Source: Mizuhopecten yessoensis (lineage: Eukaryota). From it: a stretch of DNA of 64,000 nucleotides. The position numbers and the translations under genes are program-made. The stretch covers positions 1,277,603-1,341,602 of the forward strand of contig NW_018480076.1 in NCBI RefSeq assembly GCF_002113885.1. The letters are read 5' to 3'. Below are positions 1 through 64,000 of this stretch, one piece after another. The notes under the pieces were generated by a model. It was given only the letters and a program-made list of their open reading frames with translations, ran no database searches and was not told the origin of the DNA. Each line of letters opens with the position of its first letter. Within the stretch, counting starts at the first letter, position 1.

Positions 1-171
1 CACAGTGGTATTACCTGTCCACAACTCATCTCCTACAGTATACACAGTGGTATTACCTGTCCACAACTCATCTCCTACAGTATACACAGTGGTATTACCT
101 GTCCACAACTCATCTCCTACAGTATACACAGTGGTATTACCTGTCCACAACTCATCTCCTACAGTATACAC
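1..171. repeat. 42-bp tandem repeat, 4 copies visible (may continue left of the window)
   Basis: CACAGTGGTATTACCTGTCCACAACTCATCTCCTACAGTATA starts at 1, 43, 85 and 127; the copies are identical. Confidence 0.95.
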
Positions 172-812
172 AAATATTGTATGAATACAAATGAATTCGG
201 AGAAGCTAAAATCAACATAGAGATACAAAGATGCGCTGTTACCACAATAAAATTTCCATTCGGTTACTAGTATATGAATAATCAGATTATGTACCGGTAA
301 TCAAGTTTTATTTAATGATATACATGTACCGAGATTTATAAATCCTATACATAGATTTAATAAATAAAACATTAAGTTCAACAATCATCTATCTAGATAA
401 GGTACGTTCCTGGTTAGTGAACAGTAAAGATCAAACAGAAATTTCTGTCGTAGATAAATATTGAAAGTTTGCACAGGTACCTTTAATCAAAAGTCAGATA
501 AGGCAAGTTCTATGTCATATACACAAAATACCGGGAATGCAGATGATATATTATTATATCTAAACCATTTGTTTTTATCTGAAATCGCACCAACTGTGTG
601 ACAATGGTACCATATACATGTTCACGTCACGTTGCTTTACTTTGTAAATACTTAAAATTTCTACTTATCTTCAAGGTCAAATGTTATAAGGCCTATGAGG
701 GGAACTGAGTGGTTGATATCTTTATGTCAATAATGTCAGAGGTGTGACCATGATATACACTTGATCAACACAATCTGATTATTCTAGTGTAATTCCATGT
801 ACAAATAGGTAC

Positions 813-1091
813 AAACTTGGGTGGTCGGGTGGCACAGTGGACAACGCACTCGCCTTCCACCAAGGCGACCATGGTTCGATTCCCTGATCAGACGTGAAAA
901 GGTATGGATTCACCTACCTGAGCACGTAGGTTTTCTCCGGGTACTCAGGTTTTCTCCGGGTACTCCAGTTTTCTCCCACATTTAGACCCCCAGTGCACTA
1001 ACACTTGGGCCAGTAAAAAGTGATTAATATAAGTTGTAATATTTTTTTTTATTTTTTTTTGTAAAATAAATAAAGTTAATTGTTATTATAT
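813..1091 (+). mobile_element. tRNA-derived V-domain SINE, copy 1
   Basis: A/B-box head (TGGCACAGTGG...GGTTCGATTCC); V-domain core GGTTTTCTCCGGGTACTC, duplicated in this copy; AT-rich tail; flanking direct repeat TACAAATAGGTAC at 800-812 and 1092-1104; homologous to 13628 and 41860. Confidence 0.85.
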
Positions 1092-1622
1092 TACAAATAG
1101 GTACCAGCATTTAGGAAGTTATATTGCGAAGGACAGGTGTCCTTCCACTGAAAATTGCTGAACACCTCACAGAAACCTGACCTCACTGTGACTCCATGAA
1201 CCATTTTATACTTCAGACAATATTTTTACAAGGTACTCATAGGATACAACCATGTCGGGTAAATAATTTAAGTTATCAACATCACAGTTTATGTAATTAA
1301 GGTATTGACCACAAGTTTATTTATTACCTGTCCTGGTGCTCATGGGATTTCATGTTGGAGTTCAATGATTTACATCTTGATTTCTCACATTCTATTGGAA
1401 AGTCATACCAGGTCAATTAAGTCATAGATATTATCTATAAGATTATTACGATAGAAAAACATGGATATACAGTTTTTCATATTTCAATGTAATTATGATC
1501 TGTTATATCGGAACATTAATATGAAGATGAGTTATTTTTGCCACTTTTTTAATAAATGGTTTAAAACGATTTTCATGTTTTATGGAAAGATATCAAAGAT
1601 CATTCTTAATTAAAAAACTCAC

Positions 1623-1772
1623 TGACATAAGGTGTTTTGCAACAGAAATTTCAAATGGACAGTTGGACCAAAAGACACAATGTTGCACCTTATACTTCTG
1701 TGAAACAGTTGTGCTACCTACAGACCACCTTTTGCCCGAGATGGGTGATTTTGTGACAGTCCATGCAGGTTG
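1623..1772 (-). CDS. Candidate coding exon of an unidentified minus-strand gene
   Basis: CTTTTAG acceptor, exactly 150 nt, GTGAGT donor. Only phase 0 is open (QPAWTVTKSPISGKRWSVGSTTVSQKYKVQHCVFWSNCPFEISVAKHLMS), which fits the ATG GAG first exon at 11372-11377. Confidence 0.5.
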
Positions 1773-2574
1773 CTAAAAGTTTTTGAATTGATACAATAAG
1801 AATACTTACATGTAGGATAGGAAAATGTGTACGTAACATGTTCCAAATGGTTTTACTCCGCGTGAACGTCCCGTTAGTTAATAATGCATTGATCGTAATA
1901 CATATAGTTAAAAAACTTCACAAATAAGGAAATATAGATCTAAGCTACACAATTCAATTCTTACGGAACTATTTCTAATACTGTAAGTCTTTTACTAGCA
2001 CACTTCCATAAGGCTTACATAGTTATTTATTTAAACAATAACCATTATATATTTTCTGGTATCGATGAAAATCAATATAAATTTTATTTATGTAAAAGTA
2101 TAGTGTGAAGCTAACATGTACTTGATTCACTGGGCCCTGCTGGATTGAATACATAAACAGACACAACACAATGCTTGCTGACTGGCATGGACAGGTATAT
2201 ATATATATATAGTTGGTTCAGAATTATTGCACTATGTCATTAGGTTATGGACAAGAAAACTATGTCATTATACTTGAGAAAACTATGCAAGATTATATTT
2301 ATTTACGGACACACAGAATGGAGGAAATAAAACTAAGTCGTTAGATTCAGGACAGGGGTATAAAGTTGTCAGGTTCACAACTACAATACTAATTATCAGG
2401 TTAGGGATAAGATTGTATTCAGATTCAGAACTAAGGAAATAACGCATCAGGGTCATGCTCACAAACATGCAGGTAGGGCCTAGATCACAACACTGAGTTT
2501 ACTTACTCTCTTACTCCTGTATCTCCTCCGCTGAACAGTAAACAGAACAACATTAGACAGTAAACAACAATAGC

Positions 2575-3500
2575 TAGAATATGATCTTAGCGACAAAACA
2601 TTGTCGGAACAAAACCCTGGCAACAAAACATTGTCAGAACGAGACCCTGGCAACAAAACATTGTCAGAATGAGACCTTGGCAACAAAACATTGTCAAAAC
2701 GAGACCCTGGCAATGAAACATTATCAGAATAAGACCCTGGCAACAAAACATTGTCAGAACCAGACCCTGGCAACAAAACATTGTCAGAATGAGACCTTGG
2801 CAACGAAACATTGTCAGAACGAGACCCTGGCAACGAAACATTGTCAGAATAAGGCCCTGGCAATGAAACATTGTCAGAATGAGACCTTGGCAACAAAACA
2901 TTGTCAGAATAAGACCCTGGCAATGAAACATTGTCAGAACGAGACCCTGGCAACAAAACATTGTCAGAATGAGACCTTGGCAACGAAACATTGTCAGAAT
3001 AAGACCCTGGCAATGAAACATTGTCAGAATGAGACCTTGGCAACGGAACATTGTCAGAACCAGATCCTGGCAATGAAACATTGTCAGAACCAGATCCTGG
3101 CAACAAAACATTGTCAGAACCAGATCCTGGCAACAAAAAATTGTCAGAACCAGATCCTGGCAACAAAACATTGTCAGAACCAGATCCTGGCAGCAAAACA
3201 TGGCTAGAACCAGATCCTGGCAATGAAACATTGTCCGAACCAGATCTTAGCAACAAAACATTGTCAGAACCAGATCCTGGCAACAAAACATTGTCAGAAC
3301 CAGATCTTAGCAACAAAACATTTTCTGAACCAGATCCTGACAATAAAACATTGTCAGAACCAGATCTTAGCAACAAAACATTGTCAGAACCAGATCTTAG
3401 CAACAAAACATTGTCAGAACGAGGTCCTGACAATAAGACATTGTCAGAACCAGATCATGGTAACAAAAACATTGTCAGAACCAGATCATGGTAACAAAAA
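2575..3500. repeat. 30-bp minisatellite, about 31 copies
   Basis: Unit CATTGTCAGAACCAGATCCTGGCAACAAAA with two variant blocks; it accounts for the overlapping ORFs at 2480-3552. Confidence 0.95.
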
Positions 3501-4189
3501 CATAATGGAGGATAGCATTTCCCTTTCCCCAAACTCTACACCCATTGATTGAATTTTCTTTATCCACATACATAGCATAAGTAATTGACTTAATTTTGAT
3601 TCTTTTCTTATCACTTTTATCCAAGGTTTGTGTAAAAATTGGTGCTGACAGAACAAATACAACAAGAAATATGCCCAACACTAACTAAACACTTATAAGT
3701 TAAAAGTCAAAAACTGAAATGATTTGAAGAAATCATTTGTTTCGTTGCACTTCCTAGTTGGAATTTAGAAAAATGTAACTCCGGAACTAGGACTCACTGG
3801 GTGCAGCCATGTATAAAACTACTAGATCACGTAACCATTTAATAACATTTCTTTCTCATTGAGATGACATTACATTTCAGAACGTCAACTTAAAAGGCAC
3901 TGAATATTTTAACTTAAACAATTTGTTTAAATGCACTTCCTAGTCAGAATTTATAAAAAATTTACCTCCTGAATGAAAATTCACTGTATACAACCATGTA
4001 TATCACTTGTAGATTCTATCTAGATTATGGGAGATAGGAGATTCTATGAGGTGTAGAATTACCTCATAGAATTTACCCAAGAACTAAAGAACCAAGGACA
4101 AATCATGTAACGTAGATTAACACTTGATAAATAATACAGTATTGCGCGATATGACCTAACTTATATATAACCTTGTATTTGGCATTCAA

Positions 4190-5160
4190 ATCTGACTTTT
4201 TACAAGCAAGGCATTACTTTTCTAACATACATTTTACAACAAGACAGAACCTCTCTAATCTAACATTTGACACACAAGGCAAAAGCTGTCTGACCAGACA
4301 TTTGACAAGCAAGACAGAAACTCTATAATCTGATATTTGACATAAAAGGCAAAAGCTGTCTAACCAGACATTTGACAAGAAAATAGAACCTCTCCAATCC
4401 GACATTTGACATATAAGGCAAAGCTGTATAACCGGACATTTGACAAGAAGATAGAACCTCTCCAATCTGACATTTGACATATAAGGCAAAAGGTGTCTAA
4501 CCGGACATTTGACAAATAATACAGAACTTCTCTAATCTGACATTTGACATAAAAGGCAAAAGCTGTCTAACCGGACATTTGACAAGAAAATAGAACCTCT
4601 CCAATCTGACATTTGACATATAAGGCAAAAGCTGTATAACCGGACATTTGACAAGAAGATAGAACCTCTACAATCTGACATTTGACATATAAGGCAAAAG
4701 GTGTCTAACCGGACATTTGACAAGAAGATAGAACCTCTCTAATCTGACATTTGACATAAAAGGCAAAACCTGTCTAACCAGATATTTGACAAGGTAGGAC
4801 CTCTCCAATCTGACATTTGACACACAAGGCAAAAGCTGTCTAACCTTACATTTGACAATCATACAGAACCTCTCTAATCTGACATTCAACACACAAGGCA
4901 AAAACTATCTAACCTTACATTTGACAAACATACAGAACCTCTCTAATCTAACATTTGACACAAGGCAAAAGCTATCTTACCTTTCCTTTGACAAGCAAGA
5001 CAGTACCTCTCTAATCTGACATTTTACAAGCAATGTCGAACCTCTCTTATCTGACATTTTACATACAAGGCAAAAGCTGTCTTACCTTACATTTGATAAG
5101 AAAGATAGAATATTTTAACCAGACAATTGACAAACAAAACAGAACATTTAAAACTGACAA
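4190..5160. repeat. ~69-bp tandem repeat (dimer of ~35-bp subunits), about 14 copies
   Basis: AATCTGA recurs at 4464, 4534, 4603, 4672, 4741 and 4808; GACATTTGACA occurs twice per unit. Confidence 0.9.
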
Positions 5161-6129
5161 TCGAGGAATAAAACAGAATGAGTACATCCAGTCATAGTAC
5201 AAACAAGCTGATACATTCTAACAAAATATTTAAGTCGAAATATTCAAACCTGAGACAAAAATTGTTCTCATATGAAGCCTTTTCCATTTTTTTTTAGTTT
5301 TAAGAAATAGGTTATGCATACATTTTAATGTCTTCATATTCATCATCAAGGAAGTAAAAAAACCAATGCATCCTGGTCTCTCTAAAAAAAAATATGAATT
5401 AATGTCACAGATTTTCTAGAGCTTTACATCAGCTTAACTATCAAGATGATAATGAAATTCCAGTGCTAGCTTTAACAGTTCTCACAATCTTCAGAACAAA
5501 ATATAAACATTTTCCGGTAAGGGATTACATAGGGCTTATGTCAGGCCCAGTTCCTGGGTGATTTTCCTCAAGTCTTGCTGATGATGTTTACAGTAAGCTT
5601 AGGAGGAACTATCGAGACCAGCAAATGCAGCCCAGAAATCTACAATTGTGGCTTCTCTTCTCCAGACTTAAGGTTCAAAGGTGCTGACCTCTCAGACAGG
5701 GTCATAGAAGGTCGTAGGTCATGTGTCTAAAGGTGGCATTTCTCAGTTTCTTCCTGTTCACGGACACTTTAACAAAAACTAATTATCAAACTGGTTTGAT
5801 ATAGGATATACATTTATAAATGTATGTACAATCGCTGTTCAGCAACATTTAATGTGCGTAAGTAGAACAAAATTCAAGGTAAATGTAAAACAAATTTATA
5901 CAATAATCAACCTGACTTGAAAGAAGATATCCTACAAATAATTCACACTAGATTATTTTTTATTTATAATCTGACAAAATTAGACAACTCAACAGGGGTA
6001 TTACTATTGTAAAGCTATGACAACAGTTAGTAATATTCCAAACAAATATCTCAAAACACGACAAAGTTATAACAAGATATTCTTTAGAGATAGCTTGAAA
6101 GATAGACAAATCCTTGATAATTAAACACG

Positions 6130-7140
6130 GACACCTCAAAATAAGTAACACTTGTCAATGTAACACTGTTATTTAAGTAACATCTGTCCAAGGAATATTT
6201 CAATATAGGTAAGATTTTTTTAAGAGACACCTCAATATGAATAAGACTTCTCAAAGAGACACTCCAATATAAGTAATATCTGTCAAAGAGACACATCAAT
6301 ATAAGTAATATCTGTCGAAGAGACACCTCAATATAAGTAACATCTGTCACAGAGACACCTCAATATAAGTAACATCTGTCAAAGAGACACCTCAATAGAA
6401 ATAGCATATGTCAAAGAGACATCTCAATAGAAATAGCATATGTCAAAGAGATATCTCAATAGAAATAGCATATGTCAAAGAGACACCTCAATATAAATAG
6501 CATATGTCAAAGATACACCTCAATATAAATAGCATATGTCAAAGATACACCTCAATATAAATAGCATATGTCAAATAGACACCTCGATATAAATAGCATA
6601 TGTCAAAGAGACACCTCAATATAAATAGCATATGTCAAAGAGACACCTCAATATAAGTAACATCTGTCAGAGACACCTCAATATAAATAACATCTGTCAG
6701 GGAAACACCTAAATTTAAGTAACATCTGTCAAAGAGACACCTCAATATAAGTAACATCTGTCACAGAGACAACTCAATATAAGTAAAATCTGTCAGAGAC
6801 ACCTCAATATAAGTAACATCTGTCAGAGACACCTCAATATAAATAACATCTGTCAGGGAGACACCTAAATTTAAGTAACATCTGTCACGGAGACACCTCA
6901 ATATTAGTAACATTTGTCACGGAGACACCTCAATATAAGTAACATCTGTCAGAGACACCTCAATATAAGTAACAATTTGTCAAGGAGACAACTCAATATA
7001 AGTAACATCTGTCGAAGAGACACCTCAATACAAGTACGATAACATCTGTCAGAGAGGCACCTCAAATTAAGTAACATCTGTCAGGGAGATACCTGAATAT
7101 GAGCAACATCTGTCAAACAAACATCTCAATATAAGTAAAT
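6130..7140. repeat. 32-bp minisatellite, about 31 copies
   Basis: Unit CACCTCAATATAAGTAACATCTGTCAAAGAGA; a variant block containing AAATAGCATATGTC lies at about 6390-6650. Confidence 0.92.
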
Positions 7141-7829
7141 TTGTCTCCGTGACAGTCAATAATATGTTACATTTGTAAATATGTTTTTGTATACAATTTG
7201 ATCATACAGGCAATGAGAGGAAACAATACTGTCTGATTGATAATCAGCTGGTTATGAGTCAATTTGTAACAGCTTGTGACTTTTGACGTATCACAGAAGT
7301 AAAAAGTCATTGAGAAGAATACTATTTTAGCACTAAATCAATTGGATCCCCCAATAATACGAAGCTGACACTTGACAATCACTTTAAACCTGCACTCAGT
7401 CGTAAGTGGTGCATATCATTACATTACTGTATAAAACTGTGGGCGGAGAGATTTTGTATACGATGTCACCAGTGCATTTTATGGTATTTCATACAGGGAT
7501 GTGAATATATTCTCAAGTACACACTGTAATATTAAACATAACATCATAGGTCCAATATAAGAACACCACATAACTCATGGTTAGACCAGTGTATTATTGT
7601 AGCTATGTTCTAGCATGCTCTTTACAGAGCCTTGTACATCACTAAAGACAATACACCCCGGACTGGTCGATTTATAAATATTGAAACCAGTATGATATGA
7701 CTGCCATATAGACTCATCAGAACAGTTGGTCCACAATAACATAGATAATTTAAGTCAAATCTCAATAGGTTTCATGTAAATAAGTGGTTGTTGACATACT
7801 ACACACAGGGACCCGAGAATTTGTTATAT

Positions 7830-8326
7830 GGGCGGATTGGTCGAGTGGTTAACACTCTGGCCTTCCAAGCAGGTGGCCAGGGTTCGATCCCGGAAGTTGC
7901 CGTACGCATGGAATATTAGAGAAAGTGTTTTTCTCCTGCCCACACAACTCCAACAACCTAGGTGGAGTATGAAATGGTCTGGGGTGGGTGTTGCGGTATC
8001 TGTGCTGTAGCATTCAAGTGAGGTGGCACTATAAATGATACTGTTTGAAGCACGGTCCCACTACAAACAGAACACAATACATCTCCAGCACACACACAGG
8101 CATACACACATAGGGAGATATTAGCCAGGTGGCATAGGAATAGTAGTTAGCGCCTGATAAGGCAGCTCCTGCGTATTCCTCAATATTGTATTGATAAATA
8201 TAAATGCCTATTCAATTGACTTTATTAAAATTGTATATCTTTATACTGTAAAGCGCTTTAGAGTGGCTTATGTTAGCTAGATAGGGCGCTATATCAAATG
8301 TTGTATATTTTTTTATTTTATTTTTT
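7830..8326 (+). mobile_element. tRNA-derived SINE with a Meta(MESC)-like central domain and an L2/CR1-type 3' tail
   Basis: Head GGGCGGATTGGTCGAGTGGTTAA...GGTTCGATCCC; central GTAGCATTCAAGTGAGGTGGCACTATAAA; tail TGTAAAGCGCTTTAGAG...GGGCGCTATATCAAATG plus a T-rich run. The domain name is from recall of the consensus. Confidence 0.75.
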
Positions 8327-8617
8327 AGCAGGTAAACTGTAGCAAATTTTCAGGTCCCTGTAGTTTACTGTGATATATTCACATGCACACATACTACACA
8401 CAGGGACCCAAGAATTGGTTATCGCATGTTAACTGCAAATTTTCAGGTCCCTTCGGTATTGTAGTGTACATGCACATATAGTACAGTGTGGCCAACAGTA
8501 TCTATGTATTGTAGTTTTTCTATTGTACTATCAAGTCTTTTGAAAAATGTAATGTTTGTAATATTATTCAGTGTTCTAGTATTTTTTTGTCTTTTGATAT
8601 TGTCAATGTCTCTGTGT

Positions 8618-9117
8618 CACTGAAGACACATTTGAACTCTTCCAATTCAAATGTTGGAACAGTTCATTATGGTATTTCAGGGGTGAATGAGTTAAGCTTT
8701 TCTTTCAACTTTTAAGGATCTCCATACCTCTGCCAAAAACTGCAACTTTGAATTAGAAACTTTATTTTTTTGGCCTTGATAAATCTGACCAGTTTTGCAA
8801 AGAAACCCATTCCATGTAGAACTTTTATGATTTTTTTTAAAACCAAAATGATAAAGAGAGAACTTTTATGAGCTCATCTACCTAGTCTTATGGTAGCTAT
8901 GATAGTACCCTGGCTCAGTCGGGCTAAAGGTATAACCAAAACAAAATTAAGGGAATGTTACTGCATGTATGAAAAACTATATTGGAATTCTCTAGTGTTT
9001 TTTGCCTGTAGTGGGACAGGGATCCTTAACTCATTGACCCCTAAAATTTCATAATGAACTATTCCAACCTTTGAATTGGAAGAGTTCAAATGTGTCTTCA
9101 GGGTTGAATGAGTTGAA
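8618..9117. mobile_element. Two inverted copies of a ~90-bp TTAA-ended mini-element (8618-8695 and 9026-9117), piggyBac-like MITE
   Basis: The two segments are near reverse complements. The full copy has termini TTAACTCATT...AATGAGTTGAA. Confidence 0.7.
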
Positions 9118-9833
9118 TAAAGATTATATTATTGTATTGTACACAAACACTTCTACAGTACACCAATTTATGGTGTTTTCGAATTTTTGTGATCGATTTG
9201 TTTCAATGGATTACCAGAATTCTTCCCTTCATTTCAAAATAGTCATCTTTAAAAACTCAAGCATCCTCTGCTTTTCAAACACTTAGATATTTCCTAGTCA
9301 CATATATCAAACTGTATTAGATTTGCATGTGTTGTCCTGCAATGAATCGGCAAACTGAGTACAACTTGTTGTAGGGTATCATTTCGTTTACAATTTCCTA
9401 GATACCATAAAAGTGAAATGAACGTTAGTATCTGTATCTGTATTTCTTGTTTCTGTTTCACTTTACAGCCGAGCCGGACACTAGATAGTGTGGGTGGGGG
9501 TTCAGACATTCCTGGCACTGTGTCCAGTGTATCGGCTGTAGTGATATACAGCACTCTGGCTCTAATGCTACTAATTCCTTACTTTGGCACCATCTCAATG
9601 AATCAGCCATCTTAGACGATATATCCTATCACTTCTCCATCCCCCTATAATACAGCACACTTTCCTCTGTATGGAAACATATTCTCTAAGAGTCAGGTTT
9701 ATTCTCTTCTTTGTATATTTATATCATTTTCTATATCCAAGCTTGAGATACCCCTTAAACTATAAATACGTCATTTCATATCAATACCCTATAAGCTATA
9801 CCATATACAAATACCCATTCTAGATAGCAATCA

Positions 9834-10054
9834 GGCCAGACAAAAAAGTATCTGTGTTTCCTGTATCATGTCGGAAACATTTAGAGTAGGTAACCAAATG
9901 CTATTTTAAACAAATGATTTTACTTGGTTTAGATAGGAGAGTGATCTTGACTTTAACAGTGCTTCTTTGAAAATTGCCTTAAAATGTTTAGGGTAGGCAC
10001 AACAAATTAGGGTCGGTAAGGTTACCGGTAACACCAGTTTTTGTTTGTTTGGCC
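9834..10054. mobile_element. MITE with a 3-bp TCA TSD (PIF/Harbinger-like)
   Basis: Imperfect TIRs GGCCAGACAAAAAA / TTTGTTTGTTTGGCC; TCA on both flanks (9831-9833, 10055-10057). Confidence 0.7.
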
Positions 10055-10927
10055 TCATCCATCCTATATCAAAACCCAACCTATATAGATACCCAACCTA
10101 TATAAATACACTTCCTATATATAGATACCAACATTATATAGATAAATACCCTATATACACTTCCTATATTGATACCCACCCTATCAAGGTTACCGTCTTT
10201 TATAGACACCATCATATAAAGATATCCACCCTATATTGATACCCTGCTTTAAAGTACTGAACTGCTTGCAGATGGCATTCATAGCCAATAACTGGACAAA
10301 TGCATATTCAACTAAGTGTGCTAGTACTTCATGTCAAATTTGCATTTGTCCATTTGGAGTTCATATTGCCTATGAATTCCATCTGAAAGCAGTCAAAACT
10401 TCATTATATTTACTATTTGTGGAAAATGCTCGTCTCATAGAAAATGTAAATGAAGTACTTAATTCAAGTAAGTGTATGTTCGGTATATTCTTGTTCAATG
10501 AGTTGAACAACAACCATCTGTTAAGGGCGAGACAGTGGTACCTGATGTTCCTGTTATGACATCATAATAATTGGGTCATGGCATTCAATGCTGATATGAA
10601 TGTCATCTGAATGTGGTAGGGTTATCAGATACCAGAATACCCTAAATGAGGGTGTTTTCACCCCCAAAACAGCTAGCTGTACCCTCCAGTTTTCAAAAAT
10701 AGCCTTTTGTAACTATGTACCTAGGGGTACATATCTTGAAAATGTATAAATCATACCCCAAATGTTACATTCAGTGGAAAAATTGGTTATACAATGTATG
10801 GTAGATATATAGATACCATCCCTATATATATTAACCCACTCTTTTCGTGTTCATCATTACCCTAATCCCTCCTCCTTAATTAAGACTGTACCCATTGTTA
10901 TAAACTGCTGCAACTGGTTCTTCCCAT

Positions 10928-11151
10928 CATAGGCACTTGACGCTTTGTTATGTCAGATTAAAAAAATATATATATAAGTATACATTTTTTTTTTCAAAAT
11001 TATTATCTGAGAATTATCTGAATAAAAAAAAGAAATGACAATTTTATTTTTTTTATTTTTTTTAATGTACATGCATTCGATCATTGGTTCGAATGCATGT
11101 ACATTATTTTATTTTTTTAAATCTGACATAACAAAGCGTCAAGTGCCTATG
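10928..11151. mobile_element. MITE with perfect 32-bp TIRs and a 7-bp TSD (P-element superfamily-like)
   Basis: TIR CATAGGCACTTGACGCTTTGTTATGTCAGATT; TSD TTCCCAT at 10921-10927 and 11152-11158. Confidence 0.9.
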
Positions 11152-11371
11152 TTCCCATAAACATTTGATAGATTCCTCTACTTTACAGAACATCCGTCTC
11201 TCACTCTAGGATTACGTTGGTTTCCTACACTGCATCTAGACTTAACAGTTGACTTCTATTCCGTGTTTATCTATGATTAAATACGGTAGCACTTGTAAAC
11301 AGTTTTTAAATCTAACTGGCTCACATACGGTATTTACAATATACGCATCGCAATGATGCGGCGAAACTTAC

Positions 11372-11860
11372 CTCCATCCTTACGAAAGTGTGAAATACAA
11401 TTTTGACTTCGGCAAACTTTCCCCGACACGATCTAGACAACTTGAGGGAAGTCGCTGGTAGACGCTGCACACATCATAACCGTTGTGTCAAAAAGATAAA
11501 AACAGGCACACTGTGTTAATACACTACGCGTGTATCAATTAGAAGATATCTAAAACTGATATTAAGGTGACCTCCGACCTGTGGGAAACTTCCGGGACTG
11601 GATCGTCCATGGCTTGAGATGGGGAGCGGGATGTGAATCCCCCGTGCTAATCCGTCAATACTCCTGCAGTGCCCGTCTACAACTTCTACTGCCGAGAAAA
11701 CGCCACAAAAATTTGCCCTCCGTGAGCGTCTAAATACACACTTGTTCCCTGTGGTTTTTCCCTCCTCAATAAGATCAAACGTAACTCGGTGTACGCGTGT
11801 TTGTTATCCCCGTCTACATTGAATTATGACACCCTACAGTATTTTACTTCCGCGTCTACC
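11372..11860 (-). promoter_or_regulatory. Probable promoter, 5'UTR and first exon (coding only Met-Glu) of the minus-strand gene
   Basis: Locally CpG-rich. AGG-ATG-GAG|GTAAGT gives a strong Kozak context and a perfect donor at 11366-11377, with an in-frame stop upstream. An ETS-like CGGAAGT lies at 11846-11852, but the same 15-mer recurs at 44876, so it may be repeat-derived. Confidence 0.5.
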
Positions 11861-12687
11861 TGGGTCATCCGACCTAATTTCACGATAACAGCATGGGTGC
11901 TTTATGGTACAGTAATGTATGTCATAAATGTTTGATAACTGTAGTTTAAATTTTTATTACGTGTCATTGCCTCGGTTATCGTGGGACCTTAACTAGACCA
12001 CAGACTTGCATATACTATGATAATGGGCTGTTATGTCTGTGTATAAGAGACGATATTTAGATCCCATATTCTACTCAACCATTCAGTCAAAACGAAACTA
12101 ATTTTTAAAACATGCAAGAGATAGATTGGGCAGCTAGACGACACTTGACCTGGAGCACTCGGAGGGTTTTAAATATTGTCGCTGAGGAATACTCAAGGCT
12201 GTCGTTCAAGCTGGCTGTCGTTCAAGCTTTGAAAATACTGACGTTCACGTTATTTCAAGTGCGCATTTCAATCGGAGTAATTATGAACTTCGTAGACTTT
12301 AATTTCATTTTACATTTTAAGTGAACTAAGATGAGATGTTCCGGTTTTAATATAGTGTATTTACTTTCAGGTTTATGCAGATGCGTGCAGGTATTTTTTT
12401 GTCGAATGTTCCTTTGGTGTATGTAGCGTGACTTCTAGCAAAGTGTTTTTGTAAGAAAATTAAGGTTTGGGTTCAAATTCTTCATTAACTTCTCATTGAC
12501 GATGACAAAGATAAGAAACGAATTGGGAATTTTGGAAATCATTGCCCAATTTGGCCTCAGTGCGTTCCCCAAGATTAAGAGTTTTTTTTTAAAATGTTGT
12601 GGTTACTTTACTACATTAAGATGTACCTTGCACGAGTTTCTATGTAAGCCCACCTATACACGTACAGTTTACCTTACACTCGAGGAT

Positions 12688-12891
12688 CACAGGGACCTGC
12701 GAATTTGTTACAGCTATATTGGTGCCTAAACTAAGATGTTCCGAGTAATTTTACATGTTTTAGGGGTTTAGATAGAATTGAGGGTGGCATTTTTACCGCA
12801 AGGTAATCTAAACCCATAAAACATGTAAAATTTCTCTGAACGCCTTGTTTTAGGTACAAATATAGCTGTACCAAATTTTCAGGTCCCTGTG
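12688..12891. mobile_element. Foldback MITE, 204 bp, with ~85-bp imperfect TIRs
   Basis: CACAGGGACCTGCGAATTTGTTACAGCTATATT...AATATAGCTGTACCAAATTTTCAGGTCCCTGTG; the flanks TCGAGGAT and TTAAGGAT may be a decayed 8-bp TSD. Confidence 0.85.
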
Positions 12892-13627
12892 TTAAGGATG
12901 CTATCTGCATCCAATTCCCCTTTCAGTTTTTAATATCATTGACAAAAGGGTATCCGAAACTCCAAGTGCTATCCGAAAAAGGGTATGCGAAAGCCGGTAC
13001 AGGGAGTATCAGTATCAGAAAAGGTTATCCGAATCGGGTACTAAAATGGGATATCATGATGAGGTGTTATTTTTGGGTATCAAATGAGTTTTCTTATTAA
13101 AATGACTATGTCGAGGGACGCGTGACCATTTACATGCTAATTCTCGGTTTGTTAGGAGGAGTTATCTTTCTTCCCGTGTGACTTTTTTAGTTTAAACATA
13201 TCTCATTGATATATTATATCGATAACCTTTATTCAGCAATAGACACAACTGTCTTTGTACCATAAATACATTGCATATACAAGGATATATGTGGTGGTAC
13301 AATGCATTAAATTACATAAATATATAAATCGGTGACTTTCCATACTTAAATGCAGGTTTCACGACATCAGGGCGGACTTTACTCCTGATTAAATAAGTTA
13401 TTGTTCCGTATCTCATTCGCTTTACAAATGAAAGCAGCAATATTTTTCAATGAACTCTTGCTCGTAGACGATATTAGTTCCAGGAACTTTGGTCTATTTT
13501 GGTGATGACAATACCTTCTCTTGATATACATGTGTATTTATAAGGTACACTCCATAAGGAAATGATACTCGTCCTCTAAAACACCACAAGGGCTACGTGT
13601 AGTACAGTACGATTCTCATAAGGAATA

Positions 13628-13862
13628 GGGTTCGGGTGGTGCAGTGGATAGCGCACTTGCCTTTCACCAAGGCGGCCAGGGTTCGATTCTCCGATCGGAC
13701 GTGACAAGGCTGGGGTCACCTGCCCGACAACGTGGGTTTTCTCCGGGTACTCCGGTTTCCTCCCACACCAAGACCCCTCACGGGCACACAACCGGGCCAA
13801 CAAGAGTGATTAATATAAGTTGAAATAACTTCATAATTGTTGTAAAATAAATAAAGTTTAAA
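13628..13862 (+). mobile_element. tRNA-derived V-domain SINE, copy 2
   Basis: GGGTGGTGCAGTGG...GGTTCGATTC head; GTGGGTTTTCTCCGGGTACTCCGGTTTCCTCCCACA core; AATAAATAAAGTTT tail; no TSD seen. Confidence 0.88.
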
Positions 13863-14429
13863 TTTATATGTAAACATTTGGCAAGTCAACATAGAAGTCA
13901 ACAATATATGAGAATACTTCCGGTGTAGTGATAACATAATCAACTAGACTGCATCCTCGGTCATTCGCGAAAGTTAACGATCTTATACCCGCGTCTTTTC
14001 CTACCCTACCATTCAATATACGTAAACCAGAAGACTTACAGAAATCAATTAACTTCAAACCATTGCTATTAACTATACCCTTATCAAGTGAATACCGCTT
14101 ACCCATACTGTCCTCTACGTATTCGTCATCTATAGGTATAAAGTAACTTATATCACTTTAAACGAAGTCAGATAACTCCTTTGTTCTAGCGTTCATGTCA
14201 CCTGTAATTATAAAATCACAAGTGTCTTCCTCGTCATTAACAATATCAATTAATATGTTATGTAAGCGGTCAATAGTATCAACATCTAAAAAAGCCCGTC
14301 TTCTGGTATTTTCAGGTAAAACATAGCACAAAACGAGATATACATTTCTTTCAAAACCAATGAAAGTTTTTTTTTCCATTTTCAACACAATTATATCGTC
14401 GGCATCTTTAACAACTAATTCAATAGTGG

Positions 14430-17400
14430 TCACTATCATCCTCGTCGTGATCACTCACAGCCTTAGAGAGTATTCTCTACTAATACCATAGCCAGACTAA
14501 TCTCTACTAGTACCATAGCCAGGATTATCTCTACTAATACCATAGCTAGGATAATCTCTACTAATACAATGGCCAGTATACTATCTACTTATACCATAGC
14601 AAAGATACTCTCTACTAATACCATAGCCAGGATAATCTCTACTTATACCATAGCAAGGATACTCTCTAGTAATACCATAGCCAGGATTATCTCTACTAAT
14701 ACCATAGCCACTATCATCCTCGTCGTGATCACTCACAGCCTTAGAGAGTATTCTCTACTAATACCATAACCAGACTAATCTCTACTAGTACCATAGCCAG
14801 GATTATCTCTACTAATACCATAGCCACTATCATCCTCGTCGTGATCACTCACAGCCTTAGAGAGTATTTTCTACTAATACCATAGCCAGACTAATCTCTA
14901 CTAGTACCATAGCCAGGATTATCTCTACTAATTCCATAGCTAGGATAATCTCTACTAATACCATAGCCAGGATAATCTCTACTTATACCATAGCAAGGAT
15001 ACTCTCTAGTAATACCATAGCCAGGATTATCTCTACTAGTACCATAGCCAGGATACTCTCTACTAATACCATAGCCAGGATTATCTCTACTAATACCATA
15101 GCTAGGATAATCTCTACTAATACCATAGCCAGGATAATCTCTACTAATACCATTGCAAGGATACTCTCTAGTAATACCATAGCCAGGATTATCTCTACTA
15201 ATACCATAGCCACTATCATCCTCGTCGTGATCACTCACAGCCTTAGAGAGTATTTTCTACTAATACCATAGCCAGACTAATCTCTACTAGTACCATAGCC
15301 AGGATTATCTCTACTAATACCATAGCCAGGATAATCTCTACTTATACCATAGCAAGGATACTCTCTAGTAATACCATAGCCAGGATAATCTCTACTAATA
15401 CAATGGCCAGTATACTATCTACTTATACCATAGCAAAGATACTCTCTACTAATACCATAGCAAAGATACTCTCTACTAATACCATAGCAAAGATACTCTC
15501 TACTAATACCATAGCAAAGATACTCTCTACTAATACCATAGCCAGGATAATCTCTACTTATACCATAGCAAGGATACTCTCTAGTAATACCATAGCCAGG
15601 ATTATCTCTACTAATACAATGGCAAGTATACTCTCTACTAATACCATAGCCAGGATTATCTCTACTAATACAATGGCAAGTATACTCTCTACTAATACCA
15701 TAGCCAGGATTATCTCTACTAATACCATAGCAAGGATAATCTCTACTAATACCATAGCCAGGATAATCTCTACTTATACCATAGCAAGGATACTCTCTAG
15801 TAATACCATAGCCAGGATAATCTCTACTAGTACCATAGCCAGGATAATCTCTACTAATACCATAGCAAGGATACTCTCTACTAATACCATAGCCAGGATA
15901 CTTTCTACTAATACCATAGCCAGGATAATCTCTGCTAATACCATAGCAAGGATATCTCTACTAATACCATAGCCAGGATTATCTCTACTAATAAAATGGC
16001 CAGTATACTCTCTACTAATACCATAGCCAGGATACTCTCAACTAATACCATAGCCAGGATAATCTCTACTAATACCATAGCTAGGATAATCTCTACTAAT
16101 ACAATGGCCAGTATACTATCTACTTATACCATAGCAAAGATACTCTCTACTAATACCATAGCCAGGATAATCTCTACTTATACCATAGCAAGGATACTCT
16201 CTAGTAATACCATAGCCAGGATAATCTCTACTAGTACCATAATACCATAGCCAGGATAATCTCTACTAATACCATAGCAAGGATAATCTCTACTAATACC
16301 ATAGCTACCATAGCTAGGATAATCTCTACAGCCAGGATAATATCTACTAATACCATATCAAGGATACTCTCTAGTAATACCATAGCCAGGATAATCTCTA
16401 CTAATACCATAGCTAGGATAATCTCTACTAATACCATAGCAAGGATAATCTCTACTAATACCATAGCTAGGATACTCTCTAGTAATACCATAGCCAGGAT
16501 TATCTCTACTAATACCATAGCTAGGATAATCTCTACTAATACCATAGCCAGGATACTCTCTACTAATACCATAGCCAGGATAATCTCTGCTAATACCATA
16601 GCAAAAATACTCTCTACTAATACCATAGCCAGGATACTCTCTGCTAATACAATGGCCAGTATACTCTCTACTAATACCATAGCCAGGATAATCTCTACTT
16701 ATACCATAGCAAGGATACTCTCTAGTAATAGCATAGCCAGGATAATCTCTACTAGTACCATAACCAGGATAATCTCTACTAATACCATAGCTAGGATAAT
16801 CTCTACAAATACCATAGGCAGGATTCTCTCTACTAATACCATAGCTAGGATACTCTCTAGTAATACCATAGCCCGGATAATCTCTATTAGTACCATAGCC
16901 AGGATAATCTCTACTAATACCATAGCCAGGATACTCTCTACTAATACAATGGCCAGTAAACTCTCTACTAATACCATAGCCAGGATAATCTCTACTAATA
17001 CCATAGCAAGGATACTCTCTACTAATACCATAGCCAGGATACTCTCTGCTAATACAATGGCCAGTATACTCTCTACTAATACCATAGCCAGGATTATCTC
17101 TAGTAATACCATAGCCAGGATTATCTCTACTAATACGATAGCTAGGATTATCTCTACTAGTACCATAGCCAGGATTATCTCTACTAATACCATAGCCAGG
17201 ATTATCTCTAGTAATACCATAGCCAGGATTATCTCTACTAATACCATAGCCAGGATAATCTCTACTAGAACCATAGCCAGGAGAATCTCTACTAATACCA
17301 TAGCAAGGATACTCTCTAGTAATACCATAGCCCGGATAATCTCTATTAGTACCATAGCCAGGATAATCTCTACTAATACCATAGCCAGGATACTCTCTAC

Positions 17401-18117
17401 TAATACCATAGCCAGGATACTCTCTGCTAATACAATGGCCAGTATACTCTCTACTAATACCATAGCCAGGATAATCTCTACTAGAACCATAGCCAGGAGA
17501 ATCTCTACTAATACCATAGCAAGGATACTCTCTAGTAATACCATAGCCCGGATAATCTCTACTAGTACCATAGCCAGGAGCATCTCTACTAATACCATAG
17601 CAAGGATACTCTCTAGTAATAGCATAGCCAGGATAATCTCTACTAGTACCATAGCCAGGATTATCTCTACTAATACAATGGCCAGTATACTCTCTGCTAA
17701 TACAATGGCCAGTATGCTCTCTACTAATACCATAGCCAGGATACTCTCTGCTAATACAATGGCCAGTATACTCTCTACTAATACCATAGCCAGGATACTC
17801 TCTACTAATACCATAGCAAGGATACTCTCTACTAATACCATAGCTAGGATAATCTCTACTAATACCATAGCCAGGATTCTCTCTACTAATACCATAGCTA
17901 GGATACTCTCTAGTAATACCATAGCCCGGATAATCTCTACTAGTACCATAGCCAGGATAATCTCTACTAATACCATAGCAAGGATACTCTCTAGTAATAC
18001 CATAGCCAGGATAATCTCTACTAGTACCATAGCCAGGATTATCTCTACTAATACCATAGCTAGGATAATCTCTACTAATACCATAGCCAGGATACTCTCT
18101 ACTAATACCATAGCCAG
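14430..18117. repeat. 27-bp minisatellite, about 135 units, derived from LINE ORF1
   Basis: Unit ATACCATAGCCAGGATAATCTCTACTA, which reads GYGISRDYP on the minus strand; it explains all the long ORFs at 14569-18298. Confidence 0.97.
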
Positions 18118-18499
18118 AGGTTTTCAAAACACCAACTTTGGACATGATCAGTTCTATATCAGAGTTCTATGTCAGTGTAGTCTCGGAAACATGCAATTAG
18201 TGGGCGGGGTTTCGCATGTACACCACGTGTTGGTTTGCCTAACCGGTAGGCCTGTTGTATTCTCTTGTTGTCCCCAATGGCCTGTTTTGTTTCAATAAAA
18301 AAATAACAACACCAGAACATCCATCCTCCACGACCTTGTCATTAGATTCAGTCAAGCGAAAAAACAACCAATTGTTCCTCCTATTTCTGCTTTCAATATC
18401 GATTGACTTGTACTCCACATATGACAACCTATAGTCCATATATGTCCTTGGAGGCCCTATCGACACGTGTACTGACCTTATTCAGGACTCCTTGAATTC

Positions 18500-21400
18500 T
18501 ATCCAATTGACAAAGGGTATAAATAGAAAAACAGAGAATTCATCGAATCTTCCCGACCTACACTAGCGTCACCATTACAGAGTAAGTTTACATCAATAAC
18601 GACATCATACCATGCTAGATCTGTATATAATATTTTACGCAAGTTCTGATATAGAGGACAAAAAAGTAAAAAATGATAAGGATGTTCACAGGGATGCCCA
18701 CATCGACACTCTGCTGAATCTATTAAGTTGGCTATACACATATCATAGTTGAGTGGGCATGCTTGGTTTCTTAGACGACAGTGAAGAATATTTAATTTCC
18801 TAGATCCATAGTTACAAAATTTCTTACTTAAATTACTGTTCACTAACAAGCACTTTTAACATTTGACTTGAACGAATTTAATGAGGGTGAATTTCTGATA
18901 TCGTTATTCAGGTTGTTCCAAAGATTCGTTGCAGAGGGAAAGAAATAATTGTTTGGCGAGTGTAAACAAAACTGTTGTTCTCGCAGCAGGTGAGCTCCTC
19001 GTAAATCATATGGGACTATATTTCCACCATAATCTGGCAACAAGTCAATAAGAAAAGTTGGTGCCATGTTGTTAACAATAGAATAAAATAGAGAAAGTTT
19101 CCGAGCATCTCCCTTTTTGCAAGGGGTAACCAGCCAGTTTCCTGATATAAAAAATCTTTTTCGTGTAAATGGGCAATCCAGTGACGATTCTAGCAGCTTC
19201 TAGTGGAATTTTTCCAGTGTTACGGAGTTAGTTTCACCGCAGTTGCCCCAAACCTCACATGCATATTCAAGAAGTAGTCTAATATAGATTAGAAATAACT
19301 TCTCTAAGTTGTTCCTTTTTAAGATGGGTTTGAGCTTACGAAGAGTTGCATAATATTTTGTTATTTTACTAACTATATGCAATCAACATGAGAGTTCCAT
19401 TTAAAGTCGTTAGAAATAATAACACCTAAGTGTTTATGTTGGTTAGTAATATTGATGGGGGACCACCAAAGTTAAACGATGGAACAAATGGAAGCTGCAG
19501 ATTTGATATGATAAGCCGGGCCTCAGTTTTGATGGGGTTGAAAGACATCATCCACTCTTTGGACCCAACTTCAGATCAGATCTTGCTTCTAATTCTATAA
19601 GGTTCAGGTCACGAGAGGAGTAAGAAAGAGATGTATCGTCCGCGAAAAGTCTGGACAAAGAGAAGAGTTCGCATGAAATATCATTTATATACATTAAGAA
19701 AAATAAAGGCCCGAGAACTGAACCTTGAGGTACACCAGCGTTGGTGGAGGTGAATGAAGAAAGTGCACCTTAAATAAAAACTGCTTGCTTTCTATCAGAA
19801 AGATAGCTACTGATCCAAAGAAGAAGTTGACCTGAAATGCCTTCTCCAATTTGTGTAGAAGACCTTTATGCCACACACGATCAAATGCCACAGAATATTA
19901 GAATAGTGTGCTCAAATCTTTCCAAAGAAGAAATTATTGAGTGATAGAGTTCAATGAGCTGATGAGTGGTAGAATGATTAGGTAAGATTCCTGACTGATA
20001 TTTATAAATATGATCATTTTCAATTAAATAATTATACATGTGTTTATAAACCACACGCTTGAATAGCCTCCCCAAACAGCTTAGCAGTGAAATAGGTCTG
20101 TAGTTTGAAGAAATACTTGCATCATTAGCTTTAAATACAGGCATGACATGAGTAATTTTCCAGCCATCAGGATATTGTGGGCAACACCATCAGGGCCTGT
20201 TGCTTTATTTGTATCAAGTATATTTATAATGTCTTCAATTTCACTAGGTAACACATTTATTTCACATAAAGCAAAATTAGTACGTCTCTCAAAAAAAGGT
20301 AGATCTTTATCAATGTCATTTTCAGATAATGTACATACAGAGCTAAAATAGTTGTTAAATAATTCACATTTACTGGCATTATCATATATAATTTCATTTG
20401 TAGTGGGATCCAGGAGTGGAGATATATCTGAGTGTTTATTACCTTTCAGAATGTTACGTCAAAGTTTCCAGTATGCCTTGGTGCTGTTATTACTTCTGTC
20501 AATGACTGAATCAATGTTTTCATAAAATATTTCTTTAGCTCTCTTTATCATGTCATTTACTTTGTTTCTCATGTGTTTAAATTTTACTTTTGTTGGACTC
20601 TGTATTGTTATTAAACATGATCTTTTTTAGTCCATCTCTTTTTCTAATGCTACTTCTTAAGATTCCATTCATCCATGGCTTGTCACCCTCTCAAACTAAG
20701 ATTTCTTTGTATGGTATACATTTCATGACAGCCTCGACGAATTTATCAGTAAAATATTTACACATTTCATTGACATCTGTTAAGTTATTAAGATCATCAA
20801 TCCAAGGAAGATTGTTAATCATCACTTTTAGTTCGTCAATGTTGCATTGATCATATAACTATATATTTTTTAAATATTTATAGTGATGATTAACTTAAAC
20901 AGGGATATTTATAATAGCAAAAACTGCATCATGGTCACTGATAGAGCGTTCAATTTCAATAACATCAGAAAAAGTTACATTTACAGTATCGCTTACAATA
21001 ATAGGATCAAGAAGTGAAGATGAGTTATCGGTTTGTCTTGTAGGTTCTGTTAATACATCTGTTAACTTATAATAAGAGAGAATAACACGAAGATCGCCTC
21101 TAATAGTTTTGAGAAAGTCTACATTCAAGTCACCTGTGCTTATTAAATTTGGAGTTTCTTCAAATGCAATATCTTCGAATGACGCAGATGGTGCCATAGA
21201 ACAGTATTATTAAGGGAGGGGGGTCTATAAATATTACAAACTAAATAAAGTGAATCTTTAAATTTGATCTGTGACCAAACAGTTTCATCATTTCCGATTT
21301 CCAAGTCAGTTCTTCGCTTAGCAAAGAAAAATTCAGAGATATAATTTGCAACACCCCCGCCAAACATATTTCTACCTTTGCGAAACGGTTCAGAGAAGCC

Positions 21401-22340
21401 ATCAATGGCGGGTTCGGAATTTGATATAGAATTATCTAAATGTGTTTCAGTTAAGCATAGGATGTCAACATCCTCTGTTATAGTACAGAACTATTTAACT
21501 TTATTTTGTAAGCTCCGAATGTTTAAATGGACTATGCTAAGAGCACTGATTGTAGAACTGCTATCGGGATTGGGCCCTGGATTTGGGTGTATATCACCAG
21601 CTAAAAACAAAATAATTATAGCTGAATTAAATGGGTTGAGCATGTAATGGGACAACTGCAGTAATAAAAAAACAGACCTGGTGGAGATCTGAAATGGGAG
21701 AAAAATGATTTAAAACCTTTGAAGTAGTTATGAATAAAAACTAAGGTGACTTGGTATACACGATGATTTACAATAGAAACATCCTACGGCATCCCTCCAG
21801 GCACATACATCATTTCCCATCATGGAGAGTCAAAAGTAAAAAATACAAAATATTGCTGGAGGTCTGTCAACTTTCTATGAGATGGAAAAACATGAGGCGG
21901 GGTGAGAAATTGAACAGGACAATGAGAGATTTAATAAGGGGAGAAGTAGAGTGATGATAAAATGAAGGACCCTATACTTATTGGTAAGGAGACAAGAGAG
22001 AGAAAAATGGACAGTTGGATATATAGGAAAAGCAAGAGGGGAAATGGGAGAAGATAAAGTATGTCAAAGGATATAAAAAAGGACATGATTTGGGTGGGAG
22101 CGGGGAACAATCATTCAGAAGTGTTAGTAGAGAGTAATCACATAGTGAGTGGGTAGATGATTATGGCTATAAATAGATATACAAAAACTAACCATATTAA
22201 AAAACCCAGGTGTTATAAGAATACAGGATTGCCATGTGACCTGTTGATCAAAGAAATAAACCATGTAATACAAGATTAAAAGGCCTTGTTTACGTATACA
22301 TGACTTTAGTAGAATAATATAGAGATACATGCACACGCAC
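18500..22340 (-). mobile_element. CR1-clade LINE with a multiply frameshifted endonuclease/RT ORF; 3' end truncated, 5' boundary uncertain
   Basis: LAGDIHPNPGP (~21590), LCLTETHL, GDLN, NYRPISLLS, AFDRVWHKGL, GVPQGSVLGP (~19720), FADD (~19640), and C-terminal CRCG...HFLLFCPLY. Confidence 0.92.
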
Positions 22341-23388
22341 CCTACATCAACAATACTTGGGGTCGATGGGAGAGCTCCCTCCGATCACAATAATAATTGA
22401 TAATGAAATAACACGTACAAATGTACGTACAATAGCAATGTCTACCTAATTACTATTTTTTCTCTTATTTTGTGTGTGTTTATGTGTGGGTAAGCCTGAG
22501 AGGACCTTGTTGGTAGGGCTTTCCCCAACCCTTAAAAATCTCAGGATTCCCAGGCATTCTAATTATTGTGTATGATTTGCTGTTAACGAGACCATTCTTT
22601 CTGTATTTACTAAACTAATACAAGATTCATTAACTTCTCTCTTCATCTCTGTAGTTAACTGATGTATTTATGTGCATTTAAGTATCAATTAATAATATTT
22701 GATTTGTATTTTGACTACACTGTACATTTTTGTAACTCTTCAATTTGGAGGAAATAAAGAAATAATACTTTCTGCTAATCGAAATCCCGTGTGATTACGA
22801 TATATATATTTTCTGTAAAGATTTGCAACAACAGGATGTAGGATTTACGTTGACTTTACATGTTACACTTGTATCACATCGATGGGTTTCCAGCTGTACT
22901 AGAGATATTCGATTTATTCGGGCGAAAGACAGAAGTCAAGTTTTGCACATGGTGAAGAGTTGTCGATTTGAAATCTTGTGCTCCTTAACCGAAATTTTAC
23001 GAAATTGCATCATTAAGATAGCAACAATCATTGCTACTTGCAATAAAATTTATGAAATTACAAAAGAAATATTTACCGGTATAATGCATAAATCAAATAT
23101 TAGCTTTACCACAGTACAACATAGGTTAACTGGTTTTAAGTGCAGTGCTGTGTTTGCTTTAAAGCAGTTATCTTTTGAATAAAGTGGTATTAAGAAAGGT
23201 ACAAAACAGGCGAAGAAAATGAAAACCCTGTTTGGCAGATGTCGCCAAGCACAGGCTAAAATTACAAATACAGACCACAACGTGGAAAGATACTTTATCG
23301 TGGCATTTAACCTGTCCGCTCTATTTGTAAATGAGACAAGATTTTGCAGTATTTTTCGCTTCTGCTTATAAATCTGCAGCAAAAAAGA

Positions 23389-23460
23389 AAACTCCGGCGG
23401 GATTCGAACCCGCTATCCCCGGGTTATGAGGCCGGTTCGAATCCAATAGGCCACGGACGC
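23389..23460 (-). pseudogene. tRNA-Arg-derived pseudogene, anticodon now CAT
   Basis: Many substitutions and a disrupted D arm relative to the array consensus. Confidence 0.8.
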
Positions 23461-23625
23461 GAATTAATTAGTTATAGGGGTTTTATTGAGATGCATGTAA
23501 TACCTCCTATTATCGTTAGTTTTTTCCCTCTGCGTTATATTGTAAAATAGAAATAAATCAATTGAGTTGGTGTTGAACGCATATTAGATCTTCCACTCCG
23601 CTTAGAAACCGTGAAAAAATATAAC

Positions 23626-23698
23626 AACCTCCGGCGGGACTCGAACCCGCAATCCCCGGCTTAGGAGGCCGGTGCCTTATCCATTGGGCCACGGAGGC
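23626..23698 (-). tRNA. trnaR-CCU: tRNA-Arg (anticodon CCT)
   Basis: GCCTCCGTGGCCCAATGGATAAGGCACCGGCCTCCTAAGCCGGGGATTGCGGGTTCGAGTCCCGCCGGAGGTT folds as a full cloverleaf; T6 terminator just downstream. Confidence 0.97.
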
Positions 23699-25046
23699 AC
23701 GTGTTCAAAGTCTTCTGTGAAATCATCTATCGGATATCCTTCTGGTTATTTCACTCCACTTTGGGATACAAGAAACTTCGAGCAACTGATTAGCGAAACC
23801 TCCAATGTTGTCAATGATATTAGTAAACAGGTGAACAATTCCGACACCGAATAAAATCGTCATCGTTTATCATCAAAAATATTAACTTACAATTAGTATC
23901 GTGTAAGGTATAGACAACGAGAGAAACATTACACAAGACTTCTTGCCATTGATGCGCCATATAAATATGTGGACTCTGTAGGGAGGTCAAGTCCAGCATG
24001 CAGTCATACAAATGTAATGTCTTTGTTCACTCCTCAAAGAGACGACAATACATTCATGGATATCGACCTGACAATAAATAGTCCAACCGAATACAAGGTT
24101 ACGTTTGAAGAGGTTATGGAAAATCTGAAGACGTCCCTCTCTATATATTACGAACTTGACAGGAGGATTTTACTGAAAGAGTTGCGATGATATTTGGTAA
24201 ACAGCTTAGAGACTTTATAAAATAATTCAGGATGTGACACAAGTTCGACAAACGCTACAACGGCTGAACCTTCAGCATGTTCTTGCTCTACCTACCCTTA
24301 CAAATATTGTCCAGCTTGAAATGGCTTGCACTTTATTGCTTGCAAGTAATCCCGTCTTATAACACTTTACTATTATTCGATATTTCATAGTAAGTATGTT
24401 TCCCTTTACATTATGTTGTAAAAAGTAGATATAACTTCAGTTGATTTGGCGTTGAAGGCGCTCCGGTTCTTTGTAGAGAAACCATTCGGTGTCCATCATG
24501 TTCAAACCACACTGTATCCGCCTCCTCTCTCTGTATTACGAAAATTACAAGAGGATTTTACTAAAGGAGTTTCTGATGGTATTTGGTAAACAGCTTGGAG
24601 ACTTAATAAAAGTATTGAGGATGTGGCACAAATTCGACAAACGCTACAAGATGTATATGAAGATGAGCTTTGAATAAGAGAGAGAAACATGCTAAATGTA
24701 TTCTGAGATACTCGACTCATCAAGGGATCTTCAAATCATGTAGGTTATTTAATTATAATTATTTATAAATGAGACAATATGGTTTTACGGACATGCAAGT
24801 AATACCGACTATTAAAACTAAAGTATTATTATATATTTCGCGCTTACAACCGGGACAACAAGAGTGATAAGTAGAAGTTGATACCTTGTTTCAATATTGT
24901 TGTGAAAGAAATAAAGTTTACATTAAAAAAAAAACAAGTTTTTCTATCCTTCGTATTGCAAAACTGAATTTGTTCCAATTGAATTGGTGTTGAATGTCTG
25001 TATAGACGTTCTCCGCCTCTGCTTATAACACCACCAGAAAAATAAT

Positions 25047-25119
25047 AACCTCCGGCGGGACTCGAACCCGCAATCCCCGGCTTAGGAGGCCGGTGCCTTA
25101 CCCATTGGGCCACGGAGGC
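25047..25119 (-). tRNA. trnaR-CCU: tRNA-Arg (CCT), A20G variant
   Basis: One D-loop substitution at 25101. Confidence 0.9.
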
Positions 25120-25953
25120 ACATGGTCGGTGTTTTCTGTGAAATATACTCCTCTTTGGTAAGGTTATTAAGAAACTTTAAGCCACTTCATCAGTTCATTG
25201 CAAAGTTTCCCGTGTTGTCAATGGTATGGAGTATGATATATATGGTATGGGATATGCTGGTAAACTGAATGGCAATTACAACACGGAATGAAATAATCAT
25301 TGGGTGACTACCGTGTTTGAACCACACTGTATTCTCTTTCCGTCCCAGCATTCCGAACATTTCCACAGGATTCTATCAAAGAGTTCCGATGTGGTGAGAT
25401 TTGGTAACAAGCTTGGAGACTTCTTACTATTGGTGCGTCATATGGATGTGGGGCTCTGTAGGAAGATCAAGACCAGCATGCAGTCATACAAATGTGATGT
25501 CTTTGTTCACTCCTCAAAGAGACGACAATACATTCATGGATATCGACATTACAATAGTCAATCCAAATAAAATGTTACGTTTGAAGACGTTCCTCTCTCT
25601 ATATTACGAACATGACAGGAGGATTTTACTGAAAGAGTTCCGATGATATTTTCTAAACAGCTTAGAGACTTAATAAAATAATTGAGGATGTGACACAAGT
25701 TCACAACGGCTGAACCTTCAGCATGTTCTTGCTCTACCCACCCTTACAAATATTGTCCAGCTTGAAATGGCTTGCACTTTATTGACTTGAAAGTAATCCC
25801 GTCTAATAACACTTTACTATTATTCGATATTTCATAGTAAGTATGTTTCCCTTTACATTATGTTGTAAAAAGTAGCTATAACTTCAGTTGATTTGGCGTT
25901 GAAGGCGCTCTGGTTCTTCGCCTCCGCTAACAAATCCATGACAAAAATATAAT

Positions 25954-26026
25954 AACATCCGGCGGGACTCGAACCCGCAATGCCCGGCTTAGGAGGCCGG
26001 TGCCTTATCCATTGGGCCACGGAGCC
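25954..26026 (-). pseudogene. tRNA-Arg (CCT), probable pseudogene
   Basis: Three substitutions, two of which break acceptor-stem pairs 2-71 and 3-70. Confidence 0.75.
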
Positions 26027-27007
26027 ACGTGTTCAACGTCTTCTGTGAAATCATCTATCGGATATCCTTCTGGTTATTTCACTCCACTTTGGGATACAAG
26101 AAACTTCGAGCAACTGAATAGCGAAACGTCCAATGTTGTCAATGATATTAGTAAACAGGTGAACAATCCGACACCGAATAAAATCGTCATCGTTTATCAT
26201 CAAAAATATTAACTTACAATTAGTATCGTGTAAGGTATAGACAACGAGAGAAACATTACACAAGACTTCTTGCCATTGATGCGCCATATAAATATGTGGA
26301 CTCTGTAGGAAGGTCAAGTCCAGCATGTCTTTGTTCACTCCTCAAAGAGACGACAATACATTCATTGATATCGACCTTACAACAAATAGTCCAACCGAAT
26401 ACAAGGTTACATTTGGAGAGGTTATGGTAAATCTAGAGAAACCATTCGGTGTCCATCATGTTCAAACCACACTGTATCCGCCTCCTCTCTCTGTATAACG
26501 AACATTACAAGAGGATTTTACTAAAGGAGTTTCTGATGATATTTGGTAAACAGCTTGGAGACTTAATAAAAGTATTGAGGATGTGGCACAAATTCGACAA
26601 ACGCTACAAGATGTATATGAACATGAGCTTTGAATAAGAGAGAGAAACATGCTAAATGTATTCTGAGATACTCGACTCATCAAGGGATCCTCAAATCATG
26701 TAGGTTATTTAATTATAATTATTTATAAATGAGACAATATGGTTTTACGGACATGCAAGTAATACCGAATATTGAAACTAAAGTATTATTATATATTTCA
26801 CGCTTACAACCGGGACAACCAGTGTGATAAGTAGAAGTTGATACCTTGTTTCAATATTGTTGTGAAAAAAATATAGTTTACATTAAAAAAAACACTACGT
26901 TTTTCTATCCTTCGTATTGCAAAACTGAATTAGTTCCAATTGAATTGGTGTTGAATGTCTGTATAGACGTTCTTCACGTCTGCTTATAACACCACCAGAA
27001 AAATAAT

Positions 27008-27080
27008 AACCTCCGGCGGGACTCGAACCCGCAATCCCCGTCTTAGGAGGCCGGTGCCTTATCCATTGGGCCACGGAGGC
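27008..27080 (-). tRNA. trnaR-CCU: tRNA-Arg (CCT), anticodon-stem mismatch variant
   Basis: One substitution at 27041 giving a G30-A40 mismatch. Confidence 0.85.
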
Positions 27081-28121
27081 ACATGGTCGGTGTTTTCTGG
27101 GAAATATACTCCTCTTTGGTAAGGTTATTAAGAAACTTTAAGCCACTTCATCAGTTCATTGCAAAGTTTCCCGTGTTGTCTATGGTATGGAGTATGGTAT
27201 ATATGGTATGGTATATGCTAGTAAACAGAATGGCAATTACAACACGGAATGAAATAATCATTGGGTGACTCCCGTGTTTGAACCACACTGTATTCTCTTT
27301 CCGTCCCAGTATTCCGAACAATTCCACAGGATTCTATCCAAGAGTTCCGATGTGGTGAGATTTGGTAACAAGCTTGGAGACTTCTTACTATTGGTGCGTC
27401 ATATGGATGTGGGGCTCTGTAGGAAGATCAAGTCCAGCATGTCTTTGTTCACTCCTCAAAGAGACGACAATACATTCATGGATATCGACCTTACAATAAA
27501 TAGTCCAACCGAATACAAGGTTACGTTTGAAGAGGTTATGGAAAATCTAGAGAAACCATTCGGTGTCCATCATGTTCAAACCACACTGTATCCGCCTCCT
27601 CTCTCTGTATAACGAACATTACAAGAGGATTTTACTAAAGGAGTTTCTGATGATATTTGGTAAACAGCTTGGAGACTTAATAAAAGTATTGAGGATGTGG
27701 CACAAATTCGACAAACGCTACAAGATGTATATGAACATGAGCTTTGAATAAGAGAGAGAAACATGCTAAATGTATTCTGAGATACTCGACTCATCAAGGG
27801 ATCCTCAAATCATGTAGAATATTTAATTATAATTATTTATAAATGAGACAATATGGTTTTACGGACATGCAAGTAATACCGAATATTGAAACTAAAGTAT
27901 TATTATATAATTCACGCTTACAACCGGGACAACCAGTGTGATAAGTAGAAGTTGATACCTTGTTTCAATATTGTTGTGAAAAAAATAAAGTTTACATTAA
28001 AAAAAACACTACGTTTTTCTATCCTTCGTATTGCAAAACTGAATTAGTTCCAATTGAATTGGTGTTGAATGTCTGTATAGACGTTCTTCACGTCTGCTTA
28101 TAACACCACCAGAAAAATAAT

Positions 28122-28194
28122 AACCTCCGGCGGGACTCGAACCCGCAATCCCCGGCTTAGGAGGCCGGTGCCTTATCCATTGGGCCACGGAGGC
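28122..28194 (-). tRNA. trnaR-CCU: tRNA-Arg (CCT)
   Basis: Identical to the consensus; T5 terminator. Confidence 0.97.
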
Positions 28195-29038
28195 ACATGG
28201 TCGGTGTTTTCTGGGAAATATACTCCTCTTTGGTAAGGTTATTAAGAAACTTTAAGCCACTTCATCAGTTCATTGCAAAGTTTCCCGTGTTGTCTATGGT
28301 ATGGAGTATGATATATATGGTATGGTATATGCTGGTAAACAGAATGGCAATTACAACACGGAATGAAATAATCATTGGGTGACTACCGTGTTTGAACCAC
28401 ACTGTATTCTCTTTCCGTCCCAGTATTCCGAACATTTCCACAGGATTCTATCAAAGAGTTCCGATGTGGTGAGATTTGGTAACAAGCTTGGAGACTTCTT
28501 ACTATTGGTGCGTCATATGGATGTGGGGCTCTGTAGGAAGATCAAGACCAGCATGCAGTCATACAAATGTGATGTCTTTGTTCACTCCTCAAAGAGACGA
28601 CAATACATTCATGGATATCGACATTACAATAGTCAATCCAAATATAATGTTACGTTTGAAGACGTTCCTCTCTCTATATTACGAACATGACAAGAGGATT
28701 TTACTGAAACAGTTCCGATGATATTTTCTAAACAGCTTAGAGACTTAATAAAATAATTGAGGATGTGACACAAGTTCGACAAACGCTACAACGACTGAAC
28801 CTTCAGCATGTTCTTGCTCTACCTTCCCTTACAAATATTTTCCAGCAGGAAATGACTTGCACTTTATTGACTTGCAAGTAATCCCGTCTAATAACACTTT
28901 ACTATTATTCGATATTTCATAGTAAGTATGTTTCCCTTTACATTATGTTGTAAAAATTAGATATAACTTCAGTTGATTTGGCGTTGAAGGCGCTCTGGTT
29001 CTTCGCCTCCGCTAACAAATCCAGGACAGAAATATAAT

Positions 29039-29111
29039 AACCTCCGGCGGGACTCGAACCCGCAATCCCCGGCTTAGGAGGCCGGTGCCTTATCCATTGG
29101 GCCACGGAGGC
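29039..29111 (-). tRNA. trnaR-CCU: tRNA-Arg (CCT)
   Basis: Identical to the consensus. Confidence 0.97.
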
Positions 29112-29929
29112 ACATGGTCGATGTTTCCTGAGAAATATACTACTCTTTGGTAAGGTTATTAAGAAACTTTAAGCCACTTCATCAGTTTATTGCAAAGTTT
29201 CCCGTGTTGTCAATGGTATGGAGTATGATATATATGGTATGGAATATGCTGGTAAACAGAATGGCAATTACAACACGGAATGAAATAAGCATTGGGTGAC
29301 TACCGTGTTTGAACCACACTGTATTCTCTTTCCGTCCCAGTATTCCGAACATTTCCACAGGATTCTATCAAAGAGTTCCGATGTGGTGAGATTTGGTAAC
29401 AAGCTTGGAGACTTCTTACTATTGGTGCGTCATATGGATGTGGGGCTCTGTAGGGAGATCAAGACCAGCATGCAGTCATACAAATATGATGTCTTTGTTC
29501 ACTCCTCAAAGAGACGACAATACATTCATGGATATCGACATTACAATAGTCAATCCAAATATAATGTTACGTTTGAAGACGTTCCTCTCTCTATATTACG
29601 AACATGACAGGAGGATTTTACTGAAAGAGTTCCGATGATATTTCTAAACAGCTTAGAGACTTAATAAAATAATTGAGTATGTTACACAAGTTCGACAAAC
29701 GCTACAACGGCTGAACCTTCAGCATGTTCTTGCTCTACCTACCCTTACAAATATTGTCCAGCTTGAAATGGCTTGCACTTTATTGACTTGAAAGTAATCC
29801 CGTCTAATAACACTTTACTATTATTCGATATTTCATGGTAAGTATGTTTCCCTTTACATTATGTTGTAAAAAGTAGATATAACTTCAGTTGATTCGCCTC
29901 CGCTAACAAATCCATGACAAAAATATAAT

Positions 29930-30002
29930 AACCTCCGGCGGGACTCGAACCCGCAATCCCCGGCTTAGGAGGCCGGTGCCTTATCCATTGGGCCACGGAG
30001 CC
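29930..30002 (-). tRNA. trnaR-CCU: tRNA-Arg (CCT), C2G variant
   Basis: One acceptor-stem mismatch, shared with the 25954 copy. Confidence 0.85.
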
Positions 30003-31003
30003 ACGTGTTCAACGTCTTCTGTGAAATCATCTATCGGATATCCTTCTGGTTATTACTCTCCACTTTGGGATACAAGAAACTTCGAGCAACTGAATAGCGA
30101 AACGTCCAATGTTGTCAATGATATTAGTAAACAGGTGAACAATCCGACACCGAATAAAATCGTCATCGTTTATCATCAAAAATATTAACTTACAATTAGT
30201 ATCGTGTAAGGTATAGACAACGACAGAAACATTACACAAGACTTCTTGCCATTGATGCGCCATATGAATATGTGGACTCTGTAGGAAGGTCAAGTCCAGC
30301 ATGCAGTCATACAAATGTAATTCCTTGGTTCACTCCTCAAAGAGACGACAATACATTCATGGATATCGACCTTACAATAAATAGTCCAACCGAATACAAG
30401 GTTACGTTTGAAGAGGTTATGGAAAATCTAGAGAAACCATTCGGTGTCCATCATGATCAAACCACACTGTATCCGCCTCCTCTCTCTGTATTACGAACAT
30501 TACAAGAGGATTTTAATAAAGGAGGTTCTGATGGTATTTGGTAAACAGCTTGGAGACTTAATAAAAGTATTGAGGATGTGGCACAAACTCGACAAACGCT
30601 ACAAAATGTATATGAAGATGAGCTTTGAATAAGAGAGAGAGAAACATGCTAAATGTATTCTGAGATACTCGACTCATCAAGGGATCCTCAAATCATGTAG
30701 GTTATTTAATTATAATTATTTATAAATAAGACAATATGTTTTACGGACATGCAAGTAATACCGACTATTGAAACTAAAGTATTATTATATATTTCACGCT
30801 TACAACCGGGACAACAAGAGTGATAAGTAGAAGTTGATACCTTGTTTCAATATTGTTGTGAAAGAAATAAAGTTTACATTAATAAAAACACAAAGTTTTT
30901 CTATCCTTCGTATTGCAAAACTGAATTAGTTCCAATTGAATTGGTGTTGAATGTCTGTATAGACGTTCTCCGCGTCTGCTTATAAAACCACCAGAAAAAT
31001 AAT

Positions 31004-31076
31004 AACCTCCGGCGGGACTCGAACCCGCAATCCCCGGCTTAGGAGGCCGGTGCCTTATCCATTGGGCCACGGAGGC
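31004..31076 (-). tRNA. trnaR-CCU: tRNA-Arg (CCT)
   Basis: Identical to the consensus; T5 terminator. Confidence 0.97.
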
Positions 31077-32192
31077 ACATGGTCGGTATTTTTTGGGAAA
31101 TATACTTCTCTTTGGTAAGGTTATTAAGAAACTTTAAGCCACTTCATCAGTTCATTGCAAAGTTTCCCGTGTTGTCAATGGTATGGAGTATGATATATAT
31201 GGTATGGTATATGCTGGTAAACAGAATGGCAATTACAACACGGAATGAAATAATCATTGGGTGACTACCGTGTTTGAACCACACTGTATTTTCTTTCCGT
31301 CCCAGTATTCCGAACATTTCCACAGGATTCTATCAAAGAGTTCCGATGTGGTGAGATTTGGTCAACAAGATTGGAGACTTCATAAAAGTATTAAGGATTT
31401 GGCACAAATTCGACAAACGCTACAAGACTTCTCACCATTGGTGCGTCATATAGATGTGAAGCTCTGTAGGAAGATCAAGACCAGCATGCAGTCATACAAA
31501 TGTGATGTCTTTGTTCACTCCTCAAAGAGACAACAATACATTCATGGATATCGACCTTACAATAGTCCATTCAAATATAATGTTACGTTTAAAGACGTTC
31601 CTCTTTCTATATTACGAACATGACAGGAGGGTTTTACTAAAATAGTTCCGATGAGATTTGATAAACAACTTAGAGACTTAATAAAATAATTGAGGATGTG
31701 GCACAAGTTCGACAAACGCTACAAGAGCTGAATGAAGATGAGCTTTGAATAACTCCTTTTTCGGCATGTATTGCTCTACAACCCCAGACAGCTATTGTCC
31801 AGCTTGACATATAGAAACTGGCGACCTAAATATCACCTATAATGCATAGCTACGAGAGCCTATTTTAAAGCATTTATCTTACGATTTAAGTGTTATTGTC
31901 GAGAGTGCAACTCTTCTGTAATGGTTCTGAAAGAAATGCCCAGATGAGCGGTTGTTGCCAAACACAGGATAATGTAAAATGGTGAATTTCCGTGATATTG
32001 GTCAAGTCCACTGTTTATTTTGTAGCATTAAATGTGAAGTTCGTGGTCTTTAAGCAATACCTGTAAGCAATACCGCCAGTTAACACTTTATTAGTACTGT
32101 GTATTTCATAGCGAGTATGTTTCTCTTTACATTGTATTGTGAAAAAAAAAAATGTTATTCGCGTCAACTTTCAAAGCCGCAATGGAAAATTA

Positions 32193-32258
32193 AACCTCCT
32201 GCGGGACTCGAATCCCCGGCTTAGGAGGCCGGTGCCTTATCCATTGGGCCACGGAAGC
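32193..32258 (-). pseudogene. tRNA-Arg (CCT) pseudogene
   Basis: 7-nt deletion removing the 5' side of the T stem, plus acceptor-stem changes. Confidence 0.9.
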
Positions 32259-32837
32259 TCATGTTCAAAGCATTTTGGGATAATCTACTTACTTAAGTTC
32301 CTGTTATATGCTCTACTCTCAACTTTTCGGAAGGATAAAAGAAACTTTGAACCATTGAATTGTAAAACCAGCAATGTTGTCTGTGACATTTAGTAATATT
32401 GGTAAGCCGAAGGATAATTACGACACCAAATGAATGGTCATGACTCGGCAGAAACAATCAAACTTTTCTTCTTTCCTGACTATTTTATTCCGTCTATGGC
32501 AATCCGTATTTAGAGAAAATTCAGCACCCAACCAATAATATTACATAAGTTGAAGTAGTCAACGAGTGGAATTTGACGGAAGACTTCTTGCCAATGCTGC
32601 GCCATACCATATGGATGTGTGGACTGGGAAGGAAGGTCAAGTACAGCATGCAGTCATACTAAATTAATGTGTTTGTTCATTCCTCCCAACGCAGCCAATG
32701 TACATAGACATTACAATAGACCAAATGTCTAGGGAAACCATTCGGTGTCCATCATGTTCAAACCACGCTCTAATTCCTCTCTCTGTATTACGAATATTAC
32801 AAGAGGATTTTACTAAAGGAGTTCCTGAAGATATTTG

Positions 32838-33932
32838 CAGGCGCGTAGCTAGCTCCTTTACCATGTGTAAGCCCCGACATGGGCTTGCCGAAGGCAGCCC
32901 CCACCCCCCACCCACCCCCGAAGCGCGAAGCGCGAGCAGGGGGAAGGTACTGGAGGGGTCTTCCCCTCCCGTAAGGAGGGTATGGCGGGTCTCCCCCATG
33001 AACATTTTGTTTTCTAGAACGTCTCAGGAGCCATTTCCCACGTCCTGATGTCTGAGATAATGATATGTTGTAAACTATAATATAGTTTTAAAAAAGGGAC
33101 CGGGGCAAACACGGCCCCTTTTCTTTTTTTAAGACGTTATGGAAGGCATGTTCTATACTGTTGAAATGCATATTTATATATGTCATTTAGAAAAGAAATG
33201 TATTGTCTTTCATAAACTAATAACCAAATCGTAAACAAGACCATATTTTGGGAATTATTGGACTTTTTAGGTCGATAGAGTTAGGGGCCGGACGAGCCCC
33301 GCCCTGAGGCAATCCGGCCCCTACCAGGGCAAGTATGGCATGCAGGATAGAGAAGACAATTTACTAATAAGTGTATGGAATTTCATTCAAATCTGTTGGA
33401 AAATAAGTCCAGAACAAATCAGTGAATACAAAGAAAAAAAAACTTAATTTTTGCGACGTAAAAATATTATTTTTGTGGTCAACTAGGTGACGTTATCAAT
33501 AGTGACGTCACTTGGCACAATAACAGTTGCATTCGGGGTGGCCGAATGTGCCCCGGCAAAAGGGGCCGAACGTGCCCCAAATTGATATTTTCATAAAACA
33601 AAACAAAAAACATATATTGATTGTCTGTGTCCACTGTGCCATACTCGGAGTCGTTTGCGCCGGGCGTGAGTTTCTGAATTTACTCAATCGAGCAGTTTAG
33701 TTCCGCCTGGAACTGTCCATTAATGCAATGGACATTTCTAAACTTCATACATTTTTGTACTAACTATTAACAATGTATCATATCTGAGGAATTACATATG
33801 TATACTATATATTAAAAACTTAAACTCCACTTTATAGTATCAGCAAGAAAAAAAACCGTCATGAAAACCTATACTTGTCAAAATCATGTGCAAAGCCCGG
33901 GCTTATTGGCTTACATGGTAGCTACGCGCCTG
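32838..33932. mobile_element. Non-autonomous TIR DNA transposon (1095 bp) with a 5-bp TSD, inserted in a tRNA-array spacer
   Basis: TIR CAGGCGCGTAGCTA / TAGCTACGCGCCTG; TSD ATTTG at 32833-32837 and 33933-33937; spacer homology resumes on both sides. Confidence 0.9.
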
Positions 33933-34341
33933 ATTTGGAATCTATCTTGAGTCCTCATAAAAGTATTGAAGATGTAGCAAACATTCGGCAAAGGCTACAA
34001 TAACTTCCGGTATAGGAACTGTCGATCTGAATGTGAAGCTTCTATTGTTATGGAAAGTGCAAAACTTTTTGAACGTTTAGGAAATGTTAAGCCTGTTGGG
34101 CAGGTGTTGCGAAACGCAAGCTAATATAATATTATGGATTTTCGTGATATTGGACCAGTCCACTGTTTATTTTGAGGTAAAGTTGTGAAGTCTGGGGTCG
34201 TATATATCTGCATATAATACCTACTATGAAAACTTTATCATTATTATATATTACGTTGTAAATATATAAATTCTATTGTGAAACAAAAATAAATCAAATG
34301 TAAAATTGGTGATCCGCTTCCGCCCAACACAAAAATATGAT

Positions 34342-34414
34342 AACCTCCGGCGGGACTCGAACCCGCAATCCCCGGCTTAGGAGGCCGGTGCCTTATCCAT
34401 TGGGCCACGGAGGC
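34342..34414 (-). tRNA. trnaR-CCU: tRNA-Arg (CCT)
   Basis: Identical to the consensus; T5 terminator. Confidence 0.97.
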
Positions 34415-35348
34415 ACATGTCTATGATTTCTGGATATTAAACTCTGTCAAGTGATTTTACAATCATGTAAGGGTACTACTTTCTTGTAGTAATACCCTAC
34501 TTGATAAGGGGTAATCCACTTTTGGTGAAGATACAAGAAAACCATTGAATTGCAAAACACTAATGTTGTCAATTATATTCAGTGTGTTGTTTAATGTTTA
34601 GTAAACAGAAGGATAATTACGACACCGAATAAAATAGTCATCGTTCGGTAGATTTTTTTTTACATAAACATATTTCATCCTTCCTGACTATTTTATTTTA
34701 TCTATGACAATCCATATTTAAAAGAAAATTCATCATCCAACATATAACCCTACATATATTAATTACGAACCCCGCGAGGTAGACAACGATAGGAACATTA
34801 ACACAAGTCTGCTTGTCATTCATGCGCCGTAACAATATGTGGGGCTCTGTAGGAAGGTCAAGTTCAGCATGCAGTCATACAATGTAATGTCTTTGTTCAC
34901 TCCTCAAAGAGACGACAATACATTCATGGATATCGACCTTACAATAGTCCAACCGAACACAAGGCTACGTTTGAAGACGTTATGGAAACTCTAGAGAAAT
35001 CATTGGATGTCCACTATGCTCAAACCACACTGTATCTGATTCACGAACATAACCAGAGGATTTTCCTAAAAGAGTTTCTGATGACATTTGGTAAACAGCT
35101 TGGAGTTAAAATTGTGGAATTTTGTGATATTGGACCTAACCACTGTTTATTTTAAAGGAATGTTGTGATGGCTGTGGTTATATAGATCTGCATATTATTA
35201 TAATAAATACTATGAACACTTTATTATTATTATTATATATTACGTTGTTAATATGTTAACTATACATTCTATTGTGAAACAGAAATAAATTCAATTCAAT
35301 TGGTGATGAATGCATACTAGTTTTAGGTCCCGCTCTACAAAACAAATT

Positions 35349-35421
35349 AACCTCCGGCGGGACTCGAACCCGCAATCCCCGGCTTAGGAGGCCGGTGCCT
35401 TATCCATTGGGCCACGGAGGC
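35349..35421 (-). tRNA. trnaR-CCU: tRNA-Arg (CCT)
   Basis: Identical to the consensus. Confidence 0.97.
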
Positions 35422-36312
35422 ACAATTTTAGACATTTCGGGATATTCAACTCGTCCAGGGATTCCCCAATCATGTAAGGGATTTCCTTCTGGTAGTTACA
35501 CTCTACTTTGGTAAGACTCCAGTCTTGTAAGGAAGCTTTGAACCATTGAATAGCGAAACCTCCAATGTTTGCAATGATACAGAGTGTGCTATCTATGGTT
35601 TAGTAAAAAGGACAATTCCGACACAGAATAAAATAGTCATCGTTCGACAGAAAACAATCAATGTTTATATACACATTTCATCTTATTCTATTCTGTATAT
35701 GACTGTCTGTATTTAAGAGAATTTCTCATCCAAAATATTAACTTACAATTAGTATCGTGTAAGGTATAGACAACGAGAGAAACATTACACAAGACTTCTT
35801 GCCATTGATGCGACATATAAATATTTGGACTCTGTAGGAAGGTCAGGTCCAGCATGCAGTCATACAAATGTCTTTCTTCACTCCCCAAAGAGACGACAAT
35901 GTGGTCATGGAAATCAACATTACAATAGTCCAACCGAATACACTGTTACGTTTGAAGACGTTACATAAATTCTAGAGAAAATATAGGGTATCCACTATGT
36001 TCAAACCACATTCTATCCGCCGTACAGTAACTGTAATGTTTGGGAAATAGAAACTAAGTTGGGCAGGTGTTGCCAAACGCAGACTTATGTAGAACGGTGG
36101 ATTTTCGTCATATTGGACAAGTCCACTGTATAATTTCACAGTAATGTTGCGAACTATGAGGTTTGATTGACCTGCAAGTAATACCGCCTATGAACACCTT
36201 ATGAATACTGTTAATTTATAGTAAGTAGGTTTCCCTTCACAAAGTTTTGTGAACGTGGAAACCATTCTAGAAATTGTGTTTCCGCTTACAAAGCCGTGAC
36301 AAAATAAATAAT

Positions 36313-36385
36313 AACCTCAGGCGGGACTCGAACCCGCAATCCCCGGCTTAGGAGGCCGGTGCCTTATCCATTGGGCCACGGAGGC
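36313..36385 (-). tRNA. trnaR-CCU: tRNA-Arg (CCT), G67T variant
   Basis: One substitution at 36319 giving a C6-U67 mismatch. Confidence 0.87.
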
Positions 36386-38205
36386 ACATACTCACTTCAT
36401 TTAGAATACGCTATTGTTGGTCACATGGACCCGACAATTTGTTACTGATGTTATGTTTGGACCCATCCTGATGTACTAAGGGTAATATTATATAATTTAG
36501 GATGTGAAATTAATTCTCTGTAAATATAACATTCCCAATGATGGTATATATACAAGAGTTGATTGTCTGATATTATTCGTTGCACATCAGGATAGGTTCA
36601 AACATGCCAACTGTAACACATTATCGGGTTCCAGTGCTCTTGGTAATTATACCAGAACCTTTGAACCACTGAATTGCATGCGAATTGCACATTTCGTCTG
36701 CTGGATAACTGAACTATCTGACAGTGAAGCGGACGTAAAAACATTCAAACTAACAAACATTTAATTACAGAACTTCCAATGTTGTAAATATTTGTTGAGT
36801 GTGCTGTCTATGGTTTGATATATGATGATAAACAGGAGGATAATTACGACACCGAATAATAGCCATCGTTCGGCAAAGAAAATCAATGTTTATAGAAACA
36901 TTTCATCCTCCTTTACTATTCTATTGCATCTATGACTGTCTGTATTTTAGAGAAAATTCATTTAACAAATAACCTACACGTGGTGCAACTTACATGGTCA
37001 TGTCATGCCCATGTCGATCGTACATACCTCCCTGAGCTTGAAATCAAGAATAGTTCTACTTGGTCGCTGTCATGATCTTATTAGAATATATTCCATTTCT
37101 TTGATACGGAGGTCGCTGTGTTTTTATTATTAGTTTGTCTTGTTGTTTCGTTGTCAATACTCCATTCTCGCTATACGGTCGTGACATTACTTGGATTTGA
37201 CCTAGATTTATCTGGCATGTGTAGTCGATGAATCACTAGACGCTTACCCTTCCGGAACGCATGTATTATTCTCCTTTTACCCTTTTAAGGATTTCGATGT
37301 AAATCTTTCCTTTGTTCATGTTTGCCCTCGTTTTGTCGTTTTAGATTTAGAACTACAGTTCTGTTAACCCTTTTGTATTCTCTCATTTTTTTCTTTAACA
37401 GGCCAACCGGGTGTACCTGGGGAAACACGGTACAAGAGGGGAGGGACACATTAGTCTCGCCAGAATATAATACATCAGTATACAGCATGATTATTTCAGC
37501 AGGGAATATATTCGGATGTAAAGTATCAAACTGGAAAGACATAATAACATTCAGTTGAAGCGCTAAATTTATGGCCGAAATATGTCACAAAAACATCAAT
37601 TCTAGAAGAAATAAAGCAATGTTTAAATCATTTTAATTCATTCGAGGTTTCTTTTAAATGAATATTGGACAAAATCAACATTGTTTCGAATAAAACAATT
37701 GAATAATAAATGCATTTAACGACATGTGCTATATCCAGTTATACTAATTTACATGTATGTAAGCTGGCAATTACGGTAGTTGATATGACATGATTCTGTA
37801 GTTTCAATAGAAAATACAAAGTGTGTAAAATCAAGTACACAAAATCACATACCATGTACATTAATTTGACATTGATTATATAAGCGTTAACTATTGCAAA
37901 GTATTAAAGATGCTCCCTTCAGGGTAAAGCACCAATGTCGGCCGTCCAACTCGGAACAGCAAAATAGCATTCAATGGGGTAATATACAAAGTCATGAAAG
38001 CAGTGTCAACAGGCATGGCGATTTCATGGGATCATCTTCCAAGCTTGTATTACAAAATATAATTTGTGTGTGGATGAGTTTTGAAGTAGAATGGGAAACG
38101 ACAGGATTTCCTCACAATTATCTCCATATCGCCATACACACAGCCGTATACTGTATTTCAACTAATTAGTCGTATCATTTCTGATCTGTCCACAAGCCTC
38201 AGCTA

Positions 38206-38287
38206 TTAACATGTATGGGAGGTCGTTCTTCTCACATTGACGGGAGAGCTATCCTGTAGCACGAGACTTTTAGTGCAAAATTCGAAA
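38206..38287 (-). CDS. Lipase exon 9 (PLAT end and stop)
   Basis: [27 protein letters not shown]; phase-2 acceptor CTTCTCAG. Confidence 0.85.
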
Positions 38288-41200
38288 CTGAGAAGAAAAG
38301 AAGAATGAACAGAATTATTGACATAAAATAAAACAAAGCAATACATGTACACTCCAACCAATTACGATTTTAGTTATCATAGACGACATACAATAACATG
38401 ATTAGTTTATAAAATGGTTAGTCTGTCCGATATGTTTACAGCAAATTATATTTTCCAGTTAATTAGTGTAAAATGTCTCCCAACATTTCATCTGTCTCCT
38501 AACATAACTGTAATTGTTTACTTTGTGGATTAGGATTCTACAGCTGTTACTTTTGCGCGGACTAAGATTCTGCAGCTGTTACATTTGCGCTGACTTAGAT
38601 TCTACAGCTGTTACTTTTGCGCTGACTAAGATTCTGTAGCTGTTACTTTTACGCGGACTTACATTCTACAGCTGTTACTTTTGCGCGGACTAAGATTCTG
38701 TAGCTGTTACTTTTACGCTGACTTACATTCTACAGCTGTTACTTTTGCGCTGACTTACATTCTACAGCTGTTACTTTTACGCGGACTTACATTCTACAGC
38801 TGTTACTTTTGCGCTGACTTACATTCTACAGCTGTTACTTTTACGAGGACTTACATTCTACAGCTGTTACTTTTGCGCTGACTTACATTCTACAGCTGTT
38901 ACTTTTACGCGGACTTACATTCTACAGCTGTTACTTTTGCGCTGACTTACATTCTACAGCTGTTACTTTTACGAGGACTTACATTCTACAGCTGTTACTT
39001 TTGCGCGGACTAAGCTTCTACAGCTGTTACTTTTACGAGGACTTACATTCTACAACTGTTACTTTTGCGCGGACTTAGACTCTACAGCTGTTACTTTTCT
39101 GAGGACTTACATTCTACAGCTGTTACTTTTGCGCTGACTTACATTCTACAGCTGTTACTTTTGCGCGGACTAAGATTCTGCAGCTGTTACTTTTGCGCTG
39201 ACTTAGATTCTACAGCTGTTACTTTTGCGCGGACCAAGATTCTGTAGCTGTTACTTTTACGCGGACTTACATTCTACAGCTGTTACATTTGCGCGGACTA
39301 AGCTTCTACAGCTGTTACTTTTACGAGGACTTACATTCTACAGCTGTTACTTTTGCGAGGACTTACATTCTACAGCTGTTACTTTTGCGAAAACTTACAT
39401 TCTACAGCTGTTACTTTTGCGCGGACTTACATTCTACAGCTGTTACTTTTCTGAGGTCTTATATTCAACAGCTTATACTTTTGCGAGGACTTAGATTTTA
39501 CAGCTGTTACTTTACGCGGACTTAAATTCTTCATCTGTTACTTTTGGGCGGACTTACATTCTACAGCTGTTACTTTTGCGCGGACGATTCTACAGCTGTT
39601 ACTTTACGCGGACTTAAATTCTTCATCTGTTACTTTTGCGCGGACTTACATTCTACAGCTGTTACTTTTACGCTGACTTACATTCTACAGCTGTTACTTT
39701 TGCGCTGACTTACATTCTATAGCTGTTACTTTTACGCTGACTTACATTCTACAGCTGTTACTTTTGCGCTGACTTACATTCTACAGCTGTTACTTTTACG
39801 AGGACTTACATTCTACAGCTGTTACTTTTGCGCGGACTAAGCTTCTACAGCTGTTACTTTTACGAGGACTTACATTCTACAACTGTTACTTTTGCGCGGA
39901 CTTAGACTCTACAGCTGTTACTTTTCTGAGGACTTACATTCTACAGCTGTTACTTTTGCGCTGACTTACATTCTACAGCTGTTACTTTTGCGCGGACTAA
40001 GATTCTGCAGCTGTTACTTTTGCGCTGACTTAGATTCTACAGCTGTTACTTTTGCGCGGACCAAGATTCTGTAGCTGTTACTTTTACGCGGACTTACATT
40101 CTACAGCTGTTACATTTGCGCGGACTAAGCTTCTACAGCTGTTACTTTTACGAGGACTTACATTCTACAGCTGTTACTTTTGCGAGGACTTACATTCTAC
40201 AGCTGTTACTTTTGCGAAAACTTACATTCTACAGCTGTTACTTTTGCGCGGACTTACATTCTACAGCTGTTACTTTTCTGAGGTCTTATATTCAACAGCT
40301 TATACTTTTGCGAGGACTTAGATTTTACAGCTGTTACTTTACGCGGACTTAAATTCTTCATCTGTTACTTTTGGGTGGACTTAAATTTTACAGCTGTTAC
40401 TTTACGCGGACTTAAATTCTTCATCTGTTACTTTTGCGCGGACTTACATTCTACAGCTGTTACTTTTGCGCGGACGATTCTACAGCTGTTACTTTTGCGA
40501 GGACTTACATTCTACAGCTGTTACTTTTCTGAGGACTTACATTCTACAGCTGTTACTTTTCTGAGGACTTACATTCTACAGCTGTTACTTTTACGAGGAC
40601 TTGCATTCTACAGCTGTTACTTTTGCGAAAACTTAAATTCTTCATCTGTTACTTTTGGGCGGACTTACATTCTACAGCTGTTACTTTTGCGCGGACGATT
40701 CTACAGCTGTTACTTTACGCGGACTTAAATTCTTCATCTGTTACTTTTGCGCGGACTTACATTCTACAGCTGTTACTTTTGCGCGGACTAATCTACAGCT
40801 GTTACTTTTGCGAGGACTTACATTCTACAGCTGTTACTTTTCTGAGGACTTACATTCTACAGCTGTTACTTTTCTGAGGACTTACATTCTACAGCTGTTA
40901 CTTTTACGAGGACTTGCATTCTACAGCTGTTACTTTTGCGAAAACTTACATTCTACAGCTGTTACTTTTGCGCGGACTTACATTCTACAGCTGTTACTTT
41001 TGCGCGGACTTAAATTCTACAGCTGTTACTTTTGCGCGGACTTGAATTCTACAGCTAAAATTATGTTGCGTGGATATATTTTACAGCTATTGTTTCATGT
41101 ATTATTTTTGCATATCAAGGGTAAGACGTTTGAAGCGCTACTGCGAAAATTACATGAGTTAGAGTAAGTTAATAAATAGAGTTACGGTAAATTTACGTAT

Positions 41201-44200
41201 TTGATATGCATTTCGAAATTAACAGAGAATTAAGATATTTATAATGAGTTAAGATAAAAACAATAAATTTAAAGATTATCAGTCCCTCATGATGAAAATT
41301 CATTTTAAGTGAATATATTCTTAGTCTATCGTATACTTGTACTTGTTAACAAATATTAATGAAAAGTAAGATAATGACTTACTTTCCATACGATAACCTA
41401 CGACTAGTTATTGTATCAAACGCAATTATGCATAATTTGTAAATCGTAAGCTGTATGTATTGCAGATCATGTGACTTACCTTTCTCCCAGTTCACCGGAA
41501 GTGACGGAGACAGAATGAGCTGACCAAGAGTCCGCTCCAGCAAAAAAGCCGAGGAAACTGGCAGCTTTCTTCGTGTAGCGGAGATCAATACTGTGTATTT
41601 GCCCCACCTCGACAGGCGATGTGATCAGTTTCTGAAGATTGTGACCAGACGTCAGGTCCACATCAGCACTATATAATGAGGACAATCAAACATTATTCAG
41701 AAGGTATAGAGAGTTCTAAAGCATAAGTACGAAGCACTTGGTTGGACTACCTAAGCATGACAACGTTTATGAAGGCAATGCAAGGCTTTGTCAAGGCTCG
41801 TAAAAAAGCAGCATCAGTTTTGACCAGCCGAAAATAGGTACGGCATTATAGGTACCTAGGTCGGGTGGCGCAGTAGAAAGCGCACTTACCTTTCATCAAG
41901 GCGGCCGGGGTTCGATTCCCCGGTCGGACGTGAAAAGGTAAGGGGTCACCTGCCCGATCACGTGGGTTTTCTCCGAGTACTCCAGTTTCCTCCCACATTT
42001 AGACCCTCCGTGCGATAACATCCGAGCCAACAAGAGTGATTAATGTAAGTTGTAAAAACTTGTTTTATAATTGTTGGAAAATAAATGAAGTTTATTTATT
42101 TAGGTACCTAGCTGGAGACTGATGAGTGAAGGAGTTCGTAGACATATATTGTAAATGGGACCACAGTCCTGTATGGTTAAACATATAGGATATATGCTTA
42201 AGGCACCGAGACTAAAGGTAACAACCTGTTTACATCCCCCCAAAATTTCTAGACCAATGTGATCAGAAAAACATATAAATACATAATACATCCTATTTCT
42301 CTGTATATTACGGAACAACATTTATTGTCTTTAAATATTGCATTTTACACATGTCAATCAAAATAAACCATGCGCTATATTGATTAATATTCAATGGGCT
42401 CTTGACTATGAAATTTTCCCGTAGAGTTTGTTAGGTGTTGTAAGTTTATGGACATGCACAGCAAGATGTATATTCAGCTGTGTGTGCTTCTTACCCACAT
42501 TTCTACAAATAACCTCACTGACTCTTCTACAGAGAGATATATTTTTCTCCAGTACTTATTGTCCGCTCCGGTACCTATGACCTGTTCGTTTATGCGGAAC
42601 CATCGGTTTGTCTGTTTTGAAATGTAACATTTTCGGGTATAAATCCTGGAGGACCTGCACATTTTTCTGATGGCCTTGCAAAGCTTTGTCAAAGCTCGCC
42701 TGAAAGCAGCATCAGATTACTAGGTCCGACCTTATTTCGTAAACGAAGAACTCTGGTCCAACCGGTCTAACCGGTTCAACCGTTCGGATAGCGATAAACG
42801 AAAGCGACCCCTGTGTTCGGCTACCGAGCGTGCGTCTGGTTTCACCAAGATGGCGACTTACTCTGTGACGCTGTTCCAACCAGAAGTACCCCACTCTCCA
42901 TTTAATCTCACTGCTACAGTTCCCTTGGAGGTCGCTGAAGAGGCCACTACTACACCGTACTGGAAAGCTGAGGAAAGAAAGTGCTTGTTAAAACTACTCA
43001 TCAAATGCCAGTTACTAGCTACAGGAAGTGAATGTAGTTAAATGTATTTGTATCATACGGATGTAATATATCCATAAGGAATTGTCCTAAGTACCAGGTA
43101 TCGCGAAAATGTCAGATAAACTACCAACAGAGTTAGCTGGGTTTGGTGGTGAGAGCTTTCGTATGTAAATACAAAAGTACCACATCAAATACACGAGGAA
43201 AACAGAAGTACCAGGACGGATTGCAGAGTTTATAACTTTTCCTGGTCACTCTCTATAAAAGGAAACACACAATGCTTTCAACTGACACGTGTCTTTGTTA
43301 TCACGCGGGAAAGTTCATAGTATGCTTGCTATTTTGTTCCATGTTCATTTATCCTTAAGGGCATGTCACACACTACCGATGTACCTCGCCGGGACTATAA
43401 AGCGGAGCAGAGCATTATCAACGGTGAGAAAATCGGCAGAACTACGGCGAGATAGCACTAGAAAAAAAAAAATCAAAATTGACTGTAGCAAAACCGATGT
43501 AGTACCAGCGTTCTCGTTGCGATACCGTTGTTCTACCGTTTTCCTTCCGATGTAAGAGCCGATGTGCTACCGAATACCACTTTTCTGTCGCTAGCACATC
43601 GGAGGCGCATCAGTGTTACTTCGGTGGTATTCGGTAGTACTATGTTATCACATCGGTACCAGTACGGTACACATTGAGGACACGGGAGAGCCGCCGATCC
43701 ATTTCGGGGCGCTACCGGTGCTCTATACCGCCATTACCGAAGACATACCAGAGTACTGCCGTTTCAACCGGATGTTCGCTCCGGCGGTGCAACGCCGAAC
43801 ATTTTTGAGCATGTTCAAAAAGATTCTACCGTCGCCGGCCGTTGCTAAATTGTTCACCAATCTACCGTTCTCTGCGATGTGATATCGTTGGGCTGTCGTA
43901 CTAATACCGGTCCCCGATATCGACTAAACATATATACTCCGCTATAGCTCCGGCGACCCAAATTGGCTAGGTGTGACAGGCTCTTCAGCGTGAGAACCGC
44001 GTCTATGCAGAAAGACATCTCAGAAATGGTCAAGTTAATTGGGTAAAATAGACGTTACTTACCACAAAAGGGGGAGCTGGACTCGGTGTTCAGGTAAAGT
44101 TTTCCTCTTGCGTGGTACTGGTCGGCATAGTAACCCATCTGTGCACATCCCGTACTCCCACAACTCAAACACGCGCCATTCTTGAATTTATCCTTGAACA

Positions 44201-47200
44201 AAAATGAAAGTGCTGTGAACTGCGTTTGCAGAATACGTCAATAAGTGTCGAAACTCACGAAATTACATAATGTGATTTAATGACATGATATAATGTTAGC
44301 TTTAGGTCAGAGGTAAAACATCGGTCTTCAGTTAGTAGTGTACACGTATTAGATGGGATTCCTTATTTTGATTTGTACAATCTAAATTCTAAGGAATGTG
44401 TAACGTTCTTACAGGGAAAGCAGAACCTTAAAGGTCTTACATAGGATGTACATGGATAGGCCGTGAACGGACATGGTGAGTTGATGGACTCCGTGAAATA
44501 CTGATGGGAACGTGAATGGCTGCAGCTGACTGTATCTCCCAAATCTGAAAAAAATAACTTGGAGTTTTCGATTCACATCGATTATGTAATTACTAGATTA
44601 CAACACCGCGAGAACTATCATATATATGATAGATAGATATAACACCGTTAAAAGTGCGAATTGCTAAGAAATCGTGTTACAGGAATCTACTGTGACTTTT
44701 GTTCTAGTTTTCATACACATTGTATTGGTAGTTCTTTTGCTTGAGTATATTCTATAAGATTTATTTCCGCTTACTTCTACATGTATCACCATGGTTGTCT
44801 GGTTTGTACACTATGGAGTCTAATAGCGTTTGTACACGATTCATAATGTCATCTGGATAGAGTAGCATGGAGAAGTACTTCCGCGTCTACAGCAAACACA
44901 CCGGTACTAGGAATTATGATGTGAAAGGATGAAAAGTGGACACATTTTCAATATTGGAAATCATTGCCATAACTATTTCTATTGTTAGCGTTGATTTGCC
45001 AATAGCTGTGTTCTTTTAAACAAACTGAGTTACTACCAGTTATATCGTCTTTATCAAAAGAAAGCGATTACGGTACTTACGATCCAATTTCCCGTTGAAA
45101 ATCTGCCCGATAACCCCCGTGATTTGACTAGGGCATCCAGGCTGTGTCTCTCCACCGTTGGCGTAAAAGTCCACGTGACCACTTTGTTCCATTAGACCTG
45201 CGCCACCGGAAGAAATAGGAGCCCCGTTGGTGTGGATTACGTCAACGAACATGGCGTCGTCAGCATCAAGACGTATGATTTTGGGATGGTTTTCGAAGTC
45301 CGGTTCAGCAGCGTCCAAACCTGTATATATTGTTACATATTCATCGAACCATCAAACACAGCACATTCGTTTCTTGAGACAAAAACTAAAAAAAAACAAA
45401 AAAAACCCATGTAATACGCATTTGTCAAATTCCAAATCTTCCTCAAAAAGTGTTTCATGGTCTAAACATGAAGATGATTCATTTTTCGGAGATTTCTATA
45501 ACAGAAACGCTTAGTCCCAGATTAAACTAAGCGTACTCTGATAATCCGTAATGTACAGTTTATAAACATAAAACACTTTCGACCTACTTTTTACCATCCT
45601 TGATACTCCAGGGGTTACGTTCATCCTTGATACTCCAGGGGTTACGTTCACTTTTGCCCTCTGCACCACTAGGATATGTCATTGCAAAATTAAAGGCACG
45701 CGGCTAGCTATTTATTTGGTCTCAGGTAAAAAGAACAACGTGACCAATCACTAGGCTGATACCAGTCCTTTGAAAATAACAGAGGAACTGCGCATGACTT
45801 CAAAACCGGTCAATTTTACCGTTACGCAACCGAGAGATTCTCTTGATGTACATCAAAGGATCAAACTAGCCTCCTCGTCTCATCCACAAGGTGGTACACA
45901 CTGAGTCTTCGATTTTGCTATGACATATTCAAGGGGTGTAGAGAGCGAAAGTGAGCGTAACCCCTGTAGTATCAAGGATGCGCTGGAATATGTTATGGTA
46001 AAAATCGATGGCACGCGGTCGCCTATTTGATTGGTTTCAGGGAGAAAAAAGACCAATTGCAAAGTTAATACCTTTCCTTAAAAGAAGCGACATCCAACTT
46101 CCTAGCGGCCAATTTTACCGTTGCAGTGCCGCGCGACTCCTTTGAAGTACACACAAGAGTGCAAAGAATGTAGGATACGCATGATCTGATCTACTTACTT
46201 GTGATACGTTTGATCTATATTATACTTACAAGTGAAGCGCCATTACTAACCTAATTACTAAAAGAATGCCTTGTTTGACCTACTTAGCAGAGAAGCATGC
46301 ACTTTGACATAGTTACCGGAGATGCGCCCTAACTTTCCATGTAGCAGGTAGCCTGCGTAGCCGCTTGTGTGAGCCCCAAGACTGTGGCCAACAAGATGGA
46401 AGTCTGTCAGCCTCGCGCCTGTCAGTACCATCTGGTCGATCATGAGCCGAACCTGTGTGCCCACCATGCGCGTGTTGGCCACCGCCTGGAAGTAGTCTGG
46501 GAAGGTCGCACCCGCGCCCCACGCCACGACCACTACGTTCATTGGCTCCTGTAACCACGCATAACGTATTTATAAAGGATCATACAGCACAACCAGTGAA
46601 TTCTCCATGTATACAATTCGATAACTTAGGTAGGTTATGTTCACTCATCAGACAAATGATTACTAAAGCGTGTGTAATCTCAGGTGTTAAAAATGACGAC
46701 AAGGTGACCTGGCACGTAGGTGTTGCAGGGTACGTTATGATAATCAAATCGGCTGATTGATTTGGTTACGGTTTATTTGAAATGCGAAAGTTAAGGAGCC
46801 CCCAATCTACATCCGGAACTGTCTCGCTTCGGCGTTTTCAGATATGTTTCTATCTGTCGCTTGAACATGTTGCTGCACTCTTTGTCTTACAGTTGGGAAT
46901 TATTCATTGTCAATTACATGCTTTTGCTATCTGGCAATGATGTGTGAAGTCTTTTTTTCTATTAATTTTGGTATCCGATATGCGATGCATCACAGTTCTT
47001 GCATCCGATCTCACATATACGCATTCTGCTACGATTTCTTTAAGGAACATCGTACCACTGTTAAAAACTGTGAATACGTGAAACCGTTTTCAAGACATGA
47101 CTAAATTAATTACTGAAAAGGAAACCATACCTTGTGGGACATTGACAAAGTTAATATTAACAAACTGTAATCAATAACAGTGTTCTGAGTTGAAAAAAAT

Positions 47201-49346
47201 ACCCATTTAGAGGGGCTCAACCGGTATTCGAACCCAGGACCTCAAAATGTTATACTGTCGCTTTAACCGGTCAACGGGTCTCTTCTGACCCAATTGAGCT
47301 ATTTATGATCCTTAAGTGTTTTGTCATTAAGGCGTACTAGGATGTTACGCCGCGCCCTGTGGGTTTTTATGACTGTTGCTACACTACAAACTATAGGGTA
47401 TAACACTACATACTATAGTGTATAACACTACATACTATAGGGTACTATAGGGTATAACACTACATACTATAGGGTATAACACTACATACTATAGGGTATT
47501 ACACTCATACTAAAGGGTATTACACTACATACTATAGGGTATTACACTACATACTATAGGGTATAACACTACTTACTATAGGGTATTACACTACAAACTA
47601 TAGAGTATAACACTATATACTATAGGGTATAACACTACATACTATAGCGTATTACACAATTTACTATAGGGTATTACACTAAATACTATAGATATTACAC
47701 TAAATATTATAGGGTATAGCACTACATATTATAGGGGGTAACACTACATACTATAGGGTATTACACTACATACTATATGATATTACACTACATACTATAT
47801 TGTATAACACTACATACTATAGGGTATTACACTACGTTAATCAGAGTATCACACTGCCAAATAGAGTATTAAACTACATATTTGAGTTTTACACAAAATT
47901 GTAACGGGTATTACACCTCATTCTTTAGAGTAATACACTACATACTATAGGGTTTTACACTAAATACTATAAAGTATCAGACTACATAATATAGAGTATC
48001 ACACTGCATAATACTGGGTATTACACTAAATACTATAGGGTATAACACTCATACCATAGGGTATCACACTCATACTAAAGGGTATTACACTCATACTATA
48101 GGGTATTGCACTAAATACTATAGGGTATTACACTAAATACTATAGAATATTACACTACATACTACAGGGTATTACACTCATACTATAGGGTATTACACTA
48201 AATACTATAGGGTATAACACTACATACTATAGAATATCACACTAAATACTATAGGGTATAACACTACATACTATAGGGTATTACACTACATACTATAGGG
48301 TATTACACTAAATATTATAGAATATTACACTACATACTATAGAATATTTTACTACATACTATAGGGTATTACACTACGTTAAACAGAGTACCACACTGCC
48401 AAATAGAGTATTAAACTACATATTTGAGTTTTACACAACACTTTATAGGGTATTACACTAAATACTATAAAGTATCACACTACATAATACTGGGTTTTAC
48501 ACTAAATACTATAAAGTATCACACTACATAATATAGAGTATCACACTACATACAGTGTTATATAGGGTTTTACACTAAATACTATAAAGTATCACACTAC
48601 CTACTTTAGGGTATAACACTACATACTAATTTCATAAACTCATCCTTCATGTCGTAAAGCCACGTAGTGTTGATAGTATTTGTAAATCCGTGGATGATGA
48701 ACTTAGTTTTCCGCTTTTGGTTGTAATGTGAATTTGCCACTGTATTCACGTTCGTGTAATCCAGCACTTCCGCCCGGGAACCGCCTTCTGGTGTAAACAA
48801 AAGCATAACAGTGCCAATCGCCTCGGGAGATCTTGGGAGGTCGAGATTTGCATTGTCAAATGGGGCGAAGTTGTCGAAACAGCCAACAAAAGGGTAGCAC
48901 ACTGTTCTGTTGGCATTAGAGGGAGCGTGTGCGACCGTTACGTTGTGGACAACTGCAGGACTTGGCGTCGACGTGGCCACCCCATTTGTCTGGTCACTTG
49001 CTACAAACAATCAAAACGGAACTCGCTAACTTAAAAACATGTTTATATAAGAGAAAATGTATTTGAGTTTATTTGTTAAATGTACGAGGATCTTATGTAT
49101 GTTAACCGTAAACTCATCATCATTATCAATTAACTGATCAGATGCAGAAATTTCCCATGATAAGAGGTTAACTGAACATCGGGCATAAAAGAAGAACACC
49201 AACCTATAATTTATTGAAAATACGTATCACCTGACCATCACTTCAACTACTATGTTTTCATCAGATACTATCTGCAAGAAAACGTACATTTCTTGTTTGC
49301 ATAATTACTTACCAAGTAGGAGTGCAATAAAAGACAAAACAATCAT
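38206..49346 (-). CDS. Pancreatic triacylglycerol lipase-family protein (PNLIP/PNLIPRP-like), 9 coding exons, 496 aa
   Basis: Exons 49346-49313, 49000-48627, 46548-46317, 45320-45081, 44544-44441, 44192-44063, 42967-42862, 41668-41480 and 38287-38206 are all GT-AG, phase-consistent and total 1491 nt. Motifs: [44 protein letters not shown]-terminal PLAT domain. Confidence 0.95.
38530..41057. repeat. 32-bp minisatellite, about 79 copies, in the last lipase intron
   Basis: Unit GACTTACATTCTACAGCTGTTACTTTTGCGCG; 827-bp internal duplication (identical ORFs at 39065 and 39892). Confidence 0.96.
41480..41668 (-). CDS. Lipase exon 8 (PLAT)
   Basis: [31 protein letters not shown]...GELGE; phase 2-2. 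Confidence 0.9.
41860..42100 (+). mobile_element. tRNA-derived V-domain SINE, copy 3
   Basis: Same family as 813 and 13628; TSD TAGGTACCTAG at 41849-41859 and 42101-42111. Confidence 0.9.
42862..42967 (-). CDS. Lipase exon 7 (PLAT start)
   Basis: [35 protein letters not shown]; TTCCTCAG acceptor, GTAAGT donor, phase 1-2. Confidence 0.9.
43358..43984. mobile_element. Harbinger-like non-autonomous DNA transposon, GC-rich, in lipase intron 6
   Basis: Imperfect TIRs AGGGCATGTCACAC / GTGTGACAGGCTCT; flanks TTA and TCA. Confidence 0.75.
44063..44192 (-). CDS. Lipase exon 6
   Basis: [43 protein letters not shown]. Confidence 0.93.
44441..44544 (-). CDS. Lipase exon 5 (catalytic His)
   Basis: [35 protein letters not shown]. 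Confidence 0.93.
45081..45320 (-). CDS. Lipase exon 4 (catalytic Asp, start of lid)
   Basis: [10 protein letters not shown]...VDVIHTNG...[16 protein letters not shown]. Confidence 0.95.
46317..46548 (-). CDS. Lipase exon 3 (catalytic Ser)
   Basis: [10 protein letters not shown]...[16 protein letters not shown]...GRIS. Confidence 0.95.
47378..48626. repeat. 22-bp minisatellite, about 55 copies, abutting the lipase exon 2 donor
   Basis: Unit CTATAGGGTATTACACTACATA. Confidence 0.93.
48627..49000 (-). CDS. Lipase exon 2
   Basis: VCYPFVGCF...[10 protein letters not shown]...TKFIIHGF...W...MKDEFMKL. Confidence 0.95.
49313..49346 (-). CDS. Lipase exon 1 (signal peptide)
   Basis: [23 protein letters not shown] donor, phase 1. 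Confidence 0.85.
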
Positions 49347-51548
49347 GGCGCCGTTTTTGTGGGAATGGGGTGATGGCGGACACTGCTTTGATATGGCAGA
49401 CCAGATAAGCCCGGCTGTCTCGCCGTGACCTCGGAACCACGTGGTGGGTTCCGTATCGCAAAAATCAGGGTTATTGGAGTTCACCGAAAGGGAGAAAATG
49501 TCATTGCAACTGCGATAACGGAAAAACCACTTCCGGGACAGATCGTCAACGCTGACATTGGGTCGGTACAAACTTTTCATTGTGTCAAAGATAGATATGA
49601 TATTGCAGAAATTAATATTTACAAAATAAAGTTTTAAATCGATTATTCCTTATATTGATATATTACATAAATTACATCTTATACAACAGAAAATAAACAA
49701 AAATACCCAATAAAATCACATGTTTATTGATTGTATACACCAGAAACGGATCCAGTAGTTTGGATCATATAGCAAATGTTCACCGAGTTTACAAAGGAAA
49801 ACACGTTTGTCTTACGTCTGGGACGCTCACGATAGGCATTTACGAGAAAAGACCTGCACCTGTCTTCCATGAAAGATACAACACTACTGAAGTGACACGT
49901 GATTACTGGTATCGATCTTTATCTGACTCTAAAACTCTTTTAACCTCCCATTGTTCTCTTTTTCTCTCTTATTCCTTTTCAACATCCTTAAAAGGATGTC
50001 AGCAAGTGAAACGGTATCCATGGCCACCAATTGCACAAATGATATCGTTGTTAGGTTGTGTTACGGAAAGCTTGCGCGACATGCCCGATTGATAATCTCG
50101 CGACAAATCTCCTGAAATTTTCTAAATTACTTTAATAATGCAATTTCATATTACACGAGACCTTTTTTAAGCATGATTATTGAAATCGACTTTTTTTAAC
50201 CTTTTTATACCAAATGGAATTATCCGGAATGCAAATTCAAGCTATAGCCATCTGAAAGCGTTGGATCGCATAGCATTAAAGGTAAACTATAAGATAGGGG
50301 AAATTAGCATAGGAGCATATCCTTTTTCGCTGAATAACCTTTTAATGGCGAATATTGAATATTCCTTGTAAGAATCGTTACGACTTTATGTGGTTAGCAA
50401 GACAGACTTTATTTCTATTTCATTGAAAAATGAAAATATTGAGTGATTTTTTATTGTTAGATTTTCAATTAATCGATAATAGCTGTTGTAGCAATATAAC
50501 GAGGACGCTTTACCCGTGATTAGGTATACACTGATTAAAACGCCTTTGACTTCATTTAAAGAATTTGGTTTTTTTAATTTTGAATGTGAAGGAAGAGAAA
50601 ACGCTTATTACTAGAATGGCTGCAGGACCGTATGCTCAACATAAGCTTAGTTTATCCATATTTATTGTCAAAAATTTAAAAAAAAGTTACCAATCACAAA
50701 TTATAACAACTTATCATAGCGTACTCCTGAATACAAGGCACGTGATGTGAAATGTTATGGTATGACCGCAAATGTACAACCAGATTGATTTCGAGATGGT
50801 CTTTTTAAACTTTTAAGGATGATTGCACAGGAATACGATTAAAAAAAAAATCACGTATTAGTTCGTCACAGTTTTATTATACTAAAGTTAGTTTGTAAAA
50901 GTAATATATGAATTATTTGGTGTTATTATATTTGGAAGTTTACAAGTTAATCGTCGTCATGTAACAGGTGTCCATTACTACACCCGATAGCCCCCGGTCT
51001 TCACACGGATAATAACACTGTTTGGTAAACAGGGATTCCCTGTATATACCAGGACAAAATACACCGCATCATTAATTAATCGTGTTCCGTAAAGTAAACC
51101 AAATACCGGACTTCGTACTCAATAATTATCGCAAGGAGCTCTATACGAGAGAGGCATGGAGGTGGTATTTTCACCCGAGCCACTCCTTCCATGCTTCCTA
51201 GTCTCCTATCCCGCCATCACTGCCAATCTACCTGGCTACTTATACTCCCGTGTGTCTCATCACTACCCTACTTTGACGGAATAAGAAACTCATCATTTAT
51301 TCAACAACCTCCAATAACATTTCTTACTTGTGACTTTACCTGCCCAAGATGAAAGACAGTGCCATCTAAATAACATCTACCATCTACAGGTAGATAATTA
51401 CATAAATTATTAATCAGCTGTGGGGCCTCACAGATCTAGACCGGACGAATCTGGGCGATACAGGTAGATAGAGAAAAGACAACATCGCGAACGGACGTAA
51501 GAAACAGTTATTGAGTATATAGAGAGAACATCCGAACGACCCCGTGCG

Positions 51549-51902
51549 ATGATACCGAGACCTATACTACTAAGTCTCCTGGTGTCCGTCTGTCTTGGGA
51601 CAGTGTCAACTACGTCGCAGTATGGCGTTATTAAGGCAAAATTTACTCGGAACAACGAACTGTCCTTCCCAGGGAAGGTGTTTGAGAACCATGTCATCAA
51701 ACAGTTTAGTACCAAGTACCAGGTGACGCACTGTGCCATGGAGTGTTTCCTCAACGTCCGGTGCCAATCTTTTAACTTTGACGCCAGTATCCGGTCGTGT
51801 CAACTGAACGACGCGTCCCAAATCGATTACCCCGAAGACTTGAAGAACACGAGTACGCCCACGGCGGAGTATCACCTCCGAAACGCCTTCTCTTTGGACT
51901 CC
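51549..51902 (+). CDS. Exon 1: signal peptide and PAN/Apple domain
   Basis: MIPRPILLSLLVSVCLG...HCAMECFLNVRCQSFNFDASIRSCQLN; GTGAGT donor. Confidence 0.9.
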
Positions 51903-54900
51903 GTGAGTACTTGTACAAACTCGCTAACTATAACGAGTCCGTGACCTTTTGATAGGGTCGTTCTCTTTAGTGTAATATCCAGAAAATGACATTTATTGTA
52001 CTTTTTTTCATTTTGTTGTGATTTATTTGAACTGTTTGACTTTGGTATCAATGGTAGATTTACTATCTTTGTTAGTATCGTCTGAATTAAGCCCTCTCAA
52101 AAGCATTTTTATACTGTATTCATTACTGTACTATAACACCATTTGAACGAAAAACTGAAACGAATTTGTTTGTTTAGAATTTTTCTTTCTTTCTGTAGCG
52201 TAAAACATAAATGGAATAGCATGTGCCGTACATTGGCATGTAAAACGAAAAGAACATGTTTGAAAAATCAAAATGAAAGGTAGAACATTAGAAATTATAA
52301 TGAAAAGTAAAGTTACTAAAAACTAAAATTGTATTGCTCTATCGTGAGAAATGAACATTTTAGGAAAGGTCAGGATACTACTTTTCGTCATAGCCTTTAA
52401 ACCCAATAGTTCAGGATGTTAAATTAAAACAAATAACCACATTTTTATTTAAAATACGGTAAAAGCACAAAATAAAAATCAGATAAGGTGTAGCCAAAGT
52501 ATATATATATAATATTATACCATCCACTGTCTTCCTATGACAAACGTATGGAGCATTTCAGCTTCCGAAGGGCGGCACACATTGACTGGCCCGAGTTTCA
52601 GCAGAAAGCATTGCTAAAGTTGATGGAAATGCTTAACCATAATGTTTTCCTTCAACTTCAGAAATATTACAAGAAAAGTAATATTTGTAAAACAGGGTTA
52701 AGTGTTTAAATAAATCCGAATTCGAATAAAAAATCGCTTAAACTTGAGCAAAATTTCAAAGAAGAGAAGATTAAATGGACACCCTTGAAAGGATACAGGA
52801 AGAAAAAGATTTAAAAGGGGAGGCGTCTGCTGCTTCATCCACGACAACCACTATGATAATTTAGGTAAAATCAAAGTAATGTCACGTCGTCCTAGCGAGA
52901 AATGGAGAGTTACAATAAAATAACAGTACATTATAATGAACATAATCAAAATAATCAAACTTTATTTCAAACAAAGAAGTAGCATATTTCCCAATGAGAT
53001 CGTGATTGTGACCAGGATAATTATTCATAATCTTCATCAAATTGTATTTTTCAACTCTGTGTTGTAAGATTTGCCATCAGCATATTCGGAGCAAGCTCTT
53101 TTGAAAATACCGAATCAACTTCGACATGTTATTGGTGGGGGAATAGGGGTGTTACTATCAAGAAAGGGGAAGATAAACTACCCGGATCATGTTGAAGATC
53201 AAAATATTTATCATAAAATAATCGACATAACATAATATACAGCCTTTTGTCAGAAGGTACGTACTTTATAACCTTTGTAAAGATGGAACATCTTTATTAA
53301 TCCATCACTACCCGAAAAGTCAACTCGGAAATGTTGTCTATACAGTGTATCTCAAACTCCCGTGCTATACGTCAACAAATGGGTTATTTCCGCAGTCGCC
53401 CCTGAATTCGTCAGCAAATGTAATCTTCAGTTTCCTGCCAAATAACAGGTCACAAACGGATTTTCCTCGATATTTCTTATATTTTTTTCATTTTTTTTCT
53501 GTAAACTTTTCTTTAGTCAATTATGACGCTATCGAAAGAAACCTTCGCATTATGAAAGAGAGTTTTTTTTTTCTCTCATAAATTTACACAATTTCCCGTT
53601 TAGCGGTTGTTATAACATAACTTATTAATCTCGGAATTCAAATTTTGCTATAAAGTTTGAGATAATTTGAGATAAATTTAAAGTTAAGAACAAATTGCCA
53701 AACAAAAAGCATTCCTTTTCAACTCTTAATGGTAAGAACTAGACTGTTGTGAGAGAAACATTCTGATACTTCTCTTCCTTTGTGCATTTTTTGTTTGTCT
53801 CAGTAGCGTTACAATTGACTTAACTAAAAATTCACTAAAAATGCAGAAATGCATAAAATGCATTAAGTAAAGAGTAAAAATAACTTGTGTCTTTCAATTT
53901 GGCCCAGCACTGTATATGTCAGTTTGTTATTCCGTCGGTAAATGTAGTCTTTATTCCAGTCACCCGTAAATTCATTGGCAAATTTAGACTTTATCCAAAT
54001 CCGTAAAATCAATTAGAACGTTCATCTCCCACAAGTCCTGTCTGAAATAACTGAGTATCTTCTCTTCAAAGTGTTAACATTTGCTAAATGGAGCGGAGTC
54101 CAAAACGTCCTCCGTCGGGTCTCTTTGAAAATCTGCTCCCTGGGTTTGGTGTACACTTACTTAGTAAATCAATGCTTTCATGTATTACAGAGCATATAAA
54201 TATAAAAACAAGAGATAAGCAGCTGTTACAGACTGCCTTAAACCTATCAGCAATTGTATGGTTTAACTCAGTCACCCCGTCAACATAGGTTTGCTTTAAC
54301 ATTTTTTGGTGTAATTATAGCCTGTTTCACCAGTAACATGTTGTAAAATGCTAATGTGTTACACGATACATGTACATCTTTACCCTCAAATATATCGCTA
54401 AACCGCTACTATAGACCTAACTTGATACCGTAACGTTTGGCACGGTTTCACTGTATAGTGTCGTCGGACCGTTAGCTTTATCGTATTGACGTAGTAAGAT
54501 TGACAGATACTCTATAATTAACACAATTAAATCTTAATTAACACGATTTTGGTATATGTTTACACTATCAGAAAATAAAAATGCTGTTCACAAGTTCTAC
54601 ACAAAGTGAAAGTACAACTTCTATATTATTTTTTATATTTTTTATTCTGCACAGCTGACGAAAAACGAATCAAAATATAACTCTAGAACTTTTGAATCTT
54701 TGTTTGTTATTTTCATTCATCTTGTGTGGTTATGTAGACTGAAATCCAGGCACACATTACTTATAAAACCCTTTATCTCAGTAAACGTAGTCACGTGTCT
54801 TGGTAATTTTGAATTTTATCATAACATGTGAATTTCCGGTACAAAGACTTTTAAGGTCGATTATAGACCGTGTTATTAAGTTTGTTTTGGATAAGATATC

Positions 54901-57900
54901 TCGGCCATTGGACGATGCCATGCACAAAGTAGGGAACTCAAGTTCACGGATAAGACGGTACACGAAAAGCGGGCAAGAAAACAGCTACGTGTTGTGTCAT
55001 TTAAGAAGTTGTTAAACGTTTATAAAATTACATTTTCCCCCTTGTAGAGGCAGTCGTTTGTTGGTTTGATTTACCAGCATTCTTAATATCTCAGATATCT
55101 CAGGCCTTTAACAACACTCAATGATGATGAGTCAACATCAACACCAAGAATTGTTCAAATGACTATTTGTTTATTATAACAGCGAATGATTGCAGTATCA
55201 TCCGCCATTACTCCTCGGTCAATAACAATCGGGATTTTGCTTCACTGTTCCTTTTCTAAAAGATTGGGACATTGATGAGATCCAAAATTGATATGCTACC
55301 TCCGTTTGTAACTGTTGCATGCATACCTTGATCTTGTACCTTGGTTCAATTTTCTTATGTTGATGCCCATGACGATTTTGTATTTGATTTCAAAAATTGT
55401 AACGGCCTATCAACACTACAAGGTCATATAAGGTTAAACTGTATAACTTGAGCAAAAGATAGGGTTTGCTAAGAAACAAAGGTTCACGATGAATTTCCGA
55501 ATTTCAGTGTCAGTTTTCTGTTGTATTTGTTGTCGCCTCTTTTCTATTATGTATTTATTTGCTGATGATGTTTTTTTGCTATATTACCAGACACCTTATT
55601 AATTCTCTTTTACGTCCTTAAAAACCTTATCTGTTGATGGGACGTCAATTTTTTTATACTCTATTTCTACCCTTTCATGCGTAGAGAACTCCCTCTAATA
55701 CATAATGTATACAACTGTACATAGATTCTTGTGAGTTTAAGTTGTTTATCCTGACACTTGCCACCATATTGGCCAATTGGCAGCGCTGACGTAAACCCTA
55801 TACAAATGAAGGTGAAATATATCTGAAATAGTTTTGCCGTGTGGTGCAATCGCCCGCAGCCCCTTCATTGTCGTGTGAGAACCCCATAGTGTTTTATCGA
55901 TTAGCCAATTAGACGCCCGCGTTGGCATATTGACATCACACGCAAACGGATCGCACCGAGCGGACATAGGTGCTCACGGTAACATTAATAAATGACGAGG
56001 ATTACCTGTGAAACACAGTACGAATCAATACCGTCCACATAACCATACCATAGATATATGCATTCCCCAAGCGATTCTTATTAACCATTTCCTGTAATTA
56101 AATCGAGATTTATGCTTTGGAATGAAATATTCACGAACGGAACTATTCTAGAGATAGCAAATACTTTGCCATTCAATTCGTCTGCTTGAAAATGCATTGG
56201 GCTGTAGATTTGAGATTTTCTTCACATTACAATCAATCTTTTGATTTCTTTTTGCTCATTGACCTATGACTTCAACATAGACCAGATGCAGAATGGTAGT
56301 TTTACCTAGCAATAAAGACAGATAATGGACAGTTTTTCATAAGTGTTTAGAATGTTGCTGGAAAAGTTTTAATAGAAAGATTTACGGTTGTCAGGCCATT
56401 ATAAAATATAACAAAACACAGGGCTAGAATATCAATGATAAATACGATAAATTATATCATACGAAATTGTCACACGTTCCATATAAATAACTGATTTTAG
56501 TACTATTTTTATAAAAAACAAACTACATTTGCCCTAGCATACTTGTATTATAACGATGTCATTTACATTTAGATGCCAGATTTAAAATATACAAAATCAG
56601 GGGAACTGAAATAAATGTCTCTTGTCGTATAATGAATTGAGCTTCACTTTAAAAAAAACACCACCATAATAATACCTGAAAAAAGTTTTACTACTTCATA
56701 ACAAATGAGAATATGTACTTATTTAATATGTATGAAAATGTAAAATCGTATGAACCAGCTCTTTTCATAATTGTTCCTTAATGCTGTAGCATCTTTTCTT
56801 CATGTTGAAACAGAAAGCTGTGGGTCCATGCGGAAATTTCCCATGTCAGAATGGCGGCCGCTGTCTTGATACCCAAACCATCAACGGGGAAAGGACGTAT
56901 TTGTGTATTTGTGCTGACGAATGGACAGGAACCAACTGTGACGTCAAAGGTATTTTAGAGATGCATGATGTATAGCGATGATTGTGTATCCCAGTCATTA
57001 CTCAAATCCTCATGCTTAAAACATCGAAGTCATTCATCTTTTGAGATGGTCAGTGCAGTTGAGATAACTATTACGAGTCACTCTCAAATACACGTATTCC
57101 ATAATGAGGTAATAAAAACTAATAAACGTTAATTACTTTATATGTATATTCACATTTTGATAAGGATATTCCTTTTTTTGGCAGCTCACACTATAGAATG
57201 GTCTGATTGGTCCGATTGGGGCACGTGCTCAGCCACGTGCGGAAATAGCAGACGACACCGTACCCGCCAATGCATGGACAAGGAGACCGATAAGTCCGTC
57301 GACGCCCGGTTATGTTATGGGCCTGAAGAAGACTTCGACTTTTGTCCCTTTAAGGAATGCCCAAGTAAGGGACACTTATAAATAGGAATGTCTTGGTAAT
57401 GCAAGACAATAGCAAGTGATATGTGGGTAAAGTACTGGCAATAAGTAGAGCTATCTAGATAGGTAACCACATTAAGTACTGTAGGGCCTTATTTAACTCA
57501 GGCAATATCTACTGTTGATGACGTCACACAATTGTGTCTCATTCTCGGAAACAAATTGCTTACTCGAATTGCCCATATATAGTGTTATTGACGTCATGGA
57601 AACGTGTGACGATGTAGGATAAGGTTATGAGATGATGACCCCAGTTTATGGGAACACATATTATTGAGTAAAGTCAGCGTAAACTGTAAAAATAGTTTAG
57701 TTACATCTTGACGTAAAATTAAGCTGCATTATTGATTTCGAGAAAATATAGATATACAGTTAGTCCAGGTTCTATCAGTGATATATATGAGAGTAGCTTC
57801 TTTTATGTAATGCGTAACGTCAATAATGGTGACAGACTCCAACAATACATCTCTCAAAGCATGTTTGTATTAAAAATAAGACTGCTTTGAGGTTTTTAAA

Positions 57901-60900
57901 GAAGTGTTTTGAATGGAGGAAAATTCGCGAAAATTTAACAAAGACTGAATTCATGTAAAGAATAGTGCATATTGACATTTACAACCAAGACTATGCTTAA
58001 TGAGCAAGGTGATAACTATCAACCAATATGTTCCATCACACATTTACTATTATGCATTTTCCGAAAAAAAATACATAGCAATAAGTAATTACACAACAGC
58101 TATAGCTGTACAGTAAACCTTCGTTTTCGTGGAACACGATATGTATTGTTTTGTTATTACTTCTCATTCGTAACCATTGATACTGTTGACAGTGTGGGAC
58201 AACTGGGGAGAATGGAATACATGCTCCACCAACCATTCATGTGGGCATGGCACAAAGGAAAGGTCAAGGACGTGCTTACACAATGGGGTACCAGGCGTGG
58301 ATCGGTACTGTAAAGGGGACACAGTCCAGTATGGTACTTGTGAGGGTATCGTTTGTCAAAGTAAGTAAATCTCCAGTATTACTGCGTAGGGATATAGTTT
58401 TAATATAACCGGTAATTTTATCTAAATGATTTATGGGAGTCCTTTATGTAATTAATAACGAAATTTTATTATAAATTGAAAACAAGTATGTCTTTTTAAA
58501 GTTTAGTGCATAAAGTATTTGGAATGTTTAGGTGCTGTGCGGCTTGTTAATGGCCCCGAATTCGGTGAGGGCCGCGTGGAGATGTGGAACTCGAAGACCC
58601 GGATGTTCTATCCCATTTGTGAAGAGAACTGGAATATGACGTCAGCTGAAATAGTTTGCAGACAGAATGGATTCATGGGAGCTTTCGGTGGTACGCTAGC
58701 ATTGTCTTATTTTGCAAAATTACCATGACCTTATTATCTTGAAGTATGTGTTCCTTCGGTTTTACCTGCCGTTTTTGAACTCGTTATCTAATCCATACAA
58801 GCTTGTCAGCATGTTAAGGCTGTCACAAGAAAGGTGTATGTGAAGAGTGTGTACTGTCTGATAATGATGTCAGCTATGTACTCAAACCTCACTCTCGATT
58901 ATAAATAGTTTAGATACTACAGACGATTTATATAATTTGATACAGCCATACTTCAAACTGATTGAAGCCAATATTGCACAAAATTAAAAGGGTCCATAGA
59001 ATTAAAAAAAAAAGTCATAATTCCCTACCGTAATAAGCAATGTTTCTCGTCAACAACTTCTATCTATGTTCGTTTAGCAGAAACTCGTCATTTTTTTTCT
59101 TTCAATGATTACAATAAGTATTTTGTCAGTGCACAACGTTTGGTCACACACCGAAAAAGGTTTAGTTCTAATTGAAAATAGAGCACATCTATCCGAAGCA
59201 TAAATGTCATATAGGTGTGTTATAGTTCACATTTTAACAACAATTAGAAACACCCTTTCAAAAATTAATACTTGCATGGTAACCATGTCTTAATATGTTT
59301 GTTAGAATTCTTTTATCTTAGGAATTATGTTAGATTGTCTAAATCAATAACTGACCGATTGATTGGACGTTTCAGTATTTCCGTTTATTGGTCCTTCAAA
59401 ATCAGTAACTGTCTGTTCGACACAATAGTAATTTTTTAGTCATTGTTTGTGGCAGTGGTGAAGAATGCTTCGTACGAAGAAGTAGAGGACTCGTCTATCT
59501 TTTTGACAACGACTTGCCAGGGAGATGAAAGGTTCCTCCAGGAGTGTCCAAGGCAGGAGTCAGATGCGTGCCCGGGATCAGCCGGGGTCAGGTGTAGAGG
59601 TCTGTTCTTAATTTATGTCGAGAATAGCACTTACTAACAACCTAAACTCTGTCATTATGTAAATTAATACTATATGGCATGAGTAGTTTCTCATCTAAAA
59701 GTCAGTGTTTAGAATATCTCTTTCTGCGTGTGATACTACTGTTAAAACTTTGGAAATAGATATGGTTATTACACGGTTTGATACATTATTGAAGTTGTTT
59801 ATACTGTACTTGAATGTCTTTGCTTTCATATAATTTTGTACAGGATTCATGGTTTGACGAAGAAACGCTTTGCGAACTTACCCGTATATCGTAACAGCAA
59901 ACAGTTTCGAGTAACTCTCCTAAAGTCAAGATCACGTGACTTCGGAAAATGACCACAAAAAACGGAGGTCATTATTCGTATAAAGTACTTAATTGAGGAC
60001 ATAAATAAAACAGTATTATTTCTTTACTAATATTTATATGATTTCTTATAATGTTACATCATTTGTCAATATTATTTATCGAATTGTTTTAGTGAAGGGG
60101 GCATGGGCTCTTTGGTTGGAATGGAGTGCATGCTCAGTCACGTGTGAAGACGGGAGGAGAACGAGAACTCGGACATGTGACCACCCACCGCCCAATCACG
60201 GAGGAGAACCGTGCCCAGGAGACGAGATTCAATACAAACCCTGTACAGAGATCATGTGTCCAGGTACTTATCATCAATACATCAATGTAATGATTATCAA
60301 AATTATTTTAGAAATGTATTATGAGGAAGAGAGGTCATTACGACAAAATTCATATAAATATTTTAATAAATAGATACAAAGGAAATGAAAATTTTATCCT
60401 GTATTATAGTTTGAAAAAATAAATAGTGGGCGCTATTACTATTCTGAATTCAGCCACTGGTCGGTATTCCTTCTTCGCGTATTGCAGAGTTATCTTCTCT
60501 TGGGAGCAGGTATTGATTGTTACGTCACTTGTTCGTGAGAGTAACGTCATCAATTTTTGAGAAAACGACGTAATTTTCTCGCACAAACCAATGACGTAAC
60601 AATCAATACCTGCTCCCAAGAGAAGATAACTCTGCAATACGCAAAGACGGAATATGATAAATGGTATCTTTGTGGATGCATACACCAGATTTAAGCCCTT
60701 TTATCAGTGTTTCGTATCACAATTCCATGGAAATTGTTTATGAATTAAAATTTTGAAAAAAGACGTTTGTAGAATAAATAATGAATTATTTAGTTTTTTT
60801 TATTTAATCTATAAAGAAACATTTTTTTTTTTTACAATTTTATTTTTCTGTTTTTCTGCATGGTGATTAACATTTGGGTAAAACAATGAGTGTTTAGGTT

Positions 60901-63534
60901 GGTTTCACCTACCATTGTTTCCGTCGTCTTTTCTTTCTCCCTGCTATATCAGTCTGTATAAGATTACTGTGCATGATACCAATCATTGATGGCTTTAAAG
61001 CAATGCGATTTTGCCATTCGAACTGTCGCTTACATTATACATTGCGGAAATGTAATCACAGCGATTTTGCATTCTTTTTTATTTAGATTATTTAACTGTT
61101 ACTCAAATGAAATGAAATTGCCTGATGACAATTAAATACATTATTACCTTTATCAAACTCAGTTTAGATTTCTTATAAAGTCGGTTTAGAAATCGCTTAT
61201 GAATATACTGAGATATAATCTTGCAAAAAGTTTAAATTCATGTTTTTTCACAGCATACTGGAAAAAAATATATGAGAAGCATCCGATAATGAAAAGTCTG
61301 ATTTTTTTTTATCTTGTGCTAAGTCTACACTTGTTAAATTGATAGACATGCGTAACTTCTGGAAGGCATGTTTTAGGTGGGGGAAAATCGGGATTTTAAT
61401 AAAGGAAACGGTTTTCCATCATTTAAGACAACGCATTTATGCTGTTGACATAATGTTGAACAATATTTTAACGATCAATATGGTTATGACGTTATATTCG
61501 TATTCAAATGACCGCGTTTGACGGACTATTTTCAAACGAATACTTATCATTTGTTCTTTTCAGCATGGGAAATTGATATAGCAATATATTGAAATTACAT
61601 TAAAATTAATGCTTACATTCATTGTTTCGTCATAAAATATCGGAAGCACTGATCTTTTATTTTTCGTTTTTCTTCACATTTAAAGTTCAAATCCCAATTA
61701 TTATTGAAATGTTCACTGTTAAACTACATGTAATGTGAAACTGTCAATCACCATATTTGAATTTTTCATGAAATGAACAAAATCAAAGATATATATATAT
61801 ATACCACATATCACTTGCTTTGATATGTGTGAATTGATCTCTGTAATTAACCCATTCTTAATTTATTTTCCTTCTTATCCAGCGGGACTGCTGAGTCCCC
61901 TTCGTGTAAATTAACCCATTCTTAATTTTTTCTCCTTCTTATCCAGCGGGACTGCTGAGTCCTCTTCGTGTATATTAACCCATTCTTAATTTATTCTCCT
62001 TCTTATCCAGCGGGACTGCTGAGTCCCCTTCGTGTAAATTAACCCATTCTTATTTTATTCCCCTTCTTATCCAGCGGGACTGCTGAGTCCCCTTCGTGTA
62101 AATTAAAATAAAGCACAAAACATATCGTTGTTATCTCTGCTTTCAAATTCATTTTAATTGATTAAATCTTGTGAAATAAAGGTGATTTTCAGTGGACATA
62201 GGCCTAACCTTGCCCTTGCTGTTGCAGTGGTTCTGTGGAGTGAATGGTCTGCGTGTAGTGTCGAGTGTGGAGGAGGCACACAAGCTCGATCCCGCCAGTG
62301 CTTATATAATCCCGCTCCATGCATAGACAGTCCACCCCAGTCTCAGCCCTGCAATACAAGGCCGTGTAGCGGTACTGATCATTACAGCATCACCACCACA
62401 TCGTATACCGTCCCAAGCTTACATCACATGATATAACCTTCCTCGTATCCTACCTTGGTCCGTTATTGTAACTGTATACTTCCACTTCATCCTGACCGTT
62501 TAGAGGAAGATATGACTTTAACAGAATTCCTTCTCAAATTAATTGCGACATTTACGTTATGTGTTAATGTACATTATATTATCTACGCATACCATAAATG
62601 TCCATTCGGCGCATCTACATAGCAGCTTTCAACCGCAAGGCCTTCCCAGTCATATCTTCTGGATATCACCGATACACATGTTTACGCTATCCTTACCTCT
62701 ATCCACCTGCGTAATATCATCCAACGGCGGATCCTGCTTGTGTTTTCCTCCTCATTCCGCGCATGCTTATCCACAGTATATATTCTCTCCAAGGACTCCT
62801 GATACAACATAGCGTTGTTGGCCTTTGCGCTCCCGTTCCAAGTTTATTTTACAGACGACTCGGCATGCTGTTGTTCCATTTAATTTTACATGTGATTTGT
62901 TATACTTTGTTTGCATCGTTTTCACAATGCTTCTTACCGTAGATTTGGGTGGGGTTTAAAAAACAATGGGTATGGAGGAATCAGGTTTCTGATTGGTTGA
63001 CTAATGATACGTTACCAACGCAGTGGATGGTTATTGGTTGACTTGGTCTGATTGGTCGAAATGCTCTGTGACGTGTGAAAATGGAACCCAGTTCCGGACG
63101 AGGGTGTGCAACGAACCTCTTTACAACGGGATACCATGTGAAGGTCCGAAACAGGAAAACAGAGACTGTTATCCTCGAGAATGTCCAGGTAGGTTCTTTT
63201 CAGTTAATCAAATGCTTAATTATCTTGCATTAATAATCATCTACAATAGATTTGATACACAACTTCACGTTCATAATCGTGTTTTACCTGCTCGACCTTA
63301 TTTATACAGTGTCCTTATTAATAGTATAATCAGCTTGTGAACCACAATCCTCTCACTTGTGTTGAACAGTGGATGGTGAATACGAGCCTTGGAATGAATG
63401 GACGCCGTGTACATCTTCGTGTGGCTACGGCACGAGGTTCAGGAACCGCACGTGTAATCAACCCCTTCATGGCGGTGATGTATGCCCGGGGGTGTCATCA
63501 GAGACCGAAGTCTGTAACGCTTTCTCGTGTCCAG
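51549..63534 (+). CDS. Secreted multidomain protein: signal peptide-PAN/Apple-EGF-TSP1-TSP1-SRCR-TSP1x4 (3'-incomplete; coadhesin/hemicentin-like TSP1 array)
   Basis: Exons 51549-51902, 56814-56949, 57185-57364, 58193-58360, 58532-58690, 59456-59599, 60093-60263, 62228-62371, 63024-63188 and 63370-63534 are all GT-AG; phase 0 after exon 1 and phase 1 thereafter. Confidence 0.9.
56814..56949 (+). CDS. Exon 2: EGF-like domain
   Basis: PCGNFPCQNGGRCLDT...YLCICADEWTGTNCD. Confidence 0.92.
57185..57364 (+). CDS. Exon 3: TSP1 repeat
   Basis: WSDWSDWGTCSATCG...RTRQC. Confidence 0.93.
58193..58360 (+). CDS. Exon 4: TSP1 repeat
   Basis: WDNWGEWNTCS...CGHGTKERSRTC. Confidence 0.93.
58532..58690 (+). 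CDS. Exon 5: SRCR domain, N-terminal half
   Basis: VRLVNGPEFGEGRVEM...ICEENW...AEIVCRQNGF. Confidence 0.92.
59456..59599 (+). CDS. Exon 6: SRCR domain, C-terminal half
   Basis: CQGDERFLQEC...C..SAGVRC. Confidence 0.9.
60093..60263 (+). CDS. Exon 7: TSP1 repeat
   Basis: GAWALWLEWSACSVTC...RTRTCDHPPPNHGGEPCPG. Confidence 0.93.
60465..60654. mobile_element. Foldback MITE (~190 bp, TA-flanked)
   Basis: About 63-bp near-perfect inverted arms, TATTCC...GCGTATTGCAGAGTTATCTTCTCTTGGGAGCAGGTATTGATTGTTACGTCA and its reverse complement. Confidence 0.88.
61845..62107. repeat. 64-bp tandem repeat, 4 copies
   Basis: Unit AATTAACCCATTCTTAATTTATTTTCCTTCTTATCCAGCGGGACTGCTGAGTCCCCTTCGTGTA. Confidence 0.95.
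62228..62371 (+). CDS. Exon 8: TSP1 repeat
   Basis: WSEWSACSVECGGGTQARSRQC. Confidence 0.9.
63024..63188 (+). CDS. Exon 9: TSP1 repeat
   Basis: VDGYWLTWSDWSKCSVTC...RTRVC. Confidence 0.93.
63370..63534 (+). CDS. Exon 10: TSP1 repeat
   Basis: VDGEYEPWNEWTPCTSSCG...RNRTC. Confidence 0.92.
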
Positions 63535-64000
63535 GTATGTCAACAGATAAAGGCCCCGGGCGTAAGGTATGACAATTCCAAATGCTCCATGAGCTCTTTC
63601 ACCAATCTTCAATGTCTGAGAAACACGATTTCAAGTGATTGATATTGATATAACTGGACTTATTTTGGCTCGGTCGGCCGTGAGGTCTAGAGAGATTGAC
63701 AGTGCTTCAGACCTAGTGCGACCGAAAGTGTGGGTTCTAGTACTGGTTTCAGAGGTTAATAAATATTGCCTTGAAGTAGTTGCTATATTGTGTTTATATT
63801 TGCGCAGTCCTAGTAGCATCTATTTCCACGTCAAACTTAAAATCATGTGATCGAGTTTGCAATTAAAGCAATAGGAAGTGAAAAGTCCTGCGGGAAAGCA
63901 TTCCGGTTTTATTGTTACAATTTTCTTTTTGAAAGCTAAAAAAGTCATTTTGCTTCCTTCAGTTTGATAACAATAAACATACCAATCAATTTTGTGTGAC

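What the first reader, a model, noticed from the sequence alone, without database searches (positions are those of the whole stretch)
14430..18300. Birth of a 3.7-kb minisatellite from nine codons of LINE ORF1, leaving a 595-aa (GYGISRDYP)n Gly/Tyr-rich ORF
Seen: upstream of the array the minus strand reads IQQAYRLGKPTRGVHAKPRPLIACFRDYTDIEL, then a 13-bp duplication, then IMSKVGVLKTS-GYGISREYP, so the first repeat unit is the in-frame continuation of ORF1. Known: I.RAHR.G...PRPII..F followed by L.G....I..D.P is the RRM/CTD signature of L1-type (Transposase_22-like) ORF1 proteins. Inference: the seed of this satellite is identifiable, and the native ORF1 Met now opens a Tyr/Gly/Arg repeat protein compositionally like mollusc shell-matrix and adhesive proteins, which makes it raw material for a de novo gene. 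Caveat: other frames are also open, so ORF length is not evidence of selection.
Basis: partly seen in the sequence, partly recalled or inferred. Interest (0 to 1): 0.72.

Follow-up and report, generated by a model that had tools for sequence, protein, structure and literature searches.

The report
Minisatellite born from LINE ORF1 codons
A 27-base piece of a dead jumping gene's first protein-coding frame multiplied in place into about 130 tandem copies; the origin is unusually easy to trace, but the long open reading frame it leaves shows no sign of being a gene.

Summary
Window 14467-18115 (minus strand) is a 27-bp minisatellite of about 130 units. It continues, in frame, the ORF1 of a decayed non-LTR retrotransposon.

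The claimed origin is supported:
- Four paralogous copies in the same genome have both flanks about 0.6 kb apart, no tandem repeat, and exactly one 27-bp unit (GYGISRDYP).
- That unit encodes the best-conserved motif of the ORF1 C-terminal domain. None of 120 database homologues has it more than once.
- A dimer of the unit occurs nowhere else in the 988-Mb assembly.
- ORF1 has no Pfam hit, but its predicted structure matches the human LINE-1 ORF1p trimer.

The host copy is dead: 5'-truncated, frameshifted, internally deleted, and without a reverse transcriptase.

The proto-gene idea has no support:
- Unit variants fit the neutral synonymous:non-synonymous:stop ratio.
- An antisense frame has a longer open stretch (627 codons) than the GYG frame (585).
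- Other minisatellites in this genome carry open frames of 675 to 2473 aa.
- The ATG is an internal ORF1 codon, and nothing resembling a signal peptide follows it.

Earlier notes of this scan report other minisatellites born from coding or splice-junction DNA elsewhere in this genome, but none from a LINE ORF1. This is a clean new example of a known process.

The parts
18116..18515 (-). 5'-truncated, frameshifted fragment of LINE ORF1: end of the coiled coil, the RRM and the start of the CTD. It ends with ...IMSKVGVLKTS just before the first unit.
   Evidence: Homology to the full-length paralogue L030 starts at 18515. The alignment to four paralogues shows a 26-bp deletion, a 1-bp deletion and a 13-bp insertion.
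18158..18170 (-). 13-bp insertion, an imperfect tandem duplication, that shifts the frame and brings a TGA stop just upstream of the ORF's ATG.
   Evidence: Absent from C3487, C2160 and C3729 in alignment A1. The sequence is shown.
14467..18115 (-). 27-bp minisatellite: 129 full units (49 variants) plus irregular pieces. The seed unit is GGCTATGGTATTAGTAGAGATTATCCT, encoding GYGISRDYP.
   Evidence: TRF. Segmentation and variants. A dimer of the unit is found 72 times in the genome, all inside this array.
16358..18145 (-). 595-aa ORF (Y 18%, G 17%, S 11%, R 11%, P 10%) that starts at an internal Met codon of ORF1. It is a by-product of a stop-free unit.
15212..15246 (-). Internal copy 1 of the 35-bp distal junction (ORF1 tail, KAVSDHD..EDDS), embedded in the array.
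   Evidence: Also seen as extra matches of the flank query.
14826..14860 (-). Internal copy 2 of the 35-bp distal junction.
14710..14744 (-). Internal copy 3 of the 35-bp distal junction.
14425..14466 (-). Remnant of the ORF1 acidic tail (true distal flank). About 171 bp of ORF1 between the seed and this point are missing, as are 27 bp inside the tail.
   Evidence: Comparison with the paralogue sequence.
13869..14424 (-). ORF2 apurinic-type endonuclease fragment (contains GDMNAR), about 95% identical to paralogues. About 400 bp (ORF1 end and ORF2 start) are deleted at its 5' edge, at an ATTG microhomology.
   Evidence: Pfam Exo_endo_phos hits the intact paralogue ORF2.
13630..13860 (+). tRNA-derived SINE sitting where about 2.4 kb of ORF2, including the reverse transcriptase, is missing.
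   Evidence: tRNA-like head found by ARAGORN at 13630-13701. Sequence.
13539..13635 (-). Remnant of the 3' end of ORF2 (82% identical to the paralogue).

Best explanation
An old, 5'-truncated copy of an APE-type non-LTR retrotransposon lies on the minus strand. Its ORF1 is an L1-like coiled-coil/RRM/CTD protein. Inside this dead copy, one 27-bp stretch of ORF1 was duplicated in place and then grew to about 130 tandem units. That stretch consists of the nine codons GYGISRDYP, the most conserved motif of the C-terminal domain.

Shown:
- The seed is single-copy in paralogues and in all homologues examined.
- The array exists at this locus only.
- The copy is dead.
- The array contains three extra copies of its own distal junction and recurring multi-unit blocks, while adjacent units are almost never identical.

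Inferred:
- The first duplication arose by slippage or unequal exchange at very short direct repeats. Only CTG, or an imperfect TYCTG, flanks the seed.
- Later growth came from out-of-register recombination or repair of multi-unit blocks, some of which spanned the array/flank boundary.
- The 595-aa ORF is a passive consequence of a unit whose length is a multiple of three and which has no stop in three of six frames. It is non-functional DNA in a minisatellite-prone genome.
For: Array.

One unit in the paralogues, followed by the rest of ORF1 and then ORF2 endonuclease. Flanks lie 581-655 bp apart in the paralogues against 3.65 kb here.

The motif G[IV][SN]RDYPxEI..AR is invariant or nearly so in 36 aligned ORF1 homologues. 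It is present once in 109 of 120 homologues, absent in 11, and never repeated.

A dimer of the unit (up to 3 mismatches) occurs 72 times in the assembly, all in this array, with 0 for the control pattern.

Dead copy: homology to a full-length paralogue covers only 18515-18088, 14424-13869 and 13635-13539.

Divergence: flanks differ from paralogues by 4.2-8.3% substitutions, and units differ from the seed by a mean of about 2.1 in 27, or 7.9%. The array is therefore about as old as the copy.

Growth mode: three internal junction copies; recurring blocks; only 1.6% of adjacent units identical.

Neutrality: synonymous:non-synonymous:stop among distinct mutations is 7:26:2, against 17:59:5 possible. 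First codon positions are the most variable.

Longest open stretches are 585 codons (GYG frame), 627 (antisense frame) and 472 (third open frame).

Other minisatellites in this genome give open frames of 675 to 2473 aa. The window itself holds at least five other minisatellites.
Against: No read-level evidence was available, so the array length and the internal junction copies rest on one assembly.

The microhomology at the seed edges is only 3 bp, which is weak support for the slippage model.

Single-stranded DNA folding gives no hairpin that would favour slippage (z +3.05 and +2.66).

Transcription was not tested, so a transcribed or translated product is not excluded.

The upstream flank is more diverged (7.5-8.3%) than the downstream flank (about 4.2%). 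This is unexplained.
Confidence: 0.88

Rival explanations
1. Proto-gene: the array is transcribed from the minus strand, and the 595-aa Gly/Tyr/Arg-rich ORF is translated and on its way to becoming, or already is, a structural protein (shell-matrix or adhesive-like).
For: An ATG-initiated 595-aa ORF exists. Its composition is Y 18%, G 17%, P 10% and it is hydrophilic. Precedents exist for repeat expansion creating new repetitive proteins (my own knowledge: the notothenioid antifreeze glycoprotein arose from a 9-nt trypsinogen element).
Against: Unit variation shows no excess of synonymous changes. An antisense frame is open for longer. The distal half of the array has in-frame stops and frame breaks. 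The element is 5'-truncated, so no LINE promoter is present. The N-terminus MSKVGVLKTSGYG does not look like a signal peptide (by inspection). There is no homologous repeat protein among 5.8 billion clusters; the single hit is a low-complexity match to a platypus channel-like protein. Long ORFs are common in this genome's minisatellites.
Confidence: 0.03
2. The array was not born here. A source element of this LINE family already carried an expanded ORF1 repeat, and this copy inherited it by retrotransposition.
For: Coding tandem repeats inside ORF1 are known in other LINEs (my own knowledge: the length-polymorphism region of mouse L1 ORF1). The copy is older than the near-identical paralogues that served as comparison.
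Against: No other locus in 988 Mb holds even a dimer of the unit. None of 120 ORF1 homologues repeats the motif. The array includes copies of the junction with a deletion-bearing ORF1 tail, which is a locus-specific lesion. A 130-unit insertion at the first strand of the predicted C-terminal domain (residues 244-247 in the model) would probably disable ORF1p; that last step is inference.
Confidence: 0.04
3. Assembly artefact: the repeat is real, but its length and inner structure (3.65 kb, internal junction copies) are products of short-read assembly.
For: The assembly is fragmented (82,659 contigs). Arrays of 27-bp units with about 87% pairwise identity between units are hard to assemble. No reads could be laid on the region.
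Against: There is no N in the whole window. The 49 unit variants form a non-periodic, information-rich order, which assemblers can resolve and which is not what a collapsed or looped graph usually gives. Several comparable arrays elsewhere in the assembly are similarly long.
Confidence: 0.1

Closest known systems
TE-derived minisatellites that expand from a single-copy motif between short direct repeats (Haber & Louis 1998 model, as reviewed in PMC6947457; examples from Alu, B1, MaLR and Gmr9/Ogre elements)
   Same: A short internal piece of a transposable element is duplicated in place and then amplified by slippage, unequal exchange or conversion. The array sits inside a decayed element, and the flanks still show the parent element.
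   Different: The seed here is protein-coding ORF1 sequence of a LINE, not a SINE, LTR or UTR region. The flanking direct repeat is only 3 bp, or an imperfect 5 bp, where the model invokes 5-10 bp. The array also amplified copies of its own distal junction.
Human/mammalian LINE-1 ORF1p (coiled coil + RRM + CTD; PDB 2yko, 2ykp, 2ldy; Pfam Transposase_22)
   Same: The parent ORF1 has the same predicted domain order and fold: Foldseek E 1.8e-9, probability 1.00, about 210 aligned columns, from a model with block-mean pLDDT above 85 over most of residues 90-300. The seed is predicted to form the first strand of the CTD and the turn before its long helix.
   Different: Only 18-21% identity. There is no Pfam hit at E <= 0.1 and no PDB hit by sequence. 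The homologues found carry no Pfam ORF1 domain. The LINE clade was not determined. Among solved structures, the RT is closest to L1 ORF2p (E 6e-34).
Other minisatellites born from functional sequence in this same genome, as reported in this scan's earlier notes (splice-junction 'mirages'; a dead receptor gene's 72-bp coding repeat with about 130 copies)
   Same: Same genome, same size class, an identifiable functional seed, and arrays of tens to more than 100 units. I confirmed that the genome and this window are rich in minisatellites.
   Different: Those seeds are host exon edges or a host coding repeat. Here the seed is a transposon ORF with no pre-existing repeat. I did not test the earlier notes.
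New repetitive proteins made by expansion of a short coding element (notothenioid antifreeze glycoprotein from trypsinogen; my own knowledge)
   Same: A 9-codon coding seed amplified in frame gives a long periodic ORF.
   Different: Here there is no evidence of expression, secretion signal or selection, and the tests that could be run point to neutrality.

Membership tests
Minisatellite (tandem repeat, unit 10-100 bp) | Head-to-tail copies of a 10-100 bp unit in one array | tested here: met
   Period 27, 133.8 copies, 84% matches. 129 full units by segmentation.
TE-derived minisatellite expanded in situ | The unit is present once, at the homologous position, in other copies of the parent element | tested here: met
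   One unit in C3487, C2160 and C3729, with no tandem repeat there. One motif in 109 of 120 ORF1 homologues and none with two.
TE-derived minisatellite expanded in situ | The array is confined to one insertion, not spread with the element | tested here: met
   All 72 dimer matches in 988 Mb lie in this array.
TE-derived minisatellite expanded in situ | Short direct repeats (5-10 bp) flank the seed, as in the Haber & Louis model | tested here: inconclusive
   In the paralogue, only CTG (imperfect TTCTG / TCCTG) lies 27 bp apart at the seed edges (sequence). The model is described in PMC6947457.
L1-type (type II) ORF1p / Pfam Transposase_22 | Sequence match to the Pfam model | tested here: not met
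   No Pfam family at E <= 0.1 for the intact paralogue ORF1. No PDB match by sequence.
L1-type (type II) ORF1p / Pfam Transposase_22 | Coiled coil + RRM + CTD architecture and fold | tested here: met
   AF2 model: helix 108-156, a beta-alpha-beta RRM-like domain, then a CTD. The top 11 Foldseek hits are all human L1 ORF1p, E down to 1.8e-9.
L1-type (type II) ORF1p / Pfam Transposase_22 | Trimerisation and RNA binding / chaperone activity | not testable with these tools
   Needs biochemistry.
APE-type non-LTR retrotransposon (LINE) | ORF2 with an apurinic-type endonuclease and a reverse transcriptase | tested here: met
   The paralogue ORF2 (1115 aa) hits Exo_endo_phos, Exo_endo_phos_2 and RVT_1, the last at E 5e-36. 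The window copy keeps only part of the endonuclease.
De novo / proto protein-coding gene | Purifying selection on the reading frame | tested here: not met
   Synonymous:non-synonymous:stop is 7:26:2 against 17:59:5 possible. The antisense open stretch (627) is longer than the sense one (585).
De novo / proto protein-coding gene | Transcription and translation of the ORF | not tested
Secreted shell-matrix / adhesive protein | N-terminal signal peptide | tested here: not met
   The N-terminus is MSKVGVLKTSGYGISREYP..., with no hydrophobic core. This is by inspection only; no predictor was run.

The most novel reading that the evidence does not exclude
The minus strand of the array is transcribed, for example by read-through from the LINE 3' end just upstream or from a nearby promoter. 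The Gly/Tyr/Arg-rich 595-aa ORF is then translated. That would make this a caught-in-the-act case of a transposon ORF1 motif turning into a periodic structural or condensate-forming protein in a scallop.
Probability: 0.03. Interest if true: 0.65.

Novelty: new member of a known kind. Interest (0 to 1): 0.3.

Why it matters
The seed of a minisatellite can rarely be named to the base. Here the unexpanded state survives in sister copies of the same element, so both the start point (27 bp, nine conserved codons of ORF1) and the later growth mode (multi-unit blocks that include the array's own edge) can be read directly.

The case adds a LINE coding-sequence example to the known list of TE-derived minisatellites. 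It also fits a genome that, on this and earlier evidence, makes minisatellites from many kinds of sequence.

It is a useful caution for gene finders as well. A 595-aa ATG-initiated ORF with an attractive composition arises here with no selection at all.

Tried and rejected

2. Pfam on ORF1 and on the repeat ORF gave no hit. phmmer of ORF1 against PDB gave only noise. The fold search was needed to place ORF1.

3. Higher-order repeat. Lag analysis over 1-39 units shows no periodic peak, so there is no strict higher-order structure, only recurring blocks.

4. Hairpin-driven slippage. Five units folded as single-stranded DNA on either strand are less stable than all 200 shuffles. Rejected.

5. A second array of the same origin elsewhere. 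The protein-level search of the own genome gave many hits. The three best non-self loci that I fetched are unrelated 27-bp minisatellites with different units. Their similarity comes from period and composition, not homology.

6. Homologues of the repeat protein. The one hit, a platypus channel-like protein at 46% identity over 28% of the query, I read as low-complexity noise.

7. LINE clade assignment. Not achieved. Only solved-structure neighbours were compared.

8. A polarity gradient of unit divergence along the array. None was seen.
Full report
OBSERVATION

Tandem Repeats Finder reports one array at window 14474-18117 with period 27, 133.8 copies, 84% matches and score 4933. My own segmentation on the minus strand, from 18115 down to 14467, gives 129 full 27-bp units of 49 distinct kinds. 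The exact seed-type unit GGCTATGGTATTAGTAGAGATTATCCT (GYGISRDYP) occurs eight times.

The ORF at 16358-18145(-) is 595 aa and reads MSKVGVLKTS followed by GYGISRDYP-like nonamers. There is no N in the window.

Upstream on the minus strand, the frames read ...YKSIDIESRNRRNNWLFFRLTESNDKVVEDGCSGVV... and, after a frameshift...IQQAYRLGKPTRGVHAKPRPLIACFRDYTDIEL followed by a stop.

ORIGIN OF THE UNIT

I searched the window's own 988-Mb assembly with both flanks. Four other contigs (C3487, C2160, C3729, C5553) carry both flanks in the same order and orientation, but only 581-655 bp apart. Tandem Repeats Finder finds no comparable array in them.

In C3487 the sequence runs ...IELIMSKVGVLKNS GYGISRDYP EEIQRARKSLLDDLRKAKRAGKEARIVFPAKLIVNNIVV.... 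C2160 reads the same. So there is exactly one 27-bp unit, followed by the rest of ORF1, a short spacer and ORF2. Alignment A1 shows the window sequence to be collinear with these copies up to and into the first unit.

A dimer of the unit, allowing up to three mismatches, occurs 72 times in the assembly. Every occurrence is inside this array, and the reversed control pattern occurs 0 times. The segment is native, single-copy ORF1 sequence.

I did not build a family consensus. The comparison is copy by copy.

THE PARENT ELEMENT

The C2160 paralogue has an ORF2 of 1115 aa with Exo_endo_phos, Exo_endo_phos_2 and RVT_1 (E 5e-36). This makes it an APE-type non-LTR retrotransposon. Among solved structures its RT is nearest to human L1 ORF2p (E 6e-34), ahead of R2. 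The clade was not determined.

ORF1 (363 aa in C3487) has no Pfam hit at E <= 0.1 and no sequence match in the PDB. It does have 136 homologues at 32-50% identity in the large protein collection. None of these carries a Pfam ORF1 domain. A few are labelled as symbiont MAG proteins, which I take to be host contamination.

In an alignment of 36 of these homologues, the best conserved stretch of the C-terminal half is LKGT..G[IV][SN]RDYPxEI..AR. D, P, E and I are invariant, and R and Y nearly so.

An AlphaFold2 model built on that alignment is confident over about residues 85-300, with block-mean pLDDT above 85 for most of residues 90-300. It shows a long helix (108-156), an RRM-like beta-alpha-beta domain, and a C-terminal domain whose first strand (244-247) and following turn are the seed residues. 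Foldseek against the PDB returns human LINE-1 ORF1p as its top 11 hits: 2yko at E 1.8e-9, probability 1.00, about 210 aligned columns, plus 2ldy (RRM-CTD) and 2w7a (RRM).

Membership of Pfam Transposase_22 by sequence is not met.

Among 120 homologues the motif occurs once in 109, not at all in 11, and never twice.

STATE OF THE WINDOW'S COPY

Homology to the full-length paralogue covers only three stretches:
- 18515-18088, part of ORF1;
- 14424-13869, part of the endonuclease;
- 13635-13539, the 3' end of ORF2.

The copy starts inside ORF1, at about residue 103. Directly upstream lies the 3' end of another non-LTR element.

The ORF1 fragment has a 26-bp deletion, a 1-bp deletion and the 13-bp insertion at 18158-18170, which brings in a TGA.

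After the array, about 171 bp of ORF1 are missing, as are 27 bp of the acidic tail. About 400 bp spanning the ORF1 end and the ORF2 start are missing too, and that last deletion lies at an ATTG microhomology.

About 2.4 kb of ORF2, including the RT, is absent. A tRNA-derived SINE sits at that point.

The ATG of the 595-aa ORF is Met 232 of ORF1, not its start codon.

Substitution divergence from the paralogues is 4.2-4.3% downstream and 7.5-8.3% upstream. Three of the paralogues differ from one another by only 0.2-2.4%. Units differ from the seed by about 2.1 in 27, or 7.9%, with no gradient along the array. The array is therefore roughly as old as the insertion.

HOW THE ARRAY GREW

Adjacent units are identical in only 1.6% of cases, and no lag between 1 and 39 units stands out. 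However, multi-unit blocks recur.

The 35-bp distal junction, which is the start of the deletion-bearing ORF1 tail, occurs three more times inside the array, at 15212-15246, 14826-14860 and 14710-14744. Each copy is followed again by units (also visible). The array therefore grew at least partly by out-of-register duplication of blocks, some of which spanned the array/flank boundary. That pattern points to unequal exchange or repair rather than one-unit slippage. This last step is inference.

The first duplication is not observable. The seed is bounded in the paralogue only by CTG, or imperfect TTCTG / TCCTG, 27 bp apart. This is weaker than the 5-10 bp repeats invoked in the Haber & Louis model as reviewed in PMC6947457.

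Single-stranded folding gives no hairpin; both strands fold worse than all shuffles.

IS THE ORF MORE THAN A BY-PRODUCT?

The unit has no stop in three of six frames. The longest open stretches in the array are 585 codons (GYG frame), 627 (one antisense frame) and 472 (second sense frame).

The distinct mutations seen among units are 7 synonymous, 26 non-synonymous and 2 stop. Among all possible single changes of the seed the numbers are 17, 59 and 5, which are the same proportions. First codon positions vary most.

The distal half of the array carries in-frame stops, a 26-bp unit and the junction inserts.

The protein is Y 18%, G 17%, S 11%, R 11% and P 10%, with pI 7.9. Its N-terminus does not look like a signal peptide (by inspection).

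A search of 5.8 billion protein clusters finds only one low-complexity hit.

A six-frame search of the own genome with 180 aa of the repeat returns many other loci. The three best that I fetched are unrelated 27-bp minisatellites of 88, 132 and 48 copies. Among the hit loci, open frames of 675 to 2473 aa are listed.

The window itself holds at least five further minisatellites with periods of 22-69 bp.

Long ORFs are thus a routine property of this genome's minisatellites, and nothing singles this one out. I did not try again or go around it.

CONTEXT FROM THE SCAN

Earlier notes on this genome call it the Yesso scallop. This agrees with my memory of the assembly's size and contig count, but I did not verify it. 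The notes report many minisatellites seeded from exon-intron junctions, and one from a dead receptor gene's coding repeat. None concerns a LINE ORF1. I treat these notes as leads. What I confirmed myself is only that minisatellites are frequent.

VERDICT

The observation and the claimed origin are correct and now documented against sister copies. The process, a TE-internal motif turning into a minisatellite, is known (PMC6947457). The LINE-ORF1 coding seed and the junction-bearing growth pattern are pleasing details, not a new category. The de novo gene reading is unsupported by every test that could be run and remains only a small possibility pending RNA and peptide data.

Noticed in passing
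window 2593-3499, 4192-5096, 6130-7145, 38535-41056, 47443-48628, 61845-62135: The 64-kb window holds at least five further minisatellites (units of 30, 35/69, 32, 32 and 22 bp; up to 79 copies) and a short array with 64/128-bp units. The one at 2593-3499 also gives overlapping ORFs on both strands. This region and genome look prone to minisatellites.
   Followed up: partly
window 23626-36385 (-): Eleven tRNA-Arg(CCT) genes lie in tandem on the minus strand, spaced about 0.9-3.3 kb apart.
   Followed up: no
window 13630-13860 (+): A tRNA-derived SINE with a tRNA-like head (ARAGORN, odd anticodon loop) sits exactly where the LINE copy lacks about 2.4 kb of ORF2.
   Followed up: partly
window 18520-19400 (-): The 3' end of a different non-LTR retrotransposon (RT C-terminal region and a C..C....H....C-type motif ending in ...HFLLFCPLYQNLR) abuts the truncated ORF1 fragment in the same orientation.
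   Followed up: no
L047 2136-4519 (G000:C5572), L048 1504-5043 (G000:C76747), L049 1789-3075 (G000:C104): Three unrelated minisatellites also have a 27-bp period (88, 132 and 48 copies). One is 95% homogeneous and has a 675-aa open frame. Other loci in the hit list show open frames of up to 2473 aa.
   Followed up: partly
L030 (G000:C2160:231500-241000), L029 (G000:C3487), L006 (G000:C5553): Sister copies of the LINE family differ by only 0.2-2.4% in the compared stretches. One has an uninterrupted 1115-aa ORF2, so the family was probably active recently, whereas the window copy is 4-8% diverged.
   Followed up: partly
window 18116-18515 vs 13869-14424: The flank upstream of the array is about twice as diverged from the paralogues (7.5-8.3%) as the downstream flank (4.2-4.3%). 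The numbers are small and the difference is unexplained.
   Followed up: no
window 18115-18125 (-): Just before the first unit the window reads ...AAAACCTCTGG, where the paralogues read ...AAAAATTCTGG. The change makes the left flank look more like a unit end (..CCT). This could be chance or a trace of conversion from the array.
   Followed up: no

Follow-up and report, generated by a model that had tools for sequence, protein, structure and literature searches.

A decayed Naiad retroelement in the spacer of a tRNA-Arg(CCT) array

The tRNA-Arg(CCT) array and its spacers

All positions given here refer to the window, the whole 64,000-nt stretch of DNA that was analysed. It contains 11 tRNA-Arg(CCT) genes, all on the minus strand. 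Six of them (gene 1, 23626–23698; gene 5, 28122–28194; gene 6, 29039–29111; gene 8, 31004–31076; and the genes at 34342–34414 and 35349–35421) are identical to each other and to six genes on four other contigs. A single change from this common sequence is present in gene 2 (25047–25119), gene 4 (27008–27080), gene 7 (29930–30002) and the last gene (36313–36385), and three changes in gene 3 (25954–26026), which is likely impaired. The minus strand also carries a tRNA-Arg pseudogene with a 7-nt deletion (32193–32258) and, at the left end of the array, a decayed tRNA-Arg-like copy (23389–23460) that is not called by ARAGORN or Rfam.

The spacers contain 12 relic units of a Naiad Penelope-like retroelement, all on the plus strand. 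Unit 1 (23764–24639) consists of an endonuclease (EN) remnant, a linker and a CxC motif followed by a second linker piece (24473–24639), and unit 2 (25189–25769) of a GIY-YIG core remnant, a displaced duplicate of a linker piece, the linker and CxC. Units 3 (26092–26598) and 4 (27150–27712) are followed by unit 5 (28264–28860) with the best GIY-YIG core remnant (28268–28390, 22.9 bits), by unit 6 (29183–29770), by unit 7 (30037–30593) with the strongest protein match (E 9e-21) and by unit 8 (31146–31870), which reaches furthest in the 3′ direction, comprising the CxC region and GDLNI and ending just before GxKY. Unit 9 (32335–32837) is interrupted by a 1095-bp high-copy non-autonomous DNA element (32838–33932), whose terminal inverted repeats are 14 bp and whose target duplication is 5 bp long, and resumes at about 33933–34010. 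Units 10 (34530–35105) and 11 (35494–36020) precede unit 12, an endonuclease remnant (36763–36992). A Naiad 3′ end lies at 37048–37412 on the plus strand, beyond the region considered in the first-pass annotation, and the junction there is bridged by contigs in four of four DNA runs from four studies. Judged by collinearity only, this is likely the end of the same insertion, with about 2.3 kb deleted in between.

Each Naiad piece begins head-to-head with the tRNA upstream of it, at a distance of 35–116 nt in 11 of the 12 units. The open reading frame (ORF) had initially been described as convergent with the tRNA gene, which is correct only relative to the tRNA of the next unit. The observation that the spacers are homologous and differ in indels, stops and deletions was confirmed; their Naiad parts are 76–99% alike between units. 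Between unit 8 and the pseudogene lies a stretch of non-Naiad tRNA 3′ flank (31871–32192) with the DFRDIG segment, which has homologues near 34040–34340, 35105–35348 and 36020–36312.

Identity and reading frames of the spacer element

Most of the spacer derives from the 5′ part of a Naiad element, now decayed. Of the 11823 spacer bases, 7004 (~59%) are covered by a DNA profile made from dispersed copies, and tblastn searches of intact proteins against the spacers gave E-values down to 9e-21, which puts a plus-strand protein-coding origin well beyond chance. A profile of 17 natural fragments retrieved the proteins P0001 (E 3e-21) and P0002, the former matching 837 proteins at E<=1e-20. Intact homologues are present in protein databases. 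The first-pass annotation was right in reading the ancestral unit as one tRNA gene co-amplified with one fossil intronless coding sequence, and a mobile element, one of the origins it considered, is indeed the source. In other searches, protein representatives gave 48 matches with only one at E<=1e-10 (P0002), a GIY-YIG fragment used as query recovered itself only, and none of 10 window frames or fragments matched Pfam.

The array relics comprise the GIY-YIG endonuclease, linker and CxC motif, end before the reverse transcriptase (RT) and map collinearly onto Naiad proteins. Since the RT core is not in the window, the Naiad assignment of RT features rests on the intact homologues, seven of which were scanned. 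PF01541 is N-terminal in four of these (above the cut-off in three), while PF00078 is C-terminal in the full-length homologues, albeit under the curated cut-off in all seven. All seven have the CxC motif between EN and RT, the GPKY/FRE (GxKF/Y) motif and DKA (DKG changed to DKA), which are given as Naiad diagnostics in Craig et al, 2021 (PMC8557442). Of these, CxC is matched in the window by the ACSCS region at 25700, 28791, 29698 and 31772, whereas GxKF/Y and DKA are known via the homologues only, the window relic ending just before GxKY. EN remnants open the window units and score up to 22.9 bits, compared with 5.0 for a reversed control. Further Naiad features are a CX2-5CxxC finger upstream of EN, a CCHH motif and an insertion in the RT fingers (IFD). 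The finger is present in four of the seven homologues, and CxxC within the GIY-YIG core occurs in six of seven; the window copies begin downstream of the finger, and their cysteines are decayed. At the gathering score, Rfam detected only tRNA and no hammerhead ribozyme in the window and four further loci, which is weak evidence because the copies are old. No (TA)n tract is present at the Naiad 3′ end near 37412, where the ends are decayed. On the minus strand, an EN-profile match of 16 bits (23874–24026) lacked DNA-level support and was set aside.

The peptide that the first-pass annotation had stitched from several spacers is in part the ancestral frame, namely from RRQYIHGYRP through EKPFGVHHV to DVAQIR; its other pieces are shifted or non-Naiad. 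Against the intact-protein profile, the VDNERNITQDFL, SMQSYKCNVFVHSSK and LLFRHVLLYNP pieces score –4.0, –1.1 and –2.6 bits, while the same DNA read in the RQREKHYT and CSTTPDSYCPA frames reaches 18.5 and 17.8 bits. The overlapping SIMFKPHCIRLL frame likewise turned out to be this Naiad DNA read out of frame. A point against the favoured reading is that the Naiad frame of the array copies, with 3.0% stops compared with 2.3% and 8.1% in the other frames, is not the one with the fewest.

The SIVMESAKL/DFRDIGQVHCLF (DFRDIG) segment had been counted as part of the ORF but has no profile match. It is a tRNA 3′ flank of non-Naiad sequence, and in sequence terms we see no coding evidence in it: the supposedly conserved DFRDIG frame has a synonymous fraction of 0.17 and 10 stops in 186 codons, like other frames, the 10 frames or fragments mentioned above gave no Pfam match, and a protein search returned no homologue, the latter being weak evidence. 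All four of its genome matches lie inside the array. The origins previously considered for the ORF, namely a host-gene retrocopy, an endogenous viral gene or an undescribed element, could at best apply to this flank, which is the only part, about 150–300 nt per unit, that is without assignment and in which one minus-strand frame has a synonymous fraction of 0.34 compared with 0.17–0.23 in the other five. Given that the main ORF matches Naiad proteins throughout and that genome, Pfam and protein searches found no homologue of the flank, we regard these origins as having next to no probability.

Descent and decay of the array copies

The array copies descend from one Naiad copy. All 11 tested copies form one clade (support 97/94) in a tree of 54 rows, which omits unit 12 and whose bootstrap had not converged; unit 9 is the deepest branch of this clade. 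In addition, the array has a specific deletion of about 220 nt (profile positions 929–1149), whose junction is found at seven places within the array and which is missing from all 19 dispersed copies spanning the site. Comparison of the Naiad frame gave a pN/pS of 0.99 over five old array lineages, indicating neutral decay. The spacer would be predicted to make no functional protein. Intact Naiad copies were also absent among the P0001 matches in the genome (93 matches, with 80 of 2912 candidates scored), nearly all of which have stops, the remainder being short.

tRNA proximity, and probable chance insertion and tandem duplication

The Naiad family covers 1.3% of 296 kb of random DNA and 1.0% of 207 kb of DNA from the same contig, and 267 of 3931 control sites (6.8%) have a Naiad copy within 1 kb. 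With about 1% of sampled DNA covered, chance adjacency to tRNA is therefore common. Among the tRNA loci sampled (Arg, Cys, Lys(TTT), Thr(CGT) and Gln), Naiad constitutes 2.5% of the DNA, a figure inflated by tandem copies, and three of 33 other tRNA contigs have a Naiad within 1 kb, at varying distance and strand, compared with the expected 6.8% (p=0.39). The suggestion that the element targets or carries tRNA genes found no support, as none of 80 dispersed Naiad loci holds a true tRNA gene, although a weak positional hint stays. A tRNA-Ser call at L013 was rejected as a gene because it sits inside the EN coding region and looks SINE-like (38 bits in Rfam). The Gly(TCC) matches belong to a SINE family with a shared tail and were tallied separately.

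The positional hint concerns layout. Naiad copies in head-to-head orientation at less than 300 nt recur at a second tRNA-Arg(CCT) array (C4988, L135; 40–376 nt) and, at roughly 100 nt, next to a decayed Arg(TCG) copy (C3547, L207), so that this layout is found at two of 33 contigs, the probability at any one control site being 0.005 (p=0.011 when counting contigs and 0.077 when counting genes), in a control that rests on 15 hits only. The C4988 and C3547 insertions look independent of the window insertion. The possibility that the window array and the C4988 array go back to one ancestor was rejected, as flank scores equal background (mean 26 versus 28), outer-flank homology is absent and shared derived changes (0.13–0.24) are near background values (mean 0.14, 95th percentile 0.23); the tree of their 3′ ends is star-like and cannot decide the matter. 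These data would fit a family that loosely preferred the open DNA immediately 5′ of tRNA genes, perhaps those for tRNA-Arg, and inserted pointing away from them, comparable to TRE5 in Dictyostelium: all three cases are at tRNA-Arg, flanks and shared changes indicate three independent insertions, and C278 and C359 hold two additional copies that are likewise upstream and on the opposite strand, at about 1.2 kb. We nevertheless think such a preference unlikely. Besides the dispersed loci, points against it are the lack of an excess within 1 kb and of a fixed distance, the co-directional Naiad in the tRNA-Cys array on C3157, three single Arg(CCT) genes without Naiad within 2.8 kb and 29 tRNA-Gly-derived SINE loci without any Naiad; moreover, the Naiad target is given as (TA)n (PMC8557442). 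It is equally improbable that upstream, outward insertions of this ancient family gave rise to tandem tRNA arrays on two or more occasions in this genome.

Still less probable is that a composite element carries the tRNA gene as cargo, or that Naiad's own reverse transcriptase built the units as partial tandems. Naiads have been described as forming partial tandems (PMC8557442), and in the unit on C4988 flank and tRNA come after a Naiad 3′ end. In the window, however, 11 of 12 units have no Naiad 3′ end, where reverse transcription starts, the tRNA is antisense to Naiad and the units share DNA-level deletions; the composite was found nowhere else, the four flank matches all being in the array, and no Arg(CCT) fragment occurs in the 80 dispersed loci. 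Co-option of the spacer for a non-coding role, for example in spacing or in providing upstream Pol III elements, might be suggested by a relic that is kept in all 12 units and that, for most of the tRNA genes, starts some 70 nt upstream. It too is very improbable, given that the units have lost different parts and diverge by up to 24%, while tRNA-Arg(CCT) genes of identical sequence at other loci are flanked by unrelated DNA.

In our judgement, the array very probably arose when a single Naiad inserted by chance some 70 nt upstream of a tRNA-Arg(CCT) gene and was then duplicated in tandem together with that gene. The element would have landed once, head-to-head with the gene, presumably by target-primed reverse transcription with 5′ truncation, as is established for the Naiad family. 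The first duplication breakpoint may have fallen inside Naiad just before the RT, joining Naiad to the tRNA 3′ flank and leaving the Naiad 3′ end in the last unit only. The units would then have spread by unequal crossing-over, while purifying selection or gene conversion maintained the tRNA copies.

As found, a dead copy of a known and abundant retroelement clade serves as the spacer of a tRNA array, which in itself is of little significance. The neutral spacer nevertheless provides a tidy natural record from which the duplications can be dated and ordered against an unchanging tRNA, and the process is also seen in two further tRNA arrays of this genome, for Arg on C4988 and for Cys on C3157. 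An upstream preference, if true, would add a GIY-YIG retroelement to the elements targeting Pol III genes, would tie retroelement insertion to tRNA gene amplification and would represent convergence with TRE5 and Ty elements. Our literature search yielded no report of a Penelope-like element with a preference for Pol III genes.

Dewa, a Tx1-clade non-LTR element, targets tRNA tandem arrays and is an APE-type LINE; the spacer has no APE domain. In elements of the TRE5 or Dewa type, which are of the L1 or Tx1 clade with an APE endonuclease, most copies lie at a fixed distance from tRNA genes, whereas the Naiad copies do not and their endonuclease is GIY-YIG. TRE5 and NLTR-B of social amoebae, described as L1-clade, APE-type elements, insert tens of nt upstream of tRNA genes in opposite orientation, within windows of 40–54 and 39–64 bp (PMC5911963). 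The Naiad relic likewise lies tens of nt upstream of the tRNA gene in opposite orientation, but differs in its GIY-YIG endonuclease and in that none of the 80 dispersed loci is at a tRNA gene. Dada DNA transposons resemble it as mobile elements associated with multicopy tRNA genes including tRNA-Arg, and are described as inserting inside the gene with a 6–7 bp duplication (PMC8869645); in the array, the tRNA genes are whole, and the spacer stems from a retroelement whose homologues have EN and RT and not a transposase. In the main text of PMC8557442, tRNA is named once, for selenocysteine, and no association with tRNA genes is described. The element shares with the Naiads presented there intact homologues with an N-terminal GIY-YIG endonuclease, linker, CxC, GxKF/Y, DKA and C-terminal RT, as well as high copy number, 5′ truncation and the lack of a detected hammerhead ribozyme, and differs in that the window copies are dead fragments without the RT core, locally amplified as the spacer of a tRNA array.

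The tRNA-Arg(CCT) array and its spacers

Eleven tRNA-Arg(CCT) genes, all on the minus strand, lie between 23389 and 36385 in the window, together with a decayed copy and another shortened by a 7-nt deletion. Six of the 11 genes are identical in sequence, the remaining five show 1, 3, 1, 1 and 1 base differences, and the 73 bases of the common sequence are found again in six genes on four other contigs. The spacers, mostly 0.8–1.35 kb long, are mutually homologous and rearranged. Contigs from all four DNA runs (four studies) cover 31000–37500 and bridge the junctions at 31671–32184 and 36733–37206; therefore, this part of the array is no assembly artefact. A high-copy, non-autonomous DNA element of 1095 bp occupies 32838–33932; its inverted ends measure 14 bp, the target duplication is 5 bp, and in other individuals loose contig ends lie at its borders, 32838 and 33933. 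A tRNA-headed SINE-like repeat is present in the window at 13630–13870, 823–1081 and 41859–42099, and 20 of the 269 searched loci match it. Three array spacers contain an 80-nt stretch of its tail (24846–24924, 27920–27998 and 30802–30884). By eye, a decayed LINE-like element appears on the minus strand at about 19000–21640, with an endonuclease-like start near 21540.

The first-pass annotation had read the spacers as fossil protein-coding sequence, and this is borne out: the fossil ORF is real and belongs to a known element. At 66–80% identity, a 491-base piece of spacer hit about 30 other contigs; two pieces in translation led to further loci, almost all of them with stops. A profile of 17 aligned natural fragments (stops entered as X) picked up two proteins from the database, with E 3e-21 and 9e-14, of which one (P0001) as query retrieved 837 proteins at E<=1e-20, the named homologues being from Pinctada. 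Among seven full-length homologues scanned, four carry a GIY-YIG domain N-terminally (three above cut-off) and six a weak C-terminal reverse transcriptase (RT) match, below cut-off in all; CxC, GPKY/FRE and DKA motifs are present in all seven homologues checked. These motifs, with N-terminal GIY-YIG and C-terminal RT, are diagnostic of Naiads among Penelope-like elements (PLEs) according to PMC8557442, which also describes bivalve genomes as dominated by Naiads. Judged by these testable sequence features, the spacer element belongs to the Naiad clade. The array is collinear with the Naiad proteins from an endonuclease remnant through the linker to the CxC region, ending just before GxKY.

A DNA profile of the family built from 18 dispersed copies accounts for 7004 of the 11823 spacer bases that remain once the 1095-bp insertion is left out. 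Upstream of the tRNA 5′ end, the first Naiad base follows after 35–116 nt in 11 of 12 units and after 378 nt in the last, which is followed by a Naiad 3′ end (37048–37412) on the plus strand, like the unit relics. Units 2, 4, 5, 6 and 8 carry a diverged duplicate of profile positions 770–897 ahead of position 566 (25295–25425 in unit 2), an internal rearrangement marking one unit type. A separate, 5′-truncated Naiad 3′ end lies at 52715–53245 on the minus strand.

Reading frames

The peptide previously stitched from spacer pieces follows the ancestral frame in its middle part (RRQYIHGYRP to DVAQIR). At its start and in the LLFRHVLLYNP piece it reads Naiad DNA in shifted frames; such pieces score −4.0, −1.1 and −2.6 bits, where the RQREKHYT and CSTTPDSYCPA frames of this DNA reach 18.5 and 17.8. 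QTLQELNEDEL is in the ancestral frame but downstream of a ~220-nt deletion. The DFRDIG segment, also proposed as coding, is tRNA 3′ flank: its synonymous fraction is 0.17 in the proposed frame, and mismatches are even over codon positions (0.32, 0.30, 0.29). It matched neither Naiad nor Pfam, it has no dispersed copies of its own, and no protein homologue was found among 57 candidates, which is weak evidence. One minus frame gave a synonymous fraction of 0.34 in four related sequences.

History of the array

In a tree of 54 rows and 369 columns (unit 12 lacks the region and is hence absent), all 11 array copies fall into one clade (support 97/94, bootstrap not fully converged). They are 76–99% alike among themselves, and no dispersed copy is more than 77% like them. 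The ~220-nt deletion is in none of 19 dispersed copies spanning the region, and its junction occurs at seven places in the array. Against the family profile, pN/pS is 0.99 for five old array lineages (74 synonymous, 247 non-synonymous changes) and 0.78 for dispersed copies. Stop rates by frame are 2.9, 3.9 and 8.7% in dispersed copies, lowest in the Naiad frame, and 3.0, 2.3 and 8.1% in array copies, where the Naiad frame is not the lowest. The pN/pS of 0.99, together with stops not being rarest in the array's Naiad frame, argues that the copy was already broken at amplification and that its descendants have been decaying neutrally since.

In the simplest layout, flank, tRNA and Naiad would have formed one unit that was then duplicated, and a breakpoint within Naiad would have left its 3′ end in the last unit only. 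Naiad probably came to lie beside the tRNA gene by chance and would thereafter have been amplified together with it, possibly by unequal crossing-over, the tRNA probably being under selection. According to a preprint (10.64898/2026.07.22.740005), local tandem repeats can arise from the ends of PLEs. Two dispersed Naiad relics contain minisatellites made from their own coding sequence, with units from the VEDYARQW region (L013:2600–4030) and the NSPTEY region (L031:2050–4200).

Naiad at other tRNA loci and known systems

A tRNA-targeting element was among the origins entertained by the first-pass annotation; a preference of Naiad insertion for tRNA neighbourhoods we regard as improbable. Among 80 dispersed Naiad loci, which total 456 kb with a few overlaps, there is no true tRNA gene; ARAGORN made one call there, on a SINE-like insert. 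Of random DNA the family makes up 1.3% (296 kb examined), of DNA from the same contigs 1.0% (207 kb), and of that around a SINE 0% (89 kb). Copies lie no further than 1 kb from 267 of the 3931 control sites. Our tRNA sample comprised 33 other contigs with 95 calls (a few SINE-like or decayed) from five amino-acid classes only; on three of these contigs Naiad lies within 1 kb, which is no excess (p = 0.39). In favour of targeting, two of the 33 contigs repeat, within 300 nt, the head-to-head layout of the window (C4988, and C3547 beside a decayed Arg(TCG) copy) versus P = 0.005 per site (p = 0.011 by contigs, 0.036 with 29 SINE loci added, 0.077 by genes; 0.03–0.18 at 500 nt), but the control comprises 15 hits only and fragment ends may differ from junctions, and the recurrence is a lead, not a result.

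Two of the three contigs are tandem arrays with Naiad spacers. On C4988 (L135:5423–9468; G000:C4988:176.4–180.5 kb), the spacers of three intact and two partial tRNA-Arg(CCT) genes consist of Naiad C-terminus and 3′ end, on the strand opposite to the tRNA, and this array looks independent of that in the window. On C3157, four identical tRNA-Cys(GCA) genes (L257:4234–9282) have co-directional Naiad-derived spacers that form a separate clade in the tree. On C3547 (L207:752–1794), a Naiad 3′ fragment separates an intact tRNA-Arg(TCG) copy from one that is decayed and inverted, and the cluster holds further Naiad 3′ pieces in both orientations. A young tRNA-Gly(TCC)-derived SINE family (L226–L254; 1655 candidates), whose head passes for an intact tRNA, will push counts of tRNA genes too high in this genome.

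We came across neither Naiad-derived spacers of tRNA arrays nor tRNA targeting by PLEs in the literature covered, most subscription papers lying outside it. For tRNA targeting as such, Dewa is a comparison system. The spacer element is neither Dada (PMC8869645) nor of the TRE5 type (PMC5911963).
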